From contig JAJRCO010000019.1 of NCBI GenBank assembly GCA_028678905.1, positions 1 through 45,603 on the forward strand: a DNA stretch of 45,603 nt, read 5' to 3'. Shown one piece after another: positions 1 through 45,603 of the stretch. The notes under the pieces are model-generated. The model had not been told where the DNA came from and did no database searches. It saw only the letters and a program-made list of their open reading frames with translations. Position numbers and translations under genes: made by a program. Source of the stretch: Methanomicrobiales archaeon (lineage in GTDB: Archaea; Halobacteriota; Methanomicrobia; Methanomicrobiales; JACTUA01). How positions within the stretch are numbered: position 1 is the stretch's first letter; the number at the start of each line of letters is the position of its first letter.

Positions 1-375
1 GAGGGCATCGGTCACCTGCTTCTTCACTTCATTCTGTGACATGCCCAGATTCACCGGACCGAACGCGACATCCTGATAGACAGTAGGGGCAAAGAGCTGT
101 GTGTCTGAGTTCTGGAACACAAACCCGACTTTCTTCCGTACTTCGCGAAGAGCTTTCGCATCATACCGCAAAGGGATTCCCTTCAGGAGCACGCTTCCCT
201 CGGTGGGCTGGAGTATCCCGTTACACATGAGGAGAAGGGTCGTTTTTCCTGCCCCGTTCGGGCCCACGATCGCGACCTTCGCCCCATCCTGGATCGAGAA
301 CGTGACTCCGGTCAGTGAATCGGGGCAGTTTGGGTAGGCGAAACGAACGTGGTCAAACGTGAGGATGGCAACCAT
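1..375 (-). CDS. cbiO: ECF/cobalt ABC transporter ATP-binding protein CbiO, N-terminal part (3' end runs off the window)
   Basis: Reverse translation from the ATG at 375 gives MVAILTFDHVRFAYPNCPDSLTGVTFSIQDGAKVAIVGPNGAGKT..., which contains the ABC Walker A motif. The gene starts 7 nt after the cbiQ stop in a cbiMNQO array. It is absent from the ORF track because the window edge cuts it. Confidence 0.85.
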   Translation of the reverse strand, partial: MVAILTFDHVRFAYPNCPDSLTGVTFSIQDGAKVAIVGPNGAGKTTLLLMCNGILQPTEGSVLLKGIPLRYDAKALREVRKKVGFVFQNSDTQLFAPTVYQDVAFGPVNLGMSQNEVKKQVTDAL

Positions 376-382
376 GATTCTC

Positions 383-1168
383 CTAAAATATCACCAGTGA
401 AGAAGAAAAATAAGACAACACGCCGCATCCCGCGAGGTAGGACACGATATACGCGATCAAGACGGGTCTCGTATTTTTTTGTTCTCCGGGGAGTTCCAGC
501 TTCCCATCATAACAGCGTGCATCCATCGCCGTGATCAGTTCTTCTCCCTGTCGCCAGGCTCTGATGAAGAGCATTCCCCCGAGCATGGCCAGAGAGTGCA
601 CCGATCTTTTCAGGGAGGTGTATCCATGGCGGATGGTCTGAGCGTTGTAGATGGAGATCACCTCCCCGACGAGAACAAAGATGAAATGGTAGATCAACAT
701 AGAGAGATCGATCACTGCCGGAGGAAGACGCAGCGAGTGCATGAAAGAAAAGATCTCGATCATGGGGGTGGACAGGGCGATGAAAAATAACGAACTCATA
801 CCCCCCAGGGTCCGGGCGATCAGGAGGAGAGCAAGGTTTGCGGAACCGGTCGTAACGGTGAGAGATATACCAGCCACCGGAAAAATGAAGAGCGGGGCGC
901 CGCCCCCGCGTACAAAGAGGATGACAAGCACTGAGAACACCGAGAAGGAAAGCGGAATGAGGAGGAGGGTGAGGTACAGGCGACCTGGAATCTTCGCAAG
1001 GAATAGGGTGACCATCGCCATTGTGCCTGCAATAAACAGAGGCGTCCAGGGTGTAGTGGAAGAAAGGGAAATCAGGATCGCTCCCAGACCCAGGAGGAGC
1101 TTAAGACGGGTATCCACGTCCCGTAGCCCGTTTGCCTGTGCATAGCCGTCAAGATACTGTTCCATCAT
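383..1168 (-). CDS. cbiQ: Cobalt ECF transporter transmembrane (T) component CbiQ
   Basis: The 261-aa polytopic membrane ORF has the CbiQ/EcfT-like C-terminal region (ARxxRG-type motif ...AQTIRHGY...AMDARCY). It lies between cbiN and cbiO. Confidence 0.85.
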   Translation of the reverse strand: MMEQYLDGYAQANGLRDVDTRLKLLLGLGAILISLSSTTPWTPLFIAGTMAMVTLFLAKIPGRLYLTLLLIPLSFSVFSVLVILFVRGGGAPLFIFPVAGISLTVTTGSANLALLLIARTLGGMSSLFFIALSTPMIEIFSFMHSLRLPPAVIDLSMLIYHFIFVLVGEVISIYNAQTIRHGYTSLKRSVHSLAMLGGMLFIRAWRQGEELITAMDARCYDGKLELPGEQKNTRPVLIAYIVSYLAGCGVLSYFSSSLVIF

Positions 1169-1205
1169 AAGGATTCATTCCTCACGGGCGGTTCATATGC
1201 TCGCA

Positions 1206-1514
1206 TTATGGGGATTTCGGATGTGTCGCCTTTCCACGGTAATAGCCAAAGAAATACCCTATTACCAGAGCTCCCCCCGCTGCCTGGACACTGAATAGCA
1301 GGGATTCTATCTCTCCACTGGGCGGTTCCCAGACAGGAGTGAACCAGGGCTCGTAGCCGGAAGATTCGATGATCTGTGATGCTTTGTCGTCGGTCCCACC
1401 CCAAGCTTCTTCTTCAGGAGAGAGGGTGCGGTGGAGCTGGGCATTCTGCAGGATGAAGAGCGCGGCGAAGACGATGACGGCCAGGACGGTAATCACTTCA
1501 AGGGTATACTTCAT
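1206..1514 (-). CDS. cbiN: Cobalt transport protein CbiN
   Basis: This is the last 102 codons of track ORF 1206..2009 ([22 protein letters not shown]...[12 protein letters not shown]...[12 protein letters not shown]). It has the two-TM CbiN architecture. Its ATG at 1514 overlaps the cbiM stop (ATGA). Confidence 0.85.
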
Positions 1515-2206
1515 GCGAGAGACTCCTGCACTTTCTTGATCTGGTCCTTCGTCAACACACGTAGTTTCAGCAGGATATCCACCCTTGCCTGAATGATATA
1601 CTTGAACGTCAGCGCGATGATGATGCCCTCCATGATGGCGAGCGGTATCTGCGTGATCGCGAAGATTGCAGCAAAGGTAACAAACGAGGTCATGATTCCC
1701 CCGCTCTGGGCAGGAAATGCAAGTGCCAGCTGCAACGAGGTGATCACGTAGGTGAACAGATCGGTGAAGGCTGCCGCAAGAAAGACGGTAACGAAGGTGT
1801 TCAGTCCAATCGCATTGCCCCCCCGGTAGATCCCATATCCCAGGAAAGGCCCCGCGATGGCCATGGAGAATACATTCGCTCCCAGGGTGGTGAGCCCTCC
1901 GTGCGCCAGGAACAGGGCCTGGTAGAGGAGGACGATGACCCCCATTACCGAGGTCAGGAAGGGACCGAAAAGGATGGCTCCCAATCCGGTACCTGTCGGA
2001 TGAGAGCAACTGCCGGTCACTGAGGGGAGTTTCAGAGAGGAGAGAACGAAGATAAATGCACCGGCGACGGCAAGGAGAGGAAGCGAATCCCGGTGCTCTC
2101 TGGTGAGACGATTAAGGAGGAGGACCCCATAGGCGACAAAGGGGAGCGCGATGATGTACCAGAATATGCACCAGAACAGGGGAAGGAACCCCTCCATGAT
2201 ATGCAT
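1511..2206 (-). CDS. cbiM: Cobalt ECF transporter substrate-capture component CbiM
   Basis: The 231-aa ORF starts MHIMEGFLP, the conserved CbiM N-terminal metal-binding MHI/MEG motif. It has multiple TM segments and is the first gene of cbiMNQO. Confidence 0.9.
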
Positions 2207-2227
2207 GTCAAGTCAACTTGTCTTAAG

Positions 2228-2256
2228 TAAATAAGAATTTTCTTATTTATTGTTAT
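2228..2256 (-). promoter_or_regulatory. Candidate internal TATA/BRE-type promoter for cbiMNQO
   Basis: The only AT-rich stretch (aataaataagaaaattcttattt on the minus strand) in the 144-nt cbiE-cbiM gap lies about 25-50 nt upstream of the cbiM ATG. All other junctions in the cluster overlap. Confidence 0.3.
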
Positions 2257-2350
2257 CTTTTACTGTGCAAGGTGGTTTTTCCCGGGATACTATCGGAGAT
2301 AGCGAACCAATAAGGCAAAAAACAGAAGAAATCTATATACAGTATCCTGC

Positions 2351-2941
2351 TTATGGGCGGAATGTTCCGATTACCAGACTGAACAGAGAGGATATCTTTT
2401 GTGGCGGTGAATCTGTTGAACCCACCGCAATTCTCTCTTCGGGGTATCCGAGGTTTTCACAGACCGCGAGATCGCAGGAGATACCGCTTTTGCACAGGAA
2501 TTCCGCACAGCCTTTGATGTCAAACTGTGGGTCTGCCAGAAGGAATACCACTTTTCCCTGCAGAATCTCCTTACGGAGGATCTCCAGTGGCTGTTGACGA
2601 TCCTTTGCATGGGCGGAAAGCGCGACAACCCGCAGCCAGGAGATCTTCAGCCGTGCACACGCGAGCTGCAGAGAGGATATTCCAGGAATAATTTCGCCGT
2701 CAAGGTATCCCAACCCCCCGAACAGGGGATCCCCCGTGGATAACACGACTGCATCCTCCTCATGAAGATCCCGGAGAGTCTGGTAATCTGCGATTTTGTG
2801 GATCTCACAGTATGGCATAAGATACAACATGGCAAGGGTGATCGCCCGTTCGGAACCGTAGCATTTTTTTGCTCCCCGGATGGCGGCTATAGCCGCTTCC
2901 GTGAGCATCCCCGGACCGCACCCCACCCCCACGATCTTCAT
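2351..2941 (-). CDS. cbiE: Cobalt-precorrin-7 (C5)-methyltransferase CbiE
   Basis: The 196-aa ORF begins MKIVGVGCGPGMLTEAA (tetrapyrrole methylase GxGxG N-terminus). Its length and domain fit CbiE. There is an ATGA overlap with cbiD. Confidence 0.8.
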   Translation of the reverse strand: MKIVGVGCGPGMLTEAAIAAIRGAKKCYGSERAITLAMLYLMPYCEIHKIADYQTLRDLHEEDAVVLSTGDPLFGGLGYLDGEIIPGISSLQLACARLKISWLRVVALSAHAKDRQQPLEILRKEILQGKVVFLLADPQFDIKGCAEFLCKSGISCDLAVCENLGYPEERIAVGSTDSPPQKISSLFSLVIGTFRP

Positions 2942-3942
2942 CCACTATCCCCCACGATCGCACCATCCCGAGAGAACAGAACGACCCGTACCCCCGGCAT
3001 CTCCCTTTTGAATGACTCCAGCGCCTTTCGCATTGCCGGGTAAAAATCCGGTGAACTGCCGAATTCCTCGATGGTGGCGTATCCTGTTCCCTCCAGGATA
3101 TGGGGATCGATCGCCCGCAGGATCAGCCCCGGAAGACCACAGAGGATCGGCGATCCATGTGCATGCATCAGGGCTTCCCGGATGCCGCTTCCGACCAGGA
3201 TCACCTCCTGGTCGGGAAAAAACAGTTTCGCATAGCGGAGGCCCAGGCGGCCCGTTGTGAGCACCGGGTGTTCTATAGTGGCCAGTCGCTCGTACACTGA
3301 ATCCCGCAGGTGCACATCCCAGGGTTCCACCAGGCCGGTCGTCCCCAGAATGGAGATCCCTCCCCCAATACCCACTCGGGCATTGAGGGTGTGTGCGGCC
3401 AGTGCGGGTCCTTCGGGGATAGACAGCACCACTTCGATACCCGGCAATCCCGCGAGATCGACGGCTTCCTTGATCGCTTTCAGGATACTCTCTCGGGCAA
3501 CCACACTGATCGCCGGATCCCCGATACGGAACCGGGGGGTGCCGCGGGCATACCGCCCGATACCGGTACCGGCCACAAGAGTGATTCCCTCCCGCACCGA
3601 AACCTGGGCAAGGATCTCCACACCCGCGGTGACATCTATCTCGTGATCACCGCCGTCTTTTACGCAGGACGCAAAACCACCTTCCGCGGTGACGGGCAGG
3701 ATCGCCTCGATTCCGCAGGGGAGGGTGAGGGAGACCTCCCGCACCGCTTTCCCCAGGGACAGAACCGCTGCCTTCGCCGCGGCTGCCGCAGTGGTACCGG
3801 TCGTAAACCCCCGCCGCAGCACCTTCCCGGAGGCGGTGAGGACCGCGAAACCGCGAGCGACCTCTTCCAGCTGCTCCGGGGTCCTGCACCGTTCCACCCA
3901 GGCTTCCGGATAGATGAAGCCCGTCACCGGATCACGGATCAT
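2938..3942 (-). CDS. cbiD: Cobalt-precorrin-5B (C1)-methyltransferase CbiD
   Basis: The 334-aa ORF carries the CbiD signature LRRGFTTGTTAAAAAKAA near the N-terminus and a GGISILGTTG motif. Confidence 0.9.
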   Translation of the reverse strand: MIRDPVTGFIYPEAWVERCRTPEQLEEVARGFAVLTASGKVLRRGFTTGTTAAAAAKAAVLSLGKAVREVSLTLPCGIEAILPVTAEGGFASCVKDGGDHEIDVTAGVEILAQVSVREGITLVAGTGIGRYARGTPRFRIGDPAISVVARESILKAIKEAVDLAGLPGIEVVLSIPEGPALAAHTLNARVGIGGGISILGTTGLVEPWDVHLRDSVYERLATIEHPVLTTGRLGLRYAKLFFPDQEVILVGSGIREALMHAHGSPILCGLPGLILRAIDPHILEGTGYATIEEFGSSPDFYPAMRKALESFKREMPGVRVVLFSRDGAIVGDSG

Positions 3943-4600
3943 GGTGCTCCCCGCAGAATATTTCGATGATCTCGTTCATCGCGGCCACCGCTACCGGAGT
4001 TCCTCCCCGGGTGCCCTGGGTGGAGATGGAGGGGAGGGGCAGAGTGCGCAGCAGTTCTTTGGACTCCGCCGCGTTGACGAAACCCACCGGAGTCCCGATA
4101 ATGAGCGCCGGGGCGACCCCTTCCTTCGTCATGCCGCACAGTGAGAGCAGAGCAGACGGGGCGTTCCCGATGACCACGATCGCACCGGACAGCCTCTCAC
4201 GGAGGGAGAGGAATCCGGCGGAGGTCCGGGTGATGCCCTGTGAAAAAGCCTGATCAGATCCAAAATCCAAGGCACAGAGGACCGGACTGTGATGGCCTTT
4301 CTTCTGGATTCCGACCTGCACCATGCGGATGTCGGTGAGGATAGGGGCTCCGGCCTCAAGCGCTCGTATTCCTGCAGTAATGGGGTCGTGGGAGAAACGC
4401 AGGAGATCGGCCATAGAAAAATCCCCCACCGCCACCGAGCACCGCTGCCGGATGCGGTCTTCCGCGGTCGCGTTTCCGATCTCCTGCCGGGCCAGCATTC
4501 GGCTACAGCGGGAGATCTTGTAGGCCTCCCGGGTCTCTGCACCCAGGTCAGTATGTGTATTTCCGGTGGTATCCCCGTGGCGTGATGATTCCTCTGACAT
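3932..4600 (-). CDS. cbiC: Cobalt-precorrin-8 methylmutase CbiC
   Basis: The 222-aa ORF has CbiC/CobH motifs (IGNAPSAL, GTPVGFVNAAESKE). The start is uncertain: 4600 overlaps cbiH by 53 nt. Confidence 0.85.
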   Translation of the reverse strand: MSEESSRHGDTTGNTHTDLGAETREAYKISRCSRMLARQEIGNATAEDRIRQRCSVAVGDFSMADLLRFSHDPITAGIRALEAGAPILTDIRMVQVGIQKKGHHSPVLCALDFGSDQAFSQGITRTSAGFLSLRERLSGAIVVIGNAPSALLSLCGMTKEGVAPALIIGTPVGFVNAAESKELLRTLPLPSISTQGTRGGTPVAVAAMNEIIEIFCGEHHDP

Positions 4601-5327
4601 CTGAACCCCTCCTCCATATCCTCGTCTCTTCTCCTCCGATGATTACCGTGGAATGCATATCGATCCGATCCAGGTTCTCCCGCATACCACCCAGCGTCGT
4701 CACCAGCACCTCTTCTTCCTCCCGGTAGGCATTCCGGACCACACCTACAGGAACCGTATCGGCGAGGTGTTTTCCGGCGATTTCCAGTGCTTTCTGGAGG
4801 TTATCCGGCCGTCCTCTGCTCCGTGGGTTGTAGAGGGCTACCGGCACACCCATGGAAAAGGCGTGCCCGAGGCGCTGTTCGATCTTCTCCCAGGGAGTAA
4901 GCAGATCTGAAAGGCTGATCACTACGAAATCCCCGGAAAGGGGCGATCCCAGTCTGGAAGCGGCCGCCTGGGCGGCGGTAATGCCGGGGATGATCTCCAG
5001 CCGAACGTCAATCCCCTGGCGTTCGATAACCTCGAGCACAATGGAGGCCATCCCGTAGACACCGGCATCTCCTCCGGAGACCAGGGATACGACGTGGATG
5101 CCGGCGAGCTTGATGGATTGCTCCGCTCTCTCCACTTCCTTCCCCATGGAGCTCCGTATCACCTGTTTTCCTGCGATCAGGGGGTCCAGGAAATCCAGGT
5201 ACACACCGTTGCCCAGGATGTATGTTGATTCCTCGAGTGCCATCCTCGCCCTTTCGGTCAGAAGGGATAGGTCCCCCGGACCGGTCCCTACCAGGTAGAG
5301 TTTTCCCTGTTCACCGGGCGATGGCAA
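4548..5327 (-). CDS. cbiH: Cobalt-factor III / precorrin-3B C17-methyltransferase CbiH
   Basis: The 259-aa ORF has KLYLVGTGPGD, SGGDAGVYGMAS and SLSDLLTPWEKIEQRL, all typical of CbiH/CobJ. Confidence 0.85.
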   Translation of the reverse strand: MPSPGEQGKLYLVGTGPGDLSLLTERARMALEESTYILGNGVYLDFLDPLIAGKQVIRSSMGKEVERAEQSIKLAGIHVVSLVSGGDAGVYGMASIVLEVIERQGIDVRLEIIPGITAAQAAASRLGSPLSGDFVVISLSDLLTPWEKIEQRLGHAFSMGVPVALYNPRSRGRPDNLQKALEIAGKHLADTVPVGVVRNAYREEEEVLVTTLGGMRENLDRIDMHSTVIIGGEETRIWRRGSDVRGIITPRGYHRKYTY

Positions 5328-6183
5328 CGGTCACACCTCCATACACCGTCTTAAATAGCACCAGGTTCTTATGGCGGGACAAGGCCAGGGCGCACGGCTC
5401 CGCCACTCCCACCAGCCCGATATCGCCGGCCCGGGAAACAGAGATCGTTTTCTGTTCGTTGATGATTCGGTCATCGAGATACACCAGCGTACCGGAAAGA
5501 TCTGCGATCGCCTCTTCCAGGCCTCTTTCTCCTTTCTTCTTCTCTGTGGTGACATAGGCAAAGATCCTTTCACGATCGATGCTGGCATCGGTAAAAGCCT
5601 TTCCGAGGGCGGTGATTACCTCATCCTTCCGAATACCTTTGCGGCAGCCAATCCCCACTATAAATTCTCCTCTGCGCAGGAGGACAGAGACCCGGGGACC
5701 GGCAATCACCACCCCAGGCCCGGGCACCGGGTAGACCTGCACATCTCCCTCCAAGATCGCCCCATTCACCGCCCGGGTGGAGTCGCGGTTCAGGATTTCG
5801 GTAGAGGTCCTGTCGGCAATAGCCTCCACTGATTCTTTTCCCATCGCCTCGGTCGCAGTGGTGATCACCGGGATCAGACCTGCCCCCGCGAGCTCTTTTG
5901 CCAGGGCATTGGCCCCGTGGTGACCTCCCAGCAGCGGGATCGCATACCGCAGGTTGGGACTGATCACCACGACGGCAGGGTCCTCCCACTTGTTCCGGAT
6001 CTCCGGGGCCATTGCCCGGACAACGATTCCCGCCGCCATGATCGCGACAATCTTCCGGTAGGTATGGAACACCTCCCGGAAATTCTCCCGGGAATACTCC
6101 TTTCTGTCCGCATTCAGGTACTGCGCGATGCGATCCGCATCTTCGGAGGAATGCGGCAGGGAAAGAACCACTGTGTCGGTCAT
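5311..6183 (-). CDS. cbiG: Cobalt-precorrin-5A hydrolase CbiG
   Basis: The CbiG-like sequence starts at MTDTVVLSL (ATG 6183, ATGA overlap with the cbiF stop). The C-terminal domain shows GIGCRKG...VGVAEPCAL. The 48 codons upstream in the track ORF overlap cbiF and were discarded. Confidence 0.8.
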   Translation of the reverse strand: MTDTVVLSLPHSSEDADRIAQYLNADRKEYSRENFREVFHTYRKIVAIMAAGIVVRAMAPEIRNKWEDPAVVVISPNLRYAIPLLGGHHGANALAKELAGAGLIPVITTATEAMGKESVEAIADRTSTEILNRDSTRAVNGAILEGDVQVYPVPGPGVVIAGPRVSVLLRRGEFIVGIGCRKGIRKDEVITALGKAFTDASIDRERIFAYVTTEKKKGERGLEEAIADLSGTLVYLDDRIINEQKTISVSRAGDIGLVGVAEPCALALSRHKNLVLFKTVYGGVTVAIAR

Positions 6184-6899
6184 GAGTACAGCACCGACCG
6201 CGAATACGACATGCCCGGATCTACTACCTGTCCGATGATGATCAGGGCCGATCGGTCGATCTCCGCCTCTTTTACTCTCTCCGCAATATCGGCGACCGTC
6301 CCTTTCACGATCTTCTGGTCTTTCCACGAGGCATGGTACACTACTGCTACCGGCGTATCGGGCATGAATTCGGTGCGGGAGAAGATATCAGCGATTTTTT
6401 CGGTGCCCAGGAATATCACCACGGTTGCTGCGAATCGCGAAAGCGCCCTCAGATCATCACGTTCCAGGGTCTGGCCTGCAGGACGGGTGATAATCAGGGT
6501 GTCGGCGACGCCTTTCAGGGTGAGCTGGGTCTGCAGGGCGGCCGCGGCGCCGAAGAGGGAGGAGACACCGGGCACGATCTCCGCACCGATACCCTTTTTC
6601 TTGAGCTCGGCGATCTGCTCCACGATTGCCCCATACAGCGAAGGGTCCCCGGAATGAAGTCTGACCACCAGCTTACCCGCCCATACCCCGGACTCCATGG
6701 TCTGCAGCAGTTCCTCCAGATGCATCCCCCAGCTGTCAAGCTTCTCGGGAGCTGGAGAGCGAGCTACCAGTTCGGGGTTGACCAGCGATCCTGTGTAGAT
6801 GAGCAGATCCGCCCTCCGCACCAGGTCCATCCCCTTTACCGTGATCAGGTCAGGGTCCCCCGGACCGGCACCAACAAAATATACTCGCTTCATCGCCAT
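6180..6899 (-). CDS. cbiF: Cobalt-precorrin-4 C11-methyltransferase CbiF
   Basis: The 239-aa ORF has VYFVGAGPGDPDLITVKG and HSGDPSLYGAIVEQ, the classic CbiF/CobM motifs. Confidence 0.9.
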   Translation of the reverse strand: MAMKRVYFVGAGPGDPDLITVKGMDLVRRADLLIYTGSLVNPELVARSPAPEKLDSWGMHLEELLQTMESGVWAGKLVVRLHSGDPSLYGAIVEQIAELKKKGIGAEIVPGVSSLFGAAAALQTQLTLKGVADTLIITRPAGQTLERDDLRALSRFAATVVIFLGTEKIADIFSRTEFMPDTPVAVVYHASWKDQKIVKGTVADIAERVKEAEIDRSALIIIGQVVDPGMSYSRSVLYS

Positions 6900-7504
6900 G
6901 CCACCATAATGCTCAGGTAATCGCTTGTCTCTGGAAACTCCTCTTCCCGATACACCTTTTCATTGTCCAAGAAGATCCGCTCCACCAGCACGAAATGGAG
7001 GTATCCCTCGTGCCGCAGCTTCTCCACCGTCTCACGGGGCTTCCGCACTTTCAGGAATATCTTCGCGGAGGGTTCCGATCCATCGGATACAATGAAACTG
7101 TTGGAAATGGGGATGCCGGCCACGGCCGCGCAGGCGGTGATGGCGCTCACCCCCGGTTCCGCCCGGCAACAGATGTCCGGATGCCGTGCCGCCATTACCG
7201 TGCATAACCGTGAAAACGTGGAGAAGAAATTTGGATCCCCAAGGAGCGCGAAAATGGCGATCCCGTCTCGGGCAGCGGCCGCGATCCGGTCCGCATTTCC
7301 GTGCAGGCACCGCTCGATCGCCTCTTCATCATCTGTCATGGGAAAGGGGAGGATAGTTGCCGTCCGATAGGGTGCGACCAGCTGTGCGGCCAGCTTCCCG
7401 GGGACGAAGACTGCGTCAGCCTCTCGCAGCAGCCGTACCGCCCGGAGGGTGAGAAGTTCCGGGTTCCCGGGGCCAAGGCCCAGCCCGATCAGCGTGACGA
7501 TCTC
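6890..7504 (-). CDS. cbiL: Cobalt-factor II (precorrin-2) C20-methyltransferase CbiL, with no canonical start codon in frame (possible frameshift)
   Basis: The track ORF (6890..7339) begins only at MTDDEE. The same frame stays open upstream and encodes EIVTLIGLGLGPGNPELLTLRAVRLLREADAVFVPG, the methylase SAM-binding N-terminus. I found no ATG, GTG or TTG in that frame between the upstream TGA and 7339. Confidence 0.7.
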   Translation of the reverse strand, partial: EIVTLIGLGLGPGNPELLTLRAVRLLREADAVFVPGKLAAQLVAPYRTATILPFPMTDDEEAIERCLHGNADRIAAAARDGIAIFALLGDPNFFSTFSRLCTVMAARHPDICCRAEPGVSAITACAAVAGIPISNSFIVSDGSEPSAKIFLKVRKPRETVEKLRHEGYLHFVLVERIFLDNEKVYREEEFPETSDYLSIMVAWR

Positions 7505-8106
7505 CCCCCTACCACAATATAGACGGGATCGATGGGGCGGAACATGGTCTGCTCCCCCAGATCGTGCGAACGGGCAACCTGCACATGAATTGCCTCACAA
7601 AATATTCCCTGTTTCTTCATCTCCGCGATCGCAATTGAGAGCGTCTGGATCAGCACCGCATTTACCACAATCGTGCGGTCGACCTTTCCGGCGAGCAGCG
7701 CGAGTACCTCTGCAAGCCGACCGGATCCTCCTACAAAGGCGCAGTCCAGCCGGTCCACTCCGGCGAGAAAATCCTCAGCTTCTCCTTCATAAAAAGTGAT
7801 ATTTTCCACTCCGGACCGTTCCGCGGCGGACCGGGCATACGCGATCGCCTCCGGTCTCCGATCCACGGCAAAGACCCTCTTTGTTCTCATTGCAAGGACC
7901 AAAGAGACCTTTCCAGACCCGCATCCGATGTCAGCGACGACATCGGATCTTAGCAGCCCCAGTTTGGCCATGTCGATGGCCAGTATTTCGTCCTGCGTTG
8001 ATCCGCCTTTCAGCCCGGTGGTCATTCTCCCTGTTATGTGTGTGTCATCAATTCTTAAAAATGGAGGCCAATCGCGGGTGGGTGTAGGTTTCCTGTTTAA
8101 ACTCAT
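7489..8106 (-). CDS. cbiT: Cobalt-precorrin-6B C15-methyltransferase (decarboxylating) CbiT
   Basis: The ORF has a class I methyltransferase motif (VVADIGCGSGKVSL) and a CbiT-like N-terminus (...GGSTQDEILA). The start is taken at the ATG at 8106; the track ORF extends to 8163. Confidence 0.8.
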   Translation of the reverse strand: MSLNRKPTPTRDWPPFLRIDDTHITGRMTTGLKGGSTQDEILAIDMAKLGLLRSDVVADIGCGSGKVSLVLAMRTKRVFAVDRRPEAIAYARSAAERSGVENITFYEGEAEDFLAGVDRLDCAFVGGSGRLAEVLALLAGKVDRTIVVNAVLIQTLSIAIAEMKKQGIFCEAIHVQVARSHDLGEQTMFRPIDPVYIVVGGRSSR

Positions 8107-8214
8107 GGATACGGGTAGACTAACACACCTTTTTTCAGTCAGGGAACGGGTACCATGCTCCAAAGAGAAGGCAACAAGAATAAATCCTCCCGATCAATCG
8201 TACTGCAGAACAGT

Positions 8215-8811
8215 ATGAACCATTGTTATGTGCTTGTCCTTCTCCTCATCGTAAGTGCGGTCACGCTGGGATGCACCACTGCCCCGGTGTCAGAGAGCTG
8301 CCCGGTCACCACCGTATCCGACCTGTTGCCTGCGCAAAACATCAGCACGTATCAGCCTGTCTCCTTCTCCAGCAATCTCGGATCAGATTTCTACCGGGTC
8401 CTGCTGGAGAATGATTCCCAGCTCCTCTCCGTTATCAGGACGGGAATTGTCGCCGACTACAATTCAACAAGCGTCCCCGGGGCCAGTATGAATATCCTGG
8501 TCATAGAATTTGGAGATCCGGCCAGTGCGGAGACCGCCGTTTCAATACTGCAGGACGCCGTGATAAACACGATCTCTGCCAATTCCACCGCCCAGGCAGA
8601 GAAGATAGATAGAAACAACATCTCTTATTCTTCCCTTCACATCACCGGCATCACCACTCCAAGCGGGGTGGAGTTCTACCAGGAGTTTGTGTTCTGGCAT
8701 GTGCACCAGTATACGGTGATGAACAAACTAACCACCCCGGATATCGGGCAGGATCCCCATGGGGAAATGCTGAAATTTATTGATGAAATGGCATACCTCT
8801 GCTCGCCGTAA
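8215..8811 (+). CDS. Hypothetical secreted/lipobox protein
   Basis: The ORF starts MNHCYVLVLLLIVSAVTLGCTTAP (signal peptide plus a Cys lipobox-like site). I recognised no family. The start is chosen at the internal ATG at 8215. Confidence 0.55.
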   Translation: MNHCYVLVLLLIVSAVTLGCTTAPVSESCPVTTVSDLLPAQNISTYQPVSFSSNLGSDFYRVLLENDSQLLSVIRTGIVADYNSTSVPGASMNILVIEFGDPASAETAVSILQDAVINTISANSTAQAEKIDRNNISYSSLHITGITTPSGVEFYQEFVFWHVHQYTVMNKLTTPDIGQDPHGEMLKFIDEMAYLCSP

Positions 8812-8945
8812 CGAAGGAATACCTATTTTTAACGTGATTTGGGTGCTCCAGTGACAATATGGCCGGATGACGCAGCTGCCCGTCTTCCTGATCATCCGCA
8901 TAAAAAGCATGAATGAGTAGATGGGCAGGGAATGTCCCTCACATC

Positions 8946-9389
8946 TTACGTGCGTAGTTTTGGCGAGTTGAACCATAGTCCGTAGATCTGGTGCGAATCG
9001 TCGCCTTTTTTGAATACAACCCGCACATCTACTCCCTCCTCCTGCTCGAAGTCGGCCTTGTAATTGGCCGCCAGATAGTCCCCGGTCTGGATGACGATGG
9101 CATCGCCCCTCGTTACGTACAGCCCGATTCTGGGGATGATCAGTTCGCGGGATTGTTGAAACGCCGACGCATCCAGCGCCTGTTTCATTTCATCACTGAA
9201 ATCCCGGGAGTAACGGGTGTAGTTATTCTCATTGAAACCCTGGAGGAGGTTGTCAGTAATCGGGTCGGCGTAAACGCGCACCTGAATCTGTTCCGCTTCC
9301 GGCAAGACGGTTTCCTGGCCAATACAGCCGCAGGCTGTGACAGCAGTGATTGCAATCAGAATCAAAGGCAGAAGAATAGGGATCTTCAT
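8946..9389 (-). CDS. DUF3887-like secreted lipoprotein
   Basis: The 147-aa ORF has the signal MKIPILLPLILIAITAVTACGC. The body (NNYTRYSRDFSDEMKQAL...) resembles the DUF3887 family as I remember it. Confidence 0.55.
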   Translation of the reverse strand: MKIPILLPLILIAITAVTACGCIGQETVLPEAEQIQVRVYADPITDNLLQGFNENNYTRYSRDFSDEMKQALDASAFQQSRELIIPRIGLYVTRGDAIVIQTGDYLAANYKADFEQEEGVDVRVVFKKGDDSHQIYGLWFNSPKLRT

Positions 9390-9549
9390 GAAGACTATTG
9401 CGATGGTTCCCTACTTAACCTGTATGACCTCGAACAGATCTTAAGTGAGCAAACTTATACATGATCGGAACCATCAATCGCATCAGGTCAGGGCCCTGCT
9501 ATGATCCACCGGAATCATGCCGGGTGGTGTTTTCATATAAGGTTCGGTG

Positions 9550-9714
9550 GCTTTCCGTACCAGAGAGCGTATCATCTCTGTGGGTATCTCACCATATCCC
9601 TTCCTAGATCACCTACCTGCGTTTTGTCATCTGGCTTGCCATCGGGCTGGTGATCTATTTCCTGTACGCCCGGCACCGGAGAGTTGGCTGGAAAATCGAA
9701 CGAAGGGATGATTG
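9550..9714 (+). pseudogene. Decayed C-terminal fragment of an APC-type amino-acid permease
   Basis: Codons 9607-9711 read ITYLRFVIWLAIGLVIYFLYARHRRVGWKIERRDD, with the stop at 9712-9714. This looks like a typical last TM helix plus basic tail of APC permeases. It is preceded directly by an in-frame TAG (9604-9606). Another frame just upstream reads AFRTRERIISVGISPYPFL. No permease body exists upstream. Confidence 0.4.
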
Positions 9715-9938
9715 AGTATAGGGATGAAACTTCCCTCCTGATCGTCCTTTTCTTTGTTGAATAACACAGTCGTAAAGGTGTTTAAGGGACTGGGAGTATC
9801 CTAAATAGTGCCCTATGCGAATGGCATTGAGATTCCTCACCACGTAAACTCTTACCACAGACGTCAGAAATATTGCGGCTATCCATTAAGAATTCTATTC
9901 ACACATATTGGAGAGATTTTCAGACTGTCCATCAATTG

Positions 9939-9950
9939 GAATAATATTAA
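9939..9950 (+). promoter_or_regulatory. Candidate TATA box for the kai operon
   Basis: aataatattaag lies about 36-47 nt upstream of the kaiC ATG in an AT-rich leader. This spacing would give a very short 5' UTR. Confidence 0.3.
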
Positions 9951-9985
9951 GATGCTCAACCCCGATAATGACGTACTGGTGAAAG

Positions 9986-11686
9986 ATGGGGTCACGCGTA
10001 CATGGAAAGAGTGCAAAAAAACTTATCTTCCCCAAAAGTCCCTCAGGCATCAAGGGGCTGGATGAGATACTTGAAGGAGGTCTTCCCACCGGGCGGCCCA
10101 CCCTAGTGTGCGGGAATGCCGGATGCGGGAAGACCCTTCTTGCGATGGAATTCCTGGTCCGAGGCGCAACAGAATATAATGAACCTGGGATCTTCATGTC
10201 CTTCGAAGAATCGGCGGGGGATCTCATTCAGAATGTCGCTTCGCTGGGTTTCGATGTACAGAAGCTGATCGATGAAAAAAAGATCTTCATCGATTTTGTC
10301 TATTTCGAGAAGAACGAGATCGAGGAGACCGGTGAATATGATCTTGAACCGCTCTTCATCCGGCTAGGAAATGCCATTGATACGGTAGGTGCAAAAAGGG
10401 TCGCCCTGGACACCATCGAATCCCTCTTTTCCGGCCTGAGTAATGAGACCATCCTGCGCGCAGAGCTCCGGCGCCTTTTCCGCTGGTTGAAGGTGCGGGG
10501 GGTCACCGCAATCATCACCGGAGAGAGTGGTATCAACAGCTCTCTCACCCGTCATGGTCTCGAGGAGTATGTATCCGATTGCGTGATCTTCCTGGATCAC
10601 CGCATCGATGACCAGATTTCGACCCGGCGGCTGCGGGTGGTGAAATACCGCGGATCGCTGCACGGGACGAATGAGTATCCCTTCCTCATCGATGAACAGG
10701 GCATTACAGTGTTCCCCATCACCTCGCTTAAGCTCGAACACGGCACCTCGAACGAACGGTTATCCACCGGCATCGAACGCCTTGATGCCATGCTCGAAGG
10801 AAAAGGGTTCTATAAGGGGAGCTCCATCCTCGTCTCCGGTACCCCGGGGACGGGAAAGACCAGTGTAGCCTCATCCTTTGCCCATGCGATCTGCAGGGAC
10901 GGGAAAAAGTGCCTGTATTTTGCCTTTGAAGAATCCCCCAGCCAGATCATACGGAATATGCGTTCCATCGGGATGGATCTGAAGCCCTGGGTCGACGCGG
11001 GGCTCCTCCGTTTCCACTCTTCAAGACCCACGGTATTCGGCCTGGAGTCCCATCTTGCGGTGATGTTTAAGACGATGCAGGATTTCAAGCCCGATGTGGT
11101 AGTGGTGGACCCTATCAGCAACCTATTGTCGGTAAGCGACGAAAAAAATGTACAGTCGATGTTCACCCGGCTCATCGATACCCTAAAGAACCAGCAGGTC
11201 ACCACAATGATGACCAATCTGACCCATTTTGGTATAGAAGAACAGACCCAGGTGGGTATCTCTTCTCTGATGGACACCTGGATTTTGTTAAAAGATCTGG
11301 AGGCGGAGGGGGAGCGTAACCGCGGGTTATATGTGTTGAAATCGCGGGGAATGGCACACTCGAACCAGATACGGGAATTTATCCTGTCTGAACAAGGCAT
11401 CAGCTTGATCGAGCCCTATATCGGGATGGGTGAGGTGAAGACCGGTTCTGCCCGCTATATACAGGAGACGATCGATACCGCGGAAGCGAAGAAACATGAA
11501 GAAGAACTGGAGCGTCAGCGCGTGAAGCTCGAGACCCGACGGAAAGTTCTTGATGCCCAGATCGCTGCGTTACAGGCAGAATTTGAGACGGAAAAAAGCG
11601 AATTTGAGCGGATTATGGAAGAGGAAAAGCAAGCGAAGCATGCCAAACGACAGGAGAAGAATCATTTGGGCTCAATGCGGGGCTGA
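9986..11686 (+). CDS. kaiC: Circadian clock protein KaiC homologue, double RecA/DnaB-like domain with a C-terminal coiled-coil extension
   Basis: 566 aa. The CI domain has Walker A GNAGCGKT and FEES; the CII domain has Walker A GTPGTGKT and FEES. The N-terminus reads PSGIKGLDEILEGGLP. The CII loop EEQTQVGISSLMDTWILL aligns with the S. elongatus phospho-site loop (ISTITD). The tail is AEAKKHEEELERQRVKLETRRKVLDAQIAALQAEFETEKSEFERIMEEEKQAK. Confidence 0.9.
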   Translation: MGSRVHGKSAKKLIFPKSPSGIKGLDEILEGGLPTGRPTLVCGNAGCGKTLLAMEFLVRGATEYNEPGIFMSFEESAGDLIQNVASLGFDVQKLIDEKKIFIDFVYFEKNEIEETGEYDLEPLFIRLGNAIDTVGAKRVALDTIESLFSGLSNETILRAELRRLFRWLKVRGVTAIITGESGINSSLTRHGLEEYVSDCVIFLDHRIDDQISTRRLRVVKYRGSLHGTNEYPFLIDEQGITVFPITSLKLEHGTSNERLSTGIERLDAMLEGKGFYKGSSILVSGTPGTGKTSVASSFAHAICRDGKKCLYFAFEESPSQIIRNMRSIGMDLKPWVDAGLLRFHSSRPTVFGLESHLAVMFKTMQDFKPDVVVVDPISNLLSVSDEKNVQSMFTRLIDTLKNQQVTTMMTNLTHFGIEEQTQVGISSLMDTWILLKDLEAEGERNRGLYVLKSRGMAHSNQIREFILSEQGISLIEPYIGMGEVKTGSARYIQETIDTAEAKKHEEELERQRVKLETRRKVLDAQIAALQAEFETEKSEFERIMEEEKQAKHAKRQEKNHLGSMRG

Positions 11687-11714
11687 ATGAAGTGACCTAC
11701 CAAGGACAGGTAGT

Positions 11715-12023
11715 ATGAAAAAAACCGTAAAAATAGACCCGGATATCTGGGAATTGCGACTATATGTCGCGGGACAGACACCGAAAGCCATCACCGCTTT
11801 CTCCAACCTCAAAAAGATCTGTGAAGAGCACCTCGCCGGTAAGTATCGTATAGAAGTAATCGATCTCCTCGAAAATCCGCAGCTTGCCCGCGGTGATCAG
11901 ATCGTCGCCTTGCCAACCCTGGTGCGTAATCTTCCCCAGCCGATACGAAAGATTATAGGGGACCTCTCCAATACAGAGCGTGTTCTCGTAGGGCTCGACC
12001 TCCGTCCCTTACGGCCGAAATAG
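11715..12023 (+). CDS. kaiB: Circadian clock protein KaiB homologue (copy 1)
   Basis: 102 aa: [29 protein letters not shown]...[49 protein letters not shown]. It is near-collinear with S. elongatus KaiB. It starts 28 nt after kaiC. Confidence 0.9.
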
Positions 12024-12032
12024 AGGAATACC

Positions 12033-12389
12033 ATGGTGCGAAATAAGAAAAAGTCAACCGATCTGGCAAACAAGGCTGAAAACTTTGAACAGGCCTTGGG
12101 GGCATCATCCCATAACCATTATGTATTGCGTCTCTATGTAACGGGCATTACTCCCAAATCCCGTATCGCCATCCAGAACATCAAAAAGATCTGTGAGGAG
12201 AATCTGCGAGGCCGCTATGATCTGGAGGTTGTCGATATCTATCAGCAACCAGATCTCATTCGGGAGGAACAGATCCTCGCCGCGCCCACGCTGATCAAGA
12301 AGTTGCCTCTTCCCCTGCGGAAAATCATCGGGGACATGTCGAATACCGATCGTATCCTCGTTGGTCTTGATCTGAAAGTTAAGGAATAG
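12033..12389 (+). CDS. kaiB: Circadian clock protein KaiB homologue (copy 2, with N-terminal extension)
   Basis: 118 aa: a basic N-terminal tail of about 29 aa, then YVLRLYVTGITPKSRIAIQNIKKICEENL...APTLIKKLPLPLRKIIGDMSNTDRILVGLDL. It starts 9 nt after copy 1. Confidence 0.9.
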   Translation: MVRNKKKSTDLANKAENFEQALGASSHNHYVLRLYVTGITPKSRIAIQNIKKICEENLRGRYDLEVVDIYQQPDLIREEQILAAPTLIKKLPLPLRKIIGDMSNTDRILVGLDLKVKE

Positions 12390-12402
12390 ATACTCGATTG
12401 CC

Positions 12403-14547
12403 ATGCCCGGTCCTGACGCCTCCCCACCGCCCTCTCAAAAAGATCTGGAGACAGAAAACGAGAGGCTCCGTATTGATCTGGCAGAAGCACAGCAGGCTCT
12501 TCAGGCGATACGGAATGGAGAAGTCGACGCGGTGGTGGTCGGTGGTCTTGGCGTAGAACAGATCTATACTCTCAAAGGGGCAGATTATGCCTACCGCATC
12601 CTTATTGAGGAGATGAACGATGCAGCGATCATTCTCTTGGATGATGGAACCATACTATTCTGTAACCGGTATTTTTCCCGGCTTGTAGATATCCCACTGG
12701 AAAAGATCTTTGGGGCGAACATCGAAAGATTTGTGTTTCACAGGGACCGGAAAAAATTCAAAAATTTGTTAAAAACCAGGGATGAACGGGGAGAGAAAAG
12801 GGAGATGAGGTTCACGTCAGCTGACGGTACCGTCACCCCCATGAATCTCTCTATGAACGCGGTAACAGGAGGTTGCGGGATCTGTATCGTCGCGACCGAT
12901 CTCTCCAAGCAAAGGCGAATCGAAGAAAAACTACGGGCTGAATATGAGATAACCCAGAAGATATTACTTGAACGGAATCAAGAATTAGCAGCAGCCGAGC
13001 GGGATTTGCAAAACCAGAATGAAGAACTGTCCGCAACCGAGGAAGAGCTACGAAAAAACTTAGACGAACTCAAGAAAGCGGAAGCGGCACTTACCGAGAG
13101 CGAATCCGTCCTGCATAGTTTCTTCAATTCGCCAGGAGTCATGCGTGGCATCGTGGAAGTGACCGCCGACGATGATGTTCAGTATATCATGAATAATGCC
13201 GATGCAGCCACGTTTGCCGGGCTGACGCCCGATACCATGAAGGGCAGGCGTGGTTCTGAATCGGGCGAATCGCGGGATGTCCTCCGAGTATGGGTCGACC
13301 ACTGCGCCCAAAGTAAACGCTTGGGGAAACCGGTCACCTTTGAATATCGCGATGGACGGGGAGATAAGGAGACCTGGCTATCTGCTACGATCAGCTATCT
13401 GGGTTCGGTACAGAACGGGCATCCGCGCTTTGCGTATGTTGCACAAGACATCACGAAGCGCAGAGTAATGGAGAGAGAGCTACAAAGCACCGCAGAGAAA
13501 TACTCCACCCTATTTAATTCCACGTCTGACGGCGTGTGGATCAATAACCTTCAGGGAGAAATTAAGGAAGTCAACGATGCCTACTGCCAAATGTCCGGGT
13601 ACCCACGTGATGAACTGCTAGGCAGACCGGTCGGTATGCTAGAAAAGGGCGAGACCTCCGACGAGATCATTGATCACATCAAGAGAATCCTTGAACAAGG
13701 GGGACATGATCGCTTTGAGACCCGCCACCGGCGAAAAGATGGCTCCATGTTCGATGTCGAGATCACTGCCCTCTATCTCGGCCAGGAGAGAAAGCAGATA
13801 GCGATGTTTGGCCGCAACATTACCGATCGAAAGCGAGCAGAACGTCAGCTGCAGGAGTACGCTGCGAGCCTTAAGCGAAGCAATGAAGATCTGGAACGCT
13901 TCGCCTACATCGCCTCTCACGATTTACAAGAGCCTCTCCGCAACGTGGTCAGCTTCTCCCAGCTCCTCGCCCGCCGGTACGAGGGAAAACTGGATCCGGA
14001 CGCGGACGAATTCATCGGGTACATTGTTGAGGGAGGGAAGAGAATGCAGGGTCTGGTCAGTGATCTGCTGGAGTATTCACGGATAAACACACGAGCAATG
14101 CCATCCCAGCCAACCGACAGTGAAGAGGTGGTTGATCGGGTCATGCAGAATCTCTTCTTCACCATTCAGGAGAGCAACGCTACTATCGAGACGGGCTCCC
14201 TTCCCATGGTAAATGTCGATCCGAACCAGCTGGGACTGGTCTTCCAGAACCTCATCGCCAATGCCATCAAGTTCCGCAGAGACGAACCGCCATACATCCA
14301 CATCTCTGCGGAAAAATCGGGATTCATGTGGAAGTTTGCGGTGCGGGACAACGGTATCGGGATCGATCCGGCATTCCACGAGCGTATTTTTGAGATCTTC
14401 CAGCGGTTGCATACCCGGGACAAATATCCTGGAACCGGAGTGGGGCTGGCCATCGCGAAACGTATCATCGAGAGACATGGAGGAAATATCTGGGTAGAGT
14501 CGGAAATGGGAAGGGGTTCGACGTTTTTCTTCACCCTACCAACTTGA
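12403..14547 (+). CDS. Multi-PAS sensor histidine kinase (coiled-coil, about three PAS domains, HisKA, HATPase_c)
   Basis: 714 aa. The H-box is ASHDLQEPLRNV; the N/G boxes are NLIANAIKF, DNGIGIDP and GTGVGLAIAKRI. PAS-like cores include DGVWINNLQGEIKEVNDAYCQMSGY...RHRRKDGSMFDVEI. There is a long NEEL-type coiled coil (QNQNEELSATEEELRKNLDELKK). It starts 13 nt after kaiB copy 2 and has no receiver domain. Confidence 0.9.
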   Translation: MPGPDASPPPSQKDLETENERLRIDLAEAQQALQAIRNGEVDAVVVGGLGVEQIYTLKGADYAYRILIEEMNDAAIILLDDGTILFCNRYFSRLVDIPLEKIFGANIERFVFHRDRKKFKNLLKTRDERGEKREMRFTSADGTVTPMNLSMNAVTGGCGICIVATDLSKQRRIEEKLRAEYEITQKILLERNQELAAAERDLQNQNEELSATEEELRKNLDELKKAEAALTESESVLHSFFNSPGVMRGIVEVTADDDVQYIMNNADAATFAGLTPDTMKGRRGSESGESRDVLRVWVDHCAQSKRLGKPVTFEYRDGRGDKETWLSATISYLGSVQNGHPRFAYVAQDITKRRVMERELQSTAEKYSTLFNSTSDGVWINNLQGEIKEVNDAYCQMSGYPRDELLGRPVGMLEKGETSDEIIDHIKRILEQGGHDRFETRHRRKDGSMFDVEITALYLGQERKQIAMFGRNITDRKRAERQLQEYAASLKRSNEDLERFAYIASHDLQEPLRNVVSFSQLLARRYEGKLDPDADEFIGYIVEGGKRMQGLVSDLLEYSRINTRAMPSQPTDSEEVVDRVMQNLFFTIQESNATIETGSLPMVNVDPNQLGLVFQNLIANAIKFRRDEPPYIHISAEKSGFMWKFAVRDNGIGIDPAFHERIFEIFQRLHTRDKYPGTGVGLAIAKRIIERHGGNIWVESEMGRGSTFFFTLPT

Positions 14548-15381
14548 ATGAAATGTCTAAGGGTAGTCCTTCCGGTTCCTTGAAGAGCTGGCGATTTCCG
14601 ATATGGGGAAAGTACCGTTAATGGTAGACCTTTGACATTGCTTTTAGGAACCATCGATGGCCAACGATATCCCCGTTTATCTGAGTTCTTGATCAGCATC
14701 CTCTGGGGTGCCGCACACATCGCCGTGGTGAAACCCGTTATGTCGGAATGGGCTACTGTCCACAGATAACAGAAGAATCATCACCATAGAATGGGTTACC
14801 GAGGAAATTTATTGGTCTCATTGGTTATCTCGCAGGTCTCGTACCGTCTGGCGGGATACAAAATCCGGTCTCGAGCCAGGTACTGGTTTCCCTGGCAGTG
14901 ATTCTTTTTCGTCCTGGCGATCTGGACTTTTCTGATCGGGGCCAGAACATCCATCCTTCCCATTAAAATCTGTCCTCTTATGTTGGCTCGTCAGCCATCC
15001 TGTTTTGACAGGGATTCTGGTTTAAGCGGGATGTGTAAATGTAATACGAGCATAAAGCCTGGACAGACAGAATGGACGATCTCTGTACGCAACCGGCCGC
15101 AAATCACGATGACGCGTAAAATGCCCCCTAAACCCCGCCTAAGGATCAGGGATTTGCTCTTCCCGAACTACCGGCATACCGGAAATTCCGACCCCGAATT
15201 ACTAGCCAAGATAGGATACAGATGCCACTTTGATGGAAAGGAATCCCCCAATATCGGGATACTCGTTGTCTGCCTGCTAATCACCAATGCGCGGAGTTGG
15301 AAGTTGTTTACAGTGTATCTCGCAAAAGAGAATAAATCGCTTCCGATCTCCCTTCCGAGTGGATACCGGCTCCGTCTGATA

Positions 15382-16737
15382 CTATCGCCTGCCAGGATGC
15401 CCCAGATCCTGCAGCAGGAGCCCCTGGGCTACAATCATGTGTTCCAGTTCCCCGATGTCGACGCTCTCGTTGGTCCCATGGATGCGGGACAGGGCCAGGT
15501 CCGCGCACCCCCACAGGATGAACTCCGCGTGGGGTACCGTCTGACGCAGGACTTCAAGGAGAGGAATGGAGCCCCCCGCACCGATCTCCCGGGCCGGTCG
15601 GTGAAACGCATGTTCCAGGGCGGATCGTGCTGCAGCGAAGCCGGGGCCATGCGTGGGGCAGACGAAACCCGGCGATGCACTCACCTTCTGGATCTCCACC
15701 TGGACGTTCCATGGTGCAGCATCCCGCAGGCGATCCATGAGAAGGCGCAGTTCGAGATCCGGATCTGCCCCCGGTGCGATGCGCATGCTCACTGCGGCGG
15801 TCGCTGCGGGGATGAGTATGTTGGAAGCCTCTTTCACGGAGGGAGCATTAATCCCGATCACCGATGCCGAAGGTTTTGACCACAGTCGTTCGCTCAAAGC
15901 TCCTGAACCGATTAGCTCCACTCCCTCCCGGACGCCGGCCATCTCCCGAAAGAGAGTTTCAGGAAATTCGGTGACGGGGGGTGGCCCGGTCCGGAGACCC
16001 CGGATCTCCACCTCCCCCTTCGCATTATGGAGGGTGGCAAGCATCCTGATCAGGGCGACCAGGGCGTCGGGCGCCGCACCCCCAAAGGAGCCGGAGTGCA
16101 CCGGGTGATCCAGGGTAGCAACGCCGACCCGGCAGGAGACTTCGCCCCGCAGCGTGGTGGTGAGCACCGGTTCCCCGATGGTCAGGTTTCCGTTATCGGT
16201 CACGATGAACAGGTCGCACTGGAAAAGGTCCGGATGGCTTTGGATGAACGCCGGCAGATGGCCGGTGGTCTCCTCTTCTCCTTCGATCACCACCTTCACT
16301 CCCACCGGCAGCGGACCTGAAAAACAGCGGATACTTGCGGCGTTGATGAGAATCCCGGATTTGTCGTCCGCGGCTCCCCGCCCGTATAGACGGCCGCCTT
16401 TTACTACACCCTCCCACGGTTCTGTGTTCCAGCCCTCCTTCTTCGCCGGCTGGACGTCGTAGTGGGCATACATGAGCACAGTCGGTGCTCCGGGTGGTGC
16501 CAGGATCTCCCCGTAGACCAGCGGGTACCCCCCAGGAATTTCGATCTGCCGGACGTTCGGAACCCCGTAGCGGTGGAGAAGATCCATCGTGGCCTCTGCC
16601 ATGCGGTACACCGGTTCGGAAGGATATCCAGGGAACGCAATAGAAGGATAGCCGACGAGTACGGAGAGGTCTTTTATCACCTCCGGCATCATTCCTTTGA
16701 CCGTTTCTTCAATACGCTGGCTTTTCATGGTCAACAA
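15382..16737 (-). CDS. M20 family metallopeptidase (dipeptidase/deacylase-like)
   Basis: The 451-aa ORF has M20 motifs: LMYAHYDVQPA and YGRGAADDKSG. Confidence 0.8.
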   Translation of the reverse strand: MLTMKSQRIEETVKGMMPEVIKDLSVLVGYPSIAFPGYPSEPVYRMAEATMDLLHRYGVPNVRQIEIPGGYPLVYGEILAPPGAPTVLMYAHYDVQPAKKEGWNTEPWEGVVKGGRLYGRGAADDKSGILINAASIRCFSGPLPVGVKVVIEGEEETTGHLPAFIQSHPDLFQCDLFIVTDNGNLTIGEPVLTTTLRGEVSCRVGVATLDHPVHSGSFGGAAPDALVALIRMLATLHNAKGEVEIRGLRTGPPPVTEFPETLFREMAGVREGVELIGSGALSERLWSKPSASVIGINAPSVKEASNILIPAATAAVSMRIAPGADPDLELRLLMDRLRDAAPWNVQVEIQKVSASPGFVCPTHGPGFAAARSALEHAFHRPAREIGAGGSIPLLEVLRQTVPHAEFILWGCADLALSRIHGTNESVDIGELEHMIVAQGLLLQDLGHPGRR

Positions 16738-16866
16738 TCTCCTTACAGATGGCGCGAAACGGCTCCAAGGATGATGGCTGTATCAGGAGTGTCCCGTACT
16801 CAAACTACTTCAATATATCTAGAACTTCTTCGTCAGATCATCTGAGGATTAAAGTCAGGAAGATTT

Positions 16867-18015
16867 CTACTTGGACTCCTGCAGAACGCGGATCAGGGTT
16901 CGCATTCCTTCCTCTCCCACGGTTTTTTGGCTTCCGTGCATCATGTCGAAAAATCCGATGCCCAACATCGCCGCGACGGGGCGCTCCAGCATCCCACCCA
17001 GGATCAGATCGACCTTTTTTTCACGGAGTTTCTCGACAATGAGGTTCTGATCAGGCTCGACAAGGATTTCGCACTGTACCATCCCTCGGAGGCGTTCTTC
17101 CGTCCCCAAATCGAAGTCCAGCACGATCAGCGCCGGCTCTATGCCCAGCTCCTGCAGGAACCGGGTGAAGGCAACCGCCCGGGTCGGTCCCCCGATAAGG
17201 GCAATTCGTCGTGGCGGGATGGGAGGAAGTGCCGGACAATCCAGTCCTTCCGCCCCCTTGGAGATGCCCAGAGCATCCTGCACACTGTTGCAGAACTGAC
17301 GGGTGGCTCCCGCCCCGATGGGCAGCTCCACGATGAGAAACGGCGTACCATACTTTTCCCGGAGCAGTTCAGCTGCCTCCTTCCCGGAGGATTCACAGAG
17401 AACGACGTTCAGTGCGGCCGAACTCATCCGTTCGATCTCAAACCGCGAGGCACCCGCGGTGAGCACGGCGATGATCGATACCCCCATCCGGCCGAGAAGG
17501 GAGACCAGCTCCCGCAGATCGGGACCACTCCGCAGAACCCCGAGAAGATTCACCGACCGGAGGACGATGCTTCCATGAGCCACAGTGAGTTCGTCCACCA
17601 GACTGCGCAGGGTTTCGCTGTGGCCCTGGCGGAAGTCTCCCTCAAACCCACCGGCCTCGATCCCTATCACCCGGGCCCGGGTGCGCGCTTCGCGCGCTAC
17701 AGACGTAACATCCTCCCCGATGATACTGGAGGCACAGCAGGAGAGGACGGCGATAAGATCATAGGATCCGGTGGTATCCAATTCCTCGATGGCCTCCCGC
17801 AGTCGGTCCTCTGCACCGAATATCACGTCATGCTCATCAAGGCAGGTAGAATAGACCTGGGAAGGGCGATCCCCCCGCATGCCCAGAATATAATTGATGT
17901 GATAGACGCATCCTTTCGGCCCATGCACCAGGATCGCGCACCGCTTCAGGGTGCCCAGTGCCTTGATAGCTCCGAAGAGCCGGCAGGTACCTCTCGGGAT
18001 CCGGACGGCTTTCAT
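16867..18015 (-). CDS. cfbD: Ni-sirohydrochlorin a,c-diamide reductive cyclase subunit CfbD (nitrogenase NifD/NflD-like, coenzyme F430 synthesis)
   Basis: The 382-aa ORF shows the nitrogenase component-1-type oxidoreductase pattern (RGTCRLFGAIKAL...ILVHGPKGC...DVIFGAEDRL...SCCASSIIGED). Size and sequence fit the single-subunit methanogen NflD/CfbD. Confidence 0.75.
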   Translation of the reverse strand: MKAVRIPRGTCRLFGAIKALGTLKRCAILVHGPKGCVYHINYILGMRGDRPSQVYSTCLDEHDVIFGAEDRLREAIEELDTTGSYDLIAVLSCCASSIIGEDVTSVAREARTRARVIGIEAGGFEGDFRQGHSETLRSLVDELTVAHGSIVLRSVNLLGVLRSGPDLRELVSLLGRMGVSIIAVLTAGASRFEIERMSSAALNVVLCESSGKEAAELLREKYGTPFLIVELPIGAGATRQFCNSVQDALGISKGAEGLDCPALPPIPPRRIALIGGPTRAVAFTRFLQELGIEPALIVLDFDLGTEERLRGMVQCEILVEPDQNLIVEKLREKKVDLILGGMLERPVAAMLGIGFFDMMHGSQKTVGEEGMRTLIRVLQESK

Positions 18016-18025
18016 AAATCTGCAC

Positions 18026-18313
18026 TCATCTCCATCGTTTCAGACCCGGGATGATCGAACGAGTGACCCCTTCCGCGCGGGACCGTGGCATGCCGGTGCG
18101 GTGGGAAATCTGTTCCACCACTTCGCTGACTATCTCCTCCAGAGTGAGATCGCGACGGGTAAATTTTCCCTCCGCATAGCACGTGATGCAATAGTCTTCA
18201 TTCCGGGTACCGTCCGCGTTGGTGCCGAAATCCTCCTCCCGGACCAGGGGCCTCGCACAGCTCTGGCAGATCGGCCAGAGGAGATCACTCTCCATTAGCC
18301 GGATATTTCGCAC
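18026..18313 (-). CDS. Zn_ribbon_2-family putative zinc-ribbon protein
   Basis: CQSCARPL...FGTNADGTRNEDYCITCYAEGKFT...PGLKRWR matches the remembered PF12674 pattern. The likely start is MESDLL at 18295. Its stop lies 10 nt before the cfbD start. Confidence 0.6.
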   Translation of the reverse strand: MRNIRLMESDLLWPICQSCARPLVREEDFGTNADGTRNEDYCITCYAEGKFTRRDLTLEEIVSEVVEQISHRTGMPRSRAEGVTRSIIPGLKRWR

Positions 18314-18386
18314 TCCTGCCGCTAAAAGGATCGCCTCATACCAAAAAGGAACGATTTATACGTTGTTTGATCTACCTTTCGTATCC

Positions 18387-19067
18387 ATGCGCCCCTTGGT
18401 AGTGGTAAATGTGGCGATGAGTGCGGACGGAAAGATCTCCACTCGCGAGAGAAGACAGGTGCGCATATCTGGAGCCATCGACCGGGCACGGGTGGACCGG
18501 CTGAAGGCGGAAAGTGACGCGATCATGGTGGGTATTGGCACCGTGCTGGCCGACAATCCGTCCCTTACCGTCAAATCTTCAGAACTCCGTGAACAGCGAG
18601 TGAAAAAAGGGCTGGAAGAAAACCCTATTCGTATCGTCGTGGATAGCCTGGCCCGGACCCCCCCGGATGCAGATATCCTCCACAAGGGGAGGGGTTCCCG
18701 TATCATCGCGATCTCTGATAAGGCTGACTCTAAGGCAGTAAAAGCACTCACACGCCATGCAGAGGTGATTCGGGCGGGGAGCGAAGAAGTTGATTTGAGG
18801 GAACTTCTGGAGAAGCTGGGGGACCGGAGGATACACTGCTTGATGGTGGAAGGCGGGGGGCGACTGATCGGGGCTCTCTTCCGTACGCACCTCGTGGACG
18901 AACTTTATACCTACGTGGGGAACATCGTGATCGGCGGGGATGGATCCCCTACTCCTTCTGACGGGCCTGGTTTTCTGCGGGAGGAGGAGTTCGTGCATCT
19001 CCACCTCGTTGAGACTTCTTCGCTGGAAGAAGGTGTCCTCATCCATTGGAGGGTGGAGAAAAAATAG
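18387..19067 (+). CDS. arfC: 2,5-diamino-6-(ribosylamino)-4(3H)-pyrimidinone 5'-phosphate reductase (archaeal riboflavin pathway, RibD C-terminal type)
   Basis: Reading from the internal ATG at 18387 gives MRPLVVVNVAMSADGKISTRERRQVRISG...IMVGIGTVLADNPSLTVKS...RIVVDS...CLMVEGGGRL. This is collinear with the MJ0671-type reductase. Confidence 0.8.
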   Translation: MRPLVVVNVAMSADGKISTRERRQVRISGAIDRARVDRLKAESDAIMVGIGTVLADNPSLTVKSSELREQRVKKGLEENPIRIVVDSLARTPPDADILHKGRGSRIIAISDKADSKAVKALTRHAEVIRAGSEEVDLRELLEKLGDRRIHCLMVEGGGRLIGALFRTHLVDELYTYVGNIVIGGDGSPTPSDGPGFLREEEFVHLHLVETSSLEEGVLIHWRVEKK

Positions 19068-19069
19068 GG

Positions 19070-19549
19070 TTATGCGTGGCTGAAATAATCGAAAGTCTGA
19101 TCCCAGACCCGGAACCGTTGGCCGGAAAAAAGGGTTACGGTTATTACAACCCGATCCACCTCATCTCTTGCAACCGTAAATTCCTCTTCACTGCCCACTT
19201 TTGCATCGAGTGATCTGGTTTCGAACTGTCCGTTTGGTCGGATAAAGGTGATCTCCATGGATTGCACCTGGCTCTGGCCGGATCCTCCACGGAACACCAC
19301 CACAACAGTGGGCTTTATCAGACTTGGACCCGCGTTAACCTCAAAACTCAACGTCGCTCCCCCGGGGAGGGTCTGGACAGGACCGGGTGTGAGAGAGAGC
19401 CCTACCGTTGGTATTACAGTGGTGGGATTCGGAGTGGTCGGGGTGGTGATGGGGGGTCCAGAGGGCTGGTTACCCGCGCATCCTGCACCGACTGCGAGGA
19501 GGGCCACCGTACAGAGAAGGAGAATGATCTGGAAAAGTCTCATGGTCAA
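19070..19549 (-). CDS. Hypothetical secreted/lipobox protein with Pro/Thr linker
   Basis: The 159-aa ORF has the signal MTMRLFQIILLLCTVALLAVGAGCAGN and then PPITTPTTPNPTTVIPT. I recognised no family. Confidence 0.55.
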   Translation of the reverse strand: MTMRLFQIILLLCTVALLAVGAGCAGNQPSGPPITTPTTPNPTTVIPTVGLSLTPGPVQTLPGGATLSFEVNAGPSLIKPTVVVVFRGGSGQSQVQSMEITFIRPNGQFETRSLDAKVGSEEEFTVARDEVDRVVITVTLFSGQRFRVWDQTFDYFSHA

Positions 19550-19626
19550 TGGATTATGGATACTAGGTTATGATTGTTGCGAGATGATTCGCAAGCATTT
19601 TTAAGTCACAATAAGAACCTTCCTTC

Positions 19627-21216
19627 ATGAACCTACGACAACCGAATGCAAATGAGGCTACGCTGACGGCGAACCGCTCCCGGGATGTCTCCCCAATGTC
19701 CGGGATCTGTTCCCGCTGCATCGATGGATGCAAGGGGCTGTGTGAGATCTGGCTCTCCACCTTCAGAGGAAGAGAAGTACTCTATCCGGGCCCCTTCGGA
19801 GAGATGACCGCGGGGTCTGACAAGATATATCCGATAGACTACTCACACCTCAACATCCAGGGGTATGCACTGGGTGCGAAGGGGCTTCCCAAATCGGTGG
19901 AGGCAGGGCCCGACACCGCGGTATTCTACAACGTAGATACCGAGACCTCTTATGGATGGGACAAAAAAGTCAAAATGAAATTACCCATCTTCACCGGCGC
20001 GCTAGGTTCGACCGAGATCGCCCGCAAGAACTGGGACCACTTTGCCATCGGTGCCGCTATCTCCGGTATCACCCTGGTCTGCGGTGAGAACGTCTGCGGT
20101 ATCGATCCCGGGCTGGTTCTGGACAACAAGGGGAAAGTCACCAAGTCTCCTGAAATGGACCGCAGACTGGAGATCTACCGGAAGTTCCACGAGGGGTACG
20201 GGGAGATCCTCGTTCAGATGAACGTGGAAGACACCCGCCTGGGGACCGCCGAGTATGTGTCCTCTAAGCACAACCTGGACACCATCGAGCTGAAATGGGG
20301 TCAGGGTGCAAAGTGCATTGGGGGCGAGATCAAGGTCAAAAGCATCGAACGTGCCGCCGAACTGAAAAAGAGAGGGTACATCGTCCTCCCCGATCCTACT
20401 CGCCACGACATGCAGGTCGCGTTCAAGGAGGGCGGTATCAAGGAGTTCGAACGCCACTCCCGCCTGGGATTCGTCAGCCAGGATGGCTTCATGAATGAGA
20501 TCGACCGGCTGCGGGATATCGGTTTCAAGCGGATCACCGTGAAGACCGGCGCGTACTCCATGCGAGAACTCGCCATGGCCATGCGCTGGGGCGCCGATGC
20601 AAAGATTGACCTGCTGACCATCGATGGTGCGGGCGGCGGAACCGGTATGAGTCCCTGGCCCATGATGAACGAATGGGGTATTCCTACCTTCTACCTCCAG
20701 GCGCTCACGTATGAATTCTGTGAGACCCTGAAGGGAAGAGGCATCCGGGTGCCCGATATCGCCATCGCTGGGGGATTTGCCGACGAAGCCAACGTGTTCA
20801 AGGCCCTCGCCTTGGGCAGCCCCTACGTGAAGGCGGTGTGCATGGGTAGAGGTCTCATGATCCCTGGCATGGTTGGTAAGAACATCGGCGAATGGGTCAA
20901 ATCAGGAAATATCCCGCCAAATGTCGCCAAATACGGAAAGACTCTTCCTGAGATCTTCCTCCTCTACGAGGAACTGAAAGAGAAGTACGGAAAGCGGTTC
21001 GAGGAGATCCCGACCGGCGCCATGGGCATCTACACCTATGCGTCCCGGTTCCGCACCGGTCTCCAGCAGATCATGGCTGGAAGCAGGAACTTCGCGCTCA
21101 ACACCATCTCCCGCAAGGACCTGATGTCCCTGACCGAAGAAGCCACCAAGGTCTGCGGTATCCCCTACGTGATGGACGCCTATCGCGAAGAGGCCGAGCG
21201 GATCCTCGGAGATTAA
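19627..21216 (+). CDS. Glutamate synthase-related FMN-binding protein (GltB domain-2 family)
   Basis: 529 aa. It has an N-terminal Cys cluster (CSRCIDGCKGLCEIW), a TIM-barrel FMN region (TIDGAGGGTGMSPWPMMNEWGIP) and IAGGFADEANVFKALALG, as in archaeal GltB-like proteins. Confidence 0.75.
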   Translation: MNLRQPNANEATLTANRSRDVSPMSGICSRCIDGCKGLCEIWLSTFRGREVLYPGPFGEMTAGSDKIYPIDYSHLNIQGYALGAKGLPKSVEAGPDTAVFYNVDTETSYGWDKKVKMKLPIFTGALGSTEIARKNWDHFAIGAAISGITLVCGENVCGIDPGLVLDNKGKVTKSPEMDRRLEIYRKFHEGYGEILVQMNVEDTRLGTAEYVSSKHNLDTIELKWGQGAKCIGGEIKVKSIERAAELKKRGYIVLPDPTRHDMQVAFKEGGIKEFERHSRLGFVSQDGFMNEIDRLRDIGFKRITVKTGAYSMRELAMAMRWGADAKIDLLTIDGAGGGTGMSPWPMMNEWGIPTFYLQALTYEFCETLKGRGIRVPDIAIAGGFADEANVFKALALGSPYVKAVCMGRGLMIPGMVGKNIGEWVKSGNIPPNVAKYGKTLPEIFLLYEELKEKYGKRFEEIPTGAMGIYTYASRFRTGLQQIMAGSRNFALNTISRKDLMSLTEEATKVCGIPYVMDAYREEAERILGD

Positions 21217-21220
21217 TCTC

Positions 21221-21284
21221 CTCTTTTCTAATTTTTAAATCAATAATTTCCGGTTCGAGCACGGCTTAAGTTATTTTTATTTTG
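21221..21284 (+). terminator. Oligo-T archaeal terminator candidates after the gltB-like gene
   Basis: The runs ctcttttctaatttttaaat and ttatttttattttg lie within 70 nt of the stop codon. Confidence 0.4.
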
Positions 21285-21458
21285 AGATCGCACCACCCTG
21301 CAGAATTTCTCGACAGATCACGCCCCTGTTGATTCGGGGGACGTAACATCGCCACTACCCTGTATCGCTGCCTTCGATCCAGGGGCGTTCTTTTTCCGCT
21401 GCCAGCAGATTTATCATGATCGATGGACATCTACCGTTCGATCGGGTGATCGGAGACC

Positions 21459-22886
21459 ATGTACCATCGTATTCTCACCGCACTGGATGGATCGGGACCC
21501 TCCAATCTTGCCGCCGATACCGCCTTCCACGTCGCCGCCGCCGGCACGGATGTACAACTGCTCGGATGTCACGTCTATGCGGCCCGAATGCACTATACCC
21601 GCTTCGGAGAGATGGAGCCGGGGTTGCCTGAACAGTACCAGGAAGGAGAAAAACTTACCCAACTGCGGCAGACCCATGACGGTCTGATTTCAGAAGGAAT
21701 GAAGACCATTTCTGATGCCTATCTCGATGCTCTCCGAAAGGCCACAAAGGATAAGAACATATCCTGGGAGAGCATCACGCCCGAAGGAAAAAATTACGTA
21801 GAGTTCCTGCAGGTCATCGGGACCAAGCATCCGGACCTGGTGGTGATGGGCTCCTGCGGCCATGGCCGGGTTCCCGAATCTGGGCTGGGCAGCATGGCAG
21901 AACGGATCCTCCTCTATGCTCGGGACACGGATCTGCTCCTGGTCAGGAGACCCTGGGAGTTCAGGGGGCGACCCATCGTGGTAGGGATAGACGGGAGCAC
22001 GGACAGTTATGCAGCGCTGGCACGGGCTCTGGAGATCGCCCGCCAGGAGCAGGCCCGGGTAGACCTGGTTGCGGTGTTCGATCCATTCTTCCATTCGGGG
22101 GTGTTCCGCTCTATTGCTGATGCCCTGCCGGAGAAAAAGAAGGAGCAGTTCAATTTTTCCGCCCAGGAGAAGCTGCACGATGAGATCATCGACCGCGGTC
22201 TGGAGAAGCTGTACGAGGAAAAACTCCTCCAGGGAAAGGCATTGGCCGCGGAACAGGGGGTAGAGGTCCGCATCCACGTACTGAAAGGCAAGGTCTTCTC
22301 CCAGCTTCACCATTATGCCATGCTGGAGAGGGCGGCGCTGCTCGTCGTAGGGAGATGGGGGCTGCATCGGGAAAGGATCTCTACCATCGGTTCCCACACC
22401 TTGAATCTCGCCCGTATCTGCGATACCAACCTACTGGTGGTGGCTCCCTTCAGAGAGACAGTACCTGTCCCCGCCGTTCCCCGACAGGAGGCGACCACTC
22501 TTTCCTGGAGTCCTCCAGCGGAAAAGGCGATGGAACAGGTGCCAGAATTCGCCCGCGGAATGGCCAGAAAAGCGGTAGAACTGTACGGCCGGGAGAATGG
22601 ACTCGGGGAGATCACCCCGGACACCGTAAATGTCGTGGCCGGAAGATTTGGAATGCAGATCTCCCCACCCCCGAATTCCACAGCGTCAGTTACCAGAGAT
22701 GCGGAGACCATCGTATTAAGAAAGATCAAAAGACTGGCCCCAGACTTTCACCGTCACATTGTAAAGTCCCGCATCATAGGCCAGGAGATCAAGAAAGGTG
22801 ACCATATTCTGGTCTACGAGGTGGAAGAGACGAGTCCTCCGGGTATGGTGAAGGTCACCGAACGGACCTCACTGGAGTTCCGGTGA
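21459..22886 (+). CDS. Tandem universal stress protein (USP-USP) fused to a PCP_red-like domain
   Basis: 475 aa. Two USP modules are present (MYHRILTALDGS...DLVVMGSCGHG and RPIVVGIDGS...LLVVGRWG). They are followed by LSWSPPAEKAMEQVPEFARGMARKAVELYGRENGLGEITPDTV, which resembles the BchB C-terminal PCP_red domain (PF08369), and then an unassigned tail of about 75 aa. Confidence 0.7.
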   Translation: MYHRILTALDGSGPSNLAADTAFHVAAAGTDVQLLGCHVYAARMHYTRFGEMEPGLPEQYQEGEKLTQLRQTHDGLISEGMKTISDAYLDALRKATKDKNISWESITPEGKNYVEFLQVIGTKHPDLVVMGSCGHGRVPESGLGSMAERILLYARDTDLLLVRRPWEFRGRPIVVGIDGSTDSYAALARALEIARQEQARVDLVAVFDPFFHSGVFRSIADALPEKKKEQFNFSAQEKLHDEIIDRGLEKLYEEKLLQGKALAAEQGVEVRIHVLKGKVFSQLHHYAMLERAALLVVGRWGLHRERISTIGSHTLNLARICDTNLLVVAPFRETVPVPAVPRQEATTLSWSPPAEKAMEQVPEFARGMARKAVELYGRENGLGEITPDTVNVVAGRFGMQISPPPNSTASVTRDAETIVLRKIKRLAPDFHRHIVKSRIIGQEIKKGDHILVYEVEETSPPGMVKVTERTSLEFR

Positions 22887-22887
22887 C

Positions 22888-23829
22888 ATGACTCCGATTG
22901 TGGTGCAAGGGGTGTGCAAGAATTTTGGTGCTCTCCAGGCGCTAGACGGGATCAGCTTTGCGGTGGAAGCGGGAGAGATATTCGGTCTGCTCGGATCCAA
23001 CGGTTCAGGCAAATCGACGTTGCTGCGCATTCTCTCCTTACTCATCGCTCCCAGCCGCGGAACGATTTCCATGCTGGGGAGGCAGGTGCAGAAAAAAGAT
23101 TCTTCCCTCCTGCGCCAGATGGGAGTGGTATTCGACCAGACTCCCCACTACGAACACCTCACCGGATTCGAAAACGCGTGGTTTTTTGCCCGTGCTTACG
23201 AAGTCGGGGATACGGAAATCGAATCGCGGCTCAGGCACTTTTTCACCGCTCTAGATCTCTGGGAAAGAAGAGACGATCTAGTGGGCATCTACTCCCATGG
23301 GATGAAAAGAAAACTGGCCCTCATTGAGGCGCTGGCCCACCATCCCCGGGTGATCCTGCTCGACGAACCCTCCCTAGGCCTCGATTATCACTCCCGCATG
23401 TCCCTGTATCAGCTCCTGCAGGAGCGGGTACAGTCCGGGTCGTCCATCATCATGGCCACGAACGATGTGCACGAAGCCCGGCTGCTCTGCGATCGGGTGG
23501 CATTGATGAGGAAAGGGCGGATCCTGGCGGTGGAGACTCCTGATGCCTTGATCGGATCGCTGGGCGGGTATGCCATCCTGGAAATGCGGCTGGACCGGCC
23601 GATCCCCTTTGATCTCCTGAAAGGAGTGCCGGGGATCGCCCAGTCCGAGGCGACCGTGAGGGAGAACGGGAGTTACGGGATCCGGATCCTGGCCCGTGAC
23701 GACCCTCGCATCCTGCCCACACTTCTTGCAGAGATCACCCCCCACGCTTCACTCATCGGACTGGACATCAAACGTCCGGATCTAGGCGATGTCATGCTCC
23801 GCTTCGGAGGAGGAGCTGATGCGTCCTGA
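22888..23829 (+). CDS. ABC transporter ATP-binding protein (ABC-2/DrrA-like)
   Basis: 313 aa with Walker A GSNGSGKST, signature YSHGMKRKLAL and Walker B ILLDEPSLGLD. It starts 2 nt after the USP stop. Confidence 0.85.
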   Translation: MTPIVVQGVCKNFGALQALDGISFAVEAGEIFGLLGSNGSGKSTLLRILSLLIAPSRGTISMLGRQVQKKDSSLLRQMGVVFDQTPHYEHLTGFENAWFFARAYEVGDTEIESRLRHFFTALDLWERRDDLVGIYSHGMKRKLALIEALAHHPRVILLDEPSLGLDYHSRMSLYQLLQERVQSGSSIIMATNDVHEARLLCDRVALMRKGRILAVETPDALIGSLGGYAILEMRLDRPIPFDLLKGVPGIAQSEATVRENGSYGIRILARDDPRILPTLLAEITPHASLIGLDIKRPDLGDVMLRFGGGADAS

Positions 23830-24502
23830 TCGGCTCTGGCAGAGGGAGATCCTCGAGCAGGTCCGCAGGAGACGTTCCTGTGTGGTCAAGTTCGTGCTTC
23901 CCCTGGTGCTTACTGCTCCGCTGCTGCTCCTCCACGTTCCGGAGTCAGTACGGGCGGATGCCTTCACCCTGCTCCTTATCTTCATCGGGGTGTTCGGCAC
24001 AGCGGTGGGACTGATCCGGGCCCGCGAAAGTGGTATGATGGTCCGACTGGCCGTGCTTCCCGCTTCCCCGGCACGCCTCACCGGAGAGTATCTCCTGACC
24101 CATTCCCTGTTCGATGGCCTTCAGTTCCTGGTTCCCCTCCTCCTGATCGCGGCTCCCCGGACCCGCGACCCATTCACCCTGATCGTGCTTGGCCTCACCT
24201 TTTTCATGGTCATCTTCGCGGCGAACGCCATTGGAGGAATGGTGGCCGTGGCGGCGGGATCATCGGGGGAGGGGCATCTCTTTGCTATCCTTTCGGTGCT
24301 GGTAGTGATGGGTCTGTCCGGGCTGTTCAGAGACATCGAGGGAAGGCTGGACCCCGGGATTTTCCTTCCTTTCCACTACTTCCGGGACGTCCTCCTCTCA
24401 TCGGCGTTCCCCATCCCCGGTATCGTTCTCTCCCTCGTCGTTGTGGCGGCTCTGTTTGGGACAACCCTCCTGATCTCGCCCCGCCTCTTCCGGATGCTGT
24501 AG
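23819..24502 (+). CDS. ABC-2 type transporter permease
   Basis: The ORF has about six predicted TM helices and an ARESGMMVRLAVLP motif resembling the ABC-2 EREXGT..L..P motif. The ATG at 23819 overlaps the ATPase stop. Confidence 0.6.
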   Translation: MRPDRLWQREILEQVRRRRSCVVKFVLPLVLTAPLLLLHVPESVRADAFTLLLIFIGVFGTAVGLIRARESGMMVRLAVLPASPARLTGEYLLTHSLFDGLQFLVPLLLIAAPRTRDPFTLIVLGLTFFMVIFAANAIGGMVAVAAGSSGEGHLFAILSVLVVMGLSGLFRDIEGRLDPGIFLPFHYFRDVLLSSAFPIPGIVLSLVVVAALFGTTLLISPRLFRML

Positions 24503-24588
24503 AATAGTGAAAAACCATAAATACTCTAACCCTGTCTTATGCGATTTCGAGAACTGGTCCGCACTGTCGAAATAGTTGATGGAGTACC

Positions 24589-25692
24589 ATGACAGAACGA
24601 GTTACTATTCCACTCGCAACCCCCGGAAGCAGGCACGGATATGTACCCACCTTAGTATCCTGGAACGTCACCTTCCGCTGCAACCTGCGCTGTGTCCATT
24701 GTTACCTCGATGCGGGCACTCCGGGCAGGGGAGACGAACTTTCCTACGAGGAGGGAATATCCCTCATCGATGCGTTAACCCGGGCAGGCACTCGCATCCT
24801 GATCCTTTCGGGAGGTGAACCCCTCCTGCGGGACGATCTCTTTGACCTCGCCCACTACGGGACGAAAAAGGGACTGCATCTAGCGATGGGAACCAACGGG
24901 ACCCTGATCAACGAGGAGGTGGCGTACGCGCTGAAAGAGGTCGGTATCCGCAAAGTGGCCATCAGTCTGGACTCCGTCCGTCCTGCTGATCATGATCGCT
25001 TCCGGGGCAGGACCGGAGCCTGGGAGAAGGCAATTCAGGGCATCAAGGCCTGCCGAGAAGCGGGAGTACCAGTCCAGATCCACGCCACGGTTACCCCGTT
25101 CAACCACACCGAAATCGAATCCATCCTGGCCTTTGGGGAACAGCTCGGGGCTCGTGACTTCCAACTCTTTTTTCTCGTTCCTGCCGGGCGGGGAAGAGGA
25201 GTTGGCGATATTGTTCCGGACCAGTACGAAGGCATGATCCGGGCCGTACTCCAGTACACCGCCGGCAAGGCTATCTCGGTTCGGCCCACCTGCGCACCCC
25301 AGTTCATCCGCATCGCACGCCAGATAGGTGCGCCAACCGAACCGGGCACTCGGGGATGCATGGCCGGTCTGACGTACTGCCGCATTTACCCCAGCGGGGA
25401 GGTGACCCCCTGCCCCTATCTGCCGGTTCGGCTTGCCTCCGTACGGGAGCAGCCCTTCCAGGAGATCTGGGATGATGCGCCGGTATTGCGGGAATTACGG
25501 GATTTCCGGCTGCTGGAGGGCCGGTGCGGGAAGTGTGCGTACGCAGAGGTGTGCCGGGGTTGCCGGGCCCGGGCGTTTGGGGCGAGCCTTTCGCACCACG
25601 ATTCCTGCGGCGTTCTGCTGAGACCCAGTGAGGCAGCGGGGAATTACCTGGCTGAGGATCCCTCCTGCCTGTATCAGCCGGAGGCGGTATGA
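24589..25692 (+). CDS. ahbC: Radical SAM/SPASM protein, AhbC-like (Fe-coproporphyrin III synthase, NirJ family)
   Basis: 367 aa with the CNLRCVHCY radical-SAM cluster, ILSGGEPLL, and a C-terminal Cys-rich SPASM-like region (CGKCAYAEVCRGCRARA). It is translationally coupled (ATGA) to ahbA. The AhbC versus AhbD assignment is tentative. Confidence 0.65.
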   Translation: MTERVTIPLATPGSRHGYVPTLVSWNVTFRCNLRCVHCYLDAGTPGRGDELSYEEGISLIDALTRAGTRILILSGGEPLLRDDLFDLAHYGTKKGLHLAMGTNGTLINEEVAYALKEVGIRKVAISLDSVRPADHDRFRGRTGAWEKAIQGIKACREAGVPVQIHATVTPFNHTEIESILAFGEQLGARDFQLFFLVPAGRGRGVGDIVPDQYEGMIRAVLQYTAGKAISVRPTCAPQFIRIARQIGAPTEPGTRGCMAGLTYCRIYPSGEVTPCPYLPVRLASVREQPFQEIWDDAPVLRELRDFRLLEGRCGKCAYAEVCRGCRARAFGASLSHHDSCGVLLRPSEAAGNYLAEDPSCLYQPEAV

Positions 25693-26183
25693 ACTATCGC
25701 CCAGATGCCCTGGACCGAGCCCTGTTAGATCGAATGCAGAATGGAATACCCCTGACCGAGAAGGTTTGGGATTCTATTGGGGGAGAGGTAGGTATCACGG
25801 GATCCGAGGTCCTCCAACGGATACGCCGGCTTCGCGCCGCGCACATCCTTCGTGGCATCGGGCCGGTAATCGAACCCGGTGAGGTGGGACTGGGAGCATC
25901 CTCTCTCATTGCTCTCCGGGTGGCACCAGAGCGGATCCAGACAGTCGCCGCTATCATCAATGCATATGAGGAAGTCTCCCACAACTACCAGAGAGATCAT
26001 ACCTACAACCTCTGGTTTACTCTTACTGCCTCTTCACCTCAGGAACTCACCAGGGTTCGCGAGGAGATATGCAGGCGGGCCGGACTGGAGAGAGAAGATG
26101 TCCTGGATCTTCCCCGCAGAAAAAGATTCAAAATCAACGTTCGTTTCCGCATCGGCGGGAACGGCGCGAGGAGGAGCCGATGA
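25689..26183 (+). CDS. ahbA: Siroheme decarboxylase subunit (AsnC/Lrp-like, AhbA/NirD-L type)
   Basis: 164 aa: LDRALLDRMQNGIPLTEKVWDSIGGEVGITGSEVLQRIRRL...VSHNYQR. This shows the HTH_AsnC plus NirD/L/G/H fold pattern. Confidence 0.75.
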   Translation: MNYRPDALDRALLDRMQNGIPLTEKVWDSIGGEVGITGSEVLQRIRRLRAAHILRGIGPVIEPGEVGLGASSLIALRVAPERIQTVAAIINAYEEVSHNYQRDHTYNLWFTLTASSPQELTRVREEICRRAGLEREDVLDLPRRKRFKINVRFRIGGNGARRSR

Positions 26184-26665
26184 TAGACCGAACAGAACAG
26201 GCGGTGCTCCACGCCCTGCAGCAGGGAATACCCCTGGTTGAAGATCCATACGGCGAAATGGCGAAGACCATCGGTATAGAACGTGACAAACTGCTCTCCT
26301 GCATCCAGTCTCTGCTTGACCGCGGGATCATCCGCCGGTTCGCGGCCCGTATCAACCAGCGGGAGCTAGGCATCCAGGTGAATGCCATGGTAGCCTGGAA
26401 GGTTCCCCCGGAACGGGTCGAAGAAATCGGCCGCATCATGGCCACCCATCCGGAAGTGACCCACTGTTATGAGCGGGCGATCGTTCCCCAGCGGTGGGAG
26501 TACAACCTCTATATCGTTTTGCACGGATATGATCCGAACACCGTGGAACAGTACATCGATGAACTCGCTTCCGCCACCGGCATCTCCGAGAAGGTTGTGC
26601 TCTTCAGTACAGAGGAATACAAGAGGGCGCCCGCCGGGCGGGTCGGGGAGGTCATAGATTCGTGA
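26180..26665 (+). CDS. ahbB: Siroheme decarboxylase subunit (AhbB/NirG-H type)
   Basis: The internal ATG at 26180 makes an ATGA overlap with ahbA. The sequence is MIDRTEQAVLHALQQGIPLVEDPYGEMAKTIGIERDKLLSCIQSLLDRGIIRRF...VTHCYER, a paralogue of the preceding gene. Confidence 0.75.
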   Translation: MIDRTEQAVLHALQQGIPLVEDPYGEMAKTIGIERDKLLSCIQSLLDRGIIRRFAARINQRELGIQVNAMVAWKVPPERVEEIGRIMATHPEVTHCYERAIVPQRWEYNLYIVLHGYDPNTVEQYIDELASATGISEKVVLFSTEEYKRAPAGRVGEVIDS

Positions 26666-27837
26666 TCCGCCTCAGCAGAATCATTCACGGGAGACGAACC
26701 ATTGGCGATTTGATCAAGCAGAGAACCAAACCGGGCGGTGAGATAACCGGGAAGTATCTGGCTTTTTCGGAAATGAAGAACCCGGTCATATTCTGGAATA
26801 TCACCGGTCAGTGCAACCTGGCCTGCTCCCACTGTTATCTAGGGGCAGGTGATAAGAGTTGGGACGAGCTCTCTACGAGCGAGTGCTGCGCGCTCATTGA
26901 CGATCTGAGTGCGGCACATGTCCCCCTTCTCATCATTTCAGGTGGCGAGCCGCTGGTCCGCGGGGACCTCTGGGAGATCCTCGCCCATGCTCAGGAAAAA
27001 GGGATAAAGACCGCACTGTCCAGCAATGGCACCCTCATCGATAGGGACATCGCGGGGCGGCTGCGGGAGGCGGGGGTGGAGTATGTCGGAATCTCACTGG
27101 ATGGGGCTACGGCGGCCACCCACGACCGCATCCGTGGAATCCCGGGCAGTTTTGAACAGTCACTGGAGGGATTGCGATCCTGTGTGTCCGCAGAGATCCC
27201 CTGCGGGATTCGGATGACGGTGACCAGAGAGAATCAGCATGAGGTGTCTCCTCTGATCGATCTGGCTCTCTGCCTCTCGGTACCCCGGTTCTGTCTCTAC
27301 TGGCTGGTTCCCAGCGGGAGGGGTTCTGCGGCGTACCGAAAGAAGCAGATCACTGCGGAAGCAGCGACCCAGATCCTTGGAGAACTCTGCTCCCGTGCCC
27401 GGGAGATCGATCCCGAAATCCTGGAGATCCTCACCGTAGATGCCCCTCAGGACAGTATTCATCTGCTCTCCTTCCTGGAGCATGAGCACTCCCCTGGCTG
27501 CGGCCATGCAGCTGCCCTGCTCTGCCGCCAGGGATGCAGCTGCAGTGCCGGGGAACGGATTGCCAATATCGATCCGGGGGGAGACCTGTATCCCTGCCAG
27601 TTCGCTCAAACGCCTGAATTCCTCCTGGGGAATGTGCGGAAGACCCCTTTTTCCGTCCTCTGGGAGGGAAGGGGGAACTCTTCCCGATCCTTCACCGGTC
27701 CCGCCGGCGATGGCTGCACCACCTGTCTTTCCTACGAATACTGCCGGGGAGGATGTCGTATTCGCGCCCGTTTCTCCCATAACGGACTGGGGGCTGATGA
27801 TCCGCTCTGCATCCTGGCCAGAAGGAGGACACGGTAA
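26662..27837 (+). CDS. ahbD: Radical SAM/SPASM protein, AhbD-like (heme b synthase)
   Basis: 391 aa with a GTG start that overlaps the ahbB stop (GTGA). The N-terminus IRLSRIIHGRRTIGDLI...LAFSEMKNPVIFWNITGQCNLACSHCY resembles the remembered Desulfovibrio AhbD N-terminus. The C-terminus is Cys-rich (CTTCLSYEYCRGGCRIRA). Confidence 0.65.
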   Translation: MIRLSRIIHGRRTIGDLIKQRTKPGGEITGKYLAFSEMKNPVIFWNITGQCNLACSHCYLGAGDKSWDELSTSECCALIDDLSAAHVPLLIISGGEPLVRGDLWEILAHAQEKGIKTALSSNGTLIDRDIAGRLREAGVEYVGISLDGATAATHDRIRGIPGSFEQSLEGLRSCVSAEIPCGIRMTVTRENQHEVSPLIDLALCLSVPRFCLYWLVPSGRGSAAYRKKQITAEAATQILGELCSRAREIDPEILEILTVDAPQDSIHLLSFLEHEHSPGCGHAAALLCRQGCSCSAGERIANIDPGGDLYPCQFAQTPEFLLGNVRKTPFSVLWEGRGNSSRSFTGPAGDGCTTCLSYEYCRGGCRIRARFSHNGLGADDPLCILARRRTR

Positions 27838-27873
27838 GGTTTATGTAGATGTAACAGTATTGTGTGCCCTCAT

Positions 27874-28359
27874 ATGACAAAAGTAATCCTGTATCTGGTA
27901 TTAGCTGTCGTTCTTTTCGGGGTATGTATCGCGGGATGTGCGGCGCCTCCCGGCCCAACTCCTACCCCGACACCGACCACCGCGCCTCCCACCACCACAG
28001 TTCCATCCACTACCACGGTTCCTTCCACTACCACCGTGCCTCCCACTACGACTCCCCCCTCCGGTGGCACCGTGGACGTTTACCTCCAGGCAAAAAACAC
28101 CGCATTTAACAAGAGCACCATTTCCGTTCCCGCGGGGTCAACGGTAAATGTTCACTTCGACAACCAGGACCAGGGGGTTCCCCACAACTTCGCGGTCTAC
28201 ACCAACTCGCAGGCGACCACCAAGATCTTCGGCGGCACCATCATTACCGGGGTCTCACAAACCATCTATACCTTCACCGCTCCTTCATCAACTGGCAATT
28301 ACTTCTTCCGCTGCGATGTGCATCCCTCGGTGATGACCGGGACCTTCACCGTAACCTGA
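27874..28359 (+). CDS. Cupredoxin (type-1 blue copper) lipobox protein with Thr/Pro-rich linker
   Basis: The signal is MTKVILYLVLAVVLFGVCIAGC, followed by a P/T linker and a cupredoxin domain. Candidate T1Cu ligands are His in GVPHNF and C-x2-H-x3-M in FFRCDVHPSVM. An alternative ATG lies at 27862. Confidence 0.75.
   Translation: MTKVILYLVLAVVLFGVCIAGCAAPPGPTPTPTPTTAPPTTTVPSTTTVPSTTTVPPTTTPPSGGTVDVYLQAKNTAFNKSTISVPAGSTVNVHFDNQDQGVPHNFAVYTNSQATTKIFGGTIITGVSQTIYTFTAPSSTGNYFFRCDVHPSVMTGTFTVT
27991..28059 (+). repeat. In-frame 18-bp tandem repeat (about 3.8 units) encoding TTTVPS
   Basis: The units are accaccacagttccatcc, actaccacggttccttcc, actaccaccgtgcctccc and actacgactcccccc, lying inside the cupredoxin linker. 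They differ mainly at synonymous positions. Confidence 0.8.
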
Positions 28360-28608
28360 CCACTCCCCATTTTCCTGATCCGATCCGCCACTGATGCCAC
28401 AGTATTCACTACGGGAGGAATTCGTTATCGAACCCCAATTTGAATACATTGGGTGGTCCTGCGGGCTTGCGGATGCCGGTACCCATAGCCTTGCCCTTCA
28501 CGAATAACCGGAAACTGTCGTCTTAGTGGACGCCGAAAGGAGAGAGATTTCCCCGGCGGTGGCTCCAAACCCGCCTCCATCCATTCCCCCCTCCTATACC
28601 GATGCAGA

Positions 28609-28620
28609 TTTATATAATAA
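28609..28620 (+). promoter_or_regulatory. Candidate TATA box for the OFOR operon
   Basis: tttatataataa lies 23-34 nt upstream of the ATG at 28643, which implies a leaderless or near-leaderless mRNA. Confidence 0.45.
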
Positions 28621-28642
28621 GAGTGGTTAGAGGACGGATCAT

Positions 28643-30298
28643 ATGAACGATTTTTCCGTCCTCATAGGGGGAAAGGCGGGGGAGGGTCTGAATAAAGCGG
28701 GACAGATCCTCGCCCACCTCATGGGACGCCTGGGGTACCGTGTCTATATGTATTACGATTATCCCTCATTGATCCGGGGAGGGCACAATTTCAGTGTGAT
28801 CCGGGGGTCGGAGCAGAAGATCGCGGGTCATCGGGCCGGAATGGATATAGTCCTTGCGCTGAACCAGGATACTGTCGATTTCCATAGGGATAAGATTTTG
28901 CCCGGAGGACTGCTGATCTACGATGCATACTATGCGAAAGGAGAGGGCATGGCCATCCCTCTTAAACAGATCATTGAGCAGAACAAGGCACCGTCTATCA
29001 CCGCGAATTCCGGCATTATTGGGGCGTTCTGCAAAGCGGTAGGGATCGAGTGGGGAATCCTGGAAGAGGTGCTGCACAGAGATATCCCCCCCAAAGTGCT
29101 GGAAATCAACCTCGCGGTGGCCAGAGGTGGATTCGATGCAGCCCAGGAGCATCAGAAACTCCACGATCTCGGCCGTTCCGCCCTTCCTTTCATAACTGGC
29201 AACGAGGCGATCGGTCTAGGGCTGATCCAGGGAGGGCTTACCACCTGGGTCGCTTATCCCATGACCCCCTCCTCCTCGCTCCTTCATTTTCTTGCGGAAA
29301 TGTCGGATAAGGTAGGGCTGAAGGTGATTCATCCCGAAAATGAGATCGCAGTGATGAACATGGCGCTTGGCTTTGCAGCGGCGGGCGAGAGAGTCGGGGT
29401 CGGCACCTCCGGGGGTGGGTTCTGCCTGATGTCGGAGGGGTTGAGCCTCGCCGGCATGTCCGAGACGCCGATTGTGATCATGATGGGGCAGCGCACCGGA
29501 CCGAGTACCGGTCTCCCCACCTATACCGGTCAGACAGAGTACCATTTCCTGCGTCACGCCGGCCAGGGGGAATTTTCCCGGTTCATCGTGGCGCCGGGCG
29601 ACGCGAACGAAGCCTTCTACTGGTCCACCGTCGCCCTGAACCTGGCCTGGAAGTTCCAGATCCCGGCGTTTATTCTCACCGATAAGACTCTCTCTGAGGG
29701 AGGGTACAGCTTCACGATCGATGAGATCCGCAAGGTACCGGTCGAAGATTCTCCCCGCTGGGACGGAACCCTTCCCTACCGGCGTTATGCCTTCACCGAA
29801 TCAGGAGTGTCCCCCCTCACAGAATACGGCAGGGAAAAGGCAGTGGTGAAGGTGAACGGGTACTACCATGACCCGCGGGGGATCACCACCGAGGATCCGG
29901 GAATCGTCGCACCTATGCAGGAGAAACTGCTGCGCAAGCTACAGGGGCTGGACCAGGAGCTGGTCAGCTACGATACGGTAAACCAATCCGGTTCCTCAGG
30001 GGCAGTGGTTGCCCTCGTATGCTGGGGCTCGAACAAAGGAGTATGCCAGGAGGTGGCGGAACATCTGGGCCTGCGGATGGTGCAGCCGGTGGTGCTCTGG
30101 CCGTTTCCGGTCGATTCCCTGAGGAGGGCGCTGGAAGGAACGAGCCGGGTGATACTCGTGGAGAACAACGCCACCGGGCAGCTCGCCGCGATGATGCGCC
30201 AGTACGGGTTTGCCGTTCACGAGCAGATCCACAAATATGACGGCCGGCCGTTTACGGTGGAGGAACTGGAGAACCGGGTGAAGGGGGTGCTGCCATGA
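28643..30298 (+). CDS. 2-oxoacid:ferredoxin (acceptor) oxidoreductase alpha subunit with fused N-terminal gamma domain
   Basis: 551 aa. The N-terminus (VLIGGKAGEGLNKAGQILA...) is gamma-like. It is followed by ITGNEAIGLGLIQGG...AYPMTPSS, which is alpha-like. This matches the TIGR03710-type architecture as remembered. Confidence 0.8.
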   Translation: MNDFSVLIGGKAGEGLNKAGQILAHLMGRLGYRVYMYYDYPSLIRGGHNFSVIRGSEQKIAGHRAGMDIVLALNQDTVDFHRDKILPGGLLIYDAYYAKGEGMAIPLKQIIEQNKAPSITANSGIIGAFCKAVGIEWGILEEVLHRDIPPKVLEINLAVARGGFDAAQEHQKLHDLGRSALPFITGNEAIGLGLIQGGLTTWVAYPMTPSSSLLHFLAEMSDKVGLKVIHPENEIAVMNMALGFAAAGERVGVGTSGGGFCLMSEGLSLAGMSETPIVIMMGQRTGPSTGLPTYTGQTEYHFLRHAGQGEFSRFIVAPGDANEAFYWSTVALNLAWKFQIPAFILTDKTLSEGGYSFTIDEIRKVPVEDSPRWDGTLPYRRYAFTESGVSPLTEYGREKAVVKVNGYYHDPRGITTEDPGIVAPMQEKLLRKLQGLDQELVSYDTVNQSGSSGAVVALVCWGSNKGVCQEVAEHLGLRMVQPVVLWPFPVDSLRRALEGTSRVILVENNATGQLAAMMRQYGFAVHEQIHKYDGRPFTVEELENRVKGVLP

Positions 30299-31146
30299 CC
30301 GAACGCCCGCTGATCACCGATGCACCAAATACCTGGTGCCCGGGGTGCGGTAACTTTGCCCTTGAATACGCATTCCGCGATGTGTTCCAGGAACTGCAGA
30401 AAGAGGGAATATCCCTCGAAAAGTTTGTGCTCGTCACCGGTATCGGGTGCCATGCCAAGATCGCCGATTACCTGGACGTGAACAGCTTCTACGCCATCCA
30501 CGGGAGAGCAATCCCGGTCGCCACCGGCATCAAGATTGCCCGGCCCGACCTCCATGTCATCTGCTGTGTCGGTGACGGCGATGCCTATGCCGAGGGGCTT
30601 GATCACCTCATCTTCGGGGCTAAACGCAACATTGACATCACGGTGGTGGTACACAACAACCGGGTGTACGGGCTCACCACCGGACAGTACACCCCCACCT
30701 CTCCTCTGGGATTTAAAGGACGTTCCACACCGGCCGGGACGTTGGAATATCCCTTGAACCCCCTGGAACTGATGCTCACTAGCGGGGCCACCTATATCGG
30801 GCGTGGTTACACCAAGAACCTTAAACTGCTCCGCCCCCTGCTGAAGGACGCGATCTTGCACAAGGGATTCTCTTTCCTGGATGTTCTCCAGATCTGCGCC
30901 ACCTACTATGACGTCCATTCGATGTACGATTCGCTGGTGTATGAGGTAAAGGAGCAGCCGGGAGAATCCTACGAAGAGGTGATCAAGAGGCTGCGGGAGT
31001 GGGATTACAACAACAAAGCACCAATCGGCCTGGGCACGTACTATCGCAAAGAAGCACCCACATTCAATGACCGGATCACGGTGATGAAGGTCTCAGACCG
31101 GGAACGGGAAGAGATCATCCGCCGGGTGCTGGAAGAGCATCTCTGA
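30295..31146 (+). CDS. 2-oxoacid:ferredoxin oxidoreductase beta (TPP-binding) subunit
   Basis: 283 aa with WCPGCGNF, the GDGDAYAEG TPP motif, and NNRVYGLTTGQ. There is a 4-nt overlap with the alpha subunit. Confidence 0.85.
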   Translation: MTERPLITDAPNTWCPGCGNFALEYAFRDVFQELQKEGISLEKFVLVTGIGCHAKIADYLDVNSFYAIHGRAIPVATGIKIARPDLHVICCVGDGDAYAEGLDHLIFGAKRNIDITVVVHNNRVYGLTTGQYTPTSPLGFKGRSTPAGTLEYPLNPLELMLTSGATYIGRGYTKNLKLLRPLLKDAILHKGFSFLDVLQICATYYDVHSMYDSLVYEVKEQPGESYEEVIKRLREWDYNNKAPIGLGTYYRKEAPTFNDRITVMKVSDREREEIIRRVLEEHL

Positions 31147-31206
31147 TGTGGCAGGATGAGAGAAATCCTTAAAACCTACCTTTTCCTTTACACAATGGTG
31201 ATGCCC

Positions 31207-31695
31207 ATGATGAAAGAGAACGTTCAGGACGCCTTAAACAAGCAGATGAACCGGGAATTCTATTCCTCGTATCTGTACCTCTCCATGTCCGCGTATTTCG
31301 AATCGCTCGCTCTTCGCGGCTTTGCCAAATGGATGGCAATCCAGGCAAAAGAAGAGTGGGAGCACGGTATGAAATTCTACAAGCACCTGGGAGAGAGAGG
31401 AGCTGCCGTCAAACTCGCTGCTATCGATGCTCCGCCTTTGAAATGGGATTCTCCCCTGAAGGCCTTCGAGGAGACCTACAAGCACGAACAGAAAGTGACC
31501 GCCTGGATCGGGGAGCTGGTGAACCTCTCTGTGAAAGAGCAGGATCATGCGACCAACAACATGCTCCAGTGGTTTGTCAAGGAGCAGGTGGAAGAAGAGG
31601 TACAGACGAACACTATCGTGCTGCAACTGCGCATGATCGGATCGGATGGTCCCGCTCTTCTGATGTTCGATCACGGCCTCGGAAAGAGAGAATAA
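31207..31695 (+). CDS. Ferritin
   Basis: MMKENVQDALNKQMNREFYSSYLYLSMSAYFE...EEWEHGMKFYKHL...HEQKVT...EQVEEE shows the ferroxidase di-iron ligand pattern. The start is chosen among clustered ATGs (31195-31210); the track ORF begins at 31156. Confidence 0.85.
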   Translation: MMKENVQDALNKQMNREFYSSYLYLSMSAYFESLALRGFAKWMAIQAKEEWEHGMKFYKHLGERGAAVKLAAIDAPPLKWDSPLKAFEETYKHEQKVTAWIGELVNLSVKEQDHATNNMLQWFVKEQVEEEVQTNTIVLQLRMIGSDGPALLMFDHGLGKRE

Positions 31696-31707
31696 TTCAA
31701 GGATACC

Positions 31708-31722
31708 TTTTTTTTTATTTTT
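31708..31722 (+). terminator. Oligo-T terminator after the ferritin gene
   Basis: tttttttttattttt lies 13 nt after the stop codon. Confidence 0.55.
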
Positions 31723-32049
31723 CCGTCAGACCGATAGAGACCGATATCCTTCTCTTGCCCCTCGTTCACTGGACGGAACCTTCACCCGGAATGGATCTTT
31801 CGGCTGACGGGTAAAGACAGGGAAGAAACACGGAAAAAGTCCGGATTACGGCAGTCGGAATCACCTGGCAAAAAAATATCTCGTGGGTCAAATCTCCCAT
31901 TAAAATCTTCCGATTTGGCATTCACACCGGTATAACCTATACTTTTAATAGATGATCCAACCTATTACCAAACGCAATTTGTTCCGGCGATATTCACGTC
32001 TCTGGAATGGTCCGGCATCACGTACCGGGCGAGGAAAGGAGTTCTAATC

Positions 32050-32499
32050 ATGACTGTACGGGTGAACGCACGTCATATCATCTGCCCCGGCTGCCTGGAG
32101 AAAGTCTTCGTCGATGAGCTGGTAGGTGGTCACTGCCCCCTGTGCGGATGTGTGATGGAAGAAGATGAAGAGGCCCAGGAGTTTGAAGAGGTCATCGAGC
32201 GTTCCGACCTCGCCTGGATTATTTTCCATTACTTCGTCTTCCGGAAATTCGATGCACTGGGCGTGAACCCGGTCCAGATCATGCAGCTCATCTCCCAGAT
32301 TGAGGAATGTGGCACTACGTACCCCAACCCGCAGAAAATGGAGTACCAGCTCGAGGTACCTATGGGATGGATGGAAGCGCTTCTGCCCAAGCGGTGCACC
32401 AATTGCCGGTCCTTCTTCGTCCGCGGAGGGAAGAAGATCATCCGTGGAAACCTCAGCCAGCCGGGATTCCGGACCGAGTACCACTGTCCGGCCTGCTGA
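32050..32499 (+). CDS. Hypothetical double zinc-ribbon protein
   Basis: 149 aa. The N-terminus has CPGC-x13-CPLC and the C-terminus has CTNC-x30-CPAC. An RBS-like ggaaaggag lies upstream. An antisense ORF of equal length exists but has no motifs. Confidence 0.5.
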   Translation: MTVRVNARHIICPGCLEKVFVDELVGGHCPLCGCVMEEDEEAQEFEEVIERSDLAWIIFHYFVFRKFDALGVNPVQIMQLISQIEECGTTYPNPQKMEYQLEVPMGWMEALLPKRCTNCRSFFVRGGKKIIRGNLSQPGFRTEYHCPAC

Positions 32500-32688
32500 A
32501 TCGCTCATTTTTCGCCAAACCCGGCAGGGAATTTCGGTGAAGAATTCCGGTTAAATAAAAAGCACAACAGATGACCCGATGATTCCTTTCGCCAGGGGAA
32601 TTCTGCACTGGATCATGATTTCCAAGAGGAACTTTTCGTCTTATCTCTGAATGCGGAGCTAGTTCAAAACACCCGTTCTTCCGGATTT

Positions 32689-34122
32689 TCAGTACGCCCG
32701 CCCGAGCAAAGCGGGTGCGGCCGGTTTTCCGCAGATGATGCATTGTTCCTCTTTGTTCCCGACCCTTCCGGAGTCGGTGAGCAGGCCCAGCACGTCACCG
32801 CCTGACAAACGGGCCAATGCCTCTGCACATCCGATCTCTCCACACCAGGGAATGATCGCGACCCCAGTCTCCATGGCGGCGGGGATGTCGGAGGATGACT
32901 GTACGCGGCTGATCTGGGCTTCTATACGTTCTTTCGCTTTTGCACGAAGCCGCGATTCGAACCGGGCGTACACTTCTCTCACTTGATCGGCGAGATTTTC
33001 CCGCCTGAGCGCGCTTTTTTCACCATCGCGGGTCACCGCGATCACCGCCCTGGCATCGATATCGCGCGGGCCAATCTCCAGGCGGAGGGGCACACCCCGC
33101 ATCTCCCAGTAGTAGTATTTCGCTCCTGGCCGGAGATCCCGGGTATCCACCTCAATGCGATATCCCACTCCGGACAGATCCTGGGCTAGTGAGGCCGCGT
33201 GGGAGAGGATCTCCTCTCTTCTCTTCCCCACGATAACCGGCACCACGACTATCTGCACCGGCGCCACACAGGGAGGCAGGACCAATCCCCGATCGTCGCC
33301 GTGGATACTAATCAGGGCGGCAATCGATCGTTCGGATATGCCGTAACAGGTCTGCTGGGCAAATTTCTGTTCACCGGAGAGATCCTCGAACTGGATCTGG
33401 AAGGTGCGGGAGAAATGATCTCCCAGGTGATGGGCAGTGCCGATCTGGAGGGTCTTCCCGTCCGGCATCACGGTATCCACGGCGATGGTATAATCCGCAC
33501 CCGGAAATTTGTCCCAGTCCGGTCGACGGGATACCAGAACGGGCACACATAACCGCTCATAGAATTCCCGGTACAGCACGATCGCGTTCCGCACCTGCTC
33601 CTCCGCCTCTTCCCACGTGGCGTGAACTGTGTGAGCCTCTTTAAAAGAGGTGATCTCGCGCAGCCGAATCAGGGGACGGGTATGTTTGGTTTCGTACCGG
33701 AAACTGTTCACCACCTGGTAGATTTTCAGGGGAAGGTCGGCGTGAGATCGGATCCAGAGAGCGTACATAGGGTAGATCGCCGTCTCGCTGGTGGGTCGGA
33801 GCGCTAATGGAATATCAAGATCGCTCAGGCCTCCTCGAGTCACCCAGTAGACCTCATCCTCGAAACCCTTGATATGCTCGGCCTCCTTCATGAACTCGGT
33901 GGCGGGGATGAGCAGCGGAAAGAGTGCCTCCTTATGCTCGCGGTCCATAATCTCACGCAGGATTCCATAGACGGCCCTGCGCATCGCAAATCCGTGCGGA
34001 TACCAGACGTACAACCCCTTCACCGGGTAGCGAACATCCATGATCTCCGCTCTCCACAGCAGTTCGTTGTACCACTCACTGAATGTCTTCTTCGGAGGTA
34101 GTGTACCGGTGTCCTGCTCCAT
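32689..34122 (-). CDS. proS: Proline--tRNA ligase (archaeal/eukaryotic type)
   Basis: 477 aa with [32 protein letters not shown], class II motifs and a C-terminal Zn-binding region (IPWCGEIGC...CIICGKPA). Confidence 0.9.
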
Positions 34123-34267
34123 GATAGCTCCTGTAAAACGGATTATGCTGCATTCCGCATAAACATCGATGTATTTCTTTCCAATTCCGTGAACTGACCT
34201 GAATTATTTGTTTTCGTGCGTATATAAAAGGCATCTCCTGCAGGAGTCTCATTTCGCACCGACCGGA

Positions 34268-34846
34268 CTACGTGCTTCCTACGGCAATCAGGGAGATCAC
34301 CTGAGGGGTGATGAAGACCTCGATTGCTGCAGCGACGATAACGAGCGGGACAACAAACCGTAGAAATGTCCGGCCCAGGTGCCCACCTGCGGTAGCCGCA
34401 TCCCCCATCCCTTTGAATTCGTCCCAGAGTGCATGGGCGAGGGAAAGACCTAGAGCTCCCGAGATGATGAATGCGGGGATTTCAAAGATCCCGTGCGGTA
34501 GAATGGCCGCGGCCATGAAGAGAAGGCCACGTTCGGTTCCTACGATCCCTATAACACCCCCGATCACCATCCCGTTCAACGAAATGATCAGCAGGGTCAT
34601 CAACCCCAGGGAGGCACCGCCCAGGAACAGGAGGACACAAGCCTCCAGATTGTTAAGGAAGATCTTGGCGAAGAGCGCGAAGCTACCTCCGTCACCCACG
34701 TCAGCAAAGATCTCGTTACGCAAGAAGTCCATCAGGGCTGTTCCGGCCTCTTCATTCGCAGAAACCGCCACAAATCCAAGGGATAGAGCGATGACAAATA
34801 CCACAATTACAGTGGCAAGGGAAGGTCCCAGGGTTCGTTTAAACAT
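34268..34846 (-). CDS. SpoIIM-like (DUF95) membrane protein
   Basis: MFKRTLGPSLATVIVVF...ILPHGIFEIPAFIISGALGL is typical of the PF01944 family. The ATG at 34846 overlaps the upstream gene by 8 nt. Confidence 0.7.
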   Translation of the reverse strand: MFKRTLGPSLATVIVVFVIALSLGFVAVSANEEAGTALMDFLRNEIFADVGDGGSFALFAKIFLNNLEACVLLFLGGASLGLMTLLIISLNGMVIGGVIGIVGTERGLLFMAAAILPHGIFEIPAFIISGALGLSLAHALWDEFKGMGDAATAGGHLGRTFLRFVVPLVIVAAAIEVFITPQVISLIAVGST

Positions 34847-35696
34847 AGAGCACCATTCTTCCCAGGTCGCGAATACCTGGTGCGAGCCCGAGCACAATCA
34901 TGCAGAGCACGATGATAAACCAGAGCTCTCTGTTACCTTCCTTTTTATATTGTTCCAGAATATAAACGGCGGGGATAATCACCGCAAGCTTGAGAAGGAA
35001 CATAGAAAAGGCGGTGCCGGTCAGCGCGATCAGGGTGGAGCCAACCACATGCACCTCCATATAGGGGATGGTATGGAGATCGATTCCATAACTGGTCGCA
35101 CTCGCATCCAGCATATGCCCGAAGATCAGGAATATATACAGCGGATAGGAGACAAACTTCCAACCTGCCAGATAGCGAAGTCCTCCCCACAACAGGAATG
35201 AGGTTGTGGTGGCCAGCCCGAGGATAATGCCTAGCTCGGCGATCCCGATGGTGGTCGACACCAGACCGAAATACAAGAGCACCCCCCCGGTGAAGGTCGC
35301 CGCCGCTACGCCGATCCCCCCGTACAACCGGTAGTACTCCTTCACCAGACCCCTCCTCTCCAGGAGCGATGAGAGGAAAAGGGTGGTGGCGGCCACCAGA
35401 GACACCACGAAAAAAATCAGGGGGGTGACCAACAGGAAGTGGAGATCGGACTGGATCATCCCGGTGTCTTCCACCACCCGGAGCAGACCTCCGAACAGCA
35501 CAAAGGGAAGGGTCGCATACACCAGTTTCTCGTCGACCTGGATGCCGGCCCTTTTTAAGGATCGGTAGATCAGGAACACCGCCACGATCAGAATGATCGC
35601 ATAGGTGAGGGTGTCCACTAGAGTATAGGCTTGACCATACCGGATGGGATCGATGTAATACCGGTAGATAAATTCACGCAGGGGGGAAATATCCAT
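34839..35696 (-). CDS. DUF63 family archaeal membrane protein
   Basis: The 285-aa polytopic ORF has the N-terminus MDISPLREFIYRYYIDPIRYGQAYTLVDTLTYAIIL, which resembles DUF63. Confidence 0.65.
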   Translation of the reverse strand: MDISPLREFIYRYYIDPIRYGQAYTLVDTLTYAIILIVAVFLIYRSLKRAGIQVDEKLVYATLPFVLFGGLLRVVEDTGMIQSDLHFLLVTPLIFFVVSLVAATTLFLSSLLERRGLVKEYYRLYGGIGVAAATFTGGVLLYFGLVSTTIGIAELGIILGLATTTSFLLWGGLRYLAGWKFVSYPLYIFLIFGHMLDASATSYGIDLHTIPYMEVHVVGSTLIALTGTAFSMFLLKLAVIIPAVYILEQYKKEGNRELWFIIVLCMIVLGLAPGIRDLGRMVLYV

Positions 35697-35781
35697 TTAT
35701 GCACTTGTCCTAACACTTCCGGTTGGTGCGGAAAGGCCGTAAATATTTGTAGCTGTACACTCAGAGAGAATCAGAGAGAAC

Positions 35782-36873
35782 ATGAGTGATGCGGTGAGGG
35801 ATGAGGGCGGAGCGGTCCTGAAACGGAAGAAATTTGACAAATCTAAGTGGATGCAGCTGCCACGGGACGTGGTGATCGGCCATGATGTTCTGGATCAGCT
35901 GCCCGCGGTCTGTGCAGACCTGGGCCTCGGCAGATCCGTCCTGATTCTGTCCGGTCACACCACCATGGAGCGGGTTGGCCGCCGGGTGGAAGGTCTGATG
36001 AAGTCCCGCTATCACACTTCCACCCTGATCACTGAGCAGATCTCTACCGAGGTGATTGCACAGACCGAGGAGGCGGCCCGGGAGGCGGCCTTCCTGATTG
36101 GTGTGGGAGGAGGTCGGGTCATCGACACGGCCAAGATCGCGTCCTACAACCTGGATAAACCGTTCATCAGCATTCCTACCGCCGCATCCCACGATGGTAT
36201 CGCCTCCGCCCGGGCTTCGGTCCCCACCGGGGAGGGCAGCGTCTCTCTCCAGGCACAGCCTCCTCTCGCCCTGATCGCAGACACCTCCATCATTGCCGAG
36301 GCACCACACCGCCTCCTTGCCTCCGGCTGCGCCGATATCATCTCCAATTCGACCGCCACCCTGGACTGGGAGTTTGCCCATCGGCTGCGCAACGAGGCGG
36401 TGAGCGAGTACGCGATGGGGCTCTCCCGGATGACCGCTGAGCTGCTGATGAAGAATGCAGATCTGATTAAACCGAACCAGGAGGAGAGCGCCTGGATCGT
36501 CACCAAGGCCCTGGTATCGTCCGGGGTGGCCATGAGCATCGCCGGCTCGTCCCGCCCCGGAAGCGGGGGGGAACACAAGTTCAGCCATGCACTGGACAGG
36601 CTTGCACCTGGAAGAGGATTGCACGGGGAGAAGTGTGGGATCGGCACTATCATCACCATGTACCTGCATGGTGGCGATTGGAGAGCTATCCGCAGGGCAC
36701 TGCACATCATAGGTGCACCGGTGACCCCCCGTGAAATCGGGGTGGATGACGAAACGGCCGCGGATGCGCTGCTGGCGGCAAAAGATGTACGTCCGGAGCG
36801 GTTCACTATCCTCGATATGGGACTCACCCGCGAATCGGCACGGGAACTCATCCGGATGTTGTATCAGGACTGA
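35782..36873 (+). CDS. egsA: sn-glycerol-1-phosphate dehydrogenase
   Basis: 363 aa with MQLPRDVVIGHDVL, GVGGGRVIDTAKIASY and IPTAASHDGIAS, an iron-ADH fold typical of archaeal G1PDH. Confidence 0.85.
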   Translation: MSDAVRDEGGAVLKRKKFDKSKWMQLPRDVVIGHDVLDQLPAVCADLGLGRSVLILSGHTTMERVGRRVEGLMKSRYHTSTLITEQISTEVIAQTEEAAREAAFLIGVGGGRVIDTAKIASYNLDKPFISIPTAASHDGIASARASVPTGEGSVSLQAQPPLALIADTSIIAEAPHRLLASGCADIISNSTATLDWEFAHRLRNEAVSEYAMGLSRMTAELLMKNADLIKPNQEESAWIVTKALVSSGVAMSIAGSSRPGSGGEHKFSHALDRLAPGRGLHGEKCGIGTIITMYLHGGDWRAIRRALHIIGAPVTPREIGVDDETAADALLAAKDVRPERFTILDMGLTRESARELIRMLYQD

Positions 36874-36875
36874 TC

Positions 36876-37319
36876 ATGACCAAGACCAAGATCACCCTCA
36901 TCGGAACACACCTGGCCAGGCCGGGTCTGGAGTTCGTCTACCAGGGTCCTCTTCCCGAGTGCGAGAACTGCAAGGTCCGCAAGGCCTGTCACAACCTCCA
37001 GGCGGGAAGGCGTTACCGGATCATGGCGGTGCGCAGCGCCTCACGGCACGACTGTCCGGTGCACCGGGACGGCGCCTGTGCGGTGGACGTAATCGAATCC
37101 CCGCTCGTCGCCCTGGTAAATGCGGATATGGCCATCGTGAATTCCACCATCCACTATACCACGGGTTGTTCAAAGATAGAGTGCCGGAGCCATGAACTCT
37201 GCAGCCCGGATGGCATCATAGAGGGTGAGAGGTACGTCATCGGAGAGGTCTTGGGCAATGCCCCGGATGTCTGCGAGCGAGGCCGGATTCTGAAACTGGT
37301 GGAGTTGCGCCCTCCTTAA
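36876..37319 (+). CDS. UPF0179 family archaeal protein
   Basis: 147 aa: ITLIG...EFVYQGPLPECENCKVRKACHNL...YRI. This is a Cys-rich pattern of the UPF0179 family. It starts 2 nt after egsA. Confidence 0.65.
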   Translation: MTKTKITLIGTHLARPGLEFVYQGPLPECENCKVRKACHNLQAGRRYRIMAVRSASRHDCPVHRDGACAVDVIESPLVALVNADMAIVNSTIHYTTGCSKIECRSHELCSPDGIIEGERYVIGEVLGNAPDVCERGRILKLVELRPP

Positions 37320-37340
37320 GAAAGATGGCGTTCTTCTGCC

Positions 37341-37356
37341 GGGGATCTTTTTTTAG
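37341..37356 (+). terminator. Oligo-T terminator after the UPF0179 gene
   Basis: ggggatctttttttag lies about 25 nt after the stop codon. Confidence 0.45.
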
Positions 37357-37583
37357 CTTTGTGGAAGCAGCCGTTTGAGCCCGACGAGCGATTTCACTTT
37401 TTTTTGTACGTATTCTGACAGGTGACTCATTCTTTCGGTATAAAGAGGAACAGACATCTCCGGTGTCCGGTCCAAAAAAAACTCCCTTTTTCTCCGGTCA
37501 GTCCTGATGAACCAGGAAGAGCAGAAGGGGAAGTCTACCTGCACCGCGCGTCACGATGTTGCGAGCGGGCCCTGGGCGAAAAA

Positions 37584-38456
37584 TTACTGTTCGGCTGTCA
37601 TCCACAACCGGTGCGCTACCTGCCGGATCTCTGCTGCATCCTGCAATCCCTCTATCCATCGGACCGGGATCGCCGCATACCCCCAGTGCGCACCCGAGAG
37701 CACTCCGGTCAAAGCTCCCACGGTATCCGTGTCTCCCCCGCGGTTCACCGCACCGATCAGCGCCTCTTCAAGGGAATGAGAAGAAAGGAAGACCGATATG
37801 GCGGCGTGAGTGGTTAGGAGCGCATCGAGAGAGGGTTTGATCGGATACCTCCAGTACCGCGAGAGCATGCCCACCACCTCGTCGCTTCCGCAAATCAGGA
37901 GGGCATCGCGTAGGGCATGTTCAGGAAGGGAACCGCGTGCCAGGCGGGAAACCATTACATTTACGATCGCGGAACACTCCCCAGTGACCGGATCGAGATG
38001 GGTGAGGCGAGAACAGGCCAGGCTCACTTCCCTCACGTACTCAGGGTCACGGAAATACAGCCCCAGAGGGGGACCCCGCATCACGCTCCCGTTGCTGCGA
38101 CTCCCCCTCGCTTCGTGTACCCGACGTGCCGCCTGGTCTCCAGGCACCCCACGGAGGATCTGTTCGAACACCGCGGTGGAGGTCGGCCCATAAAAGCCCG
38201 GATCCCGCCGGTACATTTCAAGCAAACCATGCAGGATGTCCTCCGGATCGAACCCTCCCCGGCCGATCAGGGAACGGGCCACTGCGAGTGCCTGACAGGT
38301 ATCATCGGTGACGCAGCCTGCCTTTCGGTTACAGGGACCTCCCCCGGTCATATCGCGCACCGGCACCGGGGGCGGGGGAAGTCCTTCTACCGGCGCACCC
38401 AGTGCATCTCCTATCGCAAACCCCAGGATGCCCCCTAGGGTTCGTGGTTCGGTCAA
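37584..38456 (-). CDS. ADP-ribosylglycohydrolase family protein
   Basis: GGILGFAIGDALGAPVEG lies near the N-terminus and GGDTDTVGALTGVLSGA near the C-terminus. I place the start at the TTG at 38456 (MTEPRTLGG...). The track ORF extends to 38528, but those extra 24 codons run through the AT-rich divergent promoter. Confidence 0.8.
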   Translation of the reverse strand: MTEPRTLGGILGFAIGDALGAPVEGLPPPPVPVRDMTGGGPCNRKAGCVTDDTCQALAVARSLIGRGGFDPEDILHGLLEMYRRDPGFYGPTSTAVFEQILRGVPGDQAARRVHEARGSRSNGSVMRGPPLGLYFRDPEYVREVSLACSRLTHLDPVTGECSAIVNVMVSRLARGSLPEHALRDALLICGSDEVVGMLSRYWRYPIKPSLDALLTTHAAISVFLSSHSLEEALIGAVNRGGDTDTVGALTGVLSGAHWGYAAIPVRWIEGLQDAAEIRQVAHRLWMTAEQ

Positions 38457-38522
38457 TATAAAGATCACCAATAAAGTATATCTATCCTCGAAAAATAGTA
38501 GTGTGTAGGATAAGGTGAGAGC

Positions 38523-38792
38523 GTGCAAAAGGAGGAGTTGCTACATCTGCATATGCTTCTGGTACACATCAAGCGTTATTACGAGAACGCAACCGGTGAA
38601 GAAATCTCTGCTGAAAAATACTCTTCTCTGTATGTTTCCCCCGTTCACATCCATAAAAACAAAGTCCTGCACAAGAAGGCTATTCTAACCCTTGGTGAAG
38701 AGATCGTGCAACATATCCACAGTCATCAACCGGCAGTCGTGGTAGGCTACACCCCTGAGGTGCGCACGGAGCAGGTGGCGGTTCAGCACTAA
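38523..38792 (+). CDS. UPF0058 family archaeal protein
   Basis: 89 aa: MQKEELLHLHMLLVHIKRYYE...VSPVHIHKNKVLHKKAIL resembles the UPF0058 pattern (KEELxxLHxxL...HHIH) as remembered. Confidence 0.55.
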   Translation: MQKEELLHLHMLLVHIKRYYENATGEEISAEKYSSLYVSPVHIHKNKVLHKKAILTLGEEIVQHIHSHQPAVVVGYTPEVRTEQVAVQH

Positions 38793-38795
38793 TCC

Positions 38796-40367
38796 ATGGA
38801 TGAGGGCATTGTATACCGGGAGATCATCTCCCGAATCTTTTCTGCAGGGGATACTGTCGATCTCCATCAAATCAAACTTGAAGTCTGCCGCAAGCACGGA
38901 TTTTCCCGCGTCCCCAAGAATTCCGAGATTCTGGCCGCCGCCGGAATAGGGGAGCGGGAGGCTTTGCGGGACGTCCTTCTCCTCAAACCCACCCGCACGC
39001 TCTCCGGGGTTGCTCCAGTCGCCGTCATGACCTCGCCGTTTCCCTGCCCCCATGGTAAATGCCTCCCCTGTCCTGGAGGCCCGGATCATCCTTTCCACTC
39101 TCCCCAGAGTTACACCGGGGAAGAACCGGCCGCGCTTCGCGCCCGTCAGCACAGGTTCGACCCCTATGAGCAGGTGGAGGCCCGTCTCGAACAGTACGAG
39201 GCTCTCGGCCATCCGGTGGGGAAGGTCGAACTGATCGTCATGGGAGGTACCATGACCGCCAGGCCGTTTACCTACCAGGAGGAGTTTGTGGCGAGGTGCA
39301 TCCAGGCAATGAACGAGTACGGGGGAGAGAAAGAGAATTTTATCTCTCCCTGGGAAACCCTTGCGGAGAGAAACGAGACCTCCTCCGTCCGCTGCATCGC
39401 CATTACCTTCGAGACCCGCCCGGACTGGTGCAGACACCAGGAGATCGCGCATATGGTTACTATGGGAGTGACCAAGGTGGAGCTCGGAGTACAGCACCTG
39501 GATGATGCCATTCTCTCCCTGAACCGGCGCGGGTGTACCGTAGAAGACACCGTCCAGGCCAACACCCTGTTACGCGATGCCGGTCTTAAGGTAGGTTTCC
39601 ACATGATGCCCAACCTGCCGGGCAGCACCCTGGAAAAAGACCGCGGTATGTTCCGAGAACTATTTGAGAATCCTTCTTTCCGGCCCGATTTCCTCAAGAT
39701 CTATCCCACTCTGGTCACCCCAGGTTCGGAGATCGAGCGCCTCTGGCAGGAGGGCAAGTACCGGCCGTACCGGGAGGAAGAGCTGGTAGACCTCATCGCG
39801 GAGGCGAAATCCTTCCTTCCCGAGTACCTCCGCCTTCAGAGGATCCAGCGGGACATCCCGGCCAGACTGATCGTCGCCGGTTCCCGGCACAGCAATTTTC
39901 GCCAGCTGGTACAGGAGCGGCTCCGAGAACGGGGCAGATCGTGCCGCTGCATCCGCTGCCGCGAGGCAGGACGGTGTGACTCCGGAGGGGAGCCGGAGCT
40001 ACGAGATACCCGGTACTCCTGTTGCGGAGGAGAGGAGTATTTCCTATCCACGGTTTCAGGGTCCTCCCTGATCGGATTTGCCCGACTCCGCTTTCCGGGC
40101 AGTTCATTCGCTCCAGAGCTGCAGGGGTGTGCACTCCTTCGTGAACTCCACGTCTATGGAGAGATGGTTCCGGTCGGCAGCGCCCCTCGGAAATCAGCGT
40201 GGCAGCACCGCAAGTTCGGGGAAGAGCTGCTGGAGTTCGCGGAGGAGAAAGCGGCGGCAGGAGGTTATTCCCGTATGGCCGTACTCAGCGGTATCGGCGT
40301 ACGACCCTACTATCGGAAACATGGTTATCTCCGCAGGGGACCTTATATGGAGAAACGGATCCCATGA
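38796..40367 (+). CDS. elp3: tRNA uridine(34) carboxymethyl-modification radical SAM/GNAT enzyme Elp3
   Basis: 523 aa with KPTRTLSGVAPVAVMTSP.PCPHGKCLPCPGGP, a radical-SAM core and a C-terminal GNAT domain (QHRKFGEELL). Confidence 0.9.
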   Translation: MDEGIVYREIISRIFSAGDTVDLHQIKLEVCRKHGFSRVPKNSEILAAAGIGEREALRDVLLLKPTRTLSGVAPVAVMTSPFPCPHGKCLPCPGGPDHPFHSPQSYTGEEPAALRARQHRFDPYEQVEARLEQYEALGHPVGKVELIVMGGTMTARPFTYQEEFVARCIQAMNEYGGEKENFISPWETLAERNETSSVRCIAITFETRPDWCRHQEIAHMVTMGVTKVELGVQHLDDAILSLNRRGCTVEDTVQANTLLRDAGLKVGFHMMPNLPGSTLEKDRGMFRELFENPSFRPDFLKIYPTLVTPGSEIERLWQEGKYRPYREEELVDLIAEAKSFLPEYLRLQRIQRDIPARLIVAGSRHSNFRQLVQERLRERGRSCRCIRCREAGRCDSGGEPELRDTRYSCCGGEEYFLSTVSGSSLIGFARLRFPGSSFAPELQGCALLRELHVYGEMVPVGSAPRKSAWQHRKFGEELLEFAEEKAAAGGYSRMAVLSGIGVRPYYRKHGYLRRGPYMEKRIP

Positions 40368-41503
40368 AGCCCGCCACCCTCGCCTTCCTCCGGCAGTGCT
40401 TTTATGAATATTTCCAGAGAGGGTATGTGATTCCGCCTCCCTCCCTGGATGAACGGGAGTGGGGGTTCATCTTCTTTGATCCAGCCTACCCGGAGATCCG
40501 GATGTGCCGGCATATGTCGTTTGGAGGATCACGGGAGCTCGAGGATTATCTGAGGGCAGTGGTCCCCGCCCATGCGTTCCACTCAGCAGCTTATTACGCC
40601 CGTCCGGGCGCACCCACCATGGCGGAGAAGGGATGGACAGGGGCCGACCTGATCTTCGATCTGGACGCCGATCACCTGATGCGGGGGCCTTACCACCTGA
40701 TGCTCGCTCGGGTGAAGGAGGAGACCCTGAAACTGCTAGATATGATCACCGGTGAGCTGGGTTTTGATCCCCGGCACCTCCAGGTGGTCTTTTCCGGCGG
40801 GCGGGGTTATCATATCCACATTCGTGACCCCTCGGTGCGGCAATGGGGAAGCCAGGAACGGCGTGAGATGATCGATTATGTCTGTGGCACCGGCATCGAT
40901 GCAAAGGCAATGCTTGAGAAGAAGAGGGGTGAGACGACCGGATGGCGCCTCCGATACCGGGAGGCGCTGCGTGCGTACCTGGAGTGGCTGAAGTCACTCC
41001 CCCTGGAGCAGGCAGAGGAACATCTGACCACAAGAGGAACAGGAAAGAAAGCGGCAGCTTATTTTCGGGAGAGGATTGAAGAACACCTCGGATCCCTTCG
41101 CCAGGGTCAGATCGGAGGGCTCCTGCGAGATCGTACCCTCCGGCTGCTACTCACCGATGAGAACCCGGAGTTGTTGGGGCAGATCCGGGAGCGGGGAGCC
41201 CTCGCCGACGAGCCGGTGACCACAGACACCAAGCGCCTTATCCGGATGCCCAGCTCTCTGCACGGTGGAAGCGGGTTGCGGGTCACCCCACTAGCGATCA
41301 GGGATCTTGGTGACTTCGACCCCCTGATCGATGCGGTGGTGTTTGGGGATCGGGGTGTACCGGTGGAACCATCAGTATCACTCACCATCCAGATGCTGGG
41401 AAATAGCTATATCATCGAAAAAGGCAAGATCACTACCGTTCCTGAAGCGCTGGCCATCTTCCTCTGCTGCCGGACGATGGCAGAGATTGCCGGAGGTTCC
41501 TGA
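40364..41503 (+). CDS. priS: DNA primase small (catalytic) subunit PriS
   Basis: The internal ATG at 40364 makes an ATGA overlap with elp3. The sequence has REWGF, the catalytic GADLIFDLDADHL motif, VFSGGRGYHIHI and IRMPSSLHG. Confidence 0.9.
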   Translation: MKPATLAFLRQCFYEYFQRGYVIPPPSLDEREWGFIFFDPAYPEIRMCRHMSFGGSRELEDYLRAVVPAHAFHSAAYYARPGAPTMAEKGWTGADLIFDLDADHLMRGPYHLMLARVKEETLKLLDMITGELGFDPRHLQVVFSGGRGYHIHIRDPSVRQWGSQERREMIDYVCGTGIDAKAMLEKKRGETTGWRLRYREALRAYLEWLKSLPLEQAEEHLTTRGTGKKAAAYFRERIEEHLGSLRQGQIGGLLRDRTLRLLLTDENPELLGQIRERGALADEPVTTDTKRLIRMPSSLHGGSGLRVTPLAIRDLGDFDPLIDAVVFGDRGVPVEPSVSLTIQMLGNSYIIEKGKITTVPEALAIFLCCRTMAEIAGGS

Positions 41504-42099
41504 TGCATCTGGACAATCTGCGAAATATCATCCTGAACGAGCGTGAATCGGCACGATTGAGCGAGATCTCCCCGGATACCTACGAGGCCGCCCGAAAGTA
41601 CCTGAGAGAGCTCCAGGAACATGTGTATGAAGCGAAAGATCCCCTGAGCGAGGAGACCCGGACCCTCATCGAGGAGATCCACTCCCTGCGGGAGACCATT
41701 CGGGAGCTGTTTCAGATCCGGTCCCGTAAGATCCTTGCCCTGGCCGGAGCTCGCATGGAGACCCCGGTGGATCGGGAAGAGACCAAGAAGATGATCCCAC
41801 CGGAGCGGGAGATGTACCGGATCATCCTTTCCGCACTGGAAGACTGCCGCTGCACCACCACCGAAGGAAGGACCGGTCCCGTCGTCACTCCGGCCACAGA
41901 AGAGATAACGGAAAAGGAGGATACTCCACTACCGGAAAACGGACAGATGGTCGTACGCATGCTGGCGGATGTAGAGGCTTTCCTGGGAGTGGATGGGCGG
42001 ATCTATACCCTGAAAAAGGAGGACGTGGTGACCCTTCCCCGCATCAATGCCGAGGTGCTGTGCGACCACAACATAGCCTTAAATATAAAGCCCGGCTGA
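41503..42099 (+). CDS. GINS complex subunit (Gins51/Gins15-type)
   Basis: 198 aa. The N-terminal helical domain reads LRNIILNERESARLSEISPDTYEAARKYL. The position immediately after priS (TGATG overlap) matches the conserved archaeal priS-gins pairing. Confidence 0.65.
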   Translation: MHLDNLRNIILNERESARLSEISPDTYEAARKYLRELQEHVYEAKDPLSEETRTLIEEIHSLRETIRELFQIRSRKILALAGARMETPVDREETKKMIPPEREMYRIILSALEDCRCTTTEGRTGPVVTPATEEITEKEDTPLPENGQMVVRMLADVEAFLGVDGRIYTLKKEDVVTLPRINAEVLCDHNIALNIKPG

Positions 42100-42141
42100 T
42101 TATTATGGTATTCGTTTGATTTCCCGAGAGGTATTTATTTT

Positions 42142-42420
42142 ATGAAAATGCCAGTTAAATTCAGGACCTACTGTCCGTTCTGCCGGACCCACCAGATCCA
42201 TGAGGTGGAAAAGGTCAAGAAGGGCAAGACCCGCGGTCTGAACTGGATCGACCGCCAGAAAGCCCGGCGGGGAGCAGTGGGCAACCGGGGCAAATTCAGC
42301 AAAGTTCCCGGAGGGGATAAGCCCACCAAAAAGATCAATGTCCGGTACCGTTGCACCGTGTGCAAAAAAGCACACCTGCGGGCGGGATTCCGGGCCGGTA
42401 AATTCGAACTTACGGAGTGA
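42142..42420 (+). CDS. rpl44e: 50S ribosomal protein L44e (eL42)
   Basis: 92 aa: [22 protein letters not shown]...[10 protein letters not shown], a zinc-ribbon r-protein. Confidence 0.9.
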
Positions 42421-42426
42421 CCGAGC

Positions 42427-42615
42427 ATGGTGCGTGCGAAGAGGGCAAACCGCAGCAAATTCTTTCGGGTGAAATGCCCGGATTGCGAGAACGAGCAGAT
42501 CATCTTCGAAAAGGCGAGCACCGTGGTGGACTGTGTGGTCTGCGGACGAGTGCTCGCGGAGCCGACCGGGGGAAAAATCTCCCTGAAGGCAGAGAAAATC
42601 GCCGAGCTTACCTAA
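42427..42615 (+). CDS. rps27e: 30S ribosomal protein S27e
   Basis: 62 aa: [39 protein letters not shown]. Confidence 0.9.
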
Positions 42616-42625
42616 AGGAGATACG

Positions 42626-43411
42626 ATGAACGAAAGGGATTGGCCCGCGGAAGGTGAATTGGTCGTCTGTACCGTCGCGAATGTGAAAGACTTCGTCGCC
42701 TTCGTCAAATTGGACGAGTATGAAGGGCGCCAGGGCCTGATCCCGATCTCGGAAGTGGCCACCGGATGGGTAAAATATATCCGGGATTTCATCCGGGAAG
42801 GCCAGAAAGTGGTCTGCAAGGTTATCCATGTGGATCCCTCACGGGGCCATATCGATCTCTCGCTCAAGGATGTAAACGATCACCAGAGGCGGGAGAAGAT
42901 CCGGGAATGGAAGAACGAGCAGAAGGGGAAGAAGTGGATCGAATTTGTCAGCCAGTCTACCGGATTTCCCTCCGCAGAGATCGAAAATACTATCTACCAG
43001 AAATACGGATTCCTTTACTCTTTTTTTGAAGACGCGGTGGTGCACGGAGAAGATGCGCTGAAAGGCCTCCCGTTTCCCCCAGCAGTCTCTCAGACCCTGA
43101 TGGAAAGTGCTCGGACCAATGTGCGTATCCCCCGAGTTACCATCAGTGGATTCCTGGATCTCACCTCCACCAAGCCAGAGGGGGTAAATATTATCCGCCG
43201 GGCACTCCGCAGCGCCCAGCCCAAGATACCGGATGTGGATATCGACCTGATCTACGTCGGGGCACCTACCTATCGCATCAAGGTAACGGCCCCCGATTAC
43301 AAACAGGCGGAGAAGGCCATCGAGAAGGCAGCGACCGCAGCGATCCGGGTCATGGAGAAGGCCGGCGGAACAGGGAAATTCAGCAGAAAACCCAAAACGA
43401 AAGCCGCATGA
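42626..43411 (+). CDS. eif2a: Translation initiation factor aIF-2 alpha subunit
   Basis: 261 aa with an S1 domain: WPAEGELVVCTV...FVKLDEYEGRQGLIPISEVATGWVKYIRDFIREGQKVVCKVIHVDPSRGHIDLSLK. Confidence 0.9.
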   Translation: MNERDWPAEGELVVCTVANVKDFVAFVKLDEYEGRQGLIPISEVATGWVKYIRDFIREGQKVVCKVIHVDPSRGHIDLSLKDVNDHQRREKIREWKNEQKGKKWIEFVSQSTGFPSAEIENTIYQKYGFLYSFFEDAVVHGEDALKGLPFPPAVSQTLMESARTNVRIPRVTISGFLDLTSTKPEGVNIIRRALRSAQPKIPDVDIDLIYVGAPTYRIKVTAPDYKQAEKAIEKAATAAIRVMEKAGGTGKFSRKPKTKAA

Positions 43412-43572
43412 GAGCCTATATCAGACGCTGCCCGTATGACGGGACCTATACCCTGCACCCCATCTGTCCGCTCTGCGGGTCGGCAACCCGGTTGGCCCAC
43501 CCTCCGCGCTATTCTCCCCAGGACCGTTTCTGGAGATACCGGGGGGTGAGATTATCGACGATATCACCGTAA
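43408..43572 (+). CDS. nop10: H/ACA RNP protein Nop10
   Basis: I translated this 54-aa ORF by hand (it is below the track cutoff): MRAYIRRCPYDGTYTLHPICPLCGSATRLAHPPRYSPQDRFWRYRG... There is an ATGA overlap with aIF2alpha. The position is the conserved one. Confidence 0.85.
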   Translation: MRAYIRRCPYDGTYTLHPICPLCGSATRLAHPPRYSPQDRFWRYRGVRLSTISP

Positions 43573-43592
43573 CCTACCTTGCAGAAGAGGTT

Positions 43593-44309
43593 GTGGAGGC
43601 CCCGGTATTCATTGAGGGGCTTCCGGGCATTGGCCAGGTCGGAAAACTGGTCGCCGAATACATGATCGAGGAGATAGGTGCGGAGCTGGTGGCCGAGATC
43701 CATTCCGTGTACTTCCCACCTCAGGTGCTGGTGGACGAACAGGGAATCGCCCGGCTGCTGGACAACGAGGTATATCTCTTCCGTGGGGAGACTAACCTGC
43801 TCTTCCTGGTGGGGGACGCACAGAGTGCGAGCGGCGAAGGGCATTACAGGATGGCTGGTACCTACCTGGATATCGCAGAACGTTTTGCGGTCCGCAGGCT
43901 GTACACGCTGGGAGGGTACGGAGTGGGGCATTTTGTGGATGATCCTCAGGTGTTTGCCGCAGTAAATAGAGAGGAACTGAAACAGGAGGTGCAGGATGCC
44001 GGCGGGAGTTTCTCCAGTGAAGGTGGCATGGGTATCGTCGGCACCTCCGGTCTCCTCCTCGGAATGGGAAAGAGTCGGGGGATGGAGGGAATCTGTCTGA
44101 TGGGCGAGACCAGCGGATATCTGGTGGACCCCCTCAGTGCAAAGAAGCTCCTATCCGTCCTCTGCCGCCTGCTGCACATCGAGGTGGATCCCACCCGCCT
44201 TTCCGACCGTGCCCGGGAGATGGAGCAATTCGTCCAGGGGCTGAAAGAAGAGTCGGAGCGAGAATACGAGCGCCGCAAGAGTAGCGAAGACCTCGTGTAC
44301 ATCGGGTAA
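43593..44309 (+). CDS. Proteasome assembly chaperone (PAC2) family protein
   Basis: 238 aa with a GTG start: EAPVFIEGLPGIGQVGKLVAEYMI...LFLVGDAQ... This matches the PAC2/COG1938 pattern. Confidence 0.7.
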   Translation: MEAPVFIEGLPGIGQVGKLVAEYMIEEIGAELVAEIHSVYFPPQVLVDEQGIARLLDNEVYLFRGETNLLFLVGDAQSASGEGHYRMAGTYLDIAERFAVRRLYTLGGYGVGHFVDDPQVFAAVNREELKQEVQDAGGSFSSEGGMGIVGTSGLLLGMGKSRGMEGICLMGETSGYLVDPLSAKKLLSVLCRLLHIEVDPTRLSDRAREMEQFVQGLKEESEREYERRKSSEDLVYIG

Positions 44310-44310
44310 A

Positions 44311-45477
44311 ATGCTCGTCAATGCCGATCTGCACATTCACTCCCCTTTCTCCATCGGGACCTCCCGGACCATGGATCTGGAGCAGCTGTATTCAGCCTGT
44401 ATGCGGAAGGGGCTCCAGGTGATGGGAAGCGGGGATGCGCTGCACCCGATATGGAGAGAGCGGTGCCGGCATATCGAAGAACGGGACGACTTTCTCCTTC
44501 TCCCCACCGCAGAGGTTGAGGATGAGCACCGTATCCATCATCTGATCCTTCTTTCGGATTTTTCGTCCAGTGCGGATCTCGCCGTGACTCTTTCCCCACA
44601 CAGCAAAAATATCCTTACATCTGGCCGCCCGCACATTGCCGCCACTGGCGAAGTGATCGCCCGGGAAGTGCATCGCCAGGGCGGACTGATCGGACCTGCC
44701 CATGCGTTCACTCCCTGGACCTCACTCTTCGCCCGCTTCGACCATATCCAGGATTGCTATGGCGGGGAAGAGCCGGACTTCCTGGAGCTGGGCCTGAGCG
44801 CGGATAGCGGCTATGCGGCGGGAATCCCGGATCTCGCGACCGTCACCTTTCTATCCAATTCCGATGCCCACAGTGCTGAAACGGTGAAAATAGGACGGGA
44901 GTGGAACCGGCTGCGGGTCGCCCGGCTGACTGCCCCCGCCATCTTAGAGAGTATCTCCAGGGGACGGATCGAGTACAATGCAGGCCTCTTCCCCGGGATC
45001 GGAAAATACAACCGCACCGCATGCAGCCGCTGTTACCACCAGTATTCCCGGGAGGAGGCGTTGGCGCTCCGATGGCGATGTCCTGACGATGGTGGGCGTA
45101 TCAAGAAGGGAGTGTCCGACCGGGTGCAGGAATTATCGACGGTTCCGCCCGGCTCCCGCCCCCCGTATTATCACCGCACATCCCTGGGAGAGATCATCCA
45201 GCAGGAACTAGGCACCTCTTCACCCTACACCAGGCGGTGTCGTGCGCTCTACGACCGGCTAGTCGAGACTTTTGGAAATGAGATCGCGATCCTGATGGAG
45301 ACTCCGGTCAGCGAGATCCGATCTCTTGATGAGGGAGTCGCGGAGTCCATCCGGTCGCTCCGTTCCGGCGAGATCGGGATCTGTCCGGGCGGGGGTGGCC
45401 GCTATGGTACTTTTTTGCTCAAAAGCAAGGATTATGGGATTCACCCCACAACTGATCATAATGCTGAAAATTCATAG
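44311..45477 (+). CDS. endoQ: Endonuclease Q (PHP-domain, TIGR00375 family)
   Basis: 388 aa. It is collinear with the remembered Pyrococcus EndoQ: ADLHIHS, GPAHAFTPWTSLF, FLELGLSADS, FLSNSDAHS, GKYNRTACSRCY, WRCPDDGGRIKKGVSDRVQEL and PGGGGRYG. Confidence 0.85.
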   Translation: MLVNADLHIHSPFSIGTSRTMDLEQLYSACMRKGLQVMGSGDALHPIWRERCRHIEERDDFLLLPTAEVEDEHRIHHLILLSDFSSSADLAVTLSPHSKNILTSGRPHIAATGEVIAREVHRQGGLIGPAHAFTPWTSLFARFDHIQDCYGGEEPDFLELGLSADSGYAAGIPDLATVTFLSNSDAHSAETVKIGREWNRLRVARLTAPAILESISRGRIEYNAGLFPGIGKYNRTACSRCYHQYSREEALALRWRCPDDGGRIKKGVSDRVQELSTVPPGSRPPYYHRTSLGEIIQQELGTSSPYTRRCRALYDRLVETFGNEIAILMETPVSEIRSLDEGVAESIRSLRSGEIGICPGGGGRYGTFLLKSKDYGIHPTTDHNAENS

Positions 45478-45603
45478 GGAGATCTGCGGATACTGCGGTG
45501 CCTGTGTGTCGGTCTGCCCACAGGGTGCTCTTGAACTCATCGATGCCTACCTGGAGGTGGACGATGCCTGCATCGAATGCGGCATCTGCACCAAAGCCTG
45601 CCC
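45461..45603 (+). CDS. 4Fe-4S dicluster ferredoxin-domain protein, N-terminal part (runs off the window)
   Basis: I translated this by hand: MLKIHREICGYCGACVSVCPQGALELIDAYLEVDDACIECGICTKAC. It contains two CxxCxxCxxxCP-type motifs and overlaps the endoQ end by 17 nt. Confidence 0.7.
   Translation, partial: MLKIHREICGYCGACVSVCPQGALELIDAYLEVDDACIECGICTKAC

What the first reader, a model, noticed from the sequence alone, without database searches (positions are those of the whole stretch)
9986..14547. Complete kaiC-kaiB-kaiB-PAS histidine kinase operon inside a methanogen chromosome
SEEN IN SEQUENCE:
- Four co-directional ORFs are separated by only 28, 9 and 13 nt.
- ORF1 is a full double-domain KaiC. 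CI has Walker A GNAGCGKT (aa 43-50) and catalytic EE (74-75). CII has Walker A GTPGTGKT (285-292) and EE (315-316).
- The CII segment EEQTQVGISSLMDTWILL aligns position for position with the Synechococcus elongatus loop EEQSITDSHISTITDTIILL. This puts S426/S427 (nt 11261-11266) on the S431/T432 phosphosites and T421 on T426.
- ORF2 and ORF3 are both full-length KaiB. ORF4 is a multi-PAS HisKA/HATPase kinase.
- There is no KaiA, SasA, CikA or response regulator in the window.
- The flanking genes (cbi operon, cfbD, egsA, aIF2alpha, Nop10, PriS) are unambiguously archaeal and methanogen-type.

ESTABLISHED KNOWLEDGE:
- KaiB plus KaiC without KaiA can act as an hourglass or damped timer in some purple bacteria.
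- Archaea commonly carry KaiC-like ATPases. To my knowledge bona fide KaiB partners are rare there, and no archaeal KaiBC module has been characterised biochemically.

INFERENCE: this is a candidate KaiA-independent timing or energy-state signalling module, with the PAS kinase as output (or input), in a strictly anaerobic organism that probably lives in the dark. What it would entrain to (temperature, redox, H2/formate supply or a syntrophic partner rhythm) is open.
Basis: partly seen in the sequence, partly recalled or inferred. Interest (0 to 1): 0.9.

Follow-up and report, generated by a model that had tools for sequence, protein, structure and literature searches.

The report
KaiC-KaiB-KaiB-kinase timer cassette in a methanogen
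A methanogenic archaeon carries an intact, conserved four-gene copy of the KaiA-free "hourglass" clock module known from purple bacteria, with a second KaiB and a sensor kinase attached; it is a known kind of system in an unusual, dark, anaerobic host.

Summary
Four co-directional genes (9986-14547; gaps 28/9/13 nt) encode a double-domain KaiC, two KaiB proteins and a multi-PAS histidine kinase, all with intact catalytic motifs.

The KaiC belongs to the KaiC2 / Rhodobacter sphaeroides KaiC-RS type, not the cyanobacterial type. It has Ser426/Ser427 at the mapped KaiC-RS phosphosites. It also has a 79-residue C-terminal helix equivalent to the coiled-coil tail that makes KaiC-RS independent of KaiA.

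The host is a Methanomicrobiales archaeon close to Methanolinea. Both flanks of the cassette recur in independent assemblies, and all four genes are under purifying selection, so this is not a chimera.

New here:
- The order kaiC > kaiB-a > kaiB-b > PAS gene recurs in 65 of 73 loci across bacteria and archaea.
- KaiB-a and KaiB-b are distinct conserved paralogues.
- The kinase's N-terminal helix-hairpin-PAS module is Kai-linked. It is also present in the R. sphaeroides operon kinase, and elsewhere it is fused to other effectors or stands alone.

Most likely function: an ATP/ADP-driven phospho-hourglass with a kinase output. No biochemistry was possible.

Archaeal KaiB2/KaiC2 pairs and kaiC-B-PAS/HK operons are already in the literature, so interest is moderate.

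The parts
9936..9949 (+). Candidate archaeal TATA box (TTGGAATAATATTA), about 42 nt upstream of the kaiC ATG.
   Evidence: GGAATAAT(A/T)TTA is conserved upstream of kaiC in four related assemblies (L083, L085, L001, L084), while the surrounding spacer diverges. Its promoter function is inferred.
9978..9982 (+). Shine-Dalgarno-like GGTGA, 4 nt before the kaiC start.
   Evidence: Read directly from the sequence. The GGTG core is conserved in relatives.
9986..11686 (+). kaiC, KaiC2 / KaiC-RS type, 566 aa.
   Evidence: NF006799 scores 735 bits (cut-off 408). TIGR02655, the cyanobacterial KaiC model, scores only 345 against a cut-off of 546. The best PDB hit is 8DBA at 652 bits, against about 330 bits for S. 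elongatus KaiC. The top Foldseek hits are 8FWI, 8FWJ and 8DBA.
10112..10135 (+). CI Walker A motif GNAGCGKT. The catalytic EE pair lies at nt 10205-10210.
   Evidence: The residues are invariant in 37 homologues.
10838..10861 (+). CII Walker A motif GTPGTGKT. The catalytic EE pair lies at nt 10928-10933.
   Evidence: The EE pair aligns with KaiC-RS E302/E303.
11246..11266 (+). Phosphosite loop: T421 and S426/S427. W432 follows at nt 11279-11281.
   Evidence: These residues align without gaps to KaiC-RS S413/S414, the experimentally mapped phosphosites, and to W419. T421, S426, S427 and W432 are invariant in 37 homologues.
11444..11680 (+). C-terminal extension (aa 487-565), predicted to be one continuous helix. 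It is equivalent to the KaiC-RS coiled-coil tail.
   Evidence: The sequence aligns to 8DBA through residue 546. AF2 predicts helix 487-565 with pLDDT 74-86 over residues 491-560. Foldseek aligns 552 columns to the KaiC-RS dodecamer chains.
11715..12023 (+). kaiB-a, 102 aa, orthologue of KaiB-RS.
   Evidence: PF07689 scores 97 bits. The best PDB hit is 8FWJ_M at 112 bits. The KaiB-a class averages 64% internal identity and 63% identity to KaiB-RS.
12033..12389 (+). kaiB-b, 118 aa. This second conserved KaiB paralogue carries an N-terminal extension of about 25 aa.
   Evidence: PF07689 scores 92 bits. It is 52% identical to KaiB-a. The KaiB-b class is separate (a-b identity 45%; monophyletic in 34 of 50 bootstraps). 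A KaiB-b gene sits directly upstream of the PAS N-module gene in 67 of 73 loci.
12403..14547 (+). Multi-PAS HisKA/HATPase histidine kinase, 714 aa.
   Evidence: Pfam and NCBIfam hits. The H-box His506 lies at nt 13918-13920, and the N, G1 and G2 boxes are intact.
12436..12912 (+). Kai-linked N-terminal module of the kinase (aa 12-170): a helix, an 'AIRxGEVDAvVV' beta-hairpin and a PAS core.
   Evidence: It is conserved in the fourth gene of 73 loci. AF2 gives pLDDT 86. Three of three homologues found by sequence alone lie next to kaiB. It is present in the R. sphaeroides kaiBC-operon HWE kinase.
12913..13890 (+). Coiled-coil linker plus two further PAS domains. This is the variable sensor region.
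   Evidence: The third PAS domain spans aa 363-483. This stretch is replaced or differs (GAF, extra PAS) in close relatives, while the N-module and kinase core align.
13891..14541 (+). Kinase core: HisKA (aa 497-563) and HATPase_c (aa 606-713).
   Evidence: dN/dS is 0.04-0.10 against relatives.

Best explanation
The cassette is a KaiA-independent, KaiC2-type (KaiC-RS-like) phospho-hourglass / energy-state switch with its own kinase output, resident in a Methanomicrobiales chromosome.

Proposed mechanism, by homology to the R. sphaeroides system:
1. KaiC assembles through its C-terminal coiled-coil tail. The tail keeps the A-loop exposed, so KaiC autophosphorylates Ser427 and Ser426 whenever ATP is plentiful. 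No KaiA is needed.
2. KaiB-a, the KaiB-RS orthologue, binds the CI ring of phospho-KaiC and stimulates ATP hydrolysis. When the ATP:ADP ratio falls, KaiC runs back to the unphosphorylated state.
3. KaiC phosphorylation therefore records the recent history of cellular energy charge. It needs an external cue to be reset. In a hydrogenotrophic methanogen that cue would be H2/formate supply rather than light.
4. The state is read out through the conserved N-terminal helix-hairpin-PAS module of the histidine kinase (His506). The second paralogue, KaiB-b, probably helps as an adaptor. The kinase then signals to an unlinked response regulator.
5. The variable middle PAS domains add a second sensory input.

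What is shown: gene content, residues, fold, synteny, purifying selection and gene-neighbourhood coupling. What is inferred: every activity, the KaiB-b adaptor role, the output direction and the physiological cue.
For: KaiC identity:
- NF006799 scores 735 bits.
- The sequence aligns with KaiC-RS over residues 16-557, tail included. S426/S427, EE74/75, EE315/316 and W432 fall on S413/S414, E62/63, E302/303 and W419.
- AF2 predicts a tail helix at 487-565, and Foldseek ranks KaiC-RS first.
- The KaiC-RS mechanism (coiled coil replaces KaiA, ATP:ADP resets, KaiB stimulates ATPase) is described in PMC10076222.

KaiB: the closest structure to KaiB-a is KaiB-RS bound to KaiC.

Gene order and coupling:
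- The four-gene order is kept in 65 of 73 loci, and KaiB-b lies directly before the N-module gene in 67 of 73. This holds even in the permuted loci L015 and L082.
- The N-module is found fused to HisKA kinases, an HWE kinase (R. sphaeroides), hybrid HK-REC proteins and a GerE HTH, and also alone. The Kai-facing part is constant and the effector is interchangeable.

Retention in the host:
- dN/dS is 0.03-0.17 for all four genes, like the flanking peptidase.
- Both flanks are conserved in independent assemblies.
- A TATA-like element upstream of kaiC is conserved.
Against: - No biochemical or expression data exist for any archaeal member.
- No response regulator is encoded in the window or near any archaeal cassette, so the output path is incomplete.
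- R. sphaeroides works with one KaiB, so the role of KaiB-b is not covered by the model system.
- Four loci have the N-module with only KaiB-a, so KaiB-b is not obligatory for coupling.
- The N-module core is a generic PAS fold with no informative structural neighbour.
- KaiB-a and KaiB-b score just below NCBIfam's equivalog cut-off for KaiB (105 and 101 bits against 110).
- Dodecamer formation cannot be judged from a monomer model.
Confidence: 0.6

Rival explanations
1. The module is a genuine diel or circadian timekeeper, entrained by temperature or by a partner's rhythm, rather than a passive energy-state hourglass. KaiB-b or the kinase would supply the feedback that KaiA supplies in cyanobacteria.
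For: Both KaiBs keep the Gly-x-Asp ('GLD') of the fold-switch segment that cyanobacterial KaiB uses for slow, delayed binding, whereas KaiB-RS has NLK there (PMC11665890). A second conserved KaiB is an extra component not needed by the R. sphaeroides hourglass.
Against: There is no KaiA. The characterised members of this KaiC clade behave as an hourglass (R. sphaeroides, PMC10076222) or a proto-circadian timer (R. palustris, PMC4794148). The carriers found here are largely anaerobes of dark habitats: Bathyarchaeia, Methanoperedens, Syntrophales and Methanomicrobiales. Nothing in the sequence speaks to self-sustained oscillation.
Confidence: 0.1
2. The module is a stress-response switch with no timing role, as proposed for the Legionella kaiBC operon. 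KaiC phosphostate would simply gate a two-component stress pathway.
For: [quoted passage not shown] The kinase's sensor region is variable, which suggests lineage-specific stimuli.
Against: Legionella KaiB is a distant hit to these KaiBs (52-58 bits, against 97-112 bits for KaiB-RS). This reading overlaps mechanistically with the best explanation rather than excluding it.
Confidence: 0.2
3. The PAS kinase is the input rather than the output. It would sense redox, a ligand or similar and act on KaiC or KaiB.
For: The kinase has three PAS domains and no linked response regulator in archaea. A redox or oxygen input role was suggested for the purple-bacterial kinase (PMC10931921).
Against: The part conserved with the Kai genes is the N-module. 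The effector part varies (HisKA, HWE, HK-REC, GerE DNA-binding domain, or none), which is the pattern expected of an output. In some bacteria a receiver is fused to the kinase or follows it.
Confidence: 0.15
4. The segment is an assembly chimera or bacterial contamination, or a recently acquired and decaying passenger.
For: GC3 of the kai genes (0.56-0.64) is about 1.5 sd below the other window genes (0.67 +/- 0.05). Relatives sit on plasmids in Alphaproteobacteria. Two neighbouring genes present in relatives, a permease and a DUF6114 gene, are lost from the window.
Against: Both junctions recur in independent assemblies: the upstream DUF3887 lipoprotein gene in L001 and L086, the permease gene or its 3' end in L001, L083, L084 and L085, and the downstream M20 peptidase in L084, L085 and L086. 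The Methanomicrobiales KaiCs form a clade with 82/100 bootstrap support, 100/100 for the inner clade. dN/dS is 0.03-0.17. All catalytic motifs are intact.
Confidence: 0.02

Closest known systems
KaiBC hourglass of Rhodobacter (Cereibacter) sphaeroides KD131: KaiC-RS/KaiB-RS, PDB 8DBA, 8FWI, 8FWJ (Pitsawong et al. 2023, PMC10076222)
   Same: - KaiC is 53-54% identical over the full length.
- It has the Ser-Ser phosphosites, both catalytic EE pairs and W419.
- It has the roughly 50-80-residue C-terminal helical tail.
- KaiB-a is about 63-70% identical to KaiB-RS.
- The gene order is kaiC > kaiB > kinase, and the operon kinase carries the same N-terminal helix-hairpin-PAS module.
   Different: - The host is an archaeon and a strict anaerobe.
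- A second conserved KaiB paralogue (KaiB-b) lies between KaiB-a and the kinase.
- The kinase core is HisKA type, not HWE.
- Both KaiBs keep the GLD fold-switch motif, where KaiB-RS has NLK.
- The cassette is chromosomal, not plasmid-borne.
kaiC-kaiB-PAS/HK operon of Rhodopseudomonas palustris, a proto-circadian timer (Ma et al. 2016, PMC4794148)
   Same: It has the same operon logic (kaiC, kaiB, PAS histidine kinase, probably a single promoter), belongs to the KaiC2 class and has no KaiA.
   Different: It has one KaiB and a phototrophic bacterial host.
KaiB2/KaiC2 pairs reported in a few archaeal genera by genome survey (Schmelling et al. 2017, PMC5520375)
   Same: The pairing is the same: archaeal genomes with KaiB2 always carry a KaiC2. 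Kinases with a SasA-like kinase core were noted in Methanospirillum and Methanosalsum.
   Different: The survey did not describe the four-gene cassette, the two KaiB classes or the Kai-linked PAS module. Methanolinea, Methanoculleus, Methanoperedens and Bathyarchaeia carriers are seen here.
Cyanobacterial KaiABC with SasA/CikA outputs (S. elongatus)
   Same: It has a double-domain KaiC with the homologous phosphosite loop, KaiB binding to CI, and histidine kinases that read out the KaiC state.
   Different: - It is only 37% identical, and TIGR02655 scores below cut-off.
- The window has no KaiA.
- The phosphosites are Ser-Ser, not Ser-Thr.
- The window KaiC has a coiled-coil tail.
- The kinase has no fused KaiB-like domain (SasA) and no pseudo-receiver (CikA). 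KaiB-b next to the kinase may play a SasA-N-domain-like role as a separate protein; this is a hypothesis.
Legionella pneumophila kaiBC stress operon (KaiB structure 4KUN)
   Same: It is a non-photosynthetic host carrying KaiB and KaiC2-class KaiC without KaiA.
   Different: It is a much more distant KaiB (52-58 bits, against 97-112 bits for KaiB-RS). Legionella KaiB has Ala at the fold-switch Gly position.

Membership tests
KaiC (bona fide double-domain KaiC; NCBIfam NF006799 / Pfam PF06745 twice) | Two tandem KaiC/RecA-like domains that score above the curated cut-off. | tested here: met
   NF006799 scores 735 bits (cut-off 408). PF06745 scores 377 bits in two stretches. The archaeal KaiC-like, RadA and ArlH models all score far below their cut-offs.
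KaiC (bona fide double-domain KaiC) | A Walker A motif and a catalytic Glu-Glu pair in both CI and CII. | tested here: met
   GNAGCGKT at 43-50 with EE74/75, and GTPGTGKT at 285-292 with EE315/316. The residues are invariant in 37 homologues.
KaiC2 subgroup / KaiC-RS clade | Two serines at the phosphosite pair, in place of Ser-Thr. | tested here: met
   S426/S427 align to KaiC-RS S413/S414. KaiC2 is defined as Ser-Ser in PMC5520375.
KaiC2 subgroup / KaiC-RS clade | A C-terminal extension of about 50 aa that forms a helix (coiled coil). | tested here: met
   The sequence aligns to the 8DBA tail. AF2 predicts a single helix at 487-565. Foldseek aligns 552 columns to 8FWI and 8FWJ.
KaiC2 subgroup / KaiC-RS clade | Closer to KaiC-RS than to KaiC1. 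| tested here: met
   652 bits to KaiC-RS against about 330 bits to S. elongatus KaiC; 53-54% against 37% identity. There is no tree with KaiC1 or KaiC3 references, and no KaiC3 protein was compared at all, so placement rests on the Ser-Ser pair, the tail and the scores.
KaiC2 subgroup / KaiC-RS clade | Dodecamer formation through the tail, KaiA-independent autokinase activity, and ATP:ADP-dependent dephosphorylation. | not testable with these tools
   These require purified protein.
Cyanobacterial KaiC1 (TIGR02655) | A score above the equivalog cut-off. | tested here: not met
   345 bits against a cut-off of 546.
KaiB family (Pfam PF07689) | A full-length KaiB domain above the gathering score. 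| tested here: met
   97.4 and 91.7 bits (cut-off 27), covering positions 1-81 of the 82-position model.
Circadian clock protein KaiB, equivalog level (NF006798 / TIGR02654) | A score above the curated equivalog cut-off. | tested here: not met
   NF006798 scores 105.2 and 101.4 against 110. TIGR02654 scores 100 and 96.6 against 145. These are KaiB-family proteins of the KaiB2/KaiB-RS kind, not cyanobacterial KaiB1.
Metamorphic (fold-switching) KaiB | Gly at the G88/G89 position and Asp two residues later. | tested here: met
   Both window KaiBs read V-G-L-D at the aligned position, whereas KaiB-RS reads N-L-K. Actual fold switching cannot be tested here.
SasA-type output kinase | An N-terminal KaiB-like (thioredoxin-fold) domain fused to the kinase. 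| tested here: not met
   No PF07689 hit occurs in the kinase. NF006800 scores 108 bits against a cut-off of 342, over the kinase core only.
CikA-type kinase / KaiA | A pseudo-receiver domain (CikA), or a KaiA protein in the locus. | tested here: not met
   No receiver domain occurs in any window ORF of 90 aa or more. No KaiA hit appears among the scanned ORFs.
HisKA-class two-component histidine kinase | An H-box His together with N, G1 and G2 boxes. | tested here: met
   SH506DLQEPLR, NLIANAIK at 616, DNGIG at 649 and GTGVGL at 677. HisKA scores 45 bits and HATPase_c 99 bits.
kaiC-B-PAS/HK operon (purple-bacterial type) | kaiC, kaiB and a PAS kinase lie co-directionally and adjacent, and the kinase starts with the helix-hairpin-PAS module. 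| tested here: met
   The window gaps are 28, 9 and 13 nt. The R. sphaeroides KD131 operon kinase shares the module (BLASTP E 7e-12; hhalign probability 99.6%). The difference is that the window has an extra kaiB-b.

The most novel reading that the evidence does not exclude
KaiB-b together with the helix-hairpin-PAS N-module may form a previously undescribed, widely conserved output branch of KaiC2-type timers. It would work as a 'split SasA': a stand-alone KaiB-like adaptor docks a modular effector (HisKA or HWE kinase, hybrid kinase, GerE transcription factor) onto KaiC.

In methanogens, Bathyarchaeia, Methanoperedens and syntrophic bacteria the module would then time or integrate energy supply (H2/formate, ATP:ADP) rather than daylight. 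Kai timers would be general starvation or energy-history clocks of dark anaerobic life.
Probability: 0.3. Interest if true: 0.7.

Novelty: new variant of a known kind. Interest (0 to 1): 0.5.

Why it matters
Kai proteins are the only fully reconstituted prokaryotic clock, and the KaiA-free KaiBC hourglass has been dissected in one phototroph only.

This locus shows the same machine, with its coiled-coil tail, phosphosites and KaiB, stably kept under purifying selection in strictly anaerobic methanogens. Closely similar cassettes occur in other dark-habitat archaea and syntrophs. That argues the ancestral job of the module is tracking energy state rather than light.

Two components are not part of the published mechanism: a second KaiB class and a Kai-linked PAS module with interchangeable effectors. 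They give a concrete, testable handle on the unknown output pathway of non-cyanobacterial Kai systems. The cassette is also found in a named Methanoculleus strain (sp. Wushi-C6); if that strain is in culture, experiments in an archaeal host become feasible.

Tried and rejected
- **N-module homologue search.** Searching the big protein collection with kinase residues 1-180 returned only 21 short fragments. That gave no census and no KaiB-PAS fusion ('Rosetta stone') test. Three hits were rescued by context look-ups.
- **N-module fold search.** The hits were generic PAS domains (FixL, DOS, LOV, HTR-like). Nothing pointed to a ligand or a Kai-binding precedent.
- **Origin of the archaeal cassettes.** A single archaeal acquisition appeared in one NJ tree, but bootstrap support was only 8/100. 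The number and direction of transfers is unresolved. A recent transfer from a syntrophic partner is not supported: Syntrophales KaiCs are about 60% identical, no closer than other groups.
- **Apparent KaiC-KaiB fusion in L088.** The C-terminal region is out-of-frame sequence, so I treated it as a frameshift artefact.
- **RNA genes.** Rfam at gathering thresholds and ARAGORN found nothing in the window.
- **Terminators.** The intrinsic-terminator scan after the kinase gave only weak matches, about 2 sd above the shuffle mean.
- **Literature.** Searches for a two-KaiB cassette, or for KaiB in the named methanogen genera, found nothing beyond Schmelling 2017. Makarova et al. 2017 on archaeal KaiC-like hubs is not held.
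- **Source look-up.** The exact-sequence look-up of the window's ProRS failed.
- **'cfbD' flank label.** Rejected.

Full report
**1. Observation**

All are on the + strand, separated by 28, 9 and 13 nt.

- CI Walker A GNAGCGKT at 43-50 and EE at 74-75.
- CII Walker A GTPGTGKT at 285-292 and EE at 315-316.
- T421 and S426/S427 (nt 11261-11266).

Profile searches agree.
- ORF1 carries KaiC PF06745 twice (377 bits). It passes NCBIfam's KaiC model NF006799 with 735 bits (cut-off 408).
- The archaeal KaiC-like, ArlH, RadA and RadB models all fall far below their cut-offs.
- ORF2 and ORF3 are full-length KaiB domains (PF07689, 97 and 92 bits).
- ORF4 has three PAS domains, HisKA and HATPase_c. Its H-box His506 and its N, G1 and G2 boxes are intact.

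I found no KaiA, no KaiB-like domain fused to the kinase, and no receiver domain in any window ORF of 90 aa or more.

**2. Which KaiC**

The protein fails the cyanobacterial KaiC model TIGR02655 (345 bits against 546).

Its best solved relatives are the three Rhodobacter sphaeroides KaiC-RS entries 8DBA, 8FWI and 8DB3, at 626-653 bits. S. elongatus KaiC scores about 330 bits.

The alignment to KaiC-RS runs from residue 16 to 557.

Using native KaiC-RS numbering, these window residues correspond:

| Window | KaiC-RS | Role |
|---|---|---|
| S426/S427 | S413/S414 | experimentally mapped phosphosites |
| EE74/75 | E62/E63 | CI catalytic pair |
| EE315/316 | E302/E303 | CII catalytic pair |
| W432 | W419 | allosteric network residue |

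All of these, and T421, are invariant in an alignment of 37 homologues.

An AlphaFold2 model (pLDDT 79.8) has two RecA-like halves followed by one unbroken helix, 487-565. Foldseek ranks the KaiC-RS dodecamer chains first, at 53-54% identity over up to 552 aligned columns. S. elongatus KaiC follows at 37%.

The Ser-Ser pair and the roughly 50-residue tail are the published hallmarks of the KaiC2 subgroup (PMC5520375, PMC10076222). I did not build a tree with KaiC1 or KaiC3 reference sequences. The assignment rests on these diagnostic features and on the score gap to KaiC1; no KaiC3 protein was compared.

**3. Host and authenticity**

The flanks encode archaeal markers: G1P dehydrogenase EgsA (504 bits), aIF2-alpha, Elp3, a GINS-like protein, a proteasome assembly chaperone, and a cobamide (cbi) cluster.

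The closest genome hit for the cassette is a Methanolinea tarda MAG, with 80% KaiC identity.

An unrelated flanking gene (16867-18015) has its best named relatives in Methanomicrobiales (70-71% identity), Methanoculleus (61%) and Methanoregula (57%). That gene is annotated 'nitrogenase component 1'. It scores only 74 bits on the CfbD model (cut-off 268).

Both junctions of the cassette recur in independent assemblies.
- Upstream: the DUF3887 lipoprotein gene recurs in L001 and L086. An amino-acid permease gene, or its 3' end, precedes kaiC in L001, L083, L084 and L085.
- Downstream: a DUF6114 gene recurs in L084 and L085, and the M20 peptidase gene in L084, L085 and L086.
- The window itself has lost the permease, leaving a degraded 3' remnant with an in-frame stop at 9464-9682. 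It has also lost the DUF6114 gene.

Other evidence that the cassette is a long-standing resident:
- dN/dS against five relatives is 0.07-0.12 for kaiC, 0.03-0.11 for kaiB-a, 0.04-0.12 for kaiB-b and 0.04-0.17 for the kinase. The flanking peptidase gives 0.07-0.13.
- GC3 of the kai genes (mean 0.59) is only about 1.5 sd below the rest of the window.
- An element TTGGAATAATATTA lies about 42 nt upstream of the kaiC ATG. It is conserved among the Methanolinea-like relatives and is a plausible archaeal TATA box. A GGTGA ribosome-binding site follows.

The chimera and decaying-passenger readings are therefore rejected.

**4. Distribution**

The genome scan returned 80 loci. The same KaiC type, at 55-67% identity, occurs in these groups:
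- Archaea: Bathyarchaeia, Methanoperedens, Methanoculleus sp. Wushi-C6 and a Methanosarcinales MAG.
- Bacteria: many Bacteroidota, Acidobacteriota, Syntrophales, Chloroflexota, Planctomycetota and others.

In bootstrapped NJ trees (566 columns, 83 sequences):
- the window and its three closest relatives form a clade in 100/100 replicates;
- the Methanomicrobiales, including Methanoculleus, form a clade in 82/100;
- monophyly of all archaea is unsupported at 8/100.

The number of inter-domain transfers is open.

Relatives sit on plasmids in Alphaproteobacteria. These include the R. sphaeroides KD131 plasmid that carries the characterised system, and a conjugative Pararhizobium plasmid. Plasmids offer a route for spread.

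**5. What the comparison adds**

*(a) Gene order.* The gene order kaiC > kaiB > kaiB > PAS gene is not a local peculiarity. Of 73 loci with the fourth gene, 65 have exactly this order.

*(b) Two KaiB classes.* The two KaiBs are distinct, conserved classes.

| Measure | KaiB-a | KaiB-b |
|---|---|---|
| Mean identity within the class | 64% | 53% |
| Mean identity to KaiB-RS | 63% | 50% |

- Identity between the two classes is 45%.
- KaiB-b is monophyletic in 34 of 50 bootstraps.
- KaiB-b has its own signature: YVTG, IDIYQQP, LIKKLPLPLR.
- Both window proteins keep the G-L-D of the fold-switch segment, where KaiB-RS has N-L-K.

*(c) The conserved part of the fourth gene.* The conserved part is not the kinase. 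It is an N-terminal module of about 160 residues containing:
- a helix (aa 12-37);
- a beta-hairpin carrying 'AIRxGEVDAvVV...YTL' (aa 43-56);
- a PAS core;
- a 'TDLt' junction leading into a long helix.

The middle sensor region differs even among close relatives, with GAF or extra PAS domains.

*(d) A Kai-linked module.*
- Homologues retrieved by sequence alone were next to kaiB in all three cases examined. They were a stand-alone protein followed by a separate kinase, a GerE-HTH fusion, and a stand-alone protein after three kaiB genes.
- In Bacteroidales the fourth gene is the module alone, at about 235 aa.
- In Acidobacteriota it is a hybrid kinase-receiver.
- The HWE-type kinase of the R. 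sphaeroides KD131 kaiBC operon starts with the same module (BLASTP E 7e-12; hhalign probability 99.6%).

*(e) KaiB-b adjacency.* KaiB-b lies directly upstream of the module gene in 67 of 73 loci. This holds in two permuted loci: the Planctomycetes locus with Bb-HK-C-Ba, and Methanoculleus with Ba-Bb-HK-C-B. Four loci, and R. sphaeroides, have the module with KaiB-a only.

**6. Mechanism**

By homology with KaiC-RS (PMC10076222), I propose the following.
1. The tail joins hexamers and holds the A-loop open.
2. KaiC autophosphorylates S427 and S426 without KaiA while ATP is abundant.
3. KaiB-a binds CI of phospho-KaiC and raises ATPase activity.
4. A fall in ATP:ADP drives dephosphorylation.

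This makes an hourglass reset by energy state. In a hydrogenotroph the cue would be substrate supply rather than light.

The constant N-module with swappable effectors argues that the kinase is the output. KaiB-b's fixed position next to it suggests an adaptor role. That would be functionally reminiscent of SasA's KaiB-like N-domain, but as a separate polypeptide. This last step is a hypothesis supported only by gene neighbourhood. A marginally better match of KaiB-b than KaiB-a to the SasA model's N-terminal region adds little (26 against 18 bits).

No response regulator is encoded nearby in any archaeal locus, so the downstream path is unknown. All activities are inferred.

**7. Comparison with the literature and novelty**

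Already published:
- kaiC-B-PAS/HK operons in R. palustris and R. sphaeroides (PMC4794148);
- the KaiC-RS mechanism (PMC10076222);
- the existence of KaiB2/KaiC2 pairs in four archaeal genera, with kinases resembling SasA's kinase core in Methanospirillum and Methanosalsum (PMC5520375).

Public annotation already labels close relatives 'circadian clock protein KaiC'.

In the searchable library I found no description of the two-KaiB cassette, of KaiB-a and KaiB-b as separate classes, or of the Kai-linked PAS module. I also found no biochemical work on any archaeal member. Literature outside that library could exist.

I therefore rate the locus a new variant of a known kind, with moderate interest (0.5). 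It is a good experimental entry point into Kai function in dark, anaerobic life.

Noticed in passing
window 9464-9682: This is a degraded 3' remnant of an APC-family amino-acid permease gene. It is 45% identical over 73 aa to the C-terminus of an intact 468-aa gene that precedes kaiC in relatives L001 and L084, and it has an in-frame stop and indels. The window has lost the rest of the gene.
   Followed up: yes
window 14548-15381: This non-coding gap of about 830 nt lies between the kinase and the convergent M20 peptidase gene. Relatives L084 and L085 carry a DUF6114 membrane-protein gene here, and no trace of it was found in the window (tblastn, E < 0.01).
   Followed up: partly
It is a NifD/NifE-like 'nitrogenase component 1' protein. 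It scores 74 bits on the CfbD model TIGR03282 (cut-off 268). Its relatives in Methanomicrobiales are not named CfbD.
   Followed up: yes
window 6328-7495: The cbiL-like ORF (6890-7339, -) matches only positions 53-200 of the 202-position model, so its N-terminal 52 or so residues are missing. A 195-aa ORF with no family hit (6333-6920, +) fills the gap to cbiG. This may be a frameshifted or truncated cbiL.
   Followed up: no
window 24589-28359: This cluster encodes a siroheme decarboxylase AhbB (171 bits, above cut-off), two AhbC/AhbD/NirJ-like radical-SAM proteins (below cut-offs) and a cupredoxin-like protein. It is an alternative-haem-pathway-like set in a Methanomicrobiales genome. To my knowledge (not checked here), that order is considered to lack cytochromes.
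   Followed up: no
window 19627-22886: Two unusual ORFs lie here: a 529-aa protein with only a glutamate-synthase central-region hit, and a 475-aa protein that combines two universal-stress-protein domains with a protochlorophyllide-reductase 57-kD-subunit C-terminal motif.
   Followed up: no
L089 2016-5582 (NCBI GCA_020059835.1): This locus has four kaiB genes and two PAS N-module genes, one of them fused to a GerE/LuxR DNA-binding domain. There is no kaiC within 5 kb. It suggests that a KaiB-b plus N-module pair can drive a one-component transcription factor.
   Followed up: partly
L082 5379-10077 (Methanoculleus sp. Wushi-C6, WBKO01000002.1): This is a permuted cassette (kaiB-a, kaiB-b, kinase, kaiC, third kaiB) in a named Methanoculleus strain. 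It lies about 3 kb upstream of formate dehydrogenase (fdhAB-like) and a formate transporter gene.
   Followed up: partly
L012, L017, L018, L022, L024, L025, L029, L056, L072 (Bacteroidales, Draconibacterium and an Ignavibacteriaceae MAG): In these loci the fourth gene of the cassette is only about 235 aa. It consists of the PAS N-module plus a helix, with no kinase domain.
   Followed up: partly
L092 (C. sphaeroides KD131 pRSKD131A) and L093 (Pararhizobium plasmid p3): The experimentally studied KaiBC-RS operon is plasmid-borne. A two-KaiB version sits on a conjugative plasmid in Pararhizobium. Plasmids are therefore a plausible vehicle for the patchy distribution of the cassette.
   Followed up: partly
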